Positions 1 to 64,000 of a DNA stretch of 64,000 bases are shown piece after piece. The DNA is taken from assembly GCA_016928395.1 (NCBI GenBank), contig JAFGKV010000063.1, positions 1 through 64,000 on the forward strand, given 5' to 3'. The position numbers and the translations under genes are program-made. Source of the DNA: Candidatus Fermentibacterota bacterium. GTDB lineage: Bacteria; JAFGKV01. Below the pieces are notes generated by a model that saw only the letters and a program-made list of their open reading frames with translations, made no database searches and had not been told where the DNA came from. Positions within the stretch are counted from its first letter, which is position 1. Every line of letters starts with the position of its first letter.

Positions 1-290
1 GAGAGACTGCACTGACCTGCCGTCCACGGCAGGTAGCCTACGAGGATGAGTTGTCGATAAACTGTCTGGTCGGCGGGTTGTCAATGCTCTTGATTCATTC
101 TTCACCATACGGTTGGGAATGGCTCGGAGACACCGGGGCAGGCACCGTCGGCTGCCGACTCGAAAAACGCGCCCGCCAGGGGGGAGTGGAGAACGGCCGC
201 GAGGATCGCCGGAAGCCCCGGTCGGTGTCGGTGCATGAATAGCGACAGGAGCACGCGGGTACTGGTTCTTGAGCACAGGAGGAAACGACC

Positions 291-797
291 ATGCGCAACG
301 CTCTGATCCTGGCCTTTGTCGCCAACATCATCCTGACAGTGGCATCGCTGGAGATACTTCCCGACCGAGTGGCCATCCATTTCGGCTCCGGCGGCAGAGC
401 CGACGGCTGGGGTTCCCGGGATTTCCATACCTTGCTCACCCTGATCATGCACGTGTTCTTCTTCTGCGTATTCTACTATGCGCCGCGGTGGGTCACGGCC
501 GTGCCGGCCAGTTGGGTGAACATCCCCAATAAGCGATTCTGGCTCTCCCCGGCCAAGAAGGAGCACACCAAAGAGAAGCTCGCCTCCCTCATGTGGCCCT
601 TCGGCACCGCGTTCTTCCTGTTCTTCCTCGTGACGGGCCTGCTGACGCTCCAGGCCAACCATACCGACCCGCCAAGGCTGGATGAACGCTCGTTTCTGGT
701 GGCACTCGCTCTCTTCCTCGTCTACACGGCGATCTGGGTCGTGGCATGGATCAAGGAGTTCAAGGTGCCTGAAGGAGAACGTCCCCCGCGAGCATAG
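291..797 (+). CDS. DUF1648/SdpI-like small membrane protein
   Basis: N-terminal TM followed by LPDRVAIHFGSGGRADGWGS (DUF1648-type motif), about 4 TM helices; AGGAGG RBS upstream. Confidence 0.75.
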   Translation: MRNALILAFVANIILTVASLEILPDRVAIHFGSGGRADGWGSRDFHTLLTLIMHVFFFCVFYYAPRWVTAVPASWVNIPNKRFWLSPAKKEHTKEKLASLMWPFGTAFFLFFLVTGLLTLQANHTDPPRLDERSFLVALALFLVYTAIWVVAWIKEFKVPEGERPPRA

Positions 798-895
798 CAC
801 TGCTCGTCCCCCGTGTGGGAGCACCGATATGTGGCCACGGCGTTTTCGTGAGAAACCGCCGGTATTGCGAAAGCGTACCCGCCGTGAGCCTTCAG

Positions 896-2503
896 TCACG
901 CACGCGGCGTGCCCGAGGAAGCGACCTGCGATGCCTGCGAGAGATTGGTCTGAGACTCTCCGGGCGTGGCTGATGCCTCCTGCAGCACATCGATCAGCGC
1001 CTGTACTACGTCCGGGTCGAACTGCGTGCCTGACTCTCTTTGTAGCTCCTCCAACGCCTCCTCGGAACTCATGGCGGTCCGGTAGGGCCTGTCATTGGTC
1101 ATTGCGTCATAGGCATCCACCACGGCGATAATGCGGGCCTCGTGGGGAATCTCCTCGCCCTTCAAGCCGAAGTAGCCAGGATAGCGGGCCTTGGTGTCAC
1201 CGTCCCACCGCTCCTGGTGGTACCGAATGAAGGGGATCGCCGGGCTCAGCAACCGCACGCCGTTTAAGATCTCCACACCGACACTGACATGCCGTTTCAC
1301 GACCGAGCGTTCCATGTCGGTCAAGAGAGTGCGTTTGTTCAGGACGTGCTCGGGGATGCCGATCTTACCCACATCATGGAGGATGGCCGCATACCGCAGG
1401 AGGATGAGCCTCCGACCTTCGATGCCCAAGCGCTTCCCGATGGCCACGGTTGTCTGGGCAACTCGCTGCACATGACCCTCCGTGCCTTTGTCCTTGGCCT
1501 CGATGGCAGCCGCCAGGGCCGTAACCACGTCTTCGAAACTCTCCTGAAGGAGCTTCTCGTGGGCGTGAAGGCCATCAACCAAGATGCGGATGCGACCCGC
1601 GTAGAACCCGGTAGTGATTGCGATGACCGTGAACAGCCCCAGATTGAGGTAGCTGGAAAACACGGCTGTGAACATCCCGTCCTCGGGAGATGGCTTCGCC
1701 AGGCGCAGTATCTGCACCAGATACACCAATCCCACAGCGCCATTGGCCACAAAGGCCCCGCCAATACCACCCATGGCGGCACTCAGCAGGACGGGACCCA
1801 CAAAAAAGGCGGCGATCCAGTGCAGGTTCACGCTCCATGACCGGTAGAGGCTCTCCATCGCCACCGCGATAACAATGGCCAGCAATCCCGTCAGCATGAG
1901 CATCCCACGACGCCTAGTCCAGCTGCGAAACAACTCGATGTCGGCTGGCCGCATGAAAAGACTGGGAGTCAGCACCACAAGCAGTGGCAGGCCAAGCACG
2001 ACCACGGTTATCAGATCACCCAGAAACCACGAGCCGAAGGCAAGGGCGATCTGAGAGGTCGTCATGGGGGGGTCGCTCAGGTACACTACACCAGGCACCC
2101 CAATGAGGGATGAGGCGAGCGTGTTCAGTACCATCGCACTGACAATGAGGCGGGTAGTTCGCTCCGTGGTCGTACCCCTGGGCCGGAGCCGGGCCGCTGC
2201 CGGCACCGCCGCCTCCAGGGATGCCGCGGTGGCGAAGAAGAGGATCCTGGGGAGCGTAGTCGAGAGCCCCCACGGAAGAAGCTGGTAGCCGACAAAGGCC
2301 GCCAACACGCCCCACCAGCGAAACAGCACTCCCGCCATCGCCGCAATAGCGGTGGCGGGGAATACCAGGGCCACCCCGGCCGGCACCTGGAATAGGGCGC
2401 CCACCCTGTTGAGCACGGCTATGGATAGCGCTGAGAGAAGGCAGCCGAATATCGTACCGCGCCGTGAACGAAAGAACTTCTCCAAACGACCAACCGGTTC
2501 CAT
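896..2503 (-). CDS. Membrane-anchored HD-GYP-type phosphodiesterase with MASE1-like multi-TM N-terminus
   Basis: EAKDKGTEGHVQRVA, LHDVGKIG, HQERWDG, ARIIAVVDAYDAMTNDRPYR; many TM segments upstream. Start 2503 or 2554. Confidence 0.85.
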   Translation of the reverse strand: MEPVGRLEKFFRSRRGTIFGCLLSALSIAVLNRVGALFQVPAGVALVFPATAIAAMAGVLFRWWGVLAAFVGYQLLPWGLSTTLPRILFFATAASLEAAVPAAARLRPRGTTTERTTRLIVSAMVLNTLASSLIGVPGVVYLSDPPMTTSQIALAFGSWFLGDLITVVVLGLPLLVVLTPSLFMRPADIELFRSWTRRRGMLMLTGLLAIVIAVAMESLYRSWSVNLHWIAAFFVGPVLLSAAMGGIGGAFVANGAVGLVYLVQILRLAKPSPEDGMFTAVFSSYLNLGLFTVIAITTGFYAGRIRILVDGLHAHEKLLQESFEDVVTALAAAIEAKDKGTEGHVQRVAQTTVAIGKRLGIEGRRLILLRYAAILHDVGKIGIPEHVLNKRTLLTDMERSVVKRHVSVGVEILNGVRLLSPAIPFIRYHQERWDGDTKARYPGYFGLKGEEIPHEARIIAVVDAYDAMTNDRPYRTAMSSEEALEELQRESGTQFDPDVVQALIDVLQEASATPGESQTNLSQASQVASSGTPRA

Positions 2504-2963
2504 CTCGCCCTGGGGATAGGAATCCACTACCTTGTCGGCCCCGGGCACACGCATGAAGCACCCCTCGCCACTGGGATGAGAACAGCCACCGGGCAGTTCT
2601 TTGGAAACGCTATCAGTAAAGTGCAGCCGGCCCGTGCCAAATGCAAGGGCGAACGCGCTACAGTGAAAGTGCACGAGAAGGCCAAGTGTTGCACCGCGCG
2701 CCACGCGCTCGGCTTCTGGCTTGCTTCTCTCCGCATTGAGGGTGTTGCGTGCCCGATTGCCGCAAGCGAAACCAAGGCGAAGCGGCATCCGCTCCGGTGA
2801 ACAGCCCTTCCCTATGTGAGAGTGGATTTTCCTACGATCCATTGGCAATCGCTGGTGCACTCCGTTGCACAGTCGAATCTGCAGGTAATCGACCCAGAGA
2901 GCGCTGTTAAGAGCGGCACCGTGTTCTCCCGCCGGCGGGCGACCAGGGGCGAGCATGGACAGA

Positions 2964-3047
2964 GTAGGAGGGCCTCCAGGCCCGACAGGGGTGGCGTGTC
3001 GCGGCTGAAGCCGGTTGCCCCCGCACCGCTGGATGCGGGGCTCCTAC
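2964..3047. repeat. Inverted pair of GTAG-type REP-like palindromes (REPIN-like)
   Basis: GTAGGAGGGCCTCCAGGCCCGA (2964-2985) faces TCGCGGCTGAAGCCG[27-nt insert]CTCCTAC (2999-3047). Confidence 0.55.
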
Positions 3048-3164
3048 AGAGAAGCCACGGGGCCAAGCTCTGCGGCATGCTCTCAGCCTCGGGCAATCTG
3101 AGTGCCCTTGCCTTTAGAGACCCGACTGAACCCTGGTGCCTGCTTGTCTAAGAGAACATGCAAA

Positions 3165-3253
3165 GCTCGCACTCGTGCTCGGCTGCCTCGGCTCGTCGAT
3201 CACGATTACGACGACGACAAGGGCAACGATATCGAGACCGATACCGACCCCGA
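3165..3253. repeat. Degenerate 6-nt periodic tract (TCG-periodic, then CGAnnn-periodic)
   Basis: gctcgc actcgt gctcgg ... cgatca cgatta cgacga cgacaa gggcaa cgatat cgagac cgatac cgaccc cga. Confidence 0.6.
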
Positions 3254-3256
3254 GGC

Positions 3257-3282
3257 GGGCGGAGTCGGAGCTCCGCCCCTAC
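3257..3282. repeat. REP-like hairpin ending in CTAC
   Basis: GGGCGGAG-tcggag-CTCCGCCC-CTAC: 8-bp stem plus GTAG on the minus strand. Confidence 0.5.
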
Positions 3283-3540
3283 GAGGCAACCGTTCCTCGC
3301 AGAGATCTGTAGTCGCCGGTCTATGTGCCCGCCCACTGCGCGGCGCACTCTCACCCCTGAAGAACCTGAGTACGCCCGCGCCCTCAGAGGCCCACCTGAA
3401 CCCTGCGACCTGAGTAGTCCATGCCCACTACCTCGTGGACCCAATCAACACCGTTGCGTGTTGGGATGAGGACATCACAGACTGCTGCCGCTGTGTTCAT
3501 CGCCTCCATAGACATCAGGCGGCGCTCCAGGGAGAACGAG

Positions 3541-6375
3541 GTGGATCCGAGAGAGTGGCTCATCGTCCGGAAAGCGGCGGTGCACAACCTGAAGAACATC
3601 GATGTGGCGATGCCCCGCGATCGGCTGGTGGTCATAACCGGGCCGTCGGGATCGGGCAAGAGCAGCCTAGCCTTCGACACGATCTACGCCGAGGGACAGC
3701 GCCGCTACGTCGAGTCGTTGTCTGCGTATGCGCGTCAGTTCCTGGGTCTCATGGACAAGCCCGATGTGGAGAGCATCGAGGGCCTGTCGCCCGCAATCAG
3801 CATCGAACAGCGCAAACCAGGCCATAATCCCCGCTCAACTGTCGGCACTACCACCGAGATTTTCGACTACCTCAGGCTCCTGTACGCGCGTCTCGGCGCG
3901 CAGCATTGCCCGCAGTGCGGCCGACCCGTGGAGCGCAGGACGGTGGAACAGATGGCTCAGCAGGTTCTCTCCTCCATGAGTGGCGCCCGCATCAGCGTTT
4001 TGGCGCCCGTGGTGCGAGGCCGCAAAGGCGAATACCGGGACCTGTTCGAGAGGCTTGCAGGGCAAGGGTTCGTTCGCGCCAGAGTGAACGGCGGGATACA
4101 CCGACTCGAGGAGATTCCTGGCCTCGCCAAGCACAAGAAACACACCATCGAAGTGGTCGTCGACCGGATTGCCGTGGATGGCGCGGTCAAGTCGCGGCTC
4201 GTCGAGTCGATGGAGACTGCTGCCGGCCTGTCCGGTGGCCTGGTGATCGTCGTGCCTGAGACGGGCGAGGAGGTGCTGTATAGTCGGAACAATGCCTGCG
4301 CCGTGTGCGAACTCTCCTTTGAGGAACTGCAGCCAAGGCTGTTCAGTTTTAACAGCCCCTATGGTGCATGCGACGAATGCAGCGGCCTTGGGGTCACCAC
4401 AGAAATCGATTCCCGTCTTGTCATACCGGATCAAGGGCTTTCACTGGCCAGAGGCGCCATCGCCCCATGGTGCACAAAAGATGGTGGGCTGGATCGGTTT
4501 CGCAGCCAGATGTTGCAGACTCTGGCTTCGGCTATGGGCTTCAGCCTCGAAACGCCCTTCGCCGAACTTCCGCCGGACGCGCAGCATGCGATTCTTCATG
4601 GCACCACCACCCCCCTACGGTTTTCCCTGGCCAGCGAGAGCGGACGGCAGCGGTGGGAGTGGACGGCGCCCTTCGAGGGGGTCATCCCCTTTCTCTCCCG
4701 GCGCTACCAGCAGTCTTCCCCGCGCAGGCGAGCCCTGCTGGAGAAGTACATGAGTATGCTCACCTGCGCCGCATGCGGCGGCACGAGGCTGCGCGCCCAG
4801 AGCCGGGCCGTGCTGCTCCGCGAGGTGCCCATCCACCGGCTGACCGGATGGAGCATCAGCCAGATCCGCGCCTTCTTTGAAGGCTTCTCGCCCGACGCGC
4901 GAGAGCATGCCATCGGAGGGCGGATCCTGACAGAAATTCAGCGTCGCCTTCGCTTTCTCGATGAACTCGGCATCGGCTATCTGACCTTGGACCGGGCCAC
5001 GGGCACCCTAGCTGGCGGCGAGGCCCAGCGGATCCGCCTTGCCAGCCAGCTCGGTTCAGGGCTCGTGGGGGTGCTCTACGTTCTTGATGAGCCTTCCATC
5101 GGCCTGCATGCCAGGGACCAGGACAGGCTCTTGGCCGCTCTTTGCAGCCTCCGCGACGCCGGTAACACCGTGCTGGTAGTCGAACATGATCGCCAGACAA
5201 TGCTCCTCAGCGACTGGGTGGTCGATCTAGGACCCGGAGCCGGGACCCATGGCGGGCACGTCATCTACGCCGGACCACCGGGTGGGTTGGCTGCCCAGGC
5301 AGGATCCCTGACCGGGGACTACCTGGCCGGCCGCCGGCAGATCTTCACACCGGACACGCGCCGCCAGGGAAGCGGCCAAGCCATCGAGGTGGTTGGTGCC
5401 GCGGAGCACAACCTGAAGGATATCACCGCGTGCTTCCCCCTGGGATGTTTCATCTGTGTCACCGGCGTCTCAGGCTCCGGCAAGAGCACGCTGGTGCACG
5501 AAATCCTGCACAAGTCTCTTGCACGAAGACTCCACGGCGCCCGGTCGGTACCGGGGGCCCACCACACGATCCGGGGCGCCGAACACATAGACGGCGTGGT
5601 ACTGGTCGACCAGGATCCTATAGGCCGCACGCCGCGTTCCAACCCGGCGACCTACGCCGGGGCCTTCGGCCCCATTCGCGACCTCTTCGCCAAACTGCCC
5701 GAGGCGCGGGCCCGCGGCTATGGGCCGGGGCGGTTCAGCTTCAATGTCGCCGGTGGGCGTTGTGAAGCCTGCCAGGGAGCGGGCGTGGTCAAGATCGAGA
5801 TGCATTTCCTGCCCGATGTCTATGTAACATGCGAACAGTGCGGCGGCCGTCGATTCGGCGAAGAAACCCTGGCAGTGAAGTACAAGGGCCTCTCCATTTC
5901 CGACATACTGAACACCACGGTGGAGGAAGCGGTCACGCTGTTCGGCTCCTTCCCGGCTATCATCCGGAAGATAGCGGCTCTCCGCGACGTGGGCCTTGGA
6001 TATCTCTCTTTGGGTCAACCAGCCACCACGCTGTCCGGAGGCGAGGCTCAACGGGTCAAGCTGGCCACCGAGCTATGCAAGGGCGGAAGCGGCCGAACGC
6101 TTTACATTCTGGACGAACCTACCACCGGCCTTCACTTCGAAGACATCCGGGTCCTACTCCAGGTGCTCTTCCGGCTGGTTTCCCGCGGGGATACGGTGGT
6201 CGTCATCGAGCACAGCCTGGATGTCATCAAGTGCGCCGACTGGATCATCGATCTGGGCCCTGAAGCAGGCGCAGAGGGAGGCCGCATCGTTGTTGCCGGG
6301 ACCCCGGAGGAGGTGGCCGAACACCCTCGGAGCTGTACTGGTAGATTCCTGAAGGCAGAGCTTGGAAGGGTATGA
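3541..6375 (+). CDS. uvrA: Excinuclease ABC subunit A
   Basis: [36 protein letters not shown], Zn-finger Cys pairs, second ABC module [20 protein letters not shown] start after GGAG. Confidence 0.98.
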
Positions 6376-6597
6376 CCCGGCGAAGAGGGGAATGGTGGAA
6401 GGACTAGCCGGCCGATAGAAAGCAGTCAGCAGTCTGGCCATGACCGAGAACTTGACGAGTAAGAGCTCCCCGCGAAGGAAGGGCCGGATCCGGAAAAGGT
6501 GGCTTCCGCGGGTTCGGTCTGTTACTTTGCGCGCCGCAACAACCATCTGAATAGTTGCGGTCATGCCCCCTGGCCTGATCGCGCATGGGAGGATGCG

Positions 6598-7701
6598 ATG
6601 TCACAGATCAAGAAGACCCAGCTGACTTCTGAACATGAGCGGCTGGGCGGTAAGATGGTGGAGTTCGGCGGCTGGTGGATGCCGGTCCGCTTTCGCGGCA
6701 TCGTAGAGGAGCATCAGGCGGTACGCTCCGGCGCCGGGCTCTTCGATGTGTCCCACATGGGCGAGATTCTCATCACCGGTCCGGATGCCCTCCGGTTCAC
6801 AAACACGATCGTGACCAACAACGTCGAGAAGCTCGAGCCGGATCAGGCACTGTATACCTGCATGTGCTATCAATCGGGAGGTATCGTGGACGACCTACTC
6901 GTCTACCGTCTCCCCGAAGGATACCTCCTTGTTGTCAATGCGGCGAACACTGAGAAAGACTATGGATGGATCGTGGAACATGCCGAGGGCGACATCCAGA
7001 TAGCGAACGAGAGTGACGACTATATCCAGATCGCCTTGCAGGGTCCCCGGGCAGCTGAGATCCTGGCGCCTCTGACCGATGAGAACCTCGATGCCATCCG
7101 TTTCTACCACTATGCCAAAGGCGATGTGACGGGCTTGCCCGCCATCATCTCGCGGACGGGATACACCGGCGAAGACGGTTTTGAGGTGTACCTGAAGGGT
7201 GGAGAGGCGGAGGCTGCCCGCGTGTGGCGCGCACTCTTGGAGCAGGGAAAGCCCTTTGGCCTGGTGCCGATCGGCCTGGGTGCCAGGGACACGCTGCGGC
7301 TGGAGATGGGGTACATGCTGTACGGTAACGACATCACCCAGGACACGACGCCTCTGGAGGCCGGGCTGGGCTGGGTAACCAAGCTCAAGAAGGGCCCGTT
7401 CATTGGCCGTGACGCGCTTCTACGGCAGAAAGAACAGGGCCTTCGAAAGAGTCTGATCGCGTTCACGGTGGAGGGCCGTAGCGCCCCACGCCACGGGTAC
7501 CCGCTCCTGCTGGACGGCGAGACCCACGGGGAGGTGACATCGGGTACGTTCTCACCGTCACTGGAACGAGGCATCGGCTTGGGATATCTCTCCACCGAAG
7601 CTCAGGCTCGCGAGGGGATACTCGCTGTGAACATTCGAGGGAAGTCAGTCCCTGCTTCCCGGGTTTCATTGCCTTTCTACAAGCAGGGCTCTCATCTGTA
7701 A
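6598..7701 (+). CDS. gcvT: Glycine cleavage system aminomethyltransferase T
   Basis: GGKMVEFGGWWMP, GLFDVSHMGE, SRTGYTGEDGFE, GLGARDTLRLEMG. Confidence 0.97.
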   Translation: MSQIKKTQLTSEHERLGGKMVEFGGWWMPVRFRGIVEEHQAVRSGAGLFDVSHMGEILITGPDALRFTNTIVTNNVEKLEPDQALYTCMCYQSGGIVDDLLVYRLPEGYLLVVNAANTEKDYGWIVEHAEGDIQIANESDDYIQIALQGPRAAEILAPLTDENLDAIRFYHYAKGDVTGLPAIISRTGYTGEDGFEVYLKGGEAEAARVWRALLEQGKPFGLVPIGLGARDTLRLEMGYMLYGNDITQDTTPLEAGLGWVTKLKKGPFIGRDALLRQKEQGLRKSLIAFTVEGRSAPRHGYPLLLDGETHGEVTSGTFSPSLERGIGLGYLSTEAQAREGILAVNIRGKSVPASRVSLPFYKQGSHL

Positions 7702-7739
7702 ATCATGCGTGGCACCAGCGGTGCCATCGAGGAGGAATC

Positions 7740-8126
7740 ATGGACGAAGCAATCCGCTGTACCAGCGAACATGAGTGGGTCCGCGCGGAGGAAGGGTTCG
7801 CGGTGGTGGGCCTGACCGACTACGCGCAAGGCGAGCTCGGCGACATAGTCTATGTCGAGCTTCCGGAGATCGGGGCGCGATTCGAGAAGGGAGAGGTGTT
7901 TGGCACCATCGAGTCGGTGAAGTCAGTCAGCGATATCTACTCGCCCATTTCTGGCGAGGTGCATGCGGTCAATCACGAGTTGGAGGCCCATCCGGAACTT
8001 GTGAACCAGGACTGCTATCATGCAGGTTGGATTGTCAAGCTCGACATGTCCGACCCGTCCGAACTGGATGACTTGATGACCGATGCGGAGTATGAAGAGT
8101 TCATTTCGGGAGGCGCTGAGGAGTGA
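7740..8126 (+). CDS. gcvH: Glycine cleavage system H protein
   Basis: HEWV, GLTDYAQGELGDIVYVELP, lipoyl-Lys motif IESVKSVSD. Confidence 0.97.
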   Translation: MDEAIRCTSEHEWVRAEEGFAVVGLTDYAQGELGDIVYVELPEIGARFEKGEVFGTIESVKSVSDIYSPISGEVHAVNHELEAHPELVNQDCYHAGWIVKLDMSDPSELDDLMTDAEYEEFISGGAEE

Positions 8127-9454
8127 GCCGGCTTCCGCTGACCACGCGCGACCGGGAACTGATGCTCTCCCGGATCGGTGTGGATCGCTTCGACGACTTG
8201 CTCCGTCCCATCCCTGAGACTGCGCGCTTCTCGGGGCTGCTTGACCTTCCGCCTTCCCTGGCGGAGGGCGCGCTGGCCCGGCATGTGAAGGAACTCTCAG
8301 AACGGAACGTGCCTGTGCTCAGCTTCATGGGTGCGGGATCCTACGAGCACTTCCGGCCGGCGGTGGTTGACTATGTCTGCGGGCGCCCCGAGTTCCGCAC
8401 CGCCTATACTCCCTACCAAGCCGAAGTGAGCCAGGGGACCCTCCAAACCATCTATGAGTTTCAGACGGCCATCGTGGAACTCACCGGCATGGAAGTCGCG
8501 AATGCGTCCATGTATGAGGGTGGAAGTGCCGTTGCAGAGGCGATGCTCATGGCCGTATCCGCCACCGGTAGATCCTCGATTCTCATCAGTGAGGGGGTCC
8601 ACCCGCTGGTTCGCAGGGTCGTGCATACCTATGCACGACCCAACGGCATCGCGGTGATTCCGGTACCGCTGCACCAGGGCACCACGCCCGACACCGCGGT
8701 TCGCGAACGAGCAGAAGGGGCAGCGGGACTCATCTATCAAGAGCCGAACTTCTTCGGCTGTATCGAGAACCAGCAACGTCTCATAGAGGCGTCCCATGCC
8801 GCGGGTGGCCTGGCCATCGCCAGCGTTGATCCGCTGTCTCTATCCGTTCTTGAGCCGCCCGGCGCTTTGGGTGCCGATATCGCGGCGGGAGAAGGGCAGG
8901 CCCTGGCCGCTCCCGTATCTTTCGGAGGCCCCGGGGTTGGGTTTCTCGCCTGTACTCAGCGACTGATCCGCAAGCTTCCGGGCAGGCTGGTCGGCGCAAC
9001 GGTAGACGGCCAAGGGAGGCGAGGCTTCGTGCTTACACTGCAGGCCCGGGAGCAGCATATCCGACGCCAAAAGGCTACCAGCAATATCTGCACGAACCAG
9101 GCTCTGGTCGCTTTGGGTTTCTTGGTAACGGTCTCGGCCCTGGGCCCCCACGGATTGGCCAACATGGCGAGCCAAGCGACTCAGAAAGCCCATTACTACC
9201 AGCACGCGCTTCAGAAGCGAGGGTTCCCCCTGGCGTTTGACGCGCCGTTCCTTTGGGAGTTCACGGTGCGCACCGGCATACCCGCCGCCACCTATGTGGA
9301 GGGGCTGCTCTCCCGTGGCGTGCTCCCGGGCCTTGATTTGGGCACAGTGTCTCCTGACCTGGCTGAGCGCCTTCTCGTCTACGTATCGGAAATGCGAACC
9401 CGCGAGGAGCTTGATCGTACCGCCGAGCTGATGGGGGAGGTGAGTCATGGCTGA
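8123..9454 (+). CDS. gcvPA: Glycine dehydrogenase subunit 1
   Basis: [44 protein letters not shown]. Confidence 0.96.
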
Positions 9455-10904
9455 GAAGATCATCTACGAACTGGGCTCGCCCGGCCGCCAGTCGGTGGAT
9501 CTTCCTCCTCTGGACGTACCCTCCGAGGACGCGGGTGCCATGATCCCTGCGGGTACCCGGCGTGTGAAGCCGCCCATGCTCCCCGAGATCGACGAACTGG
9601 AGTTGATCCGCCACTTCGTCCGCTTGTCCGTACTGAATCATCATGTAGAGAAGGGGTTCTATCCCCTGGGATCGTGCACCATGAAGGCCAATCCACCGGT
9701 GAACGAGGTCTTGGCGGCCCTCCCCGGCTTTGCCTTGGCTCATCCGTGGTGGCCTGCACGTCTGGCGCAGGGATCATTGCGCCTCATGGCCGAACTGGAG
9801 GCAATGCTGGCGGAAATCTGTGGCCTCTCCGCCACGACGCTTCAGCCGGCCGCAGGCGCCCATGGCGAACTCACCGGCCTCATGGTGGTACGGGCCTATC
9901 ATGAGTCGCACGGCAATCCTCGCAAGCGGGTGATCGTGCCAGACTCGGCCCACGGCACCAACCCGGCCAGCGCATCGCTGGTGGGCTATGAGATCGTGGA
10001 GATCAAGTCTGACGGTGACGGCCTGGTGGACTTGGCCGCCTTGGAGAGGGCGTTGGACGAGGACACCGCCGTGTTCATGCTGACCAACCCGAACACGCTG
10101 GGCCTGTTCGAACGCCGCATCTGCCAGATCCAGCAGATGGTCCATGCGAAGGGCGCCCTGCTCTACATGGACGGCGCCAACATGAACGCCCTCCTGGGCA
10201 TCGTCCGCCCGGGTGACACCGGCTTTGACCTGGTGCACCTCAACCTGCACAAGACCTTCTCGACGCCCCACGGAGGCGGAGGACCGGGCGCGGGACCGCT
10301 GGTTGTAGCGGAGAAGTTGGCGCCATTCCTTCCTGTGCCTCGCATCGTTCAGGCAGAGGACGGATCCCTGCGGTGGGACTATGATAGGCCCCAATCAATC
10401 GGCAAGGTCATGACATGGTGGGGCAACTTCGGGGTGCTGGTGCGGGCGTATGCCTACATCCGTTCGCGGGGAGCCCGGGGCCTGGCTCAGGTGAGCGAAG
10501 CCGCCATACTCAATGCCAACTATCTTCTGGCGTTGGTACAGGATCGTTTCGATCTGCCCTACCCTGGCCCGTGCATGCACGAATTCGTGCTCAGCGGCGA
10601 CCGGCAGAAGAAGCGTGGCGTCCGCACACTAGACATGGCGAAACGACTCTTGGACAAGGGCATGCATGCACCAACCATCTACTTCCCGCTGATTGTCAGC
10701 GAAGCCATGATGATCGAGCCGACGGAGACGGAATCCCGGGAGAGCGTCGAGGAGTTCGCGCGCGCGCTCCTCGAGGTAGCCGATGAGGCGGAAGAGAACC
10801 CCGAGTTCGTTCATGCCGCGCCCCACTCGACCCCTGTGGGCCGTTTAGATGAAACCAGGGCAGCCCGCCAGCCTGACCTGGCCTTCAAACGGCCAAAGAC
10901 TTGA
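9447..10904 (+). CDS. gcvPB: Glycine dehydrogenase subunit 2
   Basis: [22 protein letters not shown]-Lys motif [18 protein letters not shown]. Confidence 0.97.
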
Positions 10905-10966
10905 CGCAAACGGGGGATGGAAGGCAGGAACACTGCAGGCAGCCGCACCCGCGAGAACGAGGTCGG

Positions 10967-11764
10967 ATGAGCGAGACACGGTCTTCCTCACCTGCTGATC
11001 GGGCAGCTTCATGGCGAGTTATTCTTGATGGCGAGGCGTCACCGGGGTTCAACATGTCCTTGGATCAGGTCATCGCGGAATGTGTCGCCGGCGGCGAAAG
11101 CCCCCCGACCCTGCGGTTTTACGGATGGGATCGACCCGCGGTGTCCTTGGGCTACCACCAGAGTCCGGAGAAAGTATTGGACATGGCGGCCGTGAACGCA
11201 CATGCTCTGACGGTGGTGAAGAGACCGACGGGAGGCCGGGCGGTCTTGCATGGAGACGATTTGACCTATTCCGTGGCCTTGCCCGCGAATGGACCGTGGG
11301 CTGTCAGCGTGACCGAGGCGTACCGCATGCTCAGTGAGGCATTACAGCGAGGCTTCAGGCGAGCCGGTGTCGAGGTCACTCTCGCCCGGGGCCATCGTGG
11401 AGGACTCCGCCCGGGCCCGCTGCCCTGTTTCGCGAGCACCGCGCGCCACGAACTTGTGTGGAACGGCCGCAAGCTAGTGGGCAGCGCGCAGCGACGCCTT
11501 CGGGGGGGGTTGCTTCAGCAGGGGAGCATTCCTCTGGCGAGGGGCACCATCAGACTGGATGAACTGGTTCCTCCCGGCCAGAGAATCGAGGTTGAGGATC
11601 GATGGGCCACGGTGGAGGAGGCCGCCGGTCGCCCCGTGGACCGTCTACACCTGGCCCGCGAATTGGCCCATGGTTTCGGCGAGCAGTTCGGCGTTTCGTT
11701 GTGCTTCGAGTCGCCACGAATCGACGAGACCATTGCTGCCCAAAGGATTACGGCAACTCCATGA
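10967..11764 (+). CDS. Lipoate-protein ligase / LipM-like octanoyltransferase
   Basis: PPTLRFYGW, KRPTGGRAVLH, PCF, RKLVGSAQRR, LLQQGSI; adjacent to gcv genes. Start 10967 or 10901. Confidence 0.88.
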   Translation: MSETRSSSPADRAASWRVILDGEASPGFNMSLDQVIAECVAGGESPPTLRFYGWDRPAVSLGYHQSPEKVLDMAAVNAHALTVVKRPTGGRAVLHGDDLTYSVALPANGPWAVSVTEAYRMLSEALQRGFRRAGVEVTLARGHRGGLRPGPLPCFASTARHELVWNGRKLVGSAQRRLRGGLLQQGSIPLARGTIRLDELVPPGQRIEVEDRWATVEEAAGRPVDRLHLARELAHGFGEQFGVSLCFESPRIDETIAAQRITATP

Positions 11765-12153
11765 ACGGATTCGACATACCCAACGATCCGCAGAGAGCCC
11801 CTGAAGTACCGCTCCTGCTATCACGTCTCGCGAAGGAGATCGTCGATCGCAGCCTCACCGCTCCGGCGATGATGTTCCTGGAGTCAACCAAGCCCTTGAG
11901 TTTCCTGGGAAGCCAGATTATGGTGTTCTTCTCCCCGTTCGTGAAGGCGTTCTGGGATGGCGCAAGCTACGATCAGCTTTCCGCCCTCCTGGAAGACCGG
12001 GCGAACATCGAGATCCTGCTCCAGGAGATGGAGCGTCTTGAGGCGGAACGCTCGGCGATCCGAAAGGAAGAGAAAGCACGACGCAAGGCGGAGAAAGACC
12101 GCGTGAAGGCTCAGAAGAAGGAGAGACGGTTATGGCCGAAGAACGACAACTGA
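11761..12153 (+). CDS. Conserved hypothetical small helical protein
   Basis: ATGA overlap with upstream stop; PAMMFLESTKPLSFLGSQ and LEDRANIEILL segments; basic coiled tail overlaps the next gene. Confidence 0.75.
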   Translation: MNGFDIPNDPQRAPEVPLLLSRLAKEIVDRSLTAPAMMFLESTKPLSFLGSQIMVFFSPFVKAFWDGASYDQLSALLEDRANIEILLQEMERLEAERSAIRKEEKARRKAEKDRVKAQKKERRLWPKNDN

Positions 12154-13964
12154 ACCTCGCGGAGCTGAGGAGCATCCTTGCCACCGATTGTGGCAGCACG
12201 ACCACCAAGGCGATCCTCATCGAGAAGGAAGCTGATGAGTACCGGCTGAAAGTGCGCGGCGAGGCGCCCACCACGGTGGAAAGGCCCGCCGAAGACGTGA
12301 CGAGGGGTGTGCTCAATGCCGTGAGCGAGGTGGAGGAGCTCACGAACCGCACCATCCTTGACGGCGAGATCATCATAAAACCCCGCACCGAAACGAAAGG
12401 AGTCGATATCTATATTTCGACCTCCAGCGCCGGGGGAGGGCTGCAGATGATGGTGGCGGGGGTGGTGAAGAGCATGACCGGGGAAAGCGCCCAGCGTGCC
12501 GCGCTGGGCGCTGGCGCCATCGTGATGGATGTACTCGCATCGAATGACGGCCGCCTGCCCCACCAGCAGATCGAGCGTATCCGCAATCTCAGACCTGACA
12601 TGATCCTCCTCTCCGGAGGAATTGACGGAGGGACAACCACCCATGTCGCGGAACTGGCGGAAATCATCTCCGCCGCAGATCCCAAGCCCCGGCTCGGCCA
12701 CGGCTACAAGCTTCCGGTGATCTATGCGGGAAATGCTCAGGCGCGCGACATCGTGCGGGATATTCTGGGCAACAAGGTCGAACTGTTCATCGTCGACAAT
12801 TTGAGACCGGTGTTGGAACGGGAGAATCTCGGCCCGGCCCGCGAGAAGATCCATGAGCTCTTCATGGAGCACGTCATGCAGCAGGCGCCTGGTTATGCCA
12901 AGCTCATGCAGTGGACCGATGTGCCCATCATGCCGACCCCAGGAGCCGTGGGCCTCATCATCCAGACCATCGCCCGCCAACACGGCATCGATGTCGTCGG
13001 AGTCGACATCGGCGGCGCCACCACCGATGTGTTCAGTGTGTTCTCGGACACGTTTAACCGCACAGTGAGCGCCAATCTCGGAATGAGCTACTCGGTCTCC
13101 AACGTATTCGCCGAGACGGGCCTGGACAATGTCATGCGCTGGGTCCCATTCGACATGGATGAACTGGATCTCCGTAACCGCATAAAGAACAAGATGATTA
13201 GACCGACCACCATCCCGCAGCTCATGGAGGAGTTGATCGTCGAGCAGGCCATCTCCCGGGAGGCGCTGCGGCTGGCGTTCATTCAGCACAAGTCATTTGC
13301 CGTGGGATTGAAAGGCGTCCAGCAGGAGCGGACGATCTCCGACACCTTCGAGCAGAAAGGCTCCGGCGAGACGCTGGTCAACATGATGAGCCTGAAACTC
13401 CTGGTCGGCTCCGGCGGCGTTCTCTCCCATGCCCCTCGACGCAACCAGGCTGCGATGATGCTCGTTGATGCCTTCCTGCCCGAGGGATTCACGCATCTGG
13501 CGGTTGACTCCATCTTCATGATGCCTCAGTTGGGCGTACTGTCAACGGTGCACCCGGATGCCGCGACCCAGGTGTTCGAGCGCGATTGCCTCATCCATTT
13601 GGGTACCTGCATCGCCCCGGTGGGCCCTGGCAAGCCTGGCAAGACGGCTCTGGAACTCGATATCGAGCTTCCCGGCGGTTCGACTCATGTCGAGATGGAG
13701 TATGGGAAGATGAAGCTGATCCCACTGGGGGTCGGCGAGAAGGCCATGGTGAGGGCCCGGCCCGGCAAGGGGCTGGACCTCGGTGCCGGCAGGGGCGCCG
13801 AGATGAGCGAGGAGGTCGAGGGTGGTGTCGTGGGCATCATTCTGGACACGCGGGGGAGGAATCCTTTCGTACTGCCCGTGGATGCCAAGGAACGGGTGCC
13901 GAAGCTCGTTGAATGGATCGCTGCCCTGGATGCCTATCCGGCGGCTGCGCTGCAGCGGCACTAA
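12132..13964 (+). CDS. GlmL (glutamate mutase L)-like ASKHA-fold ATPase
   Basis: ATDCGSTTTK, SSAGGGLQM, LSGGIDGG, MPTPGAV, GVDIGGATTDVFS, RTVSANLGM. Confidence 0.85.
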   Translation: MAEERQLNLAELRSILATDCGSTTTKAILIEKEADEYRLKVRGEAPTTVERPAEDVTRGVLNAVSEVEELTNRTILDGEIIIKPRTETKGVDIYISTSSAGGGLQMMVAGVVKSMTGESAQRAALGAGAIVMDVLASNDGRLPHQQIERIRNLRPDMILLSGGIDGGTTTHVAELAEIISAADPKPRLGHGYKLPVIYAGNAQARDIVRDILGNKVELFIVDNLRPVLERENLGPAREKIHELFMEHVMQQAPGYAKLMQWTDVPIMPTPGAVGLIIQTIARQHGIDVVGVDIGGATTDVFSVFSDTFNRTVSANLGMSYSVSNVFAETGLDNVMRWVPFDMDELDLRNRIKNKMIRPTTIPQLMEELIVEQAISREALRLAFIQHKSFAVGLKGVQQERTISDTFEQKGSGETLVNMMSLKLLVGSGGVLSHAPRRNQAAMMLVDAFLPEGFTHLAVDSIFMMPQLGVLSTVHPDAATQVFERDCLIHLGTCIAPVGPGKPGKTALELDIELPGGSTHVEMEYGKMKLIPLGVGEKAMVRARPGKGLDLGAGRGAEMSEEVEGGVVGIILDTRGRNPFVLPVDAKERVPKLVEWIAALDAYPAAALQRH

Positions 13965-14011
13965 CGGCATGCACACCCATGGATACACAGTGCATCGATA
14001 GGAGGTGAGTC

Positions 14012-15139
14012 GTGGCTCATGCATATACACCAGGATTGAGGGTTGCCGACCTCACCATCGTCCAGAAGGAGCGCCGGCTGCCGTTACCCGGACAGGTGCT
14101 GGTGAATGTCGGCGACAGGGTGACTGCGACTCAGGTCGTAGCACGCACCGAGCTTCCGGGGAATGTCGAGAGTGTCAACGTCGCCAATCGTTTGGGCGTC
14201 CCCCCGGAAGATGTGCCCCACTGCATGCTGAAGAAGGAAGGCGACCCCGTCCAGAAGGGCGAAATCATGGCCCAGAGCAAGAGCTTCTTCGGCTTGTTCA
14301 AATCATCGTGCCAGGCAACGGTCGACGGCACCGTTGAGACAGTGTCCTCCGTAACGGGACAGGTACTCCTCCGAGAGCCCCCCATGCCGGTAGAAGTCCG
14401 GGCCTATGTAGATGGCGTCGTTACCGAGGTGCTGCCCCGGGAGGGTGTGATCGTCGAGACCCCCGCGACCTTCATCCAAGGAATCTTCGGCATCGGCGCT
14501 GAAACTCAAGGTGAACTGGTCATGGTAGCCAGTAGCTCGGATGAGGTGCTCGAGGCCGACCGCCTCACCGAGGCGGTACGCGGCAAGGTCGCGGTTGGCG
14601 GATCGCTGGTGACCGCGGCGGCCATCCGCAAGGCCATCGCCGTCGGCGCCAAAGGGATTATCGCCGGAGGCCTTCACGACAAAGACCTGCGGGAGTTTCT
14701 GGGATATGATCTCGGCGTCGCTATCACCGGTAACGAGGACAAGGGGATCACCCTGATTGTCACGGAAGGATTCGGCACTATCAGAATGGCAGAAGGGACT
14801 TTTGCATTGCTCAAGCGATGCGAGGGGATGGAATGCTCGATGAACGGGGCAACGCAAATTCGGGCCGGCGTGATCCGGCCGGAGGTCGTCATTCCCCGAC
14901 GCGACGAGCAGGTCGACGTCGATGGAGACGCCCGGGAGGGAGCCGGCAACATGGTGATCGGGAGCCCTGTCCGGGCTATTCGTGAGCCCTATTTCGGCCG
15001 CCTCGGCACAGTAAGTGCTCTGCCCTCAGAGCTGCAGCGTGTCGAATCCGAGACCATGGTGCGCGTCCTCGAGGTGCAGTTCGATGACGGCACCCGGGCC
15101 GTGGTCCCCCGCGCCAACGTGGAACTCATCGAGAAATAG
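14012..15139 (+). CDS. Uncharacterised protein with barrel-sandwich-hybrid-like motifs and C-terminal KOW/SH3-like region
   Basis: VLVNVGDRVTATQVVA and LKKEGDPVQKGEIMA motifs; C-terminal VRAIREPYFGRLGTV...VVPRANVELI; GGAGG RBS before GTG. Confidence 0.75.
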   Translation: MAHAYTPGLRVADLTIVQKERRLPLPGQVLVNVGDRVTATQVVARTELPGNVESVNVANRLGVPPEDVPHCMLKKEGDPVQKGEIMAQSKSFFGLFKSSCQATVDGTVETVSSVTGQVLLREPPMPVEVRAYVDGVVTEVLPREGVIVETPATFIQGIFGIGAETQGELVMVASSSDEVLEADRLTEAVRGKVAVGGSLVTAAAIRKAIAVGAKGIIAGGLHDKDLREFLGYDLGVAITGNEDKGITLIVTEGFGTIRMAEGTFALLKRCEGMECSMNGATQIRAGVIRPEVVIPRRDEQVDVDGDAREGAGNMVIGSPVRAIREPYFGRLGTVSALPSELQRVESETMVRVLEVQFDDGTRAVVPRANVELIEK

Positions 15140-15194
15140 GGCGAGCCTCCACGCATCTTGAACGAGACGCCTCCGGGCGTCATGGAGGGCCGGC

Positions 15195-16430
15195 ATGAGC
15201 CCGACGCTCATCTCCAGCCTCTTGGCAGGGTTCTTGGTTGGTGTGGTTCTCGGGCTCATCCTGCTGCGCGTAGGCCCACCGCGCCAGGCCAAAACGAGCC
15301 GTGAGGAAGACGCGGCAGCGTGGGCGTCGGTGCTCAATCAGGCCGTACGAGAGATGAAGACACGCCAGGTCACGGCGGACTCTCAGCGTGAGGATGCAGA
15401 GCACCGGGCAATACACACCGAAATGCTCTACCGGATGATCCTGGACGCGGTACCCAACGGAGTCGTAGCTTTCGACACCTCCGGTGCGGTGGTCACCGCC
15501 AATCCGGTGGCTCGCCGCCTCCTGGGGATAGACAAGACCAATGCGGTGGAGATGCCCCCCACTCTGGCGAGCTATCTCAGATCGGCTTTGAACGGGTCGA
15601 CTCCTCCCTACGTGGAAACCGACCTTTTGGTTGGGCATGCCGTCGTGCCTGTCGGCGTCCAGATCCGCCCGCTGTCCGTGAGTACGGCGACACCCGGCGC
15701 GGTTATGGTAGTCGCTGAACTGGCCGAACTCCGGCGGCTGCAAACCCGTGCCCGGCTCATGGAGGATCTGGCCGATCTGGGGCAGCTCACCGCGGGCATC
15801 GCCCATGAGTTTCGTAACGCCTCAGGAACCCTTCGGGCATCGGCCCAGTTTCTGGCAGACAAGGTCGACGGAGCGGCCAAGGAGGCGGTACACGATCTTC
15901 TTGAAGAGACAGACAAGCTCGCGCGTGTCACGACCGAGTTGCTTGATTTCGCGAAACCCTGGGACCGAGGCATCGAGTCGGTCGAGTTGGATCCCCTGAT
16001 TCGTCAGGTGTCCGGCCAGCTTGGGGCAGCCTTTCCCTCGCACCCGGTGGAACTGCGGCTCACCTGCCCCACACGTTCAGTGATGGGCAAAGGCACACTA
16101 CTGGCCCGAGTGATCGATAATCTCATTCGTAACGCCGCCGAAGCCAACCCGCCAGGTGCGCAGATCAGGGTGGAATCATCCTCGACCCGCGACGAAGGCG
16201 GCTCATGGCTCGTGGTGACGGTTATGGACCGCGGCTGCGGTCTTGCCTGGGGTGATGCGGAGGAGGCCTTCCTCCCCTTTCGAAGCACTAAGCCTGGCGG
16301 CACTGGCATGGGTCTAACTCTGGCGAGGAAGATAGCCCGCCTGCACGGCGGCACGCTGACCCTAACCAATCGTGATGGAGGCGGTGCCGTCGCGACGCTC
16401 AGGCTGCCATTCGGCGACGAAGAGGTATGA
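15195..16430 (+). CDS. Sensor histidine kinase (single TM, PAS-like, HisKA, HATPase)
   Basis: LGQLTAGIAHEFRN, NLIRNAAEA, DRGCG, AFLPFRSTKPGGTGMGL. Confidence 0.92.
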   Translation: MSPTLISSLLAGFLVGVVLGLILLRVGPPRQAKTSREEDAAAWASVLNQAVREMKTRQVTADSQREDAEHRAIHTEMLYRMILDAVPNGVVAFDTSGAVVTANPVARRLLGIDKTNAVEMPPTLASYLRSALNGSTPPYVETDLLVGHAVVPVGVQIRPLSVSTATPGAVMVVAELAELRRLQTRARLMEDLADLGQLTAGIAHEFRNASGTLRASAQFLADKVDGAAKEAVHDLLEETDKLARVTTELLDFAKPWDRGIESVELDPLIRQVSGQLGAAFPSHPVELRLTCPTRSVMGKGTLLARVIDNLIRNAAEANPPGAQIRVESSSTRDEGGSWLVVTVMDRGCGLAWGDAEEAFLPFRSTKPGGTGMGLTLARKIARLHGGTLTLTNRDGGGAVATLRLPFGDEEV

Positions 16431-16626
16431 CATATCACTCGGGCGAGGCCGACGGCATGCACATGCGCCGAGTGTTAAAGCGATACGACAATGGCAACGG
16501 CCGACGCACCTCTGCAACACGGAAAATCCCAGGGACGGGGCTCGCAGAGAGCGACGCGACGCCCCCCTGCGGCCGCGGGTATCGGGAAGTCACACGGGCG
16601 ATGGCCCACGCGTGGCTCAGCAAGGA

Positions 16627-16956
16627 TTAGTGGTCGTGGGCATTCAGGTTGATGATGCAATATCCGTCGAAATCGTAAGGAGCCCCAAACGGGCACGATG
16701 GAATGACCGGCACGAATTCCGGGGCCAAATCCTGCAACGAAGCGGCCACTTCTCCGTTGCCAGCCAAGTACATGGATGCCGCGCTGTTCAGGGTTGAGAT
16801 GTTCCCATGGCACTTGGCCAGCTTGGCAGTATCCGTCACTTCAAGATACCGGGGAAGCAACAGCGCCGTCAGAATCATGATGACGGCGCAGATCACCATC
16901 AGTTCAACCAGTGTGAACCCTTGTTGGCCACCTCTGCAAAAGGGCTGGAACATCAT
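16627..16956 (-). CDS. Type IV pilin / pseudopilin-like protein
   Basis: Class III signal QQG|FTLVELMVICAVIMILTALLLP with Glu at +5; short Cys-containing C-terminal domain. Confidence 0.88.
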   Translation of the reverse strand: MMFQPFCRGGQQGFTLVELMVICAVIMILTALLLPRYLEVTDTAKLAKCHGNISTLNSAASMYLAGNGEVAASLQDLAPEFVPVIPSCPFGAPYDFDGYCIINLNAHDH

Positions 16957-17044
16957 GTGGATCACTCCCATAGGTGAGAGGCACGAGACGACCGGCAGCA
17001 CATACCACGAACTCCGGAGACCTCACTGCGGTCAATGGTCCTCC

Positions 17045-17060
17045 TGCAATTCTCGGACCG
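17045..17060 (-). promoter_or_regulatory. Candidate sigma54 -24/-12 promoter for the pilin gene
   Basis: Minus strand CGGTCCGAGAATTGCA = GG-N10-GC with perfect TTGCA, about 90 nt upstream of the pilin start. Confidence 0.6.
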
Positions 17061-17111
17061 CCTTCTTCGCAATGCCTTTTTCCCTTCGTGCAGCGATTTC
17101 GGAGGCTGGTC

Positions 17112-18518
17112 ATGAGTGATCGGTCGCAGAGTGCCCGGGCAAAAGTACTCCTGGTTGAGGATCGCGAGACCCTGCGAAGATCCTTCGCCCGCCTGCTGAC
17201 CGAACGCTCATACGAGGTCCAGGAAGCGCCCGATCTGGCCCGCGCCCGTGCCGAGTTGGAGAATCATCCCCCCGATGTGGTGCTCACTGATCTCAAGCTC
17301 CCCGACGGCGAGGGTACCGAACTACTCTCACTGTGCCAGCAACTCCCCAAGCCACCTCCGGTGATTCTCCTTACCGCGTACGGTTCAGTGGAAACCGCGG
17401 TGCAGGCAATGCGGCGGGGCGCATACGACTTTCTCACCAAGCCGGTAGACTCGGAGCACCTTCTGCTCGTGACCCAACGCGCACTGCAGGATTCCGCCCG
17501 CCGGTGGCGCCTGGAGGCCTTGGCTTCGGTAGAAGACGAACCCACCCTTCTCGGCGATAATGCTCCCTTCCGAGAAGTCGTGCATCGCGCGTGCACTGCT
17601 GCGGCGACCGACACCACCGTTCTCCTTCTGGGAGAGAGTGGCACTGGGAAGGAGCTGCTGGCGCGCCTTATTCACCAGCGCAGCACGCGAAAGGATGGTG
17701 TGTTTGTGCCGGTCAACTGCGCGGCTATATCGGCTTCTCTGGCCGAGAGCGCCCTCTTCGGCCATGAACGCGGCGCATTCACCGGAGCCCGTGAACGCCA
17801 CCGCGGCTGGTTCGAGCTCGCCCACGGAGGCACGCTCTTCCTCGATGAAATCGGCGACCTTGAGCATGGGCTCCAGGGCAAGTTCCTCCGTGTCTTGGAG
17901 GACGGGATGCTGCAGCGGGTGGGTGGTTCCCAGTGGCTGAAGGTCAATGTCCGCGTCATCGCGGCCAGCAACCGCGACCTCAGCACCGATGTTGCAGCGG
18001 GCCGGTTCCGTAGCGACCTCTACTACCGTCTCGCCGTATTCCCCCTGGTGTTGCCGCCTTTGCGAGAGCGCCTCGATGACATCCCGATCCTCGCGCTTCA
18101 TCTCCTGAACCGCCATTCCAAGGCCTTGGGACGAGGACAGCTCTCCCTGAGTGTCTCTGCGCTGGACGCATTGGCGCACTACCATTGGCCCGGGAACATA
18201 CGGGAGCTGGCCAATGTCCTGGAAAGAACTGCGATTCTCGCCCGGGAACCGCTAATCACCCCCGAGATGCTGCCGCCTCTGCAGCGGCTTTCCGTCGAGA
18301 CCGTTCCCGGGGAGGACCTGAGTCTGCCGCGCCAAGTTGCCGCCGTGGTCGAAAGAGTCGAGCGTGAGGCGATCACCCGCGCCCTGCGGAAGACCTCCGG
18401 TCGAAGAAGTGAGGCGGCGCGCCTGCTGGGAATCACCTATCGGACTTTGCTCAACAAACTCAACTCCTATGACATGGAATCCCCGAAGGGAGCCCCGCAT
18501 ACTCGTGGAGGAGAATGA
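17112..18518 (+). CDS. Sigma54-dependent response regulator (NtrC/PilR family)
   Basis: Receiver domain (LLVED, TDLKLPD, KP), GESGTGKE, GAFTGA, LFLDEIG, C-terminal Fis-type HTH. Confidence 0.96.
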   Translation: MSDRSQSARAKVLLVEDRETLRRSFARLLTERSYEVQEAPDLARARAELENHPPDVVLTDLKLPDGEGTELLSLCQQLPKPPPVILLTAYGSVETAVQAMRRGAYDFLTKPVDSEHLLLVTQRALQDSARRWRLEALASVEDEPTLLGDNAPFREVVHRACTAAATDTTVLLLGESGTGKELLARLIHQRSTRKDGVFVPVNCAAISASLAESALFGHERGAFTGARERHRGWFELAHGGTLFLDEIGDLEHGLQGKFLRVLEDGMLQRVGGSQWLKVNVRVIAASNRDLSTDVAAGRFRSDLYYRLAVFPLVLPPLRERLDDIPILALHLLNRHSKALGRGQLSLSVSALDALAHYHWPGNIRELANVLERTAILAREPLITPEMLPPLQRLSVETVPGEDLSLPRQVAAVVERVEREAITRALRKTSGRRSEAARLLGITYRTLLNKLNSYDMESPKGAPHTRGGE

Positions 18519-19507
18519 TGGCTGTTGATCCCGTGACCCTGAAGGGTCGTGACTACCTTCTCACTGCAGATTGGACCCGTGACGAACTGGATACTGCCCT
18601 GGAATGGTCGGGGCGCCTCAAGGAACTGCGCAGGGTGGCCTTGCCTCATCGAATGCTGGAGTCCAAGACCGTCTTTTTGCTCTTTTTCGACAAGTCAACC
18701 CGGACCAGGAACTCATTCGAGGCAGGAATCACCCAGCTGGGCGGCCATGCGCATTTCATCGCCGCCGAGACCTCGCAGATCGCCCATGGCGAGAGCCCGA
18801 AGGACATGGGGATCATCCTCTCCACCTACGGTGAGGCCATCGCGATTAGGCACGATCTTGTCCCGGGGGAGGGTCACTCCTACATGCGCGAAGTGGCCCA
18901 TTACGCCTCGATTCCGGTGCTCAACATGCAGTGTGATGTGGATCATCCGTTCCAGACCCTGGCAGACCTCATGACAATTCGGGAACATTTCGGCAGCGAT
19001 GTCCGCGGCCTCAGGGTCGCGGTGACCTGGGCCTACGCCCCTTCCTATGCCAAGCCACTCAGCGTGCCCCAGGGTTTGCTCATGTTGCTGCCTCGTTTCG
19101 GTATTGATGTGACTCTGGCCCACCCGCCCGAGTACACGCTGTTGCCTGAAGCCTTGGAACTGGCACACAAGGGCGCTGCCGAGGGTGGCGGCCGCATCAT
19201 CGTTGCCCCCTCCATGGAGGAGGCTGCCGAAGGTGCGCACGTGGTCTACGCCAAGAGCTGGGGTGCGGCCAACTTGATGAAACAACCCGACGAGGCCTTG
19301 GCACTTTCCAGGAAGTATGCCCACTGGATCTGTGATGAACGCATCATGTCCATAGCAGGTCCGGAATCCACCTATATGCACTGCCTACCCGCCGACCGAG
19401 GTAATGAAGTCACCGATGCAGTACTCGACGGCCCTCGATCACTCATCTACCCGGAAGCCGAGAATCGCTTGCACACCTGCAAAGCCATCATGGCACTGGT
19501 GATGTAG
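18515..19507 (+). CDS. Carbamoyltransferase of the OTC family, YgeW-like (knotted type)
   Basis: KSTRTRNSFE, DHPFQTLAD, VTWAYAPSYAKPLSVPQG, YMHCLPADRG, EAENRLHT. Confidence 0.85.
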   Translation: MMAVDPVTLKGRDYLLTADWTRDELDTALEWSGRLKELRRVALPHRMLESKTVFLLFFDKSTRTRNSFEAGITQLGGHAHFIAAETSQIAHGESPKDMGIILSTYGEAIAIRHDLVPGEGHSYMREVAHYASIPVLNMQCDVDHPFQTLADLMTIREHFGSDVRGLRVAVTWAYAPSYAKPLSVPQGLLMLLPRFGIDVTLAHPPEYTLLPEALELAHKGAAEGGGRIIVAPSMEEAAEGAHVVYAKSWGAANLMKQPDEALALSRKYAHWICDERIMSIAGPESTYMHCLPADRGNEVTDAVLDGPRSLIYPEAENRLHTCKAIMALVM

Positions 19508-19582
19508 ACTCGCGCGTGGTCTGGCGCCCGAGGCTCTTGTGCACCTGGGTCAAAGAACCTTTCGTTCTGGCTTGGGGTATCG

Positions 19583-20839
19583 TCAATCAGCGATATGGGG
19601 CGGCTGATAGTCGACGCAAGGATCCACCGATTCCGCGGAGGGGTTCGCCCATCCTGTCTCAAAATACCGGCCCACCATGTCAGGTAACGGCCCCCCGTCA
19701 ATGAACAGGCTGATATTGCGGGAGTCATTGAACCCGCCGTGCGTCCAGTTCGACGTGCCAATCCAGCAGCGCTGGTCATCCGCGATCGCATACTTGGGAT
19801 GCTCGACCCGGGCGAAGGGAATGAAGCCACCCGACCATTCAGGAAGGTTACTGAACCGCACCTCGATGCCCGGAGTCGCCGCGAGGCTCTTCACATAGGA
19901 GAGCGTGCCGGGGCGTTTGTTCCAATTGGAGAGTATGATACGCACCTGGACGCCGCGGGCTGCCGCCCGCTTCAGGGCGCACTCCAACGGCTCGTGGTAC
20001 CTACGCGAACCCACGGGATCAAAGGTCAGAACTTGTGCGCGCAGCATCTTCGCCGCCGAATCGATCAACTCAACAAGAAGCGGTTCGTCCCAAGGGATGC
20101 CCGGCGGCAACGCCTGAGAAGGACTTGCCGCGACGCGAACCACGGTCGATTCATTAGGGGAGGATTCAAGAACGAAAATGCTTCTACAAGCCGTCGTCAC
20201 TGCACGGCCGGGGCTTTGCGCTTCTGCACCGGGATCCCGGCCGGAGTTGCCACGGCGTCGGCCCAAGCTCCAATCCATCGCCATGATCTCCCCGACGGCT
20301 GAAACGATACCTGGATGGCGTACCCGTACGCCCAGTTCGCGGATATGCTCTAAGGATCGCCAGTCCCAGTTCTGTGACCCCACGACCAGGTCGTCATGGT
20401 CGACCACCATGCATTTGGCATGAAGCACTCCGCCCCAGAGCGCCTTCACATCCAATAGCCGTACCTCCGCATCGGGCCACGAGGCTATGGTGTCCAGCAT
20501 CTCGGGATAGGTGCGGGCGAACCCGGCATCCGCCAAGAGCCTGATGCGAACACCACGCTGCTGTGCCAGCTCCAGCTGTGCAAGCACCTCTGAAAATGCA
20601 TGCCCGGCAGTATCAACACTGACGTAGAAGGTCTCGATCTGGATAAGGGAATCCGCCCCGGCGATCATCTCACACCACACCTCAGGGGTGTTTCTCATCA
20701 TGGGATCATCCAGGAGCGTCTCCAGCGGGACGCTCTCCACCAGCTCAAGTGCCAGTGAGATCTCACTCTGCTGAGCATGGCCGCTCCTGGCAAGAACCGC
20801 GCACAGAGTGATGAACAGCACAACCGCGAGACGATTCAT
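19583..20839 (-). CDS. Exported phospholipase D-family protein (PLD3-like)
   Basis: Signal peptide; two HKD motifs LHAKCMVVD and EHPKYAIAD; LELVESVP. Confidence 0.88.
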   Translation of the reverse strand: MNRLAVVLFITLCAVLARSGHAQQSEISLALELVESVPLETLLDDPMMRNTPEVWCEMIAGADSLIQIETFYVSVDTAGHAFSEVLAQLELAQQRGVRIRLLADAGFARTYPEMLDTIASWPDAEVRLLDVKALWGGVLHAKCMVVDHDDLVVGSQNWDWRSLEHIRELGVRVRHPGIVSAVGEIMAMDWSLGRRRGNSGRDPGAEAQSPGRAVTTACRSIFVLESSPNESTVVRVAASPSQALPPGIPWDEPLLVELIDSAAKMLRAQVLTFDPVGSRRYHEPLECALKRAAARGVQVRIILSNWNKRPGTLSYVKSLAATPGIEVRFSNLPEWSGGFIPFARVEHPKYAIADDQRCWIGTSNWTHGGFNDSRNISLFIDGGPLPDMVGRYFETGWANPSAESVDPCVDYQPPHIAD

Positions 20840-20847
20840 GACTCCTC

Positions 20848-22017
20848 CTATTCCGTTACGAAGGCGATGTCGATGAGGCCCTTGCGCCACAGCCCCCGGA
20901 ACAGGCGCCTCGCAGACTCAGCCAACCCGCTGGGATTACCCTGAAGCGGGACTGCATCCAGGATCGCCGCGATGGTGCGCGTCCCGTCCATGAAGCGGAA
21001 CAGCGTAGAGTCGAGGGGATTCATGGAATCCAGCAGCCTGTGGCCGAAGCGTCGCAGCCTGCCCTGGTCCGGCAGAGGCACCATTTGCATGAACGAATCG
21101 TCGAAGAAATCAACACGGTAGTCATCGTCGGGCCTCACCGCGGGGCAGGCAATGACGTAGTGCTGGTTCGTGGCGTGGAAGAGCTCCATGGCGGCCCAGA
21201 CATCCGGTTCCGGAAGGGCCGCAACAGCTCTCGCCAGGGCGTGGCCCATGCCGAGGTGGGCGTCGGGATAGTACAGCTCATTGTTCGCCCACCGCTGAAA
21301 ACGAAGACCGCACCCGTCGAGCAGTTCGATAAGCGCACCTACAGTGTAGTCAATGTCTCGCCTGTTGAGAAAGGTGTCGACAAACACGGTATCGTGGGTG
21401 AACCCGAAGGCCGCGATGAAGCGTTGGGCTGGATGGTGTGGCCCTAAGGCCGCCACCGTGGATCGAACCAAGGCCAATCCTTCCTCGTCCTGCCCGACGC
21501 CCATCGATCGAAACAGCCCCGCCAGCATGCGGATCCCGGCCCGGCCGTGGGCGCCGTACACCATGAGGCTCAGGGACCCGTGCGGACGAAGGATTGTGGC
21601 AAGCTCCGCCAGGCCTGCGGCAGGATCCTCCAGATGATGGAGCACGCCGTGACACAAGATGAGATCAAATGAGACGTCAAGGGCGCTCGCCCTCTCAATA
21701 GGGAGGTGGTGGAGGCTGAGGTTGGAAAGACCATAGTCGGCCTTCAGCCTCCGCTGATGGCGAAGGCTTGTGGCGCTCACATCGATGCCGGTGACTCGCG
21801 CGTCGTGGTTGTAGTGTGCGATGAGGGCCGCCTCCCTGGTGCCGCATCCGGCCACCAGTATCTCGATGGGCCGGGCAGGGACGCGCCGCGGCCAGTATCG
21901 CTCCCACCGCAACCGTGCCTCCTCCAGCGACGGATGATCAAGACAGTAGAGAGGCGAAGGGTACGGCCAGCGTTCGTACTGCTGCGCGAGGCTGTCATTC
22001 ATCGGTTCATCCGTCAT
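20848..22017 (-). CDS. Class I SAM-dependent methyltransferase
   Basis: QYERWPYP, ILVAGCGT, VTGIDVS, FDLILCHGVLHHL. Confidence 0.88.
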   Translation of the reverse strand: MTDEPMNDSLAQQYERWPYPSPLYCLDHPSLEEARLRWERYWPRRVPARPIEILVAGCGTREAALIAHYNHDARVTGIDVSATSLRHQRRLKADYGLSNLSLHHLPIERASALDVSFDLILCHGVLHHLEDPAAGLAELATILRPHGSLSLMVYGAHGRAGIRMLAGLFRSMGVGQDEEGLALVRSTVAALGPHHPAQRFIAAFGFTHDTVFVDTFLNRRDIDYTVGALIELLDGCGLRFQRWANNELYYPDAHLGMGHALARAVAALPEPDVWAAMELFHATNQHYVIACPAVRPDDDYRVDFFDDSFMQMVPLPDQGRLRRFGHRLLDSMNPLDSTLFRFMDGTRTIAAILDAVPLQGNPSGLAESARRLFRGLWRKGLIDIAFVTE

Positions 22018-22349
22018 GGACCCTCCCTATGCTCTGTGCCGCACCGCTCTCGTCACACTGGGTGCATTCGACTCAGTCAACATGGATCAAGATCACCAAA
22101 TCAGAGTCCTCCGAGAGAGGAAGGCAACAGGAACGACTCAGGTGGACGAAGGGAAGACCGGAATCATTGATGGAGGCGCGATGAGTCGGCAATCCGCAGG
22201 CAATCTCAACGTTCATGCCGGATGGCGTATACTCTCCCCGGGCGCGAGACTTCAGACCTCGCGCCCGCGACCCGAAATGGTCGAAAGCACCTGCGTGTGC
22301 CGGATTGAATCCTGTGGGCCTCTTCCTGAACCCCTGCCCAGAGCCCTAG

Positions 22350-22997
22350 TCATCCCTTCTGCTGCTCCTTTCGGAAGAGCGCGTATGAATACGTCACGGA
22401 AAACAGGGTGACCAGAATCAGGGGCGCCATGACACACCACAGCCAGCGGTCGCCAAAGGCGAAACCGATCACCGAGATGACGCCGCAGACACGGAACAAG
22501 GCGCCGGTGACTCGGTGGGTCTGATCCCACACGCGGTCACTGCGCAGAGTCCAGGGAGTGCGTACGCCGACAAACCAGTTGCGCTTTGCATGCTGAATGA
22601 GCACACCGGCATAGTAGATCAGGATGCCGAACGGAATGGGCAGAAGCCTGTTGGGGCTGATCTTCGTTCCCAGGTTCCAGAACAGGATCTGGAGTTGAAT
22701 CACCAGAAGAAACAGCAGGATTAGGATGAGAAAGGTGTCGTAGTATGGCCTGAACACGGCGATGTTGCGCTTCAGCGGATCGATCAGAGGCAGCAGCGTA
22801 CACAGAGCGGCCACTCCTAGCATGGTGACCGGAATGAGGAACACGCCGATAGCCTTGGCCATCCAGCCGTCGGCGTCTCCGGCGGCGTTCCAATGCGAGG
22901 CGATCCGGTCGGGAAGGCGGGGATAGGCCAGCATCGTGATGATGAACGCCAGGCCTATGACACCCACAATGAGCGTGATGGCACGGCCTGCGGGCAT
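22350..22997 (-). CDS. SdpI family immunity/membrane protein
   Basis: LPDRIASHWNAAGDADGW plus RNWFVGVRTPWTLRSDRVWDQTHR. Confidence 0.88.
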   Translation of the reverse strand: MPAGRAITLIVGVIGLAFIITMLAYPRLPDRIASHWNAAGDADGWMAKAIGVFLIPVTMLGVAALCTLLPLIDPLKRNIAVFRPYYDTFLILILLFLLVIQLQILFWNLGTKISPNRLLPIPFGILIYYAGVLIQHAKRNWFVGVRTPWTLRSDRVWDQTHRVTGALFRVCGVISVIGFAFGDRWLWCVMAPLILVTLFSVTYSYALFRKEQQKG

Positions 22998-23242
22998 GGG
23001 TTCTCCTCATGATGAAGCCAAGAAGCGAGAATGCCTAAACGCAGCACAGGGTACAATCCTCGGCTCCGAAACGCTATCCCTTCGTCCCAGACCCAGCCGC
23101 CAGAGAGAATGGGAAGTGCACGAATGCCTGGGGAAAACCACACCACTGCATGCTGAGGAATACCCGGGGATCACGCATCACGCGGCAATACGATTCCATT
23201 CGTGCCTCGCATACCTGAACCTCGCAAGCGCGCCTTCCCGAC

Positions 23243-23280
23243 CATATAGGATCTGTCCTATATAGGACAGATCCTATATG
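23243..23280. repeat. Perfect 38-bp AT-rich palindrome with nested inverted repeats
   Basis: CATATAGGATCTGTCCTATATAGGACAGATCCTATATG equals its own reverse complement. Confidence 0.9.
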
Positions 23281-23435
23281 AATCACAGAGAAATCAAGGC
23301 GAGTCGGGTGATGGATCGGCCTGGGAATGCAGGCCAGACGTCAAAGCCGTGTGGCAGACTCGATCCTGACAGGTAACCGATGGCGGAGGCAAAGGAAACA
23401 TCGCTCACGGGTCGCGGAACCGGGCGGGTTCCCGA

Positions 23436-24023
23436 TCAGGTCGTGCGGTACCCCAAGGATCTGAGACAATGCCCAAGACTCAGCATGGGCAGGCCCAGGA
23501 TGGCGGTGAAGTCGGGCGTGTCGATGGAGGAGAACAGACGGATGCCGAGACGCTCCAACTTGTAGCCACCCGCACAGCCGGCCGGGTGATCGGCCGCCAC
23601 GTATGCCCTGATCTCCTCGTCCGTGAGATCAGGGTGGATTCGCAGAGTGGAAACGACGACCTCCTCAAGGACCCAGCCTTCAATGGGGTAATGTACGAGT
23701 AGCGATGTGTAGAGCCGATGCGCAACGCCTCGCATCTGGGAGAGCAGCGCCGCTGCGTGGTCATCGGTGACAGGCTTGGCACGATGCTCACCGCGAAAGA
23801 CCAGAAGTTGATCCGATGCCACGATGGTGGCGTCCGCATGGATCGTGCACACGCTGACCGCCTTGCCGCGGGCCCGCTCCAGCGACTCTTCGCGGGGTGC
23901 AAGCCCGAGATTGTGTTCCACATACGCGGGGGCGACCATGGAGAACGGAACGCCGAGCGTGGCAAGCAGCTCGCGCCGGATAGAGGAGGTCGATGCCAAG
24001 ACAAGAGCCGGTAGCGCCGCCAT
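23436..24023 (-). CDS. maf: Maf family nucleoside triphosphate pyrophosphatase
   Basis: LVLASTSSIRRELL, ARGKA, ASDQ, CAGGYKLE, ILGLPM. Confidence 0.9.
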   Translation of the reverse strand: MAALPALVLASTSSIRRELLATLGVPFSMVAPAYVEHNLGLAPREESLERARGKAVSVCTIHADATIVASDQLLVFRGEHRAKPVTDDHAAALLSQMRGVAHRLYTSLLVHYPIEGWVLEEVVVSTLRIHPDLTDEEIRAYVAADHPAGCAGGYKLERLGIRLFSSIDTPDFTAILGLPMLSLGHCLRSLGYRTT

Positions 24024-24140
24024 TCAGGAACTCCTCGCCACTTCAAAGCCCACGCCCGTCACGCCACCATCTCCACGCCTATTCGGCCGCGTCCCAAGGC
24101 CCGGGCCTCTGACCGTTCTCCACCGGGTTCGCGGCGTACC

Positions 24141-25676
24141 TCAACTGGAAGGCCCAGGCACTGCAAGGTCTCCCACATTGTACAGCTCCCCGTACTTTGT
24201 GGCCAGATACCGCATATAAGGTCTGACGCTGAGCGGCGCGCCGGTTGCCCGCCGGATCAATTCCTCGGGCTGGAACTTCCGGCCATGACGATAGATGTGT
24301 TCGCCAAGCCAGCCCAGCAGCGTGTCACACCGGCCGTGCTCCATGTCATGCTCGATGTTTGGGTGGGCCGCCAGTGCCGCCCCGTGGATCTGGGCAGCCA
24401 TCACATTGCCCAAAGTGTAGCCCTGGAACGCGCCTCCGACGATGCCGCCGAACCAATGGACATCCTGAAGCACCCCCTCGCGATCTGAAGGCGGTGTGAC
24501 GCCAAGATCCTGTTCATACCGCGCATTCCACGCATCGGGCAGATCCAGGACGGAGAGCGAACCCTCCAGCAGTTGGCATTCGAGATCGAATCTGATCATG
24601 ACATGGAGGTTGTAGGTCAGTTCGTCGGCCTCGGTCCGGATGAGCGAGGGACGAACCGCATTGATCGCCCGGTAAAAGGTCTCTAGGGCAACATCGTCTA
24701 GCTGGCCGGGGAAGGCTCCCTGGAGTCGCGGGTAGAAGAATGCCCAGAAGGGCCGGCTGCGCCCGACGATGTTCTCCCACAGCCGCGATTGACTCTCGTG
24801 CATCCCCGATGAGACTCCCCCCGCAAGGAGACCACCGTCAAGATCGGGGCTGACGCCCATCTCATAGAGCGCATGCCCCGTCTCGTGAATGGCGGCGAAC
24901 AGAGCCTCGCCCAGGTCATCTTCCCGGATCCGCACCGTGAGCCGGACATCGTTCACCCCGAAACTGATGGTGAAGGGATGAGGGCTGATCTCCCGTCGCC
25001 CGCGAGAGAAGTCATACCCGATGCGTTTCTGGAGGAAGGTGCAGAACGCCGCCTGCTCGGCCCGCGGGTAGCCCAGATGCAGGCATGCCTCATCCGCGGG
25101 GTCACAGGCCGCGATTCTCTCCACCAGCGGCGCAAGCCCCATCCGCAGTTCGGCGAAAAGGGGCCGAAGCGTAGCCACGGTCATGCCCGGATCATGCTCT
25201 TCGATGAGCGGATCCACGATGTGATCGAACCCAGGGAAGAAGCCGGCAAGGCGTCGCGAGAGTTCCACGGTGCGCTTCAGGTGCTCGGCAACCCGCGGGA
25301 AATCTGCCGCCTCCTTGGCTCGTGACCACACCTCGTAGGTCTCCGACTGATGCGCGCTGAGTTCAGCGATGAAGGAGGAGGGCACCTTGGTGGCGCGATC
25401 CCAGTCTCGCCGGGCGACCCGGAGAAGACTGGCTTCGTCGCAGTCATGCGGCAGAGTCTCCCCATACGGCGCCAGCTCATCCAGGAGTCTGCCCACCTGC
25501 GGGCTGGTGAGCAGCTGGTGGCTCAGCCGCGAGAGGGTGGCCGACTGTCGGCCTCTGGCTGATGCACCCTGCGGCGGCATCTGGGTTACCTGATCCCAAT
25601 AGAGCACCGCTGCCGCGGCGTTCAGGTCGGACACCTCCCCCAGCAGTCTCTTCAGTTCCGCGAGCTTTTCCCGCAT
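24141..25676 (-). CDS. Carboxypeptidase, M32 (Taq) family
   Basis: HPF, HETGHALYE, MHESQSRLWEN, IRTEADELTYNLH, LQDVHW, YTLGN. Confidence 0.95.
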   Translation of the reverse strand: MREKLAELKRLLGEVSDLNAAAAVLYWDQVTQMPPQGASARGRQSATLSRLSHQLLTSPQVGRLLDELAPYGETLPHDCDEASLLRVARRDWDRATKVPSSFIAELSAHQSETYEVWSRAKEAADFPRVAEHLKRTVELSRRLAGFFPGFDHIVDPLIEEHDPGMTVATLRPLFAELRMGLAPLVERIAACDPADEACLHLGYPRAEQAAFCTFLQKRIGYDFSRGRREISPHPFTISFGVNDVRLTVRIREDDLGEALFAAIHETGHALYEMGVSPDLDGGLLAGGVSSGMHESQSRLWENIVGRSRPFWAFFYPRLQGAFPGQLDDVALETFYRAINAVRPSLIRTEADELTYNLHVMIRFDLECQLLEGSLSVLDLPDAWNARYEQDLGVTPPSDREGVLQDVHWFGGIVGGAFQGYTLGNVMAAQIHGAALAAHPNIEHDMEHGRCDTLLGWLGEHIYRHGRKFQPEELIRRATGAPLSVRPYMRYLATKYGELYNVGDLAVPGPSS

Positions 25677-25850
25677 CTTCAGCCTCCAATGGCCAATGGT
25701 GTTCAATCCGCAGACCGGCCGGCACGCGATGTGCTACTCGAAGGTGAGACAAAGTGGTGAATCACCTCTCTTGTTGCGTCTATGTTTCTATCGCATACAT
25801 TCTGCAGTTGTAGATACGCTCATGCCAGCCTTTTGTGAGGTAGGATACCA

Positions 25851-26120
25851 ATGTACGACCATGAAATCGCCAGTCGAACCCCGCTTCTCTTCGCCATAAG
25901 CACGTGCCCCCGGTGCCAACGAGTGAAGTCGTTCCTGAAAGACCACGGGGTACACGCACACATAGTAGACGTCGATCTCCTTACCCTCTCCGAGAAACGA
26001 CAGCAGTTCGAGTTCGTACGCAGGGTCAACCCCGAAATCTCCTTCCCGACTTTGGTAGTAGGCGACACCGCGGTCTTGGGTGAAGACTACGATGGAATCA
26101 AGGAGGCGCTGAACCTGTGA
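25851..26120 (+). CDS. Glutaredoxin/NrdH-like redoxin
   Basis: STCPRCQRVK (CxxC) and cis-Pro motif SFPTLVVG. Confidence 0.88.
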   Translation: MYDHEIASRTPLLFAISTCPRCQRVKSFLKDHGVHAHIVDVDLLTLSEKRQQFEFVRRVNPEISFPTLVVGDTAVLGEDYDGIKEALNL

Positions 26121-26455
26121 CATCCATCGACACGTACCAGGAGGTTCTCAAGAAGCACGCCGCTTCCCGGGGGCTGACCATGAACCCCGACGAGACAACG
26201 GTGCAGCCGCTATTGGAAGGGTTGCTCGCCAATGGCATGCGGCACGGCCTTCGGACCTGCCCATGCCGGCCCGCAGTGGGCACTGTCGAGGCAGACCGCG
26301 ATATCGTCTGCCCCTGCGTCTACGCCGAGGCTGACGTCGAGGAGTATGGAGCCTGCTACTGCTGGCTTTTTGTCTCAGAGGGGTGGGTTGACGGCACCGT
26401 GCCTCGCCGTCGCGTACCTGAACGCCGCCCACCGGAAAAGACCCTCGGTTTGTAG
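26117..26455 (+). CDS. Ferredoxin:thioredoxin reductase catalytic subunit-like protein
   Basis: CPC...CPC...CYC cysteine pattern; GTGA overlap with the redoxin gene. Confidence 0.9.
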   Translation: MTSIDTYQEVLKKHAASRGLTMNPDETTVQPLLEGLLANGMRHGLRTCPCRPAVGTVEADRDIVCPCVYAEADVEEYGACYCWLFVSEGWVDGTVPRRRVPERRPPEKTLGL

Positions 26456-26504
26456 ACCGCCAGGCTCCTACACCCACATCGCGCTCTCGAGCCGTGTGCC
26501 CCTG

Positions 26505-27626
26505 ATGATGCGAACTAAGCTGCTGCGCTTTGGCGGCATAGGCGTGCTGGTGGCCTCGTCTGTGCTGCTGGGGTTCGCGATCGTGGAAGTCGGGCTACGG
26601 TGGAGGTTCGGAAGACCCCTGCCGCTCCAGGACGAAGTGCTTGATCTCACCAAGCTAGGCTTCCGTTATGGCGTACACAGCATCCACAAAGACCCCTTTA
26701 CAATCAGAATCGTCGGCATTGGTGACTCCTTCGCATTCGGCCCGGTACAGCCTACGTACAACTACCATCACGTCATCGAGCAAGAGCTGCGCGTGAGGCT
26801 ACGCCGACCAGTGGAGGTGATCAATCTGGGGCGTCCGTCCATCGGTCCTGCGGCAGAACTGACCATTCTGAGGGATCTTGGGCTCCGGTTCCAGCCCGAT
26901 CTTGTCTTGTGGACATTCTTCGTGGGCAATGATTTCACCGACGATCCCCCGGGGGTAACCTATGACCTTGAGGATATCCTGGGAAGACGTCACTGGGAAC
27001 ATGGTCTCACGACGAGTACGCTGCCATGGTACGACCGTCTGCGTCTGTCGGGTTATGTGCGTTTCTTGCTGGCCTACCAACACCACGTGGAGTTGCCAGG
27101 AGAAGACCGCGAGGGCAGAATTACCATGGATGAGATCGCCTTTCAATGGGTGGAGAAACAACGGATGAGGCTTCTGCTCTCGGATGACAGCCTTTCAGAG
27201 GCCTATGTCCGGTCGGTGAAACCCAGACTCCAGGCCGCCATCAGACTGTGTGACGACCGTTCGATACCATTCGCTATGGCCATCGCTCCCGATCAGGCCC
27301 AAGTCGAGAAGGCGCTGGCAAGAGACGTGCTTCTTCACCTGCGCACGGCCAACGAACTCGATCCCGACGATCAGGACCGGTTCGAGGAGAGCCACCAAAG
27401 GGGAGACCTCTCGCCGCTGACCGTGGCCCATGATTCCCTGGCAACCCTGGCCCAGCGAGGCGCCATAGTGGTGGACTTGTACGAACCATTCCGAAGGGAG
27501 GGTGCCCAGGGCGGGTTGTACATTGAGCGTCACACCCATTGGAACCGGGCGGGCAATCAGCTCGCCGCCGACGCCCTTGCCGATACCCTGGCCATGATCC
27601 TGCGCACGACGGGGCGTGGCCGATGA
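26505..27626 (+). CDS. Membrane-anchored SGNH/GDSL hydrolase-like protein
   Basis: N-terminal TM, IGDSFAFG, EVINLG, FFVGND, HTHWNRAG. Confidence 0.8.
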   Translation: MMRTKLLRFGGIGVLVASSVLLGFAIVEVGLRWRFGRPLPLQDEVLDLTKLGFRYGVHSIHKDPFTIRIVGIGDSFAFGPVQPTYNYHHVIEQELRVRLRRPVEVINLGRPSIGPAAELTILRDLGLRFQPDLVLWTFFVGNDFTDDPPGVTYDLEDILGRRHWEHGLTTSTLPWYDRLRLSGYVRFLLAYQHHVELPGEDREGRITMDEIAFQWVEKQRMRLLLSDDSLSEAYVRSVKPRLQAAIRLCDDRSIPFAMAIAPDQAQVEKALARDVLLHLRTANELDPDDQDRFEESHQRGDLSPLTVAHDSLATLAQRGAIVVDLYEPFRREGAQGGLYIERHTHWNRAGNQLAADALADTLAMILRTTGRGR

Positions 27627-28180
27627 AAGCCCTGCAATGCCATGGCCCGCATCGAGGGTTTGTGCGTGCCCTTTTCCTCTCGCGCCTCCCACCGGCGGCC
27701 TTGATACTGGGACTGGCCTGGTTACCGACACTGACACGCGGGTGCAGCTGCGCTCCAATGCCGCGCCCGCTGGCCGTAGAGCTCGCCCGTCCCACTGATA
27801 GCGCTCACGTCGACGGATCGACGAGGCGTGCTCTCGTGACGGTTGAAAGCCCGACGGGCATTGGTTCGGCACGCATTGTAAGGGCAGGCACGTCCTGGCC
27901 TGAGACTATCATCCTGGGCCTCTGCTATGCCGATGGCCGACCGTTCTCGCGCCTGGAATCTCTGCGAATCGAGACGGGAGAATGCTCCTGGAGCACCTTC
28001 CTCGGAAATGCCGACACCGTGGCATGCACCGGAGGGAGTGATGCGTCTGCCGAGGGCTCGTTGATCTACGTGCCTGTTCGACGGGGAGAACAAGCCCTCT
28101 CGGTGGAAATCCCCGCTCAGTCTCTTGGCTCCACATGCGACACGCTCCGCGTGTCGTGGATCGACGTCTACCGTCACTGA
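27623..28180 (+). CDS. Hypothetical exported protein
   Basis: ATGA coupling to upstream gene; hydrophobic N-terminal segment; SPTGIG and SWIDVYR segments. Confidence 0.55.
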   Translation: MKALQCHGPHRGFVRALFLSRLPPAALILGLAWLPTLTRGCSCAPMPRPLAVELARPTDSAHVDGSTRRALVTVESPTGIGSARIVRAGTSWPETIILGLCYADGRPFSRLESLRIETGECSWSTFLGNADTVACTGGSDASAEGSLIYVPVRRGEQALSVEIPAQSLGSTCDTLRVSWIDVYRH

Positions 28181-28213
28181 GTGGGCCGCGCCCCCGGCGT
28201 ACGGCTCATCCCC

Positions 28214-29677
28214 TCAGCGCCGGGGGCGAAGCAAAAGATCCGAGATCCACTCAACGCGCACCTTGGCGAACTGCCATAGGTAGAGCAGAGTCTTCTCACG
28301 GCGTCTCACCAGCGGTTCTGAGATCCACGAAAGCGGTATCAATGTGGTCCACCTCAGCACCCCAGTGAGGGCGAACAGGGTCTGCTCAGGCTCGAAGATC
28401 CGCCCACCGAACTCCAGGCCTGGCGGGAGCAGAGCACCTGAGAGGAGCATGGTGGTCATCATGGCCAGACCGGTGCATGCGCCGTACACGCCGGAGTAGA
28501 TCTGCTTCCTATCCTCAGGAGCGATGGAGAGAACGAAATTCATGGCGATGAGCCCGGCACCGGCCCACATGATTCCGGAGGTCACCGCCTCCAGGTAGAG
28601 GACTCCGTGGTGTTGCGATGTCACGAAGACCCAGACCAGAGGATTGATGCCCCCCAGTACGATGGCTATGCGCATACACGCCTTGTTGCCCAAACGATCG
28701 ATCAGAACGCCCCAAGGGCGGAGCACGGCAAGCGAGGCCAGCGTGCTGACCAGACCGTACATCTGTATGTCAACCAACGACATGTGAAGTGTGGTGATCA
28801 TGAATGGTTGCCAGAAGGGCGAACCGATGCCGACGGTCAGCATCCACCAGCACCCATAGGCAAGCAGCATCCTGAAGTTGCGGTCCCGAAACGGCCCTGC
28901 AACAAGCTGGGCGGCCCCGATGCGCTCCAGAGGCTTCTGTCGCTCAGGCTGCGTAACGAGGATTCTCAGCCCGATGAGACCTACCACCGAGGACAAAGCG
29001 AAAAGAGCAGCGAAGCAGTACGGCAGGTTGAGCGGGGCAAAGGTCGATGAGGATGCAAAGATCTTCTTCACCACCCCCGTGATTGCTCCTGTCCCGTGTT
29101 CAAAGGCATCGATAACGGATCCCAGGAGCACGCCGGTGGCGAGGCCCGCCGCTAAGAGGATCTGCGCCCTCCGCGCAAGAAAGCGTGCCCTGATCTCGCG
29201 AGGAATCATGTCGCTGATCCATGCGATCCACGCATTGCCGGCCACCGACTGGAGGGTGGTGCTGAGCAGAAACACCACGAGCACTGCGATAATGGCCAAA
29301 GGAGGCTCAAGCACGAGCGGAACCAGCCCATAGAACACGACAAGGACTCTCGCTATCCCCGACAGGGTCACCACGATTCCCTTTCGGGAGGTGACCTTCC
29401 GGGTAACCACCGCTCCCAGTGGCTGGAACACCTGGGAGAACTGTCCGATGGCCGCTAGGAGTCCGAACTGAAATGGCGTTGCCCCGAGCATGACCAGGAG
29501 TTTGGAGAGGAAGACACTGCCGGGCCACGCGATACTGGCGTGAACCTGCGCGTAGACTCCCTCGACGATGGAGACGTGCATGGTGCGTCGGATGGCCGAG
29601 GCAAGACGCGGCTGCCGCAGGGAATCGCGTGATACGGGTGCACTGGGATGAGGAGAATTGCTCTTGAGCAAATGCAC
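28214..29677 (-). CDS. MFS transporter
   Basis: About 12 TM; AWISDMIPREIRARFLARR, PFRDRNFR, WGVLIDRLGNK. Start uncertain. Confidence 0.88.
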   Translation of the reverse strand: MHLLKSNSPHPSAPVSRDSLRQPRLASAIRRTMHVSIVEGVYAQVHASIAWPGSVFLSKLLVMLGATPFQFGLLAAIGQFSQVFQPLGAVVTRKVTSRKGIVVTLSGIARVLVVFYGLVPLVLEPPLAIIAVLVVFLLSTTLQSVAGNAWIAWISDMIPREIRARFLARRAQILLAAGLATGVLLGSVIDAFEHGTGAITGVVKKIFASSSTFAPLNLPYCFAALFALSSVVGLIGLRILVTQPERQKPLERIGAAQLVAGPFRDRNFRMLLAYGCWWMLTVGIGSPFWQPFMITTLHMSLVDIQMYGLVSTLASLAVLRPWGVLIDRLGNKACMRIAIVLGGINPLVWVFVTSQHHGVLYLEAVTSGIMWAGAGLIAMNFVLSIAPEDRKQIYSGVYGACTGLAMMTTMLLSGALLPPGLEFGGRIFEPEQTLFALTGVLRWTTLIPLSWISEPLVRRREKTLLYLWQFAKVRVEWISDLLLRPRR

Positions 29678-30057
29678 CTTCCGGCTCCTGGAACAACGGG
29701 CTTCGGGTTGAAGGCATGGAGGAAGCTGCAAAGGTACAACATCGATGTCCTATGTTCCATCTACGCGCAACCCGCTCCCCGGTGTTTCATGCGATCACCG
29801 CGTGGTCGAGTGCGTGGGGCCAGAATCCAATGGCCAGGCTGCTCCCATGACACCTTTTCCCGCACTCGGGGTATGAGTGAGAAGTGCCGCTGTGGCAAGG
29901 ACGGAAGCGCGCCTTCTGCGTGAGTGGGCGGGGACTGCAAAGTCCCCAGTGGAGTGACCCTCTGCGGGCCGGCGCAGGATCGCGCTGCCCGGGTGTGGCG
30001 CGCACTCGGCGGAGTCTTCGTTCCTGGAATCCATCGGAGTATGCGAGGGAGGCCACG

Positions 30058-30642
30058 ATGAGATCCAATGTCCTGATAGTTCTCAGTTCGGTGCTGCTGG
30101 TGAATGCACGGCTTACAGCGGGGGAATGCGCCGCTGGGGATAGTCTCGTCACCGGCGGCGTATACGCCTTCACCGTTCACGGGGTCGACGGGAGAGATGT
30201 TGATCTGGCAGAGTACAAGGGTCACGTTTCGCTTATCGTGAATGTGGCAACCAGATGCGGCTTCACCCCTCAACTCGAGGGCCTCGAACGCCTGTATAAG
30301 CGGTATCGGGATGACGGGTTTGTGGTTCTTGGCTTTCCGGCAAACAACTTCATGAACCAGGCTCCGGGGTCCGATGAACAGATTCTCGAGTTCTGCACAA
30401 GGGATTTCAGCGTGACGTTCCCTCTATTCTCGAAAATCTCCGTCAAGGGCGATAACCGGCATCCACTTTACGACTATCTCAGCTCCAAGGAAACCAATCC
30501 TGAGTTCGGTGGCGAAATCACCTGGAACTTCAACAAATTCCTGATCGATCGCGCCGGCAGGGTCGTGGATCGGTTTGGGAGCGCTACGAACCCTGACAGC
30601 CCCTCGGTAGCCCAGGCAATCGAGGCCGCGTTGAAGCGCTGA
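30058..30642 (+). CDS. Glutathione peroxidase family protein, Cys-type, probably exported
   Basis: IVNVATRCGFTPQ, LGFPANNFMNQ, WNFNKFLID; signal-like N-terminus. Confidence 0.92.
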   Translation: MRSNVLIVLSSVLLVNARLTAGECAAGDSLVTGGVYAFTVHGVDGRDVDLAEYKGHVSLIVNVATRCGFTPQLEGLERLYKRYRDDGFVVLGFPANNFMNQAPGSDEQILEFCTRDFSVTFPLFSKISVKGDNRHPLYDYLSSKETNPEFGGEITWNFNKFLIDRAGRVVDRFGSATNPDSPSVAQAIEAALKR

Positions 30643-31166
30643 CGGTCGGTCCATTAGGGTACACCCCGCGCCAGGCGCGCCCCAGGATCAGTCTCCCACG
30701 CACTACCGAACCTCAACACACCACCCCTGCGGACAGGGTGGCACATTGGCGGCCATGCGTGCCACCAAGGTGCCTGCGACGGGCGATCACGACAGATACG
30801 GCGGTTTTCGGAGAGGGAGTAGCCCTTCGCAAGGGTAGCGTCAGAATGTTCGCAGGCGCAGTGGCGCAAGAGGGCTCGGGTAGGTACCTTTCCTGTGCCG
30901 TTCTCTCGTGTTCTGTTCCGGCGCTATATTCCGGCACCGGTCGTACGAGGGCCTCCTCCTCCCCGGCGCAAGGAGGGAAGGTAGCAGTACTGTTCGCGTG
31001 CCGACGAGCAATGCGGGTGGTGGAGACCCATCGTTCGCAGAATGCAGGGGTAGTCCCGGTAGAGAGCACTGGCTGAAGGTCACAGTGAACGGGGCTTTGG
31101 TGTACAGCTCCGCTTGCCTGGCCACCGAATTCTACACACTGGCCTCATCCTCGCGGGAGGTTTGTC

Positions 31167-31658
31167 ATGGAGATGTTCCGCACGATCGTGTGTCCTGTTG
31201 ATTTCAGCGATGCCTCGTATGCCGCGTTGGAGACGGCTCAAGGCCTGGCCCGGCATTTCGGCGGCGAGCTGATAGTCATACACGTCGTGGAGCCCATACC
31301 GCCGGTACCTGTCGATACCGACGGCTCAATGCGGTTTGATGTGTTCCAGTATGAGGACGAGTTGATGACATCGGCCGACAGGCTGCTCCAGGAGACCATG
31401 GCAGAGCGCCTGACGGATGATGTGAAGACCCGCCTGGTAGTGGTCGGTGGCGTGCCGTGGGAGGAGGTGGTTCGGGTTGCCGCAGAGGAGAATGCCGGCC
31501 TCCTGGTCATCGCAACCCACGGGCGGGCCGGATGGAAGCATCTACTCTTCGGGTCAGTGACCGAAAAGGTAATCCGCGTGGCTCCGTGCCCCGTGCTGGT
31601 CATCCGCGCGCCAAAGGATTCGGAGACGCCACCCGAACACGATCAGGCCTCGGGCTGA
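31167..31658 (+). CDS. Universal stress protein
   Basis: IVCPVDFS, LLVIATHGR, LFGSVTEKVIRVAPCPVLVI. Confidence 0.93.
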   Translation: MEMFRTIVCPVDFSDASYAALETAQGLARHFGGELIVIHVVEPIPPVPVDTDGSMRFDVFQYEDELMTSADRLLQETMAERLTDDVKTRLVVVGGVPWEEVVRVAAEENAGLLVIATHGRAGWKHLLFGSVTEKVIRVAPCPVLVIRAPKDSETPPEHDQASG

Positions 31659-31756
31659 AACAGATTCGGCGGGCTTTCCCTCCGTTGCAGACCCCACCTG
31701 CGGTCACACATTTCGGGATTCGGCCACACGACGGCCCGTGAATGATAGGATCGGGA

Positions 31757-32986
31757 ATGTTTCAGGCGAAGCGCTTCTACCGGAAACTCGAGACGCTGTT
31801 TCATGCAATCGACGCCGCCAAGGAGGGGGATCGGCTTCTCGGCACCGTGCTCAACGATGTGGTTGGGGTCTTGGGGGATGAACTGCGCATCTCGCGTGGC
31901 GCCATCTATCTCTTGATCGAGGGCTCCTACCAAATGGCGGATTCGGTCCCCCCCGACGGCACGAGGCAGCCCATTGCGGCAAGCCATGAGGGGCTGCACC
32001 TCATCTTCCAGCATGGCACCTATATTTTCGAGGCGGATGGCTCGCCCCATCACATCCCGGGATGGTCGGGTGCGGTCTTGGGTCTCGCTCTCGGTCCCGA
32101 TCGATCCAGCGTCATGCTGTTCGGTCTGGAGGGCGGTTGGGAACGCGAACAGCTTGAGTTTTCGTTCAACACGCTGCGCACCTATATCAATCAGCGTCTC
32201 GCCTCCGCCCAGATGCAGCATGACCTATTCGAGGCCCATGACGTCCAGACAAGCCTCTTGCCGAGGACGCCGCCTGCCTTGAAGGGCTTTCGCTCCGCCG
32301 CACGTTCGGTTCCCGCGGAGGTGGTCGGCGGCGATTTCTACGATTGGGTACAACTCTCTGGTGAATCCATCCTCCTCGCCGTGGGTGATGCCAGCGGCCA
32401 CGGGATTCCCGCGGCCTTGCAGGTTCGCGACGTGGTGACGGGTCTGCGAATGGGGGTTGGCATGGAGTTCCGCCTGACAAACATCGCAGCGCGCCTTAAC
32501 CAGGTTGTGTACGCCAGTGCCCTCTCTACACGGTTCGTCTCAGCCTTCCTTGGTGAACTAGAGACCAATGGCGACCTGCTCTACGTCAACGCCGGACATG
32601 TCGCTCCTCTGGTGATTCGCCGACGGGGCGTCGAAGCCTTGTCGTCCACGGGACTCGTTCTTGGCCCGACGCGGGAGGCGCACTACAGGAGGGGCTATAC
32701 GCGGCTGCGTCCGGGAGACCTACTTGTCCTGTACACCGACGGTATCACCGAACGAGCGGCCTCTGATGACAGCCAGTTCGGCGACGGGTCGTTCCTCCAG
32801 CTCCTGAGAGAAGGCCGCTCCGACAACCCAGAACAACTCATAGAGGCTCTGTTCGATGCGGCCGGGGCCTACGGTCACGGACCGTGGAAGGATGACGCCA
32901 CCCTTGTGCTGGTGCAACGGCTCCCGACGGACGCGGCTGCCGCACGACAGACGGCCATCGTGAGAAAACCCGGACGCCGACTCTGA
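31757..32986 (+). CDS. PP2C/SpoIIE (RsbU-like) Ser/Thr phosphatase
   Basis: VGGDFYD, GDASGHG, YVNAGH, YTDGITE, DDATLV. Confidence 0.92.
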   Translation: MFQAKRFYRKLETLFHAIDAAKEGDRLLGTVLNDVVGVLGDELRISRGAIYLLIEGSYQMADSVPPDGTRQPIAASHEGLHLIFQHGTYIFEADGSPHHIPGWSGAVLGLALGPDRSSVMLFGLEGGWEREQLEFSFNTLRTYINQRLASAQMQHDLFEAHDVQTSLLPRTPPALKGFRSAARSVPAEVVGGDFYDWVQLSGESILLAVGDASGHGIPAALQVRDVVTGLRMGVGMEFRLTNIAARLNQVVYASALSTRFVSAFLGELETNGDLLYVNAGHVAPLVIRRRGVEALSSTGLVLGPTREAHYRRGYTRLRPGDLLVLYTDGITERAASDDSQFGDGSFLQLLREGRSDNPEQLIEALFDAAGAYGHGPWKDDATLVLVQRLPTDAAAARQTAIVRKPGRRL

Positions 32987-33069
32987 TCTTTCCCGGGTCG
33001 CGTCTGACCATCACGCGCATCGCGACGAAACAGGAAAGCCTCGGATGCCACGCGCAAGCGGGGCCACCC

Positions 33070-34062
33070 TCACCTCTGACCTCGTGAGCCATCCATGGGA
33101 AGGAACAGCCGATCAAGGGTTCCAACTGCCGCCTGGTAGTCCTCCGGGGGGTTCGCTTCGAACTCCAGTCGCCCTCCGTTGACAGGGTGCGTAAACGCGA
33201 GACGCCATGCATGAAGCGCCGGCCGCTGGATGACGCCCAACAGTAACTGCGCGGCCGCTCGTCTCGCCGGTGCCAGGCCAAGAACCGCAGAACGCCTTCC
33301 GCCGTAGTCTCCATCCCCCACCACTGGGTGACCCAACCACGACATGTGCACCCTGATCTGATGAGTGCGGCCTGTATGCAGCGAAACCTCCAGTTCACTC
33401 GCCATATCCCAGGAGCGTCGGAGAGCGTACGAGGTAAGTGCGGGCTTCCCTTCAGGAACGACCGCCATCTTCTTGCGGTCCCGGTGGCTTCGGCCAATGG
33501 GTCGGTCGATGCTCCCGCGGGCGTCGAGGAGCGTTCCCCAGATTATGGCACGATAGGTGCGCGAGACCTTTCGCGTAGCGATCTGCGTGACCATGTTCAG
33601 ATATGCAGGCTCCGATCGGGCAACCACCATCAACCCACTGGTGCCCTTGTCCAACCGGTGGACGATGCCGGGACGATCCGGCGCGCCGGGAGCGGCAATC
33701 GGGCCGTACCGATGCTGAAGCGCATTCACCAATGTGCCCGCGCGGAGCGGACCGGCGGGATGAACGACCATGCCGGCAGGCTTGTTCAGTACCACGATGT
33801 GCCCATCCTCGAACACGACCTCCAGCACAACGGCTTCGGGGACGATATCGCTGCGGGGAGGCTCTGGAACAGAGTAGAGGACTACCTGGCCCGCCCGCAC
33901 CCTATACCCGGGTTTGTGGTGGCGCCCGTCCACGGTGACGCATTCTCGAAGGATCCAATTCTGCACGGCACAGCGGCTGAGGTCGGGATGTCGCCGGTGA
34001 AGAACATGATCAACGCGGACACCAGCCTCGGATTCGCTCACCGTGAACTCCAGGGCGCGCAT
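33070..34062 (-). CDS. rluD: RluA/RluD family 23S rRNA pseudouridine synthase
   Basis: S4 domain, NKPAGMVVHP, IVHRLDKGTSG, TGRTHQIRVH. Confidence 0.93.
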   Translation of the reverse strand: MRALEFTVSESEAGVRVDHVLHRRHPDLSRCAVQNWILRECVTVDGRHHKPGYRVRAGQVVLYSVPEPPRSDIVPEAVVLEVVFEDGHIVVLNKPAGMVVHPAGPLRAGTLVNALQHRYGPIAAPGAPDRPGIVHRLDKGTSGLMVVARSEPAYLNMVTQIATRKVSRTYRAIIWGTLLDARGSIDRPIGRSHRDRKKMAVVPEGKPALTSYALRRSWDMASELEVSLHTGRTHQIRVHMSWLGHPVVGDGDYGGRRSAVLGLAPARRAAAQLLLGVIQRPALHAWRLAFTHPVNGGRLEFEANPPEDYQAAVGTLDRLFLPMDGSRGQR

Positions 34063-34231
34063 CGTGACAGTCCTTTGGTCACGCCTCCCGATTTGAGAAT
34101 CCCGCACTCGAATATGTCGGCCCTCCATGGCATGGATTCATCTTGATAGGCTGGGGGATGTGGGCCAGGTCTGGGTCGCTGTGGGCGCCCATGAGAGCCC
34201 GCTGTCAACCGCCAGCGTGTGGCGTGCCCCG

Positions 34232-34765
34232 CTATGGCCCAACGGATGCGCGGGGGCTAGAGTCGGCCGGTTTTTCACCGGTCTCGCTCTCACGGGCCTC
34301 TGCATGCTCGATCAGCAACAGGAGCACGACTCCCACCACCACCACGCTGTCTGCGACATTGAATACCGGCCAGCGATAGCGGGCCAGGCCTATGTCGAGA
34401 AAGTCGACCACTTCACCCCAGCGAAGCCGATCGATGAGATTCCCGATGGCGCCACCCAGGATGAGACCCATCATAACCGACCGCCTCCATCCCAGTGGAC
34501 TCTGCCGAACCAAATAGATCGTGATGGCGACGACGCCGCACACGGTGACCGCAGTGAGAAACCACCCACTCAGGATTCCGAACGAGACGCCGAAGGCAAT
34601 CCCCGGATTGCGGGTGTGGGTGATCCGCACCACATGGCCGATTACCGGGATGCTGTCATACAACGGCAACCGGGAGTTGACCAGGGCTTTCGTGCCTTGG
34701 TCGAGCAGCAACGCCAACCCGGCAGTGATGGCGCCTGGCAGCCAGGGAAGTCTCTTGGTCAGCAT
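34232..34765 (-). CDS. lspA: Signal peptidase II
   Basis: DQGTK, NPGIAFG, GAIGNLIDR, VVDF, FNVADS. Confidence 0.96.
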   Translation of the reverse strand: MLTKRLPWLPGAITAGLALLLDQGTKALVNSRLPLYDSIPVIGHVVRITHTRNPGIAFGVSFGILSGWFLTAVTVCGVVAITIYLVRQSPLGWRRSVMMGLILGGAIGNLIDRLRWGEVVDFLDIGLARYRWPVFNVADSVVVVGVVLLLLIEHAEARESETGEKPADSSPRASVGP

Positions 34766-34934
34766 TATCGTTTCATGGGTCGCGGGAGACGTCTCTCAAG
34801 GGGCTCGATGAGGCCAGGGACCACACATTTCACAGCCCGACGCTGTGGTGGAAGGATGCGAACTCCCATTTCGGCTTCGTGGCGAAGCCCTTGTAGCCCA
34901 ACGAGCCTGTCGCCACAAAGGCTGTACCGCGGCA

Positions 34935-35399
34935 CTACGTGCTCACCGGGCCTTGCACATCCTCGTAGAACCGTAGAATGCTGAGCTGACGCTCGGCAAG
35001 GCTTCGGAGTTTCTCGATGTAATCCAGCCGCCTGCGTTCCAGGTCCTCCGTTTCCCGGCTGAGCTTGGAGACCGCCATCTGCACCACCATTACTCGTTGC
35101 CTGGCATCCTGCTCTGCCTTTTCCAACACGAGTTCCGCCTCCTTCTCCGCGGCCTTGCGCATCATCTCGGCGTTCCTCTTTGTCTCCACCAGCGTCTCCT
35201 GAAGGGCGCTCTCGACGCGCTGGTACTTGCGAAGCTCCGACTTCAGGCTCTCGTTCTCACGCCGAAGCCCATCAAGCTCTTTCTGCAGGTTGTGGACCCG
35301 ATGGTCGATCAATTCAAGATAGCTATCGACCTCATCCGGATTGTAGCCGCGCAGGCTCTTACGGAAGCTATGAAGGGACAGTTCAGAAAGTGTTTCCAC
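34935..35399 (-). CDS. divIVA: DivIVA domain protein
   Basis: FRKSLRGYNPDEVDSYL followed by coiled coil; directly after yggS. Confidence 0.88.
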   Translation of the reverse strand: METLSELSLHSFRKSLRGYNPDEVDSYLELIDHRVHNLQKELDGLRRENESLKSELRKYQRVESALQETLVETKRNAEMMRKAAEKEAELVLEKAEQDARQRVMVVQMAVSKLSRETEDLERRRLDYIEKLRSLAERQLSILRFYEDVQGPVST

Positions 35400-35414
35400 T
35401 GTGTTCTCCCCGTT

Positions 35415-36104
35415 CTATTCCGTCCGTGGACCAAAGAGGACCGTTCCGATGCGCACCATCGTAGCACCTTCCTCCACGGCCACCGCATAATCTGAGGACA
35501 TACCCATGGACAAATGACGAATCCCAGGATGCTCCTTGGCAAGACCATCTCGCAGCTCTCGGAGAGCCCGGAAATGGGGCCTCGATTCTTCCGGGGTAGC
35601 CAGCGGACCTATCGTCATAAGGCCAACAACCCGAATCCCGGGCAACGGTTCCAGTCTTGACAGAAGCCGTCGGACATCGGCATCACCGATGCCGTGTTTG
35701 GCCGGGTCCAGAGCGACATTGACCTGCAGCAGCACATCTACCACGCGGCTGGCGTGAGCCGCGGCGGATGATAGCCGACTCGCCAGTTCCTCGCTGGCCA
35801 CAGAGTGTATAACGTCAAACATACCAGCCGCCTTGGCCGCCTTGTTTCGCTGCAGATGGCCAACCAGATGAAACCGAGTTTCCGGAGTCAATGCCGCGAT
35901 CTTGGCGGCAGCCTCCTGCACACGATTCTCACCTATGTCAGTCAGGCCCGCCTCAATAGCCATCCGGACCGCCTCTGCGGGCCAGTTCTTGGTCACGGCC
36001 ACGACAGTGACGTCCCTGGGGTCGCGATTCACTCTGTGGGCAGCCTGCGCGATGCTCTCACGTACCAAAACGACACGATGATGAAGGTCGCCAAGGGTGA
36101 CCAT
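35415..36104 (-). CDS. yggS: PLP homeostasis protein YggS
   Basis: VVAVTK, GENRVQE, HLVGHLQRNK, LSMGMSSD, VRIGTVLFG. Confidence 0.96.
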   Translation of the reverse strand: MVTLGDLHHRVVLVRESIAQAAHRVNRDPRDVTVVAVTKNWPAEAVRMAIEAGLTDIGENRVQEAAAKIAALTPETRFHLVGHLQRNKAAKAAGMFDVIHSVASEELASRLSSAAAHASRVVDVLLQVNVALDPAKHGIGDADVRRLLSRLEPLPGIRVVGLMTIGPLATPEESRPHFRALRELRDGLAKEHPGIRHLSMGMSSDYAVAVEEGATMVRIGTVLFGPRTE

Positions 36105-36158
36105 GTCAGCCCAAGGCGGGCGTTCGGCCCGTGCAGACAGCCTGCAGTGCGGGAATCC

Positions 36159-37967
36159 TCACCGGATACGCACCGTTCGATGCACCGCCCGGCCACCCTC
36201 GTCATCAATGACCATCAGCATGTAAGTCCCCGCGGGAAGCGTTCCCGGCTGCAGCCACCCTCCACAGGAGGGAAGATGCCATTGTCCGACTACCCGTCCG
36301 GCCACGTCGTACAGAGCGGCCTCTCCATTGGAATGGGCTCCTCGGAGCGCTACCCAAAACCCCGTGTGCCACGGATTGGGAGCAGTATCAATGCGAAGCA
36401 CGGCAGGAGAACGGTCTGCTCCGAGCCCACCATACGCGACCCAGATACACGATCCACTGCTCTCCAAATGGACGGCCGACTCCCGGAACCGGACATTCAA
36501 CCCGAATGCAGGCCCCGATCCGGTCAGCAACCATCGCGTTGCCTGGCCGGAAACCCCCGCCCCCGAAGCACCCACGGCATACCCGTACATGCCCGCAGGA
36601 GTGCCGCAGGCCCCCGCCCCTGCGGCATACCCCGCCGTGTCGGCATCCACGGGATTCAGGCTGCTCAGCACCGCGACGGCCTCTTCCAATTCACCCGGAG
36701 GCACCAGGGCCGGTGACGAGCCATCGGCCAACAGTACCGGCGATGCAAGGCCGTCAGCGGCGATAACGTAGACGCCGTCACGGCAGAAGGCAAAGGGCCG
36801 TGACGCGCCGGTCAGATCCGAACCGACCACAATGCCCAGCACGCCATTGAGGGGTTCCCCCTCTACCGTCCAGCACGCCGTTGCCGGTTGCCTGAGCACC
36901 CAGGCGCCTTCGGGATTCCATGAAACCCAAATGCCGTTGGTCCAGATGACGCCCATCATTTCGTCGAGCGCCTCGTCCGTGGCCGTGCGATACTCAATGG
37001 ATGTGCCCGCAAGGCGGTAGACGCCATCCCGAGTCCACGCGACGGTGGTGGTCGAATTGGCCACTACGCCCCGCACGCCGCATAAGGATGATCCATCTGA
37101 GTGCAAGTACTCCACGGCCGGGGTCGTCAGTTGCCAGGCACTGGAATCGGACCATGCCACTGGCGCACCCAGGCCGGACACCACGCCTCGGATGCCCTTC
37201 AAGGACGCTCCATCCACCGTCACACACTGCTCGCATGGACGACCCACACGCCAGACCGCGCTATCCGTCCACGCAATGGCGTACTCCCCTGCCGACACAA
37301 GACCTCGGACCCCCGCGAGTGGATCTCCTCCGGGAAGCGACGCCTCCTGCGAAACCGGCGCAAGGTAGTACACACGATCGCCGGACCAGCCGAACGCCGT
37401 GGAAGCAACGCCGACTACCGCATACACACCGGGGATTGACTGCCCCGCGGTGTCTCTATACTCCAGAGCGGTGACTCCCGACAGTTGAAAGACCCCTTCA
37501 CCGGTCCAGCCAAGCACGCTGCCGCTCACCTGCGTTGCTCCCCGGAGACCGACGATCGAGTCACCCGAGGGAAGCCGATACTCCCGGCACTCCTGACCCA
37601 GTGCCCACACTGCCTCTGCCGTCCATCCCACGGGGTCTCCGGGCGAGAGGGCGACACCCCGAAGGCCCGCCAAGGGAAGGCCTTCGGGAAGAAGATAAGA
37701 GATAGCGGGTGATGTGAGCAGATAGGCAGCAGAGTCAGTCCATGCGATGGTTCCGTTGCGGGCCCTGCACCCGGCCTCTACCCCGCGGATTGCCTCCCCG
37801 GATGGGCCAAGAACCTCAACAAGGCCCGGGCCGATTCTCCACACATGATCAGCGTTCCACACGAAGCCCTGCTCTGCACTCACCACGCCTCCGCTGATAC
37901 CCGCACTCGCACCGGCTGCGCAGAGGATGACAATTGAGAAGAGAACTGTGGCCAATCTGCAGTACAT
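36159..37967 (-). CDS. Secreted repeat protein (about ten ~39-aa repeats) with T9SS/FlgD-like C-terminal tail
   Basis: Signal peptide; repeats of GxxLxGVRGVV...AWTxxxVWxL; tail PNPW...LYDVAGRVV...LPAGTYML. Confidence 0.75.
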   Translation of the reverse strand: MYCRLATVLFSIVILCAAGASAGISGGVVSAEQGFVWNADHVWRIGPGLVEVLGPSGEAIRGVEAGCRARNGTIAWTDSAAYLLTSPAISYLLPEGLPLAGLRGVALSPGDPVGWTAEAVWALGQECREYRLPSGDSIVGLRGATQVSGSVLGWTGEGVFQLSGVTALEYRDTAGQSIPGVYAVVGVASTAFGWSGDRVYYLAPVSQEASLPGGDPLAGVRGLVSAGEYAIAWTDSAVWRVGRPCEQCVTVDGASLKGIRGVVSGLGAPVAWSDSSAWQLTTPAVEYLHSDGSSLCGVRGVVANSTTTVAWTRDGVYRLAGTSIEYRTATDEALDEMMGVIWTNGIWVSWNPEGAWVLRQPATACWTVEGEPLNGVLGIVVGSDLTGASRPFAFCRDGVYVIAADGLASPVLLADGSSPALVPPGELEEAVAVLSSLNPVDADTAGYAAGAGACGTPAGMYGYAVGASGAGVSGQATRWLLTGSGPAFGLNVRFRESAVHLESSGSCIWVAYGGLGADRSPAVLRIDTAPNPWHTGFWVALRGAHSNGEAALYDVAGRVVGQWHLPSCGGWLQPGTLPAGTYMLMVIDDEGGRAVHRTVRIR

Positions 37968-38299
37968 GGTTTGCCTCCGGCTTTGATCCCAACACGGCAC
38001 TCCTCAGCGTTGGCTCAATATAGCCTCCGACAGCCCCGTCACAAGGGGCTACTACTCAGACCCATCAGGGTTCAGCCTTCAGACAGCGACGCGTACCCGG
38101 GCGTGTCACCGTCCGCGTGCTTCATTCCGTGCTCGGGATTCCTGCGGCGATTCCCGCTCAGGAAAGGCGAATCGTCGAGTGCTGAGTGCCGACCGCACGC
38201 GTAGCGGGCGCGCTCCACACCGTGCCAGATCACTCAGCCCCGAACCAAGGCCGACCGGACAGTTGCCGTGGCAGGGTCGCGCCGTCGACGGGAGAGAAA

Positions 38300-39262
38300 C
38301 TAAAGAAGCCTGGCCTCCCGGTACCATTGTGCCGTTCGTTCCATGCCGGCGTGAACCTGGACCGACGGCGCAAACCCCAAGATTGTTCGGGCCTTGGCGA
38401 TGGAGAACTCCCTGTTCTTGGTGAAAAAGTCCATGCGCCGCTTGAAGATGGGAGGGGTAAGCCCTAGGAGAGGACACAGTCGCTCGGCCACGGAAGCCGC
38501 AGCCATGAACGGCCATACGGGGAGGTGTAGCCGGGGTGCGGCAGCTCCCAGTACGTCGGCAACGGTGGCGGCCCACTCATTCAGGGTCGGCGCATGAGGG
38601 CCGGCCAGGATGAAAACCTCACCCGCCGCCTGGGGTAGCCGGCCGCACAGAAGAATGCCCTCGATCAGATCATCTATGTAGGTAAGATGATACCTCGGCG
38701 TGCCATCGCCGATCATGAAGAACCGGCCCCGGGCGATGAGCCTGAAGAACTTCAGGAGGCGCCGATCGCCAGGACCGTAGATGCCGGATGGTCTGAAGAT
38801 GACCAGCTCCATGGATGATGACTGCCGCTGTAAGTACTCCTCGGCGGCACACTTGCTCGCCTGATACGGATCCGTTGGTGCAAAGGGCGAGTCTTCTGCG
38901 GCGGCGGCCCCGTGGATTTCCCCGTGAACCCCCACCGTACTGCAGTACACGAAGCGCCGCACGCCGGCATTCCGGGCCGCGGCGTACATATGCTCGGTAC
39001 CGTGGAGATTGGCGGCCATGTGATCCGCTTCACCGAACCCCGTGTCACGGTACGAGGCAGCGAGGTGATAGACAGTGTCGATGCCCTCTACGGCCCGGGC
39101 GCAGGCTGCCGGGTCACGAACATCCCCCGTGGTGATCTCGCTCATGAACCTCGCGGCGGGCGCCCGTCTGAGCATGGCGCGCACCGACTCCCCCTCGCGT
39201 ACGAGCCGGGCGACCAGGTGGCCCCCGGTGAACCCTCCGGCACCGGTTACAAGTACAGCCAC
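38300..39262 (-). CDS. NAD-dependent epimerase/dehydratase (extended SDR)
   Basis: VTGAGGFTG, YHLAA, STVGVHG, YQASK, RPSGIYGPG. Confidence 0.92.
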   Translation of the reverse strand: MAVLVTGAGGFTGGHLVARLVREGESVRAMLRRAPAARFMSEITTGDVRDPAACARAVEGIDTVYHLAASYRDTGFGEADHMAANLHGTEHMYAAARNAGVRRFVYCSTVGVHGEIHGAAAAEDSPFAPTDPYQASKCAAEEYLQRQSSSMELVIFRPSGIYGPGDRRLLKFFRLIARGRFFMIGDGTPRYHLTYIDDLIEGILLCGRLPQAAGEVFILAGPHAPTLNEWAATVADVLGAAAPRLHLPVWPFMAAASVAERLCPLLGLTPPIFKRRMDFFTKNREFSIAKARTILGFAPSVQVHAGMERTAQWYREARLL

Positions 39263-39287
39263 GAGAGAAGAAACCCGGCCGCGAATC

Positions 39288-39923
39288 TCAACCGAGAATC
39301 GCAGCCAGGGTAGGACGAACCCAATCGTCGACCAAAAAGGTGAGCCGGCCAACCAACAGCGAGATGCGTGCCATCACGGTGTAGCCGAAGCTCGCGCCGA
39401 AACAGACCATGATAAACCATATGCCGAGCCGGCTGACAGGCCTGAGTATCCCCGTATGAGGCCGGGAGAAGTAGAAATAGACCAACACCGAAAGCACGCC
39501 CACCAGCACCAGCAGATTCTGCACACTGGCCAGGGAAAGGGGCAGAAGAGGCAGCATGGTATCCTTCACTTGGGGGAGTACATCCCCGTGCAGCCGTTGC
39601 ATGAGCTCCACACCGACGAAGTATCCCATGTAGACGGCCAAAGCCCAACGGCCCAGGAACGAGACACGCTGTACATACCGGAGGTAGAGCATGATGCCCA
39701 ACACGCCGCCGATGACAAGATACCAGTTCCTGCCGGGATCCGCGGCCAGCTTCTGGAAAAGATTGGGTATGATGGTTCGGTGGAGGACGATGCCGATCTC
39801 ATATCCCAGGGAGAGTCCGACGAAGAGACTCTCTGCGAACCGGTAGAGGGGGTTATCCTTGTAGAGGAAGCTGTAGATCGCCAGCGTGAGAAACGCAGCA
39901 ACCCAGGCACTAACGAGGTCCAA
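39288..39923 (-). CDS. Uncharacterised membrane protein
   Basis: About 6 TM; YSFLYKDNPLYRFAE, FGASFGYTVMARISLL; TTG start after GGAGG. Confidence 0.8.
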   Translation of the reverse strand: MDLVSAWVAAFLTLAIYSFLYKDNPLYRFAESLFVGLSLGYEIGIVLHRTIIPNLFQKLAADPGRNWYLVIGGVLGIMLYLRYVQRVSFLGRWALAVYMGYFVGVELMQRLHGDVLPQVKDTMLPLLPLSLASVQNLLVLVGVLSVLVYFYFSRPHTGILRPVSRLGIWFIMVCFGASFGYTVMARISLLVGRLTFLVDDWVRPTLAAILG

Positions 39924-40785
39924 GTCTTCCTCCCGCGCGGGTGCGCTCACTTCGCGAGAGCACGTAGAAGACATTACCAAGAAGGATGAACACGATGATG
40001 ATGAGGTGAACTATGGACTGCACATCCATGCCCCTCCTGGCAACCCGAGCCCTGTCTCGCAACTCAGGGTAGGCACTGGCAAGGAGCTCCTCGTACTCGG
40101 CCGCCCCCTTCAGCCCACCCAGAAGCCCGATCATCTGGCCGGCCTTCAGATAAGTATAGTACTTGGGCGCGGAGACCGCGGTGGCCCCGACGGCCACCGT
40201 CTGCCCAAACTGGGCATTGACGAGGTTTGCCCAATACTCGCCCAGAATGCCGGTTGCCAGGCTTACGGCCACGCCGATCTGCGGATAGCCTCTCACCTCC
40301 TGCATGAGAGGAATCTCTTTTAGAGGAATGCCCCGATGATCCCGGGGAAACGCTGCCGAGATATCTTCCGCCATCCTGCGCATCACCGCCTGGGCGCCGT
40401 CTTTGTAGCCCAGGTAGACGAAATCGCGGCCCTCTTCAACGGAGAACTCACCAGTCACTCGATCCAGGCTTCCCTGGGCCATGTTGGGCCCACCCAACGG
40501 AAACAACGCCAGCACGACCACCCTGACACCACGCGTGAAGCAATGGCGTAGAATCGCATCGGCCATGGGATCTAGCTCAGGAGCCGAGCTGGGGCCGTAG
40601 TCGAATGAGAGCATGAGAACATCCTGCGGGCCAAACGACTCAACCCGCTGGAACAGGGCTTCCACGGCGGGGGTGGTCAGGATTGGCAGGCCCATGGGGA
40701 TGAGGACCGGGAGCAAGGCGCCCACGGCAACCAGGAGATAGACCCAACGCCGGTCAATACCGCCTACCTGTTGTGCATCCGACAT
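39910..40785 (-). CDS. Uncharacterised membrane-anchored alpha/beta protein
   Basis: IDRRWVYL plus TM, SFDYGP, GLLGGLKGAAEYE, C-terminal TM. Confidence 0.8.
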   Translation of the reverse strand: MSDAQQVGGIDRRWVYLLVAVGALLPVLIPMGLPILTTPAVEALFQRVESFGPQDVLMLSFDYGPSSAPELDPMADAILRHCFTRGVRVVVLALFPLGGPNMAQGSLDRVTGEFSVEEGRDFVYLGYKDGAQAVMRRMAEDISAAFPRDHRGIPLKEIPLMQEVRGYPQIGVAVSLATGILGEYWANLVNAQFGQTVAVGATAVSAPKYYTYLKAGQMIGLLGGLKGAAEYEELLASAYPELRDRARVARRGMDVQSIVHLIIIVFILLGNVFYVLSRSERTRAGGRLGPR

Positions 40786-40786
40786 C

Positions 40787-41425
40787 TTACTCTCCCGCCC
40801 CACCCATATATGGGCGCTCGATGCCGAGAATGATCCTGATGGCCATGGATGCAGCTCCCAAGGCCGCACCGATGAGGATGCCCCGCTGCGCGGCAAGGTT
40901 GGGGACATTCATGATCCACTCGGTCAGTGCGGCGCTGGGCGGGAGCACGAACTTTCCGATGGGCACCCGGCCCAGCATGACGATGACAGCCGAGATCATC
41001 AGGATTGCAGCCTCGAGGTTCTTGACCCGGAAGGCCCGGAAGGCCGCCGAGGCAATCATGAAGGCGAGGAGGCTGAACATCGTGGCCTGCAAAGGAGTGA
41101 AGACGGTGTCGAAGAGCCAGTTGAAACCGACGGCCCTGCCCTGGGCCGATACAAACGGCTCCACAATGCCTAAAGAAGCCATGACCGCGAATGACGCGAC
41201 ACTCACGATGGAGTTACGCCACCCGATGCTGCGCCGTCCAATCTTCTTGGAATGGTGCTGCAAAAAGCTGACGACGCCCAACGGCAAGGCGAACGCGGTC
41301 ACGATCATGAGGAGTTCATCCAGCTTCTCGTTGAGCCCCACCACCACTGGAGCGCTAACGAAGAAGGCGACGACGACGAAGGTGCCGGTGAGAAACGCGA
41401 GTAGAACCGGTATTTGCCGCTTCAA
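40787..41425 (-). CDS. Uncharacterised membrane protein
   Basis: About 6 TM; PLQATMFSLLAFMIASAAFRAFRV, GIERPYMG. Confidence 0.8.
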   Translation of the reverse strand: MKRQIPVLLAFLTGTFVVVAFFVSAPVVVGLNEKLDELLMIVTAFALPLGVVSFLQHHSKKIGRRSIGWRNSIVSVASFAVMASLGIVEPFVSAQGRAVGFNWLFDTVFTPLQATMFSLLAFMIASAAFRAFRVKNLEAAILMISAVIVMLGRVPIGKFVLPPSAALTEWIMNVPNLAAQRGILIGAALGAASMAIRIILGIERPYMGGAGE

Positions 41426-41429
41426 GGGT

Positions 41430-42431
41430 TCACTCCTGGGTGAAGAAGTCGGCGAACTCGCCGATTCCGAGAGATGACAAGACCATCCCCACCACGATGA
41501 GGACGATCAGCGCCGCCTTGACGAGATCCTGACCTTTGATAGAGCCAAGGATCAGCGGTTCCCGCGATAGGTACGCGCTGGCAGCGTACAGCTCTTCTCC
41601 GATGAGCGTGTAGTCACACGCCACCACGAAAAACGGGAGCTGCGCCAGCTCCGCGGTGCCGGCTACCTGGATGGCCCCTGCCGCATTGCCGGCCTCCGCC
41701 ATAATCAACGATTCGGCGTAGAATGAACCGATGAGGAAGTTGGTGGCAGGCTTTTCCCTGGTCATGAGCCCCTGAATCGCGGCCGTATAGGCGAACTGGT
41801 CATACGTTACATAGTTGACCATGTCTTCCTGGAAATAGTCAGGCCGGCCGGCCTTCATGTACGCTTCCTTCACGACCTCACGCGCCGTGGCCAGGACAAG
41901 GGGATCCTTGTTCGGCACCTCCAGCTGCGTACCATAGGCGGCTGTTCGTTCTGCAACATACCCAAGGATCGACATGGAGGCCACAGTCTGGATATTGTCC
42001 ACAGACATGATCCCCGGAATGTAGAGCACCTTGCGGCCCATCTCGGTAGCGCGGCCCACGGCCTCATCAACAGCGTCTAAACCAGCAATCTTCCGGATGA
42101 AGAGCGGCGCTCCCTTCTTGGCCAGACCAATGTACGCCAGTATCGCACCAGCAAAGAAGGTGAAGAGTAGCAATGCGTTCAGCCGCTCCTCTCGGAAAAA
42201 CCTGGAGGGTGTAGCTGTGGTCTCCATGCCGCTCAGGGTGACCAAGGCTATGGCGGAGTCTGCCGAGGCGCCGGCCAGATCCGACATGCAGGGTGTCGCC
42301 GACACGCACAGCATCAGCAGGGCCCCGCCGAACAGAACACTTGCCGCCCGCGCCGCCCGATGGACGGCAGAACATCGCCGCGACAACCACGGCACGAAGA
42401 CCCTGGCTTTATCCCACCACCCAACGGTCAT
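41430..42431 (-). CDS. DUF6754-like membrane protein
   Basis: FIRKIAGLDAVDEAVGRATEMG, FYAESLI, CDYTLIGEELYAASAYL. Family recalled from motifs; start uncertain. Confidence 0.7.
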   Translation of the reverse strand: MTVGWWDKARVFVPWLSRRCSAVHRAARAASVLFGGALLMLCVSATPCMSDLAGASADSAIALVTLSGMETTATPSRFFREERLNALLLFTFFAGAILAYIGLAKKGAPLFIRKIAGLDAVDEAVGRATEMGRKVLYIPGIMSVDNIQTVASMSILGYVAERTAAYGTQLEVPNKDPLVLATAREVVKEAYMKAGRPDYFQEDMVNYVTYDQFAYTAAIQGLMTREKPATNFLIGSFYAESLIMAEAGNAAGAIQVAGTAELAQLPFFVVACDYTLIGEELYAASAYLSREPLILGSIKGQDLVKAALIVLIVVGMVLSSLGIGEFADFFTQE

Positions 42432-42445
42432 CGAGCCCACACCGT

Positions 42446-42889
42446 CTACTCCTTCACGACCCACAATTTGATCCGGGTAGTAACATCAGCGTGAAGCCTC
42501 AGTTCAACAGCGAAGATGCCCAAGGTATTGATGGGATCATCGAGGACGATCTTCTTCTTGTCAATATCGAATCCCTTTTCCTTGAGAAGGCCGGCAATGT
42601 CCGCGGTAGTCACCCGGCCAAAAATCCTATCCTCTTCGCCGACTTTGACTCGGGCGGTCAAGGACACCCGCCGCAACTGATTGGCGAGGTGTTGTGCCTC
42701 TCGACGTGAGCGGCTCTCGGCCATCTGGGCCTGCTTGTCGCGCTCCATAAGCTGGTTCCGCGCGGCATCGCTGGCTGGAAGCCCCGTGCCGCGGGGAATC
42801 AGGAAGTTGCGGGCGTATCCATCGGCGACCTTGACCACATCGCCGCGTTTGCCCAGCGTAGGCATATCCTGCATCAGAATAAGGTCCAT
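42446..42889 (-). CDS. rplI: 50S ribosomal protein L9
   Basis: LGKRGDVVKVADGYARNFLIPRG. Confidence 0.97.
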   Translation of the reverse strand: MDLILMQDMPTLGKRGDVVKVADGYARNFLIPRGTGLPASDAARNQLMERDKQAQMAESRSRREAQHLANQLRRVSLTARVKVGEEDRIFGRVTTADIAGLLKEKGFDIDKKKIVLDDPINTLGIFAVELRLHADVTTRIKLWVVKE

Positions 42890-42917
42890 AACCTCTCTCT
42901 CCTCTCGCCGTCTCGGC

Positions 42918-43343
42918 TCAGAAGGGCATCTCGTCGTCCACCGGTTCGTCAAATGCCTCCCGCTCAGGGGGCGGGGGGGCGTACTCGCGATCACCCTCGG
43001 CCTTGCTGAGCATCTGCAGTCGTTGTGCGTGAATCTCAATGACACTGTGGCGCTGACCATCGGAGCTCTCCCAGGTCCGAGAATGGAGTCTCCCTTCAAC
43101 CAACACCGAAGAGCCCTTATGGGCCAGCTCTGCGACGCGCTCCGCAAGCTTCTGCCAGGCGACGATGGTGAAAAAGCTGGTTTCTTCTCGTGATTCGCCG
43201 CTGGAGTCCTTATAGTAGCGGTTCACCGCAATGCCAAAGGTCGCGACGGCTACTCCGGAGGGCGTGTACCGCATCTCGGGATCGCGGGTCAACCTCCCGG
43301 TGAGCTGCACGAAATTGAGGCTGGGCAGTCTCAGGTCCGCCAT
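42918..43343 (-). CDS. ssb: Single-stranded DNA-binding protein (paralog 2)
   Basis: LNFVQLTGRLTRDPEMRYTPSG, KGSSVLVEGRL, tail DDEMPF. Confidence 0.95.
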   Translation of the reverse strand: MADLRLPSLNFVQLTGRLTRDPEMRYTPSGVAVATFGIAVNRYYKDSSGESREETSFFTIVAWQKLAERVAELAHKGSSVLVEGRLHSRTWESSDGQRHSVIEIHAQRLQMLSKAEGDREYAPPPPEREAFDEPVDDEMPF

Positions 43344-43398
43344 GTCATGCTCCTCTCCACCCTACCAGACCCTGGGGGCGTTGGATCTCCATCGGATG

Positions 43399-43842
43399 TT
43401 AGAATGGGAGATCATCCACCAGGTCGTCAACCTGCACGATGCTCTCCTCCTCATCGAGCCCTTCCGAACCGTGGGATTGATCGGTACGCGACTCGTCCAT
43501 TCGGTTGAGGAACTGGACACGAAACGCTCGGATCTCCACCACAGTTCGCCGGGCACCGCCCTCTGTCTCCCACTGGCGGCTTTGCATCTCTCCCTCGATC
43601 AGGACGGCGCTACCCTTCCGGAGGCGTTCACCTACGAGTTCGGCCAGGCGCTGCCAGGCTACGATATTCACATAACACACGTCCTCGCGCCGCTCACCGT
43701 CAGGCGAGCGATACCATCGATTCGACGCAATCCGAAAGTTGGCCACGGGCACGCCCGACGCGGTGTACCGCAGTTCAGGATCCCGCGTGAGATTTCCCGC
43801 AATAAACACTCTGTTCAACGCGGGCAAGCGGAACTCAGCCAT
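43399..43842 (-). CDS. ssb: Single-stranded DNA-binding protein (paralog 1)
   Basis: LNRVFIAGNLTRDPELRYTASG, KGSAVLIEG, tail DDLPF. Confidence 0.95.
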   Translation of the reverse strand: MAEFRLPALNRVFIAGNLTRDPELRYTASGVPVANFRIASNRWYRSPDGERREDVCYVNIVAWQRLAELVGERLRKGSAVLIEGEMQSRQWETEGGARRTVVEIRAFRVQFLNRMDESRTDQSHGSEGLDEEESIVQVDDLVDDLPF

Positions 43843-43924
43843 ATCGGTGCCCTCCCTATGTCAGAGCTCTTGGTCGGTGGCGGCTGGCCGGCTGATTGGA
43901 TGGGGGCCGGACTACTGCTCACGC

Positions 43925-44371
43925 TCAGGTGTCATCCTCGACATTGTCGGCTCGCACGTCGCTGTCGTCAAGTTCGTTCTCATGCTCATCCCGATGGCTG
44001 TCGTCGGGTTCTGCCACCGGATGCTCCGCGGCCTCAGCCTGGCCCTGTTCCATAGCGACAGGAGAGATCATGCCTTCAGGCGAGGGAGCTTCCCGAACGA
44101 TGGTGAGATACCGCAGAACCGATTCCTGCATTCGGTAGTACTGGTCGAGGGCCGCTACCGTCTCACCCTGCGCCTCAAACTCCACCAGGAAGTAGATCCC
44201 GTCACGGCGATGCTTGATTGAATACGCGAGCTTGCGCTTTCCCCACTCCTCGATCTTGAGGATTCTCCCGCCTCGTGACTCGATCTGCTCCTTGACCCTG
44301 TCCATGTGCTTCTCGAACGCATCTTCGGAAGCCAGGGGGTCGACAACTACCACGGTTTCGTAAAACGCCAC
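43925..44371 (-). CDS. rpsF: 30S ribosomal protein S6 with long acidic C-terminal tail
   Basis: YETVVVVDP, WGKRKLAYSI, GIYFL, VLRYL. Confidence 0.95.
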   Translation of the reverse strand: MAFYETVVVVDPLASEDAFEKHMDRVKEQIESRGGRILKIEEWGKRKLAYSIKHRRDGIYFLVEFEAQGETVAALDQYYRMQESVLRYLTIVREAPSPEGMISPVAMEQGQAEAAEHPVAEPDDSHRDEHENELDDSDVRADNVEDDT

Positions 44372-44546
44372 GCTATCCTCCTTGTATTCCCCTGCGCCCG
44401 CCTTGACCGGGCGCCGCAGCCTCTCTGCCTCAGGCGACCGCCATGGGCGACGGCGGTGTCGAGACGAAGCTCCAATGAGTGTGCCTCACCATCCATGCTC
44501 AGCCAGATCGAGACCCCTGGCAGCATCTCTGGACCCAAGACCATGT

Positions 44547-46706
44547 TTACCGCAACAATGTGTACTTCACTACGAGCCCCGCAAACACAATGGATACCAT
44601 CGACATGAGCTTCAACAGGATGTTGAGCGAAGGCCCTGAGGTATCCTTGAACGGGTCTCCCACCGTATCGCCCACCACGGCGGCTTTGTGCGCGGGAGAC
44701 CCCTTTCCACCGTGATGACCTCTTTCAATGAACTTCTTTGCATTGTCCCATGCGCCACCCGAATTGGCCATCATCACCGCCAGCACAAATCCGCTGACCA
44801 AAGAACCCGCCAGCAGGCCGATTACCGCCTCGGCCCCCATGGCCACACCCACCACTATGGGGGCCAGTATGGCCACCAACGATGGAGCAATCATCTCCTT
44901 CTGCGCACCGGCGGTGGCTATGCTCACGCATCGGGCATAATCCGGTTTCCCTTCGCCAGTCATGATTCCCGCGATCTCACGGAACTGACGGCGCACTTCC
45001 GTCACGATGCTCTGAGCGGCCCGCCCCACAGCCCGCATGGTGAGTGAACAGAAGAAGAACGGCATCATGCCCCCGACAAAAAGCCCCGCGATGATCTTGG
45101 GGTTCATCAGATGCAGCCCCTTATCGACATCAAGGATCATGCCCATACGCTGCGCGACAATGGAAAGCTGATCACGATACGCCGCGATGAGGGCCAGGGC
45201 AGTCAGAGCGGCCGATCCGATGGCGAACCCTTTGCCGGTGGCCGCAGTGGTATTCCCCAAAGCATCCAATGCATCGGTGCGCCGCCGGACCTCCGGCTCC
45301 AGATGGCTCATCTCTGCGTTACCGCCGGCATTATCCGCCACCGGGCCATAGGCATCGGTCGCCAATGTGATGCCCAGAGTGGACAGCATACCCACGGCGG
45401 CGGCGGCCACACCGTAGAGGCCTGTGTTGATCGTCTGTTCGGGCGACAGCACCACGCCCGCGGCCAGAGCGAGCTTAATGGGAAGGAAGTAGGACAGCAG
45501 GATGGCTACTCCCACGACCAACACCGGCAATCCGGTGGACATCATGCCCACGGCGATGCCGCTGATGATCACCGTCGCCGGGCCGGTGACCGACGCGTCA
45601 GCAATCGTCCGCGTGGGGCCATAGCGGTCCGACGTGTAGTACTCTGTGCTGAGACCGATGATGACGCCCGCGGCAAGCCCGGTGAGCACAGCCCAGTACA
45701 CGCCGATATAGTCCATGCCCAGTGATGCCCGAATAAGGAAGTACGCAGCGACGGCGACAAGGCCTGCGCTGACGAACACGCCGCGGCGAAGCGCCGCCAG
45801 AAGTGCCCCCTGCTCAGCCTGCTCGCCGGAACGAACGAAGAAGGTGCCGATGATGGAGGCAAGCACGCCGACGGCGGCCATGCTCATGGGAACCGTCACG
45901 CCTTTGACGCCCAATCCGGCCGCAGCAGCCAACGCGCCGGTGGCGACGATTGAGCCGACGTATGACTCGTACAAGTCAGCCCCCATTCCCGCGACGTCAC
46001 CCACATTGTCACCCACATTATCGGCGATGACCGCGGGATTCCTCGGATCATCCTCGGGTATGCCTGCTTCGACCTTGCCGACCAAGTCCGCGCCGACATC
46101 AGCGGCCTTGGTGAAGATGCCGCCTCCGACGCGGGCAAACAGCGCCTGCGATGAGGCCCCCATACCGAAGCAGAGCATGGTCGAGGTAATGGCGCCTATC
46201 TTGTCTGCGACGCCTCCCGGCAGCGGATGTGAGCCATAATACCAGTCGAGGAAGTAGTACCAGATGGACAGGTCAAGCAGCCCCAGTCCTACGACCGTAA
46301 GCCCCATCACGGCTCCGCTGGAGAAGGCAACCCTGAGCCCGGAATTGAGGCTTCGCCGGGCGGCATTGGCGGTTCGGGCACTGGAGTGGGTCGCGACCGT
46401 CATGCCGATGAATCCACTGAGCCCGGAGAAGAACCCACCGCTGATGAAGGCGAACGGCACAAAGATGACCACGAGCTCAAGTCTGGCCAGGAGAAGGAGG
46501 ACGAGGAACATAAAGACAAAGTAAATCGTAACTACCGTATACTGGCGCTTGATGTAGGCGCGAGCGCCCTCGCGAACCGCGGCTGCGATCTCTTTCATGC
46601 GGTCCGTGCCCTCATCAAGCTTCATGATCCTCACCGCGAGATAGAAGGCAAAGCCGAGTGCGACGATGGATCCGACCGGCGCCAGCCACAGCAGATCACT
46701 GAACAT
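44547..46706 (-). CDS. hppA: Membrane ion-translocating pyrophosphatase, K+-dependent type
   Basis: GGIFTKAADVGADLVGKVE, DNVGDNVGD, GNTTAA (Ala variant associated with K+ dependence), GDTVGDPFKDTSGP. Confidence 0.97.
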   Translation of the reverse strand: MFSDLLWLAPVGSIVALGFAFYLAVRIMKLDEGTDRMKEIAAAVREGARAYIKRQYTVVTIYFVFMFLVLLLLARLELVVIFVPFAFISGGFFSGLSGFIGMTVATHSSARTANAARRSLNSGLRVAFSSGAVMGLTVVGLGLLDLSIWYYFLDWYYGSHPLPGGVADKIGAITSTMLCFGMGASSQALFARVGGGIFTKAADVGADLVGKVEAGIPEDDPRNPAVIADNVGDNVGDVAGMGADLYESYVGSIVATGALAAAAGLGVKGVTVPMSMAAVGVLASIIGTFFVRSGEQAEQGALLAALRRGVFVSAGLVAVAAYFLIRASLGMDYIGVYWAVLTGLAAGVIIGLSTEYYTSDRYGPTRTIADASVTGPATVIISGIAVGMMSTGLPVLVVGVAILLSYFLPIKLALAAGVVLSPEQTINTGLYGVAAAAVGMLSTLGITLATDAYGPVADNAGGNAEMSHLEPEVRRRTDALDALGNTTAATGKGFAIGSAALTALALIAAYRDQLSIVAQRMGMILDVDKGLHLMNPKIIAGLFVGGMMPFFFCSLTMRAVGRAAQSIVTEVRRQFREIAGIMTGEGKPDYARCVSIATAGAQKEMIAPSLVAILAPIVVGVAMGAEAVIGLLAGSLVSGFVLAVMMANSGGAWDNAKKFIERGHHGGKGSPAHKAAVVGDTVGDPFKDTSGPSLNILLKLMSMVSIVFAGLVVKYTLLR

Positions 46707-46846
46707 GGTGTCTCCCTTCCACGGTTCTCGATGTTCCTACTCTGGGCCGATACCCGTGCCGGCGGTGCCCCGGCACGACCGAAATAGCGCAAGGCGTCTG
46801 TGCCCGATCCTCGGACTCCTTGACAGGTGGCCGCGGTCCCATGGTG

Positions 46847-47491
46847 CTACGAGAGCCCAGCCCCTCCGGGCGAATCCTCTCCCTCCGGCGCGAGTCGCGC
46901 CCTCATGGAATCCAGGGTCATTGCCGAGAACGCGCCCTGTTGAACGCAAGACTCAATCATCTCAGCGGCCTGCCTGCAGGCAAGTACAAAGCCTCTCTGC
47001 TCATCCCCCGTAAGCGGCCTCAGCACAAAATCACTGAGATCATCCTCCCCTGTGCGGAAACTGCCGACTCCGATACGAACCCTCACAAACTCATCTGTTC
47101 CAACAGCCTCGATGATGGAAGCCAGTCCTTTGTGCCCGCCGGAGGATCCACCCGTCCTCATCCGGATTCGGCCATCCGGCAGTGCGACATCATCGCACAC
47201 CACCACTAGCCGCTCGGGCGGAAGCCCCGTCGAGGACAAGGCCGAACTGACTGCCCCGCCACTCCTGTTCATCCATCCGAGAGGCTTGACAAGCATCACC
47301 GCCGTGGCACCTATCTGTGCCGGTGCGCGGGCCATCATGACGCTATTCTCCCAGAGAGAGACGCCGGCTCGATCCGCGATTTCCTCGATGACCCAGAATC
47401 CAAGGTTGTGTCGCGTTGTGTGATACGCCCCGCCGGGGTTTCCCAATCCCACCATGAGCCAGGCAGGCGACGCACACACACGACCCGACAT
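46847..47491 (-). CDS. pth: Peptidyl-tRNA hydrolase
   Basis: VGLGNPG, TRHNLGF, MNRSG, GGHKGL, RVRIGVG. Confidence 0.95.
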   Translation of the reverse strand: MSGRVCASPAWLMVGLGNPGGAYHTTRHNLGFWVIEEIADRAGVSLWENSVMMARAPAQIGATAVMLVKPLGWMNRSGGAVSSALSSTGLPPERLVVVCDDVALPDGRIRMRTGGSSGGHKGLASIIEAVGTDEFVRVRIGVGSFRTGEDDLSDFVLRPLTGDEQRGFVLACRQAAEMIESCVQQGAFSAMTLDSMRARLAPEGEDSPGGAGLS

Positions 47492-47500
47492 GAGGGCCGG

Positions 47501-48136
47501 CTACGAGCCTTGGACCGATTCCGTCTCCTCTGTGACCGCCTGTTCGCCCTCCTCCGCGGTCGCCGCAACTGCCTCGATGCGCGGCCTCGCCACACTTGCC
47601 ACTGCCAGCGTGGGGTCACTGAGGATGGCGCCGTCGGTCCAGGCGATATCGGAGACGTGGAGCGAACTCCCCGCCCGAAGCCCACCGACGTCAAGCACGA
47701 GGTGATCCGGTATGTGGTGGGGCAGGCTTTTGATCTTCAGCCGCCACACGTGCTGCTCGAGATGGCCGCTTTCCTCCCGCACGCCGACAGGGATACCCTG
47801 AAGTTCCAACGGCACATCGACGACAAGCTCCTGCGTGGCCAAGACGACCTGGAAATCAAGATGAACGGGCCGGCCGGTCACGGGGTCTCGCTGCATCTCT
47901 CTCAGCAACGCCACTGACGGCGTGCGTTCGGTACCCACCGACAACTCGACCAACCGCCCCAGCCGCAGGCCCTTGCGGAGGGCTGATCGCAAGGCCTTCT
48001 CCTCCAGGGAGACTGACTCAGGATCGGTTTCCTTACCATAGACGATCGCAGGTACAAACCCCTGCCGCCGAAGCTTCCCTGCATTGCCCTTACCCAGCCC
48101 GGTCCGCGGCTGTACCTCCAGTGAAATCCTCTCCAT
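47501..48136 (-). CDS. rplY: 50S ribosomal protein L25/Ctc
   Basis: LRRQGFVPAIVYG, QRDPV, HLDF; long Ctc-type form next to pth. Confidence 0.95.
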   Translation of the reverse strand: MERISLEVQPRTGLGKGNAGKLRRQGFVPAIVYGKETDPESVSLEEKALRSALRKGLRLGRLVELSVGTERTPSVALLREMQRDPVTGRPVHLDFQVVLATQELVVDVPLELQGIPVGVREESGHLEQHVWRLKIKSLPHHIPDHLVLDVGGLRAGSSLHVSDIAWTDGAILSDPTLAVASVARPRIEAVAATAEEGEQAVTEETESVQGS

Positions 48137-48461
48137 GTTCCAACCTTCCATGTGGTGCAGACAGGTACCGCTACCCCAGTATGGCGCGTGCCATCGTTGC
48201 GTCGGCCCTGCTGAACGGAAATGACGCGGTGTGGCCGACCGTCGATCTCGTACGAATCCGGTCTCCTATCGACACCCGTGCGACTGAGTGGTGCACAGGG
48301 ATGCGGCACACCATCGCTCTCATGAGATCGCGCGATGCCAAGTGGCCTTATGGATAGCCGCTCCAAAAAAGGGTACTTGACTGTACCGTCAAGTCTAGAG
48401 AACCACGCACGCACCGCGACGAAGTGCGGTGTGACCATGAAAGCCCCCACGCCAGTGAACA

Positions 48462-48992
48462 TCAACCCGTCTTCGTCGGAGTGCCGTGCCCAGTCGTGGC
48501 CGACGAAGCGTCAATGAGGGTCAGGCGGAATCGGTCAACGGCTCCCGCTGCGGTGGCGGCGATTGCCTCCAGAAGTTCCCTGTCCCGGTCTCCGAACCGT
48601 CGAGGCTGATGCGAGTCGATGTCGAGTTCTCCTACGATGTGTCCGGCCGCCCGTACTGGTACTACGATCTCTGACTTCACCGCGAAACTGCAGGCGAGGT
48701 AGTTGCACTCCCGTGCTACATCATACACTACCACCGTGCGGGACTCGGCGGCTGCCTGCCCACAGATACCATGGCCGAAGGGGATGCGGGTGTGCTCGGT
48801 TGGTTCGCCCACAAACGGCCCCAGGACCAGCTCCCGCGGATGGAGCGGGTCGACCACATAGAACCCCACCCAGTCATAGCCATCACACTGTGCAGCCAGA
48901 ATACGGCAGATCTCCAAGAGTTGCTCCACGGCGGAGGAGTTCTCGGAGGCAATCTCATCGATGCTCCGCAAGAGACCCGCGTCATGCCCCAT
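48462..48992 (-). CDS. GAF-domain free methionine-R-sulfoxide reductase-like protein
   Basis: YDWVGFY, LGPFVG, GICGQAA, YLACS, SEIVVP, LDIDS. Confidence 0.85.
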   Translation of the reverse strand: MGHDAGLLRSIDEIASENSSAVEQLLEICRILAAQCDGYDWVGFYVVDPLHPRELVLGPFVGEPTEHTRIPFGHGICGQAAAESRTVVVYDVARECNYLACSFAVKSEIVVPVRAAGHIVGELDIDSHQPRRFGDRDRELLEAIAATAAGAVDRFRLTLIDASSATTGHGTPTKTG

Positions 48993-49250
48993 TGTTAACC
49001 TCCCGCGCAATGCTTCATGACGGCTCAGCTTTCGGATTCGGTATCGGTAATGGACAGACAATGGTAAAGGACTGAAGGACGCATGTCGTGTGCCCGGTCA
49101 TCCAAACACGGAGTGCGCAAAGTGGGATCCCTGCCCACCAACGGTGAACTGGGGAACAACAGAGACAAAGAACCCCGGCGCGATGGCAGTATGCGCATGT
49201 TCCTTACCACGCAATCCGAATTAGGAAGCCCAACTCTGGGGTACAGGGCA

Positions 49251-51536
49251 CTAGCGCGCAATGACCCTGACCTCGGCAGATGACTCGTTGCCCACCCGGT
49301 CGTGCGCCGTGATGCGAATCAGATGCTCCCCACGCTCCAACCCCTTGGTCGCCCTGTGAATCCACGTGATCCCCTCCGGGCACGCTGGTACCGGAACACC
49401 ATCAATGTGCATCTGGACGGAGGCGGGATCCACACCCGATCCCCGGTCGCGAACCTGCGCACGGATCACTGCCTTGTTCCGATTGATGACGGCGCGGTCG
49501 CCGTATAGGAGGCTCACCTCCGGAGCCTCCGGATCGTGCAGAAGCACAAAGGTCCCCAGCCTATCCGTGGATCCCACCATAGCGCGAGAGACCTCATCGC
49601 GGGTCGAGGGCACAAAGTGGTAGCCACTCTCGTGATCCCAACGGAACATGCCGACGCCCCGTATGTCTTCGCTGCCATCCGGAAGTGTGATACCGATCAC
49701 CACAGGCCGCTTCAGCGGTGCATTCTCGGGACTGAACTGGTATCCTATACTAAGAGGTGCCATCGCCGAAGGCGGGTGAAGCACCTGAGCATCCACCTTC
49801 ACATAGAGGTCGCTGAACACCGCATCGGGACCGGATGAAAGCCACGCGACGCCATCGTCGCTGCTGACCGAAGACTGACCATCCATTGCCAGAGGAGCTA
49901 CTGGCACAAACAGCTCCGCTCTCCCCGATCCTCCCTCCAGACAATCCACCATGAAGATAATCCGGAACCCAGGGGATGCCTGAGGGAACAGAAGTAAATC
50001 CATACTATAGGTCCGTTCGTCGTCTGCCCTCATGACGGCCCGGCTATATCCCAGGCCGCCGGGGGCGACAAAGGCATGGGGAGCCTGGGATAGATCGTGG
50101 GAAGAGGTGAGGATGATTCGCACGTAGCCATCCACCAGCTCGTGCGAAGCGTCCACATGCACGATACTGGCATCTGTGCCGGGGTCTCCCCGGAAAAATG
50201 GCTTGGAGGCCGCACCCAGTGTATCCTTGGCAAGCACCGACAGCAAAACCCCGGGAGCCGGCCGCCGCACGTGCCAGCGCCGGCCACCCAGCGCGCGGGA
50301 TTCCAACCCGGCCCAACGCCCACCCTTCTTCTGCGAGAAGGACAGCACGCACGAGCCGGGTTCTTCGTCCCCAATGTCCACCTCAAGAGTATCCTCTGAA
50401 ACCCAGGTGAGGCCGACGATCTCCGGTGGATGGTTCACCGTCAAAGGAAGAGTGATCGTCGCGCAGTTCCCCGCGATGTCTCCCAGTTGGATCTCAACTG
50501 TGTGTGCGCCATAGTCAAGCCCGCCCAGCCCCGCCCTGATGACCCCATCTCCGGGAGAGTTGTCGTGGAAGCTCAAATGATCTCCCGGCAATCGGTACAA
50601 ACGCTCGCACCTGCCGAAGCCGCGCCGGAGAAGATCAGCATCGTACACCAGATGAAGCAGACGAAATTGGGCCTCCGGGAAGCTGTCGTATTCGCGGCGG
50701 AAGATCTCCTCGCCGTCGATGAAGGTCTGCAAGCGGTACAAGCCCACCTGGTCACCGCCATTGTTGATCCGGTCTCTGGCACGAACGGCCACACCGATTT
50801 CTCCCCACACCTGCAGACTCCCCAGGGCTTCCCATCTGTCGGAACCGCTCACCTTCCGCACCCTGACCGAGAGTGGCTTTGATCGACCATTGATAGAAGC
50901 AGTGGCGGTGAGTGGTGACAGCACCAGCCGGTACACGGTCGGCGCCACTGTATCCGGTACCGCGTACCAGTGGAGCAGGGGATTGATGGCCTCGCCCTCG
51001 GGCGAATGCACCTCCATGTGCAGATGAGGCGGGCCCGCGCCCGTCCCTCCCGACCGCCCGACCGCATCTCCCCTGGCGACCCTAACTCGGTGTGGCTCCA
51101 AGAAGAAGTCCACCATACAGTGACCGAGTTCATCCTGCATTTCCCTCACGACTGCCTCTACTTGGGGCGCGAATCGCTTCATATGGGCATAGGTCACGAT
51201 ATGGCCATCGTCCAGGCGGAGAGACAGTGTCCTGCCGTAGCCCCGAGGATCGACACGGACGCGCCACACTGAACCCGAACCCACCGCGGTCAGGACATGG
51301 CCGGACGTCCCGTAGGTCGAAAGATCGATGCCTGCGTGAAAATGATCGCGACGATACTCGCCAAAGGTGGATGTCACCTTGGTGGGAAACGACAGAGGCC
51401 ACGGTCGCTCGTCGGCCGTGTGCTGTGGATCCCCACCACCCGAGGAAGAGGCCAGATTCACTGCGAGGAGAAGCCCGATACCGCCGATACCGAGGGATGA
51501 GCCTGACGGGACAAGCATCGAAGGGCCTCGCGTCAC
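49251..51536 (-). CDS. M23 family metallopeptidase with long C-terminal extension
   Basis: FGEYRRDHFHAGID, YAHM, PPHLHME; beta-rich Ig-like C-terminal part. Confidence 0.88.
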   Translation of the reverse strand: MTRGPSMLVPSGSSLGIGGIGLLLAVNLASSSGGGDPQHTADERPWPLSFPTKVTSTFGEYRRDHFHAGIDLSTYGTSGHVLTAVGSGSVWRVRVDPRGYGRTLSLRLDDGHIVTYAHMKRFAPQVEAVVREMQDELGHCMVDFFLEPHRVRVARGDAVGRSGGTGAGPPHLHMEVHSPEGEAINPLLHWYAVPDTVAPTVYRLVLSPLTATASINGRSKPLSVRVRKVSGSDRWEALGSLQVWGEIGVAVRARDRINNGGDQVGLYRLQTFIDGEEIFRREYDSFPEAQFRLLHLVYDADLLRRGFGRCERLYRLPGDHLSFHDNSPGDGVIRAGLGGLDYGAHTVEIQLGDIAGNCATITLPLTVNHPPEIVGLTWVSEDTLEVDIGDEEPGSCVLSFSQKKGGRWAGLESRALGGRRWHVRRPAPGVLLSVLAKDTLGAASKPFFRGDPGTDASIVHVDASHELVDGYVRIILTSSHDLSQAPHAFVAPGGLGYSRAVMRADDERTYSMDLLLFPQASPGFRIIFMVDCLEGGSGRAELFVPVAPLAMDGQSSVSSDDGVAWLSSGPDAVFSDLYVKVDAQVLHPPSAMAPLSIGYQFSPENAPLKRPVVIGITLPDGSEDIRGVGMFRWDHESGYHFVPSTRDEVSRAMVGSTDRLGTFVLLHDPEAPEVSLLYGDRAVINRNKAVIRAQVRDRGSGVDPASVQMHIDGVPVPACPEGITWIHRATKGLERGEHLIRITAHDRVGNESSAEVRVIAR

Positions 51537-51542
51537 CGTACG

Positions 51543-53510
51543 CTATGCACTGGTGTCACGGTGAGCCGGCATGAACGGAACGCTCACTTCCAGCCAGGCT
51601 TCAACTCGATCCGCTCCCTTCTGCGCGCTGACGTAATCCGCGGTGCGAGCAGCCACCAGGGCAGCATCGTCGCACAGCAGTGATCCGGTTCCCTTCAGCA
51701 GTTCTACTTCCCTGGCATTGCCTGACGTATCGACCAGCACCTTCACCATGACGGCTCCCAGCTTGAGGAGGGAATCCACCGGCGCGATCTCATGGCAGGT
51801 AATCGTGTCGATGCGCACCACGTGCGGGAGCACATCAATGGCCCTGCCATACGGGGTGGCTCCCATCCCGAAGGCCAGGGAAGCCCATTGTGCGGGTTCT
51901 GTGTCCGGATAGCGTTCGAGGGCTGTCTGAAGAGTGGCCCGGGCCGTGGCGGTATCCCCGAAGGTCTCTGAGGCAATCCACGCCAAGGAAAGAAGCGCCT
52001 TGGGCGCTTGCGCAGACGAGGGAAACGAATCTACCACGGTCTGGAACAGAGTCCTGGCGCTCTGCGGGTCAGCTTCCTGCAACCAGGCCCTCTCTGCGAG
52101 GAGGTACGTCCACTCCGGGGTACTCAAAGTCCCGGATTCGGGAGGGATCTCGCCCCAGAGCGCGCGCACCGAACGGGCCTGGCGTGAGTGAGAGTACCTC
52201 CCCACCAGCTCACGATGCAGGCTGTCGGCCTCAGCAGAATCACCACGGGAATTATACACTGTGGCCGCGGCGTACAGCGCTCTGGGGGCCCACACGCTGT
52301 CCGCGTGCTCCGCGCTGGCCAGCAGCAGCAGCGGTAGGGCACTGTCGGGAAGCTGCAGCCGCAGGAGGAACAACTCTGCCAGTTCCATCAGAGCCGACGC
52401 CGCGACACCGTCTGAGTCTGCCACGGCTGCCCGGAGACGCTCGACATCTCGCAAGGCCTTGGCCCGGCGCCCGGCATCCTCGACCAGAAGGCGTGGCGTC
52501 CCCTGTTTCGACAGATCCTCATACTCGGCCAGAGCACGGGTGAAATCCCGGAGGTCCTTCTCGAGCATAGTCGCCAGCGCCATGCGCGCCCGCTTGGAAA
52601 CATCTTCCCTCGGATAGGCCTGTATCACGTCACGCCACGCGTCCTCCGCAGCGGAGAAGTCACCCAGAGCCCGCTGGCTGGATCCGACCGCAAGCCCGAC
52701 CAACGCGAGTTCGGAATCAGCCCGGGCAATCTGCCGCAAGCGGCCAAACGCTTCCAACGCCTCCTCGCCTCTGCCCATGCGGGCCAGGGCCTCGCCCATG
52801 AGAAGCCGAGCCTGGAAGCGGAGATTACGGTTGGGGGCGACCCGATCGCCCTCCTGGAACCATCGGAACGCCTGATCGTCGTCTCCTCCGGCAGCCAGGC
52901 AACGACCGCGAAGAAGGTGGGCAACACTCAGAATGTCCCGCCGATGTGACCTGGAGAGGAGGGTGTCCAGTCGCGCCAGAGCATCGGCACACGATCCTCG
53001 GCTTTCCCCTATTTCAGCGTAGAGCAGGGCTGCACGCTCATGCCATTGGCTCCATGACCCGGCGGCGCCAAGATGTTCCTCGATGACGCTCTCGGCTACC
53101 TCGAACTGGCCCAGCTTCGCACGTGCCTGCGCTTCGTGATACATTGAGGCCGCGGCATACTCCGTGGAGGGGAAGAACCGTCTAAGCTCCGCATACTTCT
53201 CGGCCGCCGCATTGTGCTGTTCCTTGAGGGCCAGCGCCCGGGCCATGAGAAAGAGCGCGTCATCGGCCAGGCCGCTCCCGGGATGACGGGCAAGGATGAC
53301 GGCACACTTCTCCAGGCATTGCTCAAGATAGGCCAGCTCCTGCGAACTCGGGGAACTCCCCGGTGCCCTCTGAGCGCGCAGCTCCTCCGCACCGCGGAAT
53401 GCACGACGGGCATTGTAGTAGGTGTTGAAGCGCACACACGCGACCGACACCAGTGCACTTGCCAGGATCACAGGCGCCGCAAGACGGAGACAGCGATGTG
53501 TGCGTGTCAC
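51543..53510 (-). CDS. TPR-repeat lipoprotein with C-terminal TonB-like domain
   Basis: Lipobox-like VAC then FNTYYNA; many TPR units (DDALF, YP...A); tail VMVKVLVDTSGNA...AALVAA...VSVPF. Confidence 0.78.
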   Translation of the reverse strand: MTRTHRCLRLAAPVILASALVSVACVRFNTYYNARRAFRGAEELRAQRAPGSSPSSQELAYLEQCLEKCAVILARHPGSGLADDALFLMARALALKEQHNAAAEKYAELRRFFPSTEYAAASMYHEAQARAKLGQFEVAESVIEEHLGAAGSWSQWHERAALLYAEIGESRGSCADALARLDTLLSRSHRRDILSVAHLLRGRCLAAGGDDDQAFRWFQEGDRVAPNRNLRFQARLLMGEALARMGRGEEALEAFGRLRQIARADSELALVGLAVGSSQRALGDFSAAEDAWRDVIQAYPREDVSKRARMALATMLEKDLRDFTRALAEYEDLSKQGTPRLLVEDAGRRAKALRDVERLRAAVADSDGVAASALMELAELFLLRLQLPDSALPLLLLASAEHADSVWAPRALYAAATVYNSRGDSAEADSLHRELVGRYSHSRQARSVRALWGEIPPESGTLSTPEWTYLLAERAWLQEADPQSARTLFQTVVDSFPSSAQAPKALLSLAWIASETFGDTATARATLQTALERYPDTEPAQWASLAFGMGATPYGRAIDVLPHVVRIDTITCHEIAPVDSLLKLGAVMVKVLVDTSGNAREVELLKGTGSLLCDDAALVAARTADYVSAQKGADRVEAWLEVSVPFMPAHRDTSA

Positions 53511-53517
53511 GCTCCAA

Positions 53518-54945
53518 CTATCCCTTGAGGCAACCCAGCGGCTTCACGCGTGCGACCGTGGTGCAGATGCCGGCCCCGGTCACGGCCTCCACCACGGTTG
53601 ACACATCCTTGTATGCCTCAGGCATCTCTTCCTCCAGGGTACCCCTACCGGTGGCGATGACATACACGCCCTGTCGAGCCAGTTCCTGGGCGATGGATCT
53701 GCCCCGAGCCCGCTGCACGGCCTTCTTGCGGCTCAACATGCGGCCGGCCCCGTGACACGCGGACCCAAAAGTCTCCGTCATGGCTTTCTGGGTACCCAGC
53801 AAGACATAGGAGTACCGACCCATGTCGCCGGGCACCAAAACTGGCTGGCCGTAGTCTCGGTACCGGGCGGGCACCTCCGCCCGATGTGGCCCAAAGGCTC
53901 TGGTTGCACCCTTTCGATGGACACACACTGTCGTCGGCACAGCGTCCACCACGTGCTCCTCCATCTTGGCGATGTTGTGGGCAACCTCATAGACCGTCCA
54001 GATCTCTACACGACGTTCGCCGAAGAGCGTGCCGATGGCCGTCCGGCTTCCGTGAGCGAGGAGTTGCCGGTTGGCAAAGGCATAGTTCACTGCCGCGCCC
54101 ATCGCGCCCACATAGGCCTGCCCTTCAGGGGACTTCACCGGGGCACAGCACAACTGCCGGTCAGGAAGGGCAATGCCGTATTTCGCCGATGCCTTGAGCA
54201 TGATGTGGATGTAATCATCACACACCTGATACCCAAGCCCTCGCGATCCTGAGTGAATGCACAAGGTCACTGATCCGGGAGTCAGGCCCATGCTCGCCGC
54301 CGCGTCGACATCAGCGATTTCGTCCACATAGCCCACCTCCACAAAGTGATTACCCGAACCCAGCGTGCCAAGCTGAGGTCGCCCGCGATCCAACGCCCGC
54401 GGGCTCAGTCGGCCGGGATCCGCCCCGGCCATACAACCGCCCTCCTCGATGGCATCAAGATCGTCCGGTTGGCCGTAGCCCGCCTCGATGGCCCACTGAG
54501 CGCCCTCCACCAGCACCCGGCGCTCGTCCGCCTTTGACAGCCGCATCGTCGACATTGATCCAACCCCACTGGGGATGACTGCGGCCAAGGCGGTGATGAC
54601 CTCGCGTATTCGCGGCTCCACTTCCTCGCGGGAGAGATTCGTCCCCATCAGCCGGACGCCGCAGTTGATGTCATACCCCACCCCTCCGGGCGATATCACG
54701 CCGGTATCGACGTCAAAGGCTGCAACACCGCCGATGGGAAAACCATAGCCCCAATGGATATCAGGCATGGCGAGGCTTCTACCGACAATACCAGGCAGCG
54801 TGGCGACGTTCTGAACCTGCTCGGCCGCCTTGTCACCCACGATCTGGGGCAGAAGCTCCTCGGAAGCGTAGATCAAACCTGGGACCCGCATACTGCCGGT
54901 TCTGGGGATCTCCCAGCGATAGGCATCGATGCGATGAAGGTGCAT
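53518..54945 (-). CDS. rtcB: RNA ligase RtcB
   Basis: MPDIHWGYGFPIGG, GYDINCG, GSGNHF, HSGSRG, HRKGAT, HGAGR, AYKD. Confidence 0.97.
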   Translation of the reverse strand: MHLHRIDAYRWEIPRTGSMRVPGLIYASEELLPQIVGDKAAEQVQNVATLPGIVGRSLAMPDIHWGYGFPIGGVAAFDVDTGVISPGGVGYDINCGVRLMGTNLSREEVEPRIREVITALAAVIPSGVGSMSTMRLSKADERRVLVEGAQWAIEAGYGQPDDLDAIEEGGCMAGADPGRLSPRALDRGRPQLGTLGSGNHFVEVGYVDEIADVDAAASMGLTPGSVTLCIHSGSRGLGYQVCDDYIHIMLKASAKYGIALPDRQLCCAPVKSPEGQAYVGAMGAAVNYAFANRQLLAHGSRTAIGTLFGERRVEIWTVYEVAHNIAKMEEHVVDAVPTTVCVHRKGATRAFGPHRAEVPARYRDYGQPVLVPGDMGRYSYVLLGTQKAMTETFGSACHGAGRMLSRKKAVQRARGRSIAQELARQGVYVIATGRGTLEEEMPEAYKDVSTVVEAVTGAGICTTVARVKPLGCLKG

Positions 54946-55424
54946 GTACTATCCTTCGGCAGGCGAAGTGGTGGTCACGGTGAATGCCTTGACCCGCCAA
55001 GCAAGAGTCTGTGACACCGGGACGTCAAGGGTCGAATTGGTCCGTTCAGGTAAGAACCCGTAGCATCTCCACAGGATCCCATGAAGGTGATCTTCTGGAC
55101 TCGATCGCACGAAAAACAACTGTCCTACGACGTCACGGACGGCAGGATGGAATGGCCGTCCTTACGGTGCTGGTTGCCATCAGGCCGAACTCAGAGCCCC
55201 GAAAGACATGACGGCGCTCGGTGCCCTCACCGGCCGGCTTGAACCCTTGGATCCTATTCCCTCCACCTTGGCCATCTCCGTCTGAAGTGAGTATGGTTCC
55301 CCTCTGCTACGGGTAGATCAGCGTCGTTGCGCTGGGCCGCGTGTCATCACATGACCATAAGGATTATCGCATGGGACACTCGAGTTGCGCGAGTGTCAGT
55401 CGTCGTATCGACGCGAGGGTCTGG

Positions 55425-55453
55425 TTGACGAGAGAGCTTCATTGTGCTATTCT
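55425..55453 (+). promoter_or_regulatory. Sigma70-type promoter for the small lipoprotein gene
   Basis: TTGACG-17 nt-TATTCT with an extended -10 TG, about 80 nt before the ATG at 55535. Confidence 0.6.
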
Positions 55454-55534
55454 GCAGGGGTTAGGCCTTTCCATCGGTTCCGTACACGACGGTGTCGGTG
55501 GTCAGGTCCGGGTTTTTGTCGAAGGAGACCCTAA

Positions 55535-55810
55535 ATGCTCGTTCGATTCATCATGGTCGCATTCATGGCTATCGCCATCGTGGCCGCCTGTCAGCCCAAA
55601 TCCCAGGAACAAGTGCCGCCGACCCCCAGCCCCGCGCTTCAGGTGGCTCCCCGCGTCGCGCCGGATACGGCCGACGTCGCGGCAGATACCGTGGAGGGCA
55701 TCGCCAGTGATGCTGCTGATGCGGCAGAAGAAGCAGCCAGTGATGCTGCTGATGCGGCAGAGGAAGCAGCCAGTGATGCTGCTGATGCCGTGAAGGAAGC
55801 TACCGACTAG
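55535..55810 (+). CDS. Small acidic Ala-rich lipoprotein
   Basis: Lipobox IVAAC, AAGGAG RBS, 11-aa repeats ASDAADAAEEA. Confidence 0.8.
   Translation: MLVRFIMVAFMAIAIVAACQPKSQEQVPPTPSPALQVAPRVAPDTADVAADTVEGIASDAADAAEEAASDAADAAEEAASDAADAVKEATD
55703..55801 (+). repeat. In-frame 33-bp tandem repeat, 3 copies
   Basis: gccagtgatgctgctgatgcggcagaagaagca units starting at 55703, 55736 and 55769. Confidence 0.9.
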
Positions 55811-55834
55811 CCTACGAGTCGCCCGCGATCCCCT

Positions 55835-55873
55835 GGGTGGAACCGCTGGTGTGGCGGTTCCACTCATTCATTT
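55835..55873 (+). terminator. Putative intrinsic terminator between convergent genes
   Basis: GTGGAACCGC-tggtgtg-GCGGTTCCAC 10-bp stem with a weak T-containing tail. Confidence 0.5.
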
Positions 55874-55969
55874 CCGCCAGTCCCGACGACCGGGGCCAGG
55901 AAATGCCATGCGGTCTGACGTAGAATGGCTGCCTCGCGGCCCAGCTCGACCCCTGCGTTCTCGTTCGCC

Positions 55970-58261
55970 CTATGGACCCGTGTAGACTATCCGCTGCGAC
56001 CGTGTACCCCATGGCCCTGATCCCGTGATGACAAACGCCCCGGCAGGCAGTGAGGGAACATACAAGCGCAGCGAAGCGGCCGGCATCCGGCTGGCGGCAC
56101 GGCCTAGCACACGCCCCGATAGATCATAGATAGCGGCCTCCTGGATACCCGGAGCAGAAATCGTCAACCTCGGGCTGCCAAGCCATGGGCACGGACCCAC
56201 TACCAGTTCAAGGGTGCGGGTCTGAGGCCACACCGCCGCGTCCAGTGCCAAGGTGTCGCATCCTCCTGACTCGTGGTACCGGGCCATGAACTCCTGCAGG
56301 AACAAGTTGGCCACTCGCGGATCGTGGATCACCAGAGTGTTCTCGTCGTTCGATCCTTCCGCGGAGTAGGACCAGTTGTAGCTGCCCGTGATCACTGCCG
56401 CATCGTAGGCGCTGTTGTCCGCGTCGATGAGAAGGTACTTGTGATGCATCGAGGGATACGATCCAAGCAGATGTACGTCGGCTGGCGGATTCCACGCATT
56501 GCCGCCCACGCCGCTCATGGGCCAGTACCTGCTGCTGCTCGTGGCCTGGCCGGCATCGAAGACGCCCGCGACGCGCACGCCATGATAGTCGCGTGCCGCG
56601 TGCAAGGCTTCATCGACTGCTTCATTGGTGAACCCGAAGATGGAAAAGTATAGCCCGCGCGTGGCCTCCCCGATAGCTTCGACCAGATGCGTCACACACC
56701 CATCACTGGGACTCATATAGAGCTCCGCCGGGTGTGCGCCGATGAGAAACCGGTGGGGCGTATTGTCTCGTTTGCGGGCCCCGAATCGCGCCTCAGTGGG
56801 CTCCGGCAGGGGCCCCGATGATCCCCACATCTCCTCGAACTCGGCCGTGTATGCACCCGCGAGGGCCTGATCTTGAACGAGGACGACGTTCTCCGCGTTG
56901 TGATAGAACCCATTGTACGTGACGTTGGCGCTCCCGGTCCACACGAAATCGTCTGCGGCCGATGACCGGTCGGCGAAATCAAACACGAGGAACTTGTTGT
57001 GCATGTAGGCTGCGCCGTCGTTGACGCCTGCTGTGTCGGCGAGTACCGGGATACCGGCTGCCATCAATCTGAGCATCTCCGTACCGATGTTCTCCGCCTC
57101 AGCGATAACGCGAACTCGTACACCCCGGTTCTTTGCGACTATCAGGGCGTTGGTGATTTCGGACACCGTGAGGTTGTAGAGACAAGCATCTATGGAGAAA
57201 GCGGCGCCGTTGATGCGGTCCAGAAGCCGCCGCTCAAGAAGGGCGTCGCCATTGGCCTGTTCCATCGTAGCATACTGATGCTCTACCGATTGTGTGAAGA
57301 ACGCAGTGATGCCCCCGGTGCAGTCAGGAGCCGACGAGGTGGATGCCGACCACACAGGGCTGCGGTTCTCCCCCTCGGCATTCCAGATCACGGCCTGAAG
57401 CCGGTAGATGGTGGCGGGCTCCAGGCCATGGACTAGCAGCGTATGGGATAGGGCCATGGTCGAATCCGTCACGAAGCCGAGATCTCCCGGATTCAGCACA
57501 CCATAGAGAACGCCGGCCCCGGCGGGAACGTCAGTACTCCACTCGACGGTGAATCCGGTGGGAGTGAAGCTCCCCTCGATGGGGTCGGTGATAAACTGCG
57601 GCCCTGCAACGGCCTGGATATCGGAAGAAAATCGCGGCACGAGCTCGTAGGAGTCTACATACGGTAGCGTCAAATCCCACTGGCGCACGACACCCGTGAT
57701 GTCATAGAGCCCAGTCTGGAGAGAGATCCCCGTGTCGGTGTCGATATGCAGCGTGCAAGATCCAGAAGTGTCGGTGATGATGCCCGAGGCGGCGTCATAC
57801 CAGGCGAATACCACGCGAACCAGTCGGCTCTCATCTGGCTCGCTGAAGTCGGGGTGGAAGGCGTCGGCGATGGCCGCACAAGTCAGCATACGGGGCTCCG
57901 ACGGAGAGCCTGCATGACCGGCGATGGCGACATTGCTGGGGACGATTCGAGTGGTTCCGAAGTACTGGTCAATGGTACCATGGACCACCACGGAGTCTCC
58001 CAGGACGACCTGGTGGGTGTGATCGCTGCGATAGACCAGAATGCCTCCGGTCGCATCCTCCACGTAGATCTCGGTTCGAATGGCGCTGAACACACCGGTC
58101 GGCACCGTCACGATGCCGCCGATCTGAACCTGGGCCCCAACGCCATACGGCTCGGCAGGCAGGCCTTGCGCATCGTTGCGGTGGAGATCGCCGATGGGAA
58201 CGTGCGCCTCCGTCACGACGACGAGGAGAGCCAGCGTGCCGGCGACGGCGCGGACCGCCAT
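55970..58261 (-). CDS. Secreted PLD-superfamily (Nuc-like) enzyme with OB-like and FN3-like domains and T9SS/FlgD-like tail
   Basis: Signal peptide; YMHNKFLVFD...WTGSAN and MHHKYLLID...TGSYNWS; HGLEPATIY; IYDLSGRVL. Confidence 0.85.
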   Translation of the reverse strand: MAVRAVAGTLALLVVVTEAHVPIGDLHRNDAQGLPAEPYGVGAQVQIGGIVTVPTGVFSAIRTEIYVEDATGGILVYRSDHTHQVVLGDSVVVHGTIDQYFGTTRIVPSNVAIAGHAGSPSEPRMLTCAAIADAFHPDFSEPDESRLVRVVFAWYDAASGIITDTSGSCTLHIDTDTGISLQTGLYDITGVVRQWDLTLPYVDSYELVPRFSSDIQAVAGPQFITDPIEGSFTPTGFTVEWSTDVPAGAGVLYGVLNPGDLGFVTDSTMALSHTLLVHGLEPATIYRLQAVIWNAEGENRSPVWSASTSSAPDCTGGITAFFTQSVEHQYATMEQANGDALLERRLLDRINGAAFSIDACLYNLTVSEITNALIVAKNRGVRVRVIAEAENIGTEMLRLMAAGIPVLADTAGVNDGAAYMHNKFLVFDFADRSSAADDFVWTGSANVTYNGFYHNAENVVLVQDQALAGAYTAEFEEMWGSSGPLPEPTEARFGARKRDNTPHRFLIGAHPAELYMSPSDGCVTHLVEAIGEATRGLYFSIFGFTNEAVDEALHAARDYHGVRVAGVFDAGQATSSSRYWPMSGVGGNAWNPPADVHLLGSYPSMHHKYLLIDADNSAYDAAVITGSYNWSYSAEGSNDENTLVIHDPRVANLFLQEFMARYHESGGCDTLALDAAVWPQTRTLELVVGPCPWLGSPRLTISAPGIQEAAIYDLSGRVLGRAASRMPAASLRLYVPSLPAGAFVITGSGPWGTRSQRIVYTGP

Positions 58262-58626
58262 CACGCGACCCAGACCCGATGCGGGGCGAGGCGGGCCAGC
58301 CCTTCCAGGCGGGTTCGGGCAATCACCTCCTTGTTCCAGATGAAGACGAATCCACCGATGCCCAGAGGCACCGGGTACCGGCACGTCACCTCGTAGCCAG
58401 CGGCGCGGGGCAAAATGAGAATGGCGCCCGGAGGGACGTTAACTCCCACGTCAGCAGCGATCTCGCGTATCCTATGCTCCAGCTCGTGGGGAGGAACTCT
58501 CACGGCGTTTTGCACATACCCCGAGACCTTGCTGTCGAAATCCATCGAACGCCACAGAGCGCCACCCACCGAAAACACAAGCGCGATTGCCAAAGCGAGC
58601 AGTGCCCATCCGAAAAGCCTTTTCAT
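58261..58626 (-). CDS. Hypothetical single-TM protein
   Basis: MKRLFGW followed by TM; GGAGG RBS; coupled to both neighbours. Confidence 0.6.
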   Translation of the reverse strand: MKRLFGWALLALAIALVFSVGGALWRSMDFDSKVSGYVQNAVRVPPHELEHRIREIAADVGVNVPPGAILILPRAAGYEVTCRYPVPLGIGGFVFIWNKEVIARTRLEGLARLAPHRVWVA

Positions 58627-60347
58627 GGCGTAACCTCCTGGGCCTTGTCGGCCCATGTCACGAATCTCAGATCACCTTCGCGAGGCACTCCCGCCACATG
58701 CAGGGCGCCGTCCAAATACGTATCACCCAATGCAAACCAGAGAGATAGTGTGCCTTCAGGGTCTTGCTCGGCAAGCCGTACGGTGAAACGAAGCAGCCGA
58801 TTCCCTGACTTCATGACCGGGGCGAAATAAAACCGGTGATATCGCCTTGGCACAACCAGCTTCGATGGTACCGTGACGTCCCTAAGAACCCGGCTCGAAG
58901 CCTCATCGCGGAGAGTCATCACGATATCTGAGGCAGCCACCGTGCGACCCTCGAACACCAGATCCACAGCCCGCAGGCCCGGATGCGTACAATGAAATGT
59001 CTGCCCGACCTCAGCCCCGTGGGACAGCGTCTCCAGAACAATGCGGTCCGCAGAGCACTGGTGCGCATCCATCAGCAGTTCATCGGGCCACTCCGCGGGC
59101 CGGTAGTCCCCATGCAGTTGGCAGAGGGATACCACGTTGGATCCAACCAGCGCGATGGGTATCACAACCCCGAGACCAGGCAGGGGAAGCACGCCGATTC
59201 CGCGGGCCACGAGCAGGGAGATAACCCCTGCGAACGGGAAGAGGAACCTCCCCTGCACCTGGTGTGATGAAGAAAGAGTCAGCATCCAGCCGAGTACCGC
59301 GGCGATGAGCATGGGCCACAGAGACAACCACTGCCGGCCTGCGGCATGCGAACGCGCCATCCATCCCAGGGTGGCCAACACCAGTATCACGAGCCAGACT
59401 ATCTTCACCGCTGTTGCCGGCTCGATATCCATCCATCCGAAGCGAGCCCAGTATGAAGAGAAAAGGTCAGGGATCGCGGACAGATAGTCCTTGGAGAGCG
59501 TGTCAGGCAGCACTGCAATCCGCCCGATGAAGCCTCGCTGATCAACCCAGGCATGCCACCGGTGCAGAAGAACACCGGGTGCGGCCACGGCCGCCACACC
59601 CACGACAAACATGCCCAGAGCGCGTCCTGGTCGCCGTGGGCGAGCCGCAACCATGAGCAGAGGCGCACCGGCAAGATAGGGCGCCAGATTGAGCTTGACT
59701 CCGAAGCCGAGCACGGCCAAAGCTCCGGCAGCGCAAGCCCAGACACCACCGGCGGCGCCGGCGTGCACCGCCAGTGCGAGAACAAGACTCCCCATCACGA
59801 GCGCAAGAGTGTCATTGGTGACGCTGCTAGCGATGAACAACACTTGGGGAGTAAGCAGTGAGAGCCCTGTCGCCAGTATGACCTGGCTTTGCGTTCCCCC
59901 CAGCATCCGCGCCGTGAGGAACACGAGCACGCCCGATCCCATGGCGCAGGCAAGCCCGAGCAGCCTGAGCAGTGTCGCATGAAGAGGAGGATCAGAGGGC
60001 GCATCCAGCGTGAATCGCCGTGAACGTTCGACACAGCCCACGAACCGGGCAGGGCTGATGCTCCACTCGATGTCAGGGAGACGGCGCACAACCCATGTCG
60101 CCAGCCAGTAGTAGAACGGCGGCTGGACGGCCTCGTAGGTGACCACATTGGGAAACACGGGAGCACTGGCTACCGGCGGTGTCCGACCGAATCTCGCCTC
60201 ATACACGATCCGCGCCATATGACTTGGCTCATCGGGCTTTTCTCCAAACGGGACCACCATCGCGTAGCCCACGCCCAGCCCTAGGGCCGCAGCCACCAGC
60301 AGGGTGAGGCCGATCACAGAATGATCCCGGGGAATGCGTCTGGCCAC
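58623..60347 (-). CDS. GT-C fold membrane glycosyltransferase (DUF2142/GT39-like)
   Basis: PDEPSH, QPPFYY, SVTND, SYWARFGW, QGRFLFP; multi-TM. Confidence 0.8.
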   Translation of the reverse strand: MARRIPRDHSVIGLTLLVAAALGLGVGYAMVVPFGEKPDEPSHMARIVYEARFGRTPPVASAPVFPNVVTYEAVQPPFYYWLATWVVRRLPDIEWSISPARFVGCVERSRRFTLDAPSDPPLHATLLRLLGLACAMGSGVLVFLTARMLGGTQSQVILATGLSLLTPQVLFIASSVTNDTLALVMGSLVLALAVHAGAAGGVWACAAGALAVLGFGVKLNLAPYLAGAPLLMVAARPRRPGRALGMFVVGVAAVAAPGVLLHRWHAWVDQRGFIGRIAVLPDTLSKDYLSAIPDLFSSYWARFGWMDIEPATAVKIVWLVILVLATLGWMARSHAAGRQWLSLWPMLIAAVLGWMLTLSSSHQVQGRFLFPFAGVISLLVARGIGVLPLPGLGVVIPIALVGSNVVSLCQLHGDYRPAEWPDELLMDAHQCSADRIVLETLSHGAEVGQTFHCTHPGLRAVDLVFEGRTVAASDIVMTLRDEASSRVLRDVTVPSKLVVPRRYHRFYFAPVMKSGNRLLRFTVRLAEQDPEGTLSLWFALGDTYLDGALHVAGVPREGDLRFVTWADKAQEVTP

Positions 60348-60576
60348 TCTGGTCTCAGGTGTGGGGATGGGAAGGGCGAATCCGGCTCACACACAGAGCA
60401 TCCAGCCCAAAGAAAGGGGCGAGGGTCAGAATCAGGGGTTGTATCAGGAACGTGCACTCGTGTCCGTGCGCCTCTTCACCGTGTGGCTCGCTCGGCGTTC
60501 CAGCCGCCTGCTTCGCATATGCGGCGGCCCGTCGACACACCCGACCACCATTCCATGCACTCATCGTTGCGTTTTC

Positions 60577-61653
60577 CTACTTCCGTACCTTCGCAAGGAC
60601 CACAAGCCCGGCCGCAAGAAACACGATATCGGGCAGCCATGCCGCCACAACAGGCGGGAGACTCTGGTGATGGCCCATGGCCTGACATGCCCGGACGCTC
60701 CCGAAAAACGCGAAGCTGATGGCAATAGAGATACCAAAACTCAACGCCAGGCCCGAGCGTCGGGGTGTCGAAGCCAACGGCGCGCCGATGAGTACCATGA
60801 GGAGATTGGCCAAAGGAAAACTGAATCGGATGTGAAGCTCAACCTGCTGCTTTGCCGTAGGCAGACCCGAGCGACTTAGAGTGCGGATCAGGCGTCTCAG
60901 ATCGGCAACGCCCAGCTCTTCCGGCTGCCTGGGTTTCCTGAGCAACTCCTCGGGCGAGGCCGAGAGCCCGGTCGATCGAAAGGTGACAAAAGGAGCGACA
61001 TGCTCCCTGATCGGCGTGAAGACCCGCAGGTACCCGTGGCCCCAGTTCCATGATCCATCCCGGAACTGGGCATTGCCCGCATCCAACCGCCAGGCAACAA
61101 CCCCATCCTTCTCGGCAACGACGCCCATCCTCTCAGCCACTCCCCGCTCGGGATACAGCACGCCCAGATGATAGATTAGGCCGTCGCTTTGATGCACCAG
61201 GCTCCGCTCCGGCTCCGTCCCCAAGGCGGGCCGGTGTTCAATCTCGAATCGTCTAATGCGCCGGGCCCTGGCGTTGGTCTCCGGAAGGAGCCAGCCTCCC
61301 CCGAGGACAACCAGAAGGCTCAGCAGTATTCCGATCGCCCACAGGGGGAGCAGAAGCCGGTACAGGCTGACCCCGCTTGTCTTCATGGCAACCAGTTCGT
61401 TGTTCCTGGCCAATGATCCAACCGCCAGCATGGATGCAAGTAGCGTGGACATGGGCAGCGTCAGGATTATGATGTAGGGGCAGAGGTTCACATAGTAGAG
61501 AACGACGCGGTCAAGGGGTGCATCTCGATCGATGAACGTGTCGATATTGTCGAAGATATCCACCAGGAGGTACACAAAGACGAACCCCGCCAGCGTAATG
61601 GCGAGCACCCGCAGGAACTCCCTCCCGATGTATCGGTCGAAGACGGTACTCAT
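60577..61653 (-). CDS. lptG: LPS export permease LptG
   Basis: FDRYIGREF, LPMSTLLA, NELVAMKTSGVS, AAWLPD; follows lptF. Confidence 0.88.
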   Translation of the reverse strand: MSTVFDRYIGREFLRVLAITLAGFVFVYLLVDIFDNIDTFIDRDAPLDRVVLYYVNLCPYIIILTLPMSTLLASMLAVGSLARNNELVAMKTSGVSLYRLLLPLWAIGILLSLLVVLGGGWLLPETNARARRIRRFEIEHRPALGTEPERSLVHQSDGLIYHLGVLYPERGVAERMGVVAEKDGVVAWRLDAGNAQFRDGSWNWGHGYLRVFTPIREHVAPFVTFRSTGLSASPEELLRKPRQPEELGVADLRRLIRTLSRSGLPTAKQQVELHIRFSFPLANLLMVLIGAPLASTPRRSGLALSFGISIAISFAFFGSVRACQAMGHHQSLPPVVAAWLPDIVFLAAGLVVLAKVRK

Positions 61654-61660
61654 GCCGCCG

Positions 61661-62992
61661 TCAACTGGCCTTCTTCGAGTCGATTGCGGGAAGACGAAGC
61701 CTTGGGCGCCACTCCAGCATGACCACACCGACAAGATACAAGCCCACCGAGCCGACGATGGCATTGGCTGCCCACATGGCCACCGCAGGAGAGATGAAGC
61801 GTCGATCAGCGAGTTCCTCGCCGCCGATGAGGAATACGTAGTATACCACGAAGAAGATGAGACTCATGCCGAACCCCGTGCCCAGACCGCCGCGCCGCGT
61901 GATAACACCTATGGGCGCGCCGATTACCACGAACACCAGGCATGACACCGCGACACTAAACTTCTTCTGGATCTCCACGGCATAGCGACTGACATCCCTC
62001 TCCTTGTATTCGATGGTCTGCACTTCGTTCTGCAGCTTCATGGACATCCGAAGTTCGGCTGGGCCTCCCCATGCTGGTTCGGCATGCACCGTTCCCGTCA
62101 TCGGCCACAGCGGGCCCAGCGTGAAACTCAGGCGACTGTCCACCATATCAGTGATACGGCCGGTAAGCCCGTTGATCTCCTCGCGGAATCCTGCGATACG
62201 CTGTCGTATCTCTCGAGTCGTCATCTCCCGGTCGCTCTTGTAGCTGCGCTGCCGCTGCTCTAGCTGCAAATGGAGCCCGGCCAGGTTGAGGCTTGTCGTC
62301 TGAAACTGAAGGCGCAGATACCGGTCAGGAGTGGTCGGATCGATCTGGTGCATCTCTCCCTCATAGAGGTGCAGGGTGAGCATGTCCTCATCTGGTCGCG
62401 ACTCCAGCCGCCCGCGCTGGGCCAGGATGGTGCGGGGGCCTTCGTCCCCCTTGGCATCCTCGTACACCGTCACCCCGTGCAGGAGCCCTGTCTTTTCATC
62501 TTCCGAACGAATCAGAATGTGGTAGCCGGGAAAGTCATTGATGAATACCCCTGCCCGTATGTGCACCGCCGGCTTCTTGCGGCTGATGTCTGCGTACAGT
62601 GCCGCATACTCATGGTTCACCTGGGGCAGAATGACGTTGTTGAAGTACATCATGGCGGCAGAAAGAAGCCCGGCCGCCACCAGAGCCGGAAAGAGGAGAC
62701 GCCCCAAGCTGATGCCGCTGGTCTGTACCGCTACTGTCTCATTGTCGGCGCTCAACCTGCCGAACGCCATCAGCGTCGCCACCAAAGTCGACATGGGCAC
62801 GGTGAGCGCGAAGGTAAACGGCAGCATGAGGAATAGGAGCTTGGCCACGGCCCACAACGGCACGCCGCGCCCCAGCAGCATGTCGAACACCTTGAGGAGG
62901 TGGTTCATGATCAAGATGAACGTCAAAACCGTGAGGGCGCCCACAAAGGGCAATGCAAGCTCCTTTAGGACATAGCGGCTGAGAACGCGCAT
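61661..62992 (-). CDS. lptF: LPS export permease LptF
   Basis: LSRYVLKE, FGRLSADNE, EIQKKFS, AMWAAN. Confidence 0.88.
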   Translation of the reverse strand: MRVLSRYVLKELALPFVGALTVLTFILIMNHLLKVFDMLLGRGVPLWAVAKLLFLMLPFTFALTVPMSTLVATLMAFGRLSADNETVAVQTSGISLGRLLFPALVAAGLLSAAMMYFNNVILPQVNHEYAALYADISRKKPAVHIRAGVFINDFPGYHILIRSEDEKTGLLHGVTVYEDAKGDEGPRTILAQRGRLESRPDEDMLTLHLYEGEMHQIDPTTPDRYLRLQFQTTSLNLAGLHLQLEQRQRSYKSDREMTTREIRQRIAGFREEINGLTGRITDMVDSRLSFTLGPLWPMTGTVHAEPAWGGPAELRMSMKLQNEVQTIEYKERDVSRYAVEIQKKFSVAVSCLVFVVIGAPIGVITRRGGLGTGFGMSLIFFVVYYVFLIGGEELADRRFISPAVAMWAANAIVGSVGLYLVGVVMLEWRPRLRLPAIDSKKAS

Positions 62993-62994
62993 AC

Positions 62995-64000
62995 TTACGG
63001 GAGGGTAATGAGGCGATAGGCGCGAGATCCGAGACCTATTGCCTCTGCGTGGAGGAGTTGAACGGTCGGATCGATCTGCCGGTAGCCCCACTCTTGTAGC
63101 GGCCTGCCGGTGCGCTCCTTGATGAGATCCAGAGCGGCCTGGTCGATGGCCACCGGATCGCGGGAGGCCAAAAGCCCGATGTCGCCAAAAAGCGGAGGTC
63201 CGGGGTCCTCGATGCAGTCACAGTCCTTGGTGATTCGCAGGGCGATGACGACATAGCCGAATCGTGCTTCTCGGCCAAAAACCACCGCCAGCGCATGTTC
63301 GGCAATCTTCTGCTGCAGGGCTTGGGACGAGGCCTTCCAGTCAAACCCAACGGCGCCGAACCGGCACACGGCCAAGCACTCCCCGCATCCGATGCAGCGA
63401 GCCTGGTCGATGCTCGCCCGTTCTGTCACAGTGATGGCATCCTCCGGGCACCACAGGGCGCATTCTCCGCACGCGGTACAGACCTTCGCTCGGATGAACG
63501 GCTTGGACACCGAGTGCATGGCCAGTTTGCCCTTGCGCGCCGCGAGCCCCATGCCCAGGCTCTTGATGACGCCGCCGAATCCCGTGGCGAGGTGGCCGGT
63601 GGCATGCGCGATGACGAGAACGCCGTGGGCTCTCCTTGCCATGCCGGCCACCGCGATGGGCGCGGGTCCCACTGCGGGCACGGCGACGGGTTCTTCGTCG
63701 GTGCCAAGCAAACCGTCAGCCACCAAGAATGGCGCCCCCGCCCTTTCCACCGAGTACCCGTGCTCGTGGGCGAGGATGGTGTGGTTCACCGCGTCGTCCC
63801 TGCGGGACTTGTACAGGACGCAGGTGTCCGTGAAAAACGGGTGCGCCCCCCTGGCATGGGTCTCGCTGGCGCACTCAGCCGCCAGTTCCTGACCCAGAAA
63901 CTGTCGCTTCCGCGTCTCTCCGATATGCACCTTGATGCCCACCAGGTCTCCATGCCCGAGGCGGGAGAGGATGCCTGACGCGCCAAGCAGAGCTCGCATA
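62995..64000 (-). CDS. DUF362 domain Fe-S protein with two ferredoxin motifs (probably 5'-truncated by the window edge)
   Basis: IKVHIGE, CTACGECALWCP, CIGCGECLAVC, CDC, DIGLLASRDPVAIDQA. Confidence 0.85.
   Translation of the reverse strand, partial: MRALLGASGILSRLGHGDLVGIKVHIGETRKRQFLGQELAAECASETHARGAHPFFTDTCVLYKSRRDDAVNHTILAHEHGYSVERAGAPFLVADGLLGTDEEPVAVPAVGPAPIAVAGMARRAHGVLVIAHATGHLATGFGGVIKSLGMGLAARKGKLAMHSVSKPFIRAKVCTACGECALWCPEDAITVTERASIDQARCIGCGECLAVCRFGAVGFDWKASSQALQQKIAEHALAVVFGREARFGYVVIALRITKDCDCIEDPGPPLFGDIGLLASRDPVAIDQAALDLIKERTGRPLQEWGYRQIDPTVQLLHAEAIGLGSRAYRLITLP

Follow-up and report, generated by a model that had tools for sequence, protein, structure and literature searches.

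What four tightly packed membrane-protein genes behind rplI build together, and whether their products fall into two pairs of paralogs, is the question raised by a locus of a Candidatus Fermentibacterota bacterium. The locus lies in a window of 64,000 nucleotides (contig JAFGKV010000063.1, positions 1 to 64,000), the whole stretch of DNA that was analysed. The original prediction read the four genes as a complex of two paralog pairs, possibly a pseudo-symmetric transporter or ion-coupling module. The analysis described here finds that such gene sets always occur in genomes that also encode a set of soluble partner proteins, and that the cassette is therefore probably part of an undescribed membrane machine.

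A Four-Gene Cassette Downstream of rplI

The genes, here called A to D, follow directly 3' of rplI (identified by its Pfam L9 domains), all on the minus strand and as tightly coupled as had been predicted:

42536..42564, minus strand: site that is promoter-like by consensus match only; lies ahead of A, within the 3' end of rplI
41430..42431, minus strand: gene A, 333 aa when read from the ATG at 42431 (a GTG at 42440 is an alternative start)
40787..41425, minus strand: gene B, 212 aa; begins at a TTG 4 nt past the A stop
39910..40785, minus strand: gene C, 291 aa; ATG 1 nt past the B stop
39288..39923, minus strand: gene D, 211 aa; TTG start; 14-nt overlap with the end of C

The original prediction had placed the beginnings of C and D at in-frame starts further upstream; the shorter starts given here were adopted because an alignment of homologues supports them. 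With these starts the junctions are +4 nt (A-B), +1 nt (B-C), and -14 nt (C-D), and direct reading of the sequence reveals a purine-rich, Shine-Dalgarno-like stretch ahead of the starts of B, C, and D. The promoter-like site (TTGACA-17-GATGAT) agrees with the consensus at 10 of 12 positions, a match that by itself carries no indication of function. A gene for an NAD-dependent epimerase begins 26 nt downstream of D. We define a DUF6754 four-gene cassette as an A gene followed on the same strand, at tight spacing, by homologues of B, C, and D, and the genes of the window form such a cassette.

Gene A encodes a DUF6754 protein (PF20539; E 8e-116; 386 bits, with the cut-off at 27; aligned to positions 4-256 of the 257 in the profile). 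DUF6754 is listed in Pfam as a family without a described function, and full-text literature searches returned no paper that mentions or names the DUF6754 cassette family. The family is nevertheless large, with 4140 representatives of 50%-identity clusters at E <= 0.001, 1249 of them at E <= 1e-30, and record titles place it in many, mostly uncultured, phyla. The A protein comprises a signal-like N-terminus and short linker, a first membrane helix (TM1, ~81-105), the Rossmann-like DUF6754 domain (~115-290), and a second helix (TM2, ~292-320), and its model is confident (mean pLDDT 81.8, >90 across residues 80-330). A search of the A profile against sequences of solved structures gave an Fn3-like protein as its only match, at an unusable E of 0.12.

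Unlike many of its homologues, the A protein of the window has no large N-terminal outer domain. To describe these domains, we scanned the 59 proteins of at least 580 aa among the 150 best representatives. DUF6754 is C-terminal and behind a membrane helix in all 59, as it is in gene A, and it is the sole Pfam domain in 44; the outer parts of the others match PQQ_2/BamB-like propellers (11), fn3 (3), or HEAT repeats (1). Among 15 full-length ORFs of A homologues, just two gave weak fn3 matches in the N-terminus, both under the cut-off.

The products of B, C, and D have no family in Pfam or NCBIfam (Pfam hmmscan, E <= 0.1). Profiles of B and D matched no PDB sequence, the C profile reached a best E of 1.7, and an Atlas search with B and D returned unnamed clusters only. 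B is polytopic, with six hydrophobic segments, an alternating pattern of lysine plus arginine, both termini predicted inside, and two arginines, R130 and R133, that are invariant across 25 aligned homologues. D is also polytopic, with about six segments that are less clean than those of B. C is predicted to have its N-terminus inside, followed by TM1 (12-28), a Rossmann-like domain (~36-254), and TM2 (248-283), which ends in a basic tail, and its model has a mean pLDDT of 93.5. An apparent natural fusion of C to D proved to be an artefact (TAA stop at L016:13972), and over-long C ORFs in loci L015 and L036, the source rows of a 100% C-D match, are distrusted because the same artefact is suspected.

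Do the Subunits Form Paralog Pairs?

The confident models bear out one part of the pairing proposal, the shared arrangement of membrane helix, alpha-beta domain, and membrane helix in A and C. Each alpha/beta domain is six-stranded and Rossmann-like, and the two models have 13 secondary-structure elements in identical order between their membrane helices. By the positive-inside rule, which is the sole basis for both orientations, the domain of A is cytoplasmic and that of C lies outside, on opposite faces of the membrane. It is well supported that A consists of a two-helix anchor and a strongly conserved Rossmann-like DUF6754 domain, predicted on the cytoplasmic face, that C is built like A with its Rossmann-like domain predicted on the outer face, and that B and D are polytopic subunits.

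Sequence comparison gives the pairing no such support. The ends of the proteins, which had been thought similar, do not resemble each other above chance: the best BLASTP match between A and C is the C-terminal helix cited for the purpose, with 10 identities in 30 residues (E 2.6), and that between B and D has an E of 13. Profile-profile alignment with hhalign gave 2.5% probability for A-C (P 0.019) and 0.4% for B-D; with 99-129 sequences per family the values became 0.9% and 1.3%, no better than the 0.4-1.0% of cross-pair controls. A and C do have the order of elements and the fold class in common. Their top-50 structural neighbours have 15 entries in common, all of them generic Rossmann-like folds, and Foldseek found no match for either model in the PDB at E <= 0.001. 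Among Rossmann-like domains attached to membrane transport proteins, transhydrogenase domain III, KTN/RCK domains, and Sir2-type folds resemble the two domains at 5-17% identity, the scores of many unrelated Rossmann-like folds differ by no more than one or two Z units, and neither a recognised cofactor motif nor a sequence-level match was found for A or C. Because A and C share an architecture and are predicted to face opposite sides, a mirror duplication is possible, although unproven. B and D, judged by their sequences, appear to lack any specific likeness, and their hydropathy profiles are out of register, correlating best (r 0.59) at a shift of 24 residues against 0.43 for a reversed control. 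When all four chains were modelled together (residues 77-333 of A, taken as the partner, plus B, C, and D), the prediction spoke neither for nor against a complex.

The Cassette Is Inherited as a Unit

The predicted four-gene synteny is conserved: B, C, and D come after 78 of 82 testable A genes (78 loci, all in other species). In 13 other genomes, tblastn recovered complete cassettes at 16 of the 20 loci searched, and clustering recovered C at one further locus. Carrying genomes have one to seven DUF6754 matches. The present genome has six cassette copies, whose A proteins occupy six separate positions in a quick tree (129 A proteins). Tandem arrays of two or three cassettes, spaced 2965-4051 bp apart, occur in 17 of the 78 foreign loci. 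Across 88 cassettes, the identity matrices of A, B, C, and D correlate with one another (r 0.71-0.83); permutations reached 0.17 at most. That the four genes are inherited as one unit, in one to seven diverged copies per genome, is well supported. An ORF ahead of B on contig C262, considered as a diverged A, was rejected (hhalign 0.4%; lipoprotein-like).

The surroundings of the cassettes are much less constant. Neither rplI nor the epimerase is a conserved neighbour in the loci compared, and the other copies in this genome lie beside unrelated genes (an S8 peptidase, a metallo-beta-lactamase-fold protein, SpoIIE, an RND pump, a histidine kinase). Recurrent neighbours in foreign loci are housekeeping genes (metK, ahcY, ptsI, purF, gcvP), and of 12 upstream ORFs tested, four were purF and one, directly ahead of A at locus L113, encodes a Wza-like SLBB/Poly_export protein. 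As the neighbours are variable and mostly housekeeping, genomic context does not indicate a substrate.

Soluble Partners of the Cassette

Unbiased clustering of neighbouring ORFs recovered two genes for soluble proteins, Y and X, upstream of A. The same window encodes them once, ~24 kb from the cassette and together with a small ORF, Z:

11761..12153, plus strand: gene Z, ~130 aa, directly upstream of Y; one hydrophobic stretch and a charged tail
12132..13964, plus strand: gene Y, 610 aa, like the GlmL/MutL-family actin-fold (ASKHA) ATPases (PF13941, E 5.7e-128)
14012..15139, plus strand: gene X, 375 aa, the constant soluble partner

Downstream of X lie genes for a histidine kinase and a sigma-54 activator. 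Z has no family in Pfam or NCBIfam, is 38% identical over 73 residues to the ORF that precedes Y in locus L070 (E 2e-19), and has small counterparts upstream of Y in nine loci. X and its counterpart in locus L023 are 58% identical. The N-terminus of X gives a weak barrel-sandwich-hybrid signal, and near the C-terminus is a weak KOW-like one; RnfC_N and Biotin_lipoyl were matched weakly. The X profile matched the hybrid motif of RNA polymerase beta' among solved structures (E 0.014), while single-sequence searches with X and Y against sequences of solved structures returned no match.

Y matches PF13941 over its full length, and it differs from the GlmL/MutL family (PF13941; NF040745, NF040744, TIGR01319) in several respects. 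First, it falls under all three NCBIfam GlmL cut-offs, scoring 229 against 475 (NF040745), 219 against 600, and, for the broader TIGR01319, 176 against 204, and so stays short of the equivalog level for a true GlmL (methylaspartate mutase accessory protein). Second, it is ~150 aa longer than canonical GlmL/MutL proteins (open frames of 454-467 aa in genomes G011 and G030), with a C-terminal extension of ~120 aa. Finally, it is paired with X and not with mutase genes, none of which was found in the scanned ORFs of the 9447-18518 interval. This genome also has two paralogues in which Y and X are fused.

Y adjoins cassettes in 20 of the 78 foreign loci, and Y-X lies within 10 kb of a cassette in only 20 of 78. 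Among 41 genomes searched, X is present in 14 of 14 that carry DUF6754 and in none of the 27 others, a co-occurrence that includes non-independent relatives (three of the 14 come from one family); the long form of Y is present in 13 of the 14 and again in none of the 27. Each carrying genome has one strong X, usually in the company of Y and Z, against its one to seven DUF6754 matches. The strict co-occurrence with X argues against a self-contained unit. The idea of a four-protein membrane complex of unknown function stands in so far as four membrane proteins are inherited together; read as a self-contained ion-coupled tetramer, it leaves out Z, Y, and X. The exception for Y is G018, a 100% complete genome with three DUF6754 matches and X, where Y was detected neither by family or protein search nor beside X; because this genome has the module and X without a detectable Y, the ATPase may be dispensable.

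A Proposed Machine and Its Alternatives

Our preferred reading, to which we give a little less than an even chance, is that the cassette is one copy of a conserved four-subunit module of the cytoplasmic membrane, and that a shared Y-X set energises the modules. We hypothesize that one cytoplasmic Y-X set, perhaps with Z, would use ATP on behalf of several membrane modules, and that conformational work would pass through the cytoplasmic domain of A into a membrane core of B and D. Specificity could come from the outward parts, namely the C domain and the highly variable N-terminal outer domain of many A homologues (a beta-propeller or Fn3, absent from the copy in the window). Most likely it would serve as a modular transporter or mechanotransducer that acts on a substrate at the membrane or carries it to the other side. 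It counts against this reading that the known relatives of Y serve soluble B12 mutases, as accessory or reactivating proteins, and are not known as transport motors.

A bolder form of this proposal is, in our judgement, less likely than not. It would make the machine a new class of primary-active membrane machine, driven by an actin-fold (ASKHA) ATPase in place of the ABC, P-type, rotary, or AAA+ motors. Several interchangeable four-subunit modules would draw on one Y-X(-Z) motor set; in each of them, look-alike Rossmann-domain subunits would sit on opposite faces and fast-evolving outer domains would choose the substrate.

Two known systems invite comparison. ECF transporters are of the energy-coupling-factor type and have a shared energising module. 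The proposed machine may work in a like manner, with one energising set per genome for several dispersed units of differing specificity; however, the unit served is a single protein in ECF transporters and four proteins in each DUF6754 module, and no ABC ATPase, EcfT, or S-component family was matched by A-D, Z, Y, X, or the scanned neighbours (Pfam, NCBIfam). Rnf/Nqr complexes contain two six-helix paralogues of ~200 aa and a cytoplasmic subunit whose N-domain is a barrel-sandwich hybrid, a parts list superficially like that of the DUF6754 module. X proteins do give weak RnfC_N and NqrA_N matches, strongest in the fused paralogue (28.7 bits, where the cut-off is 25.6). B and D, however, match no Pfam family, the Rnf/Nqr membrane-subunit family included (hmmscan, E <= 0.1), no flavin or iron-sulfur domain was found, and the alignments of B, C, and D contain no invariant cysteine.

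Of the rival explanations, the one that survives best, itself improbable, is a role in envelope assembly, export, or mechanotransmission, in which the cytoplasmic set would move the outer domains so that they act on a surface polymer or outer partner protein, by exporting, anchoring, or remodelling it, instead of importing a solute. Such a role would suit the outer domains of A, which are binding scaffolds (propellers, Fn3) and include no catalytic domain, as well as the Wza-like protein ahead of A at L113 and the epimerase gene behind D in the window. The Wza link, however, is one in 12 against the four in 12 for purF, the neighbouring epimerase and rplI are not conserved, and single-membrane bacteria and archaea appear among the (unchecked) Atlas taxa carrying the cassette, which speaks against dependence on an outer membrane.

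Somewhat more doubtful is the original proposal in its full form, a self-contained pseudo-symmetric heterotetramer of two ancient pairs, A/C and B/D, that acts as an ion-coupled transporter or coupling module without an ATPase. Several observations are consistent with it: the 13 elements and 15 structural neighbours that A and C have in common, a weak hhalign alignment of the two in which a run of five elements pairs in the register of the models, the similar length and segment number of B and D, and the apparent absence of Y from G018. Yet within-pair profile scores are no better than cross-pair scores, the A-C alignment disappears when the alignments are enlarged, B and D agree in hydropathy only when shifted, the Rossmann-like fold is very common, and the strict company of X speaks against self-containment.

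Least probable, and in our view quite remote, is that the cassettes are membrane receptors whose variable outer domains sense ligands and signal through the cytoplasmic domain of A to Y-X, with B, C, and D as scaffold: a variable outer and frozen inner part of A, the many membrane units served by one cytoplasmic set, and the kinase and activator genes behind X would fit, but three extra conserved membrane subunits, two of them polytopic, exceed what a receptor needs, no known signalling domain was found in A-D, X, or Y, and the kinase was not recovered among recurrent neighbours.

Significance

The DUF6754 cassette represents a large, strongly conserved, multi-copy family that has never been studied. 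To it this locus adds a minimal copy, in which A has no outer domain, and a single Z-Y-X set within the same 64-kb window. The similarly built subunits predicted to face opposite sides of the membrane offer a testable case for the origin of such architectures. If the drive by an actin-fold ATPase is true, the shared-set machine would represent a new energising principle for membrane transport, and would account for a block of 'hypothetical' genes that in some genomes spans tens of kilobases.

Gene layout of the window cassette

Four minus-strand open reading frames, A to D, directly follow rplI (identified by its Pfam L9 N- and C-domains), and reading of their junctions bears out the tight coupling originally described, with a 4-nt gap between A and B, a 1-nt gap between B and C, and a 14-nt overlap of C and D. 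The starts of C and D were chosen by purine-rich Shine-Dalgarno-like stretches read in the sequence and are supported by homologue N-termini, which align at the same point. No break in base composition was seen across the cassette region.

Features of the window around the cassette
36159-38000, minus, internally repetitive protein of 613 aa without a Pfam match
38300-39262, minus, NAD-dependent epimerase/dehydratase gene, starting 26 nt past the D stop on the same strand
39288-39923, minus, D, TTG start, 211 aa
39910-40785, minus, C, ATG start, 291 aa
40787-41425, minus, B, TTG start, 212 aa
41430-42431, minus, A, ATG start (possible alternative: in-frame GTG at 42440), 333 aa

The sole family membership of A is DUF6754 (PF20539, E 8.3e-116), to which it is a full-length match, and searches of B, C, and D against Pfam and NCBIfam returned zero matches. 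The epimerase/dehydratase gene is not kept as a neighbor in the other loci compared. The rpsF-rplI interval holds two consecutive SSB-family genes (42918-43842), one of which may be a PriB-like paralogue.

Conservation of the cassette

A-B-C-D is a conserved unit, and the expected four-gene synteny of DUF6754 loci was recovered both within the genome and in foreign loci. Searches with the four proteins (tblastn) located six cassettes in the genome, five of them ordered A-B-C-D and the sixth split between two contigs, with A alone on C212 (locus L037) and B-C-D on C262 (L038:6828-10436). On C262 a lipoprotein-like open reading frame is followed by B, C, and D without A, and orthologues of the lone C212 A likewise stand alone in two other genomes (G001 and G002). 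Complete cassettes occur in 16 of 20 loci from 13 other DUF6754-bearing genomes; in one further locus clustering recovered the C, and the other three contain only A. Scanning a single genome per species confirmed at least 625 stretches, and the best 78 loci contain 103 A genes, 21 of them too near a contig end to judge. B, C, and D follow in order in 78 of the 82 testable A genes of these best loci, the remainder being three lone A genes and one interrupted cassette. Tandem arrays of two or three cassettes, spaced 2965-4051 bp, occur in 17 of the 78 loci. With a cut-off of E ≤ 0.001, a profile search across 1.84 billion cluster representatives returned 4140 proteins, 1249 of which reach E ≤ 1e-30.

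Pairwise-identity matrices of A, B, C, and D from 88 complete cassettes correlate at r 0.71-0.83 (permutation maximum 0.17), indicating that the proteins diverge together, as linked and co-adapted subunits should. A quick maximum-likelihood tree built from 129 A proteins places the six A copies of the genome at six separate positions, indicating that the copies are old; in it, the window copy clusters (SH-aLRT 99) with those of Eisenbacteria-like and Latescibacterota records.

Several variants were observed. A strongly diverged type (L036:4075-8162 on contig C91, also L030 and L031), with DUF6754 scores of just 74-109 bits, has an SH3_3-domain protein encoded ahead of it on the same strand and occurs in all three genomes of the taxonomic family to which this genome belongs. 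Tandem C-like genes give the order A-B-C-C-D in a Latescibacterota record (L079) and a Gemmatimonas-like record (L090). A Wza-like SLBB/Poly_export protein lies immediately upstream of A at L113:8575-9828, in one of 12 loci tested.

Relationship and topology of the subunits

The original prediction read A/C and B/D as paralog pairs forming a pseudo-symmetric heterotetramer, a pairing that sequence comparison does not support. BLASTP gave E 2.6 for A against C and E 13 for B against D; the best A-C segment is the very C-terminal helix cited as a similar end. Profile-profile alignment gave probabilities of 2.5% for A-C (P 0.019) and 0.4% for B-D, and a larger comparison (129, 110, 111, and 99 sequences for the A, B, C, and D families) gave 0.9% and 1.3%, with four cross-pair controls at 0.4-1.0%. 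The best hydropathy match of B and D (r 0.59) needs a 24-residue shift, and the reversed control reaches 0.43.

The proposed membrane helix, alpha-beta domain, membrane helix layout of A and C did hold in confident structure models of both. Each model comprises a membrane helix, six helix-strand repeats, one helix, and a long membrane helix, giving 13 elements in the same order, and the single weak A-C hhalign alignment matches five consecutive elements in register with both. Foldseek searches with the two models returned nothing at E ≤ 0.001. The modeled structures are more favorable to an A/C relationship than the sequences are; because the Rossmann-like fold is very common, the likeness shows a shared fold class but does not establish common descent. 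Family-averaged K+R counts under the positive-inside rule place the A domain in the cytoplasm and the C domain outside, so that a conserved Rossmann-like domain is predicted on each membrane face, and B is predicted to have six helices with both ends inside.

DUF6754 lies at the C-terminal end in the 150 best representatives (298 to 1341 aa). Among the 59 of at least 580 aa, Pfam domains were BamB-like beta-propellers (11), Fn3 (3), and HEAT repeats (1), and 44 had none apart from DUF6754. This variety indicates that A presents a highly variable binding scaffold ahead of its first membrane helix; the window A carries just a 76-residue leader there.

Soluble partner proteins

Annotation-blind clustering of open reading frames around cassettes identified two recurrent neighbors upstream of A: Y (~610 aa), whose sole family membership is the wider GlmL/MutL family of actin-fold ATPase-like proteins, and X (~375 aa), with weak barrel-sandwich-hybrid and KOW signals only.

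Partner genes in the window and Y-X fusions elsewhere in the genome
11761-12153, Z, small conserved protein preceding Y-X
12132-13964, Y, recurrent neighbor family, PF13941
14012-15139, X, recurrent neighbor family
L123:492-3527 (contig C331), minus, Y-X fusion, 1011 aa, MutL plus RnfC_N/NqrA_N-like barrel-sandwich domain
L124:8826-11663 (contig C20), minus, Y-X fusion, 945 aa, MutL plus RnfC_N/NqrA_N-like barrel-sandwich domain

Co-occurrence with the cassette is strict for X and near-strict for Y. DUF6754 was found in 14 of 41 genomes (39 families); X is present in all 14 and long-form Y in 13, and both are absent from the other 27, counts that include related genomes and so are not independent samples. 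Two genomes (G011 and G030) have short, canonical GlmL-like genes only, and Y was not detected in G018, a 100% complete genome in which X and three DUF6754 matches are present. A single strong X is found per genome, compared with one to seven DUF6754 matches. Of the 78 best loci, 20 have Y-X no more than 10 kb from a cassette, in 13 immediately upstream in the same orientation and in 7 divergently oriented; a further 36, each with 5 kb or more of sequence upstream, lack it. Y scores fall under every curated GlmL cut-off, indicating a separate subfamily, and the two fusions, of a diverged lineage, indicate a functional tie between Y and X. One fusion lies near M55 D-aminopeptidase and isoaspartyl peptidase genes and the other near a CitMHS transporter gene; the fusions may act in another, diverged system.

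The window order at 9447-15139 is gcvPB, lipoate-protein ligase, Z, Y, X. Glycine-cleavage P-protein genes likewise precede Z-Y-X at L070 (Pfam-checked), and homologues lie upstream at L075, L076, and L083 by clustering only. This adjacency may be inherited synteny and not a functional link.

A proposed function for the A-D modules

A-D are conserved membrane proteins that are inherited together as a set of four, and they very probably form one unit needing X. No component matched ABC, ECF, Rnf/Nqr, or other transporter families in Pfam or NCBIfam. A role in envelope export or mechanotransmission is unlikely. A self-contained duplicated tetramer, to which the A/C layout lends some credit and the B/D comparisons none, is slightly less likely again. 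A receptor family is the least likely reading.

We tentatively favor a shared Y-X set driving several A-D modules. Transport systems exist in which one energizing module serves many membrane components; the likeness to these is in logic only. Full-text searches found no paper on the DUF6754 cassette or Y-X within the literature set they covered, and the system appears undescribed in print. One cytoplasmic set (Y-X, perhaps with Z) would act on the cytoplasmic A domain in each of several modules and power work in the B/D core, and the outward-facing parts of each module would set its specificity.
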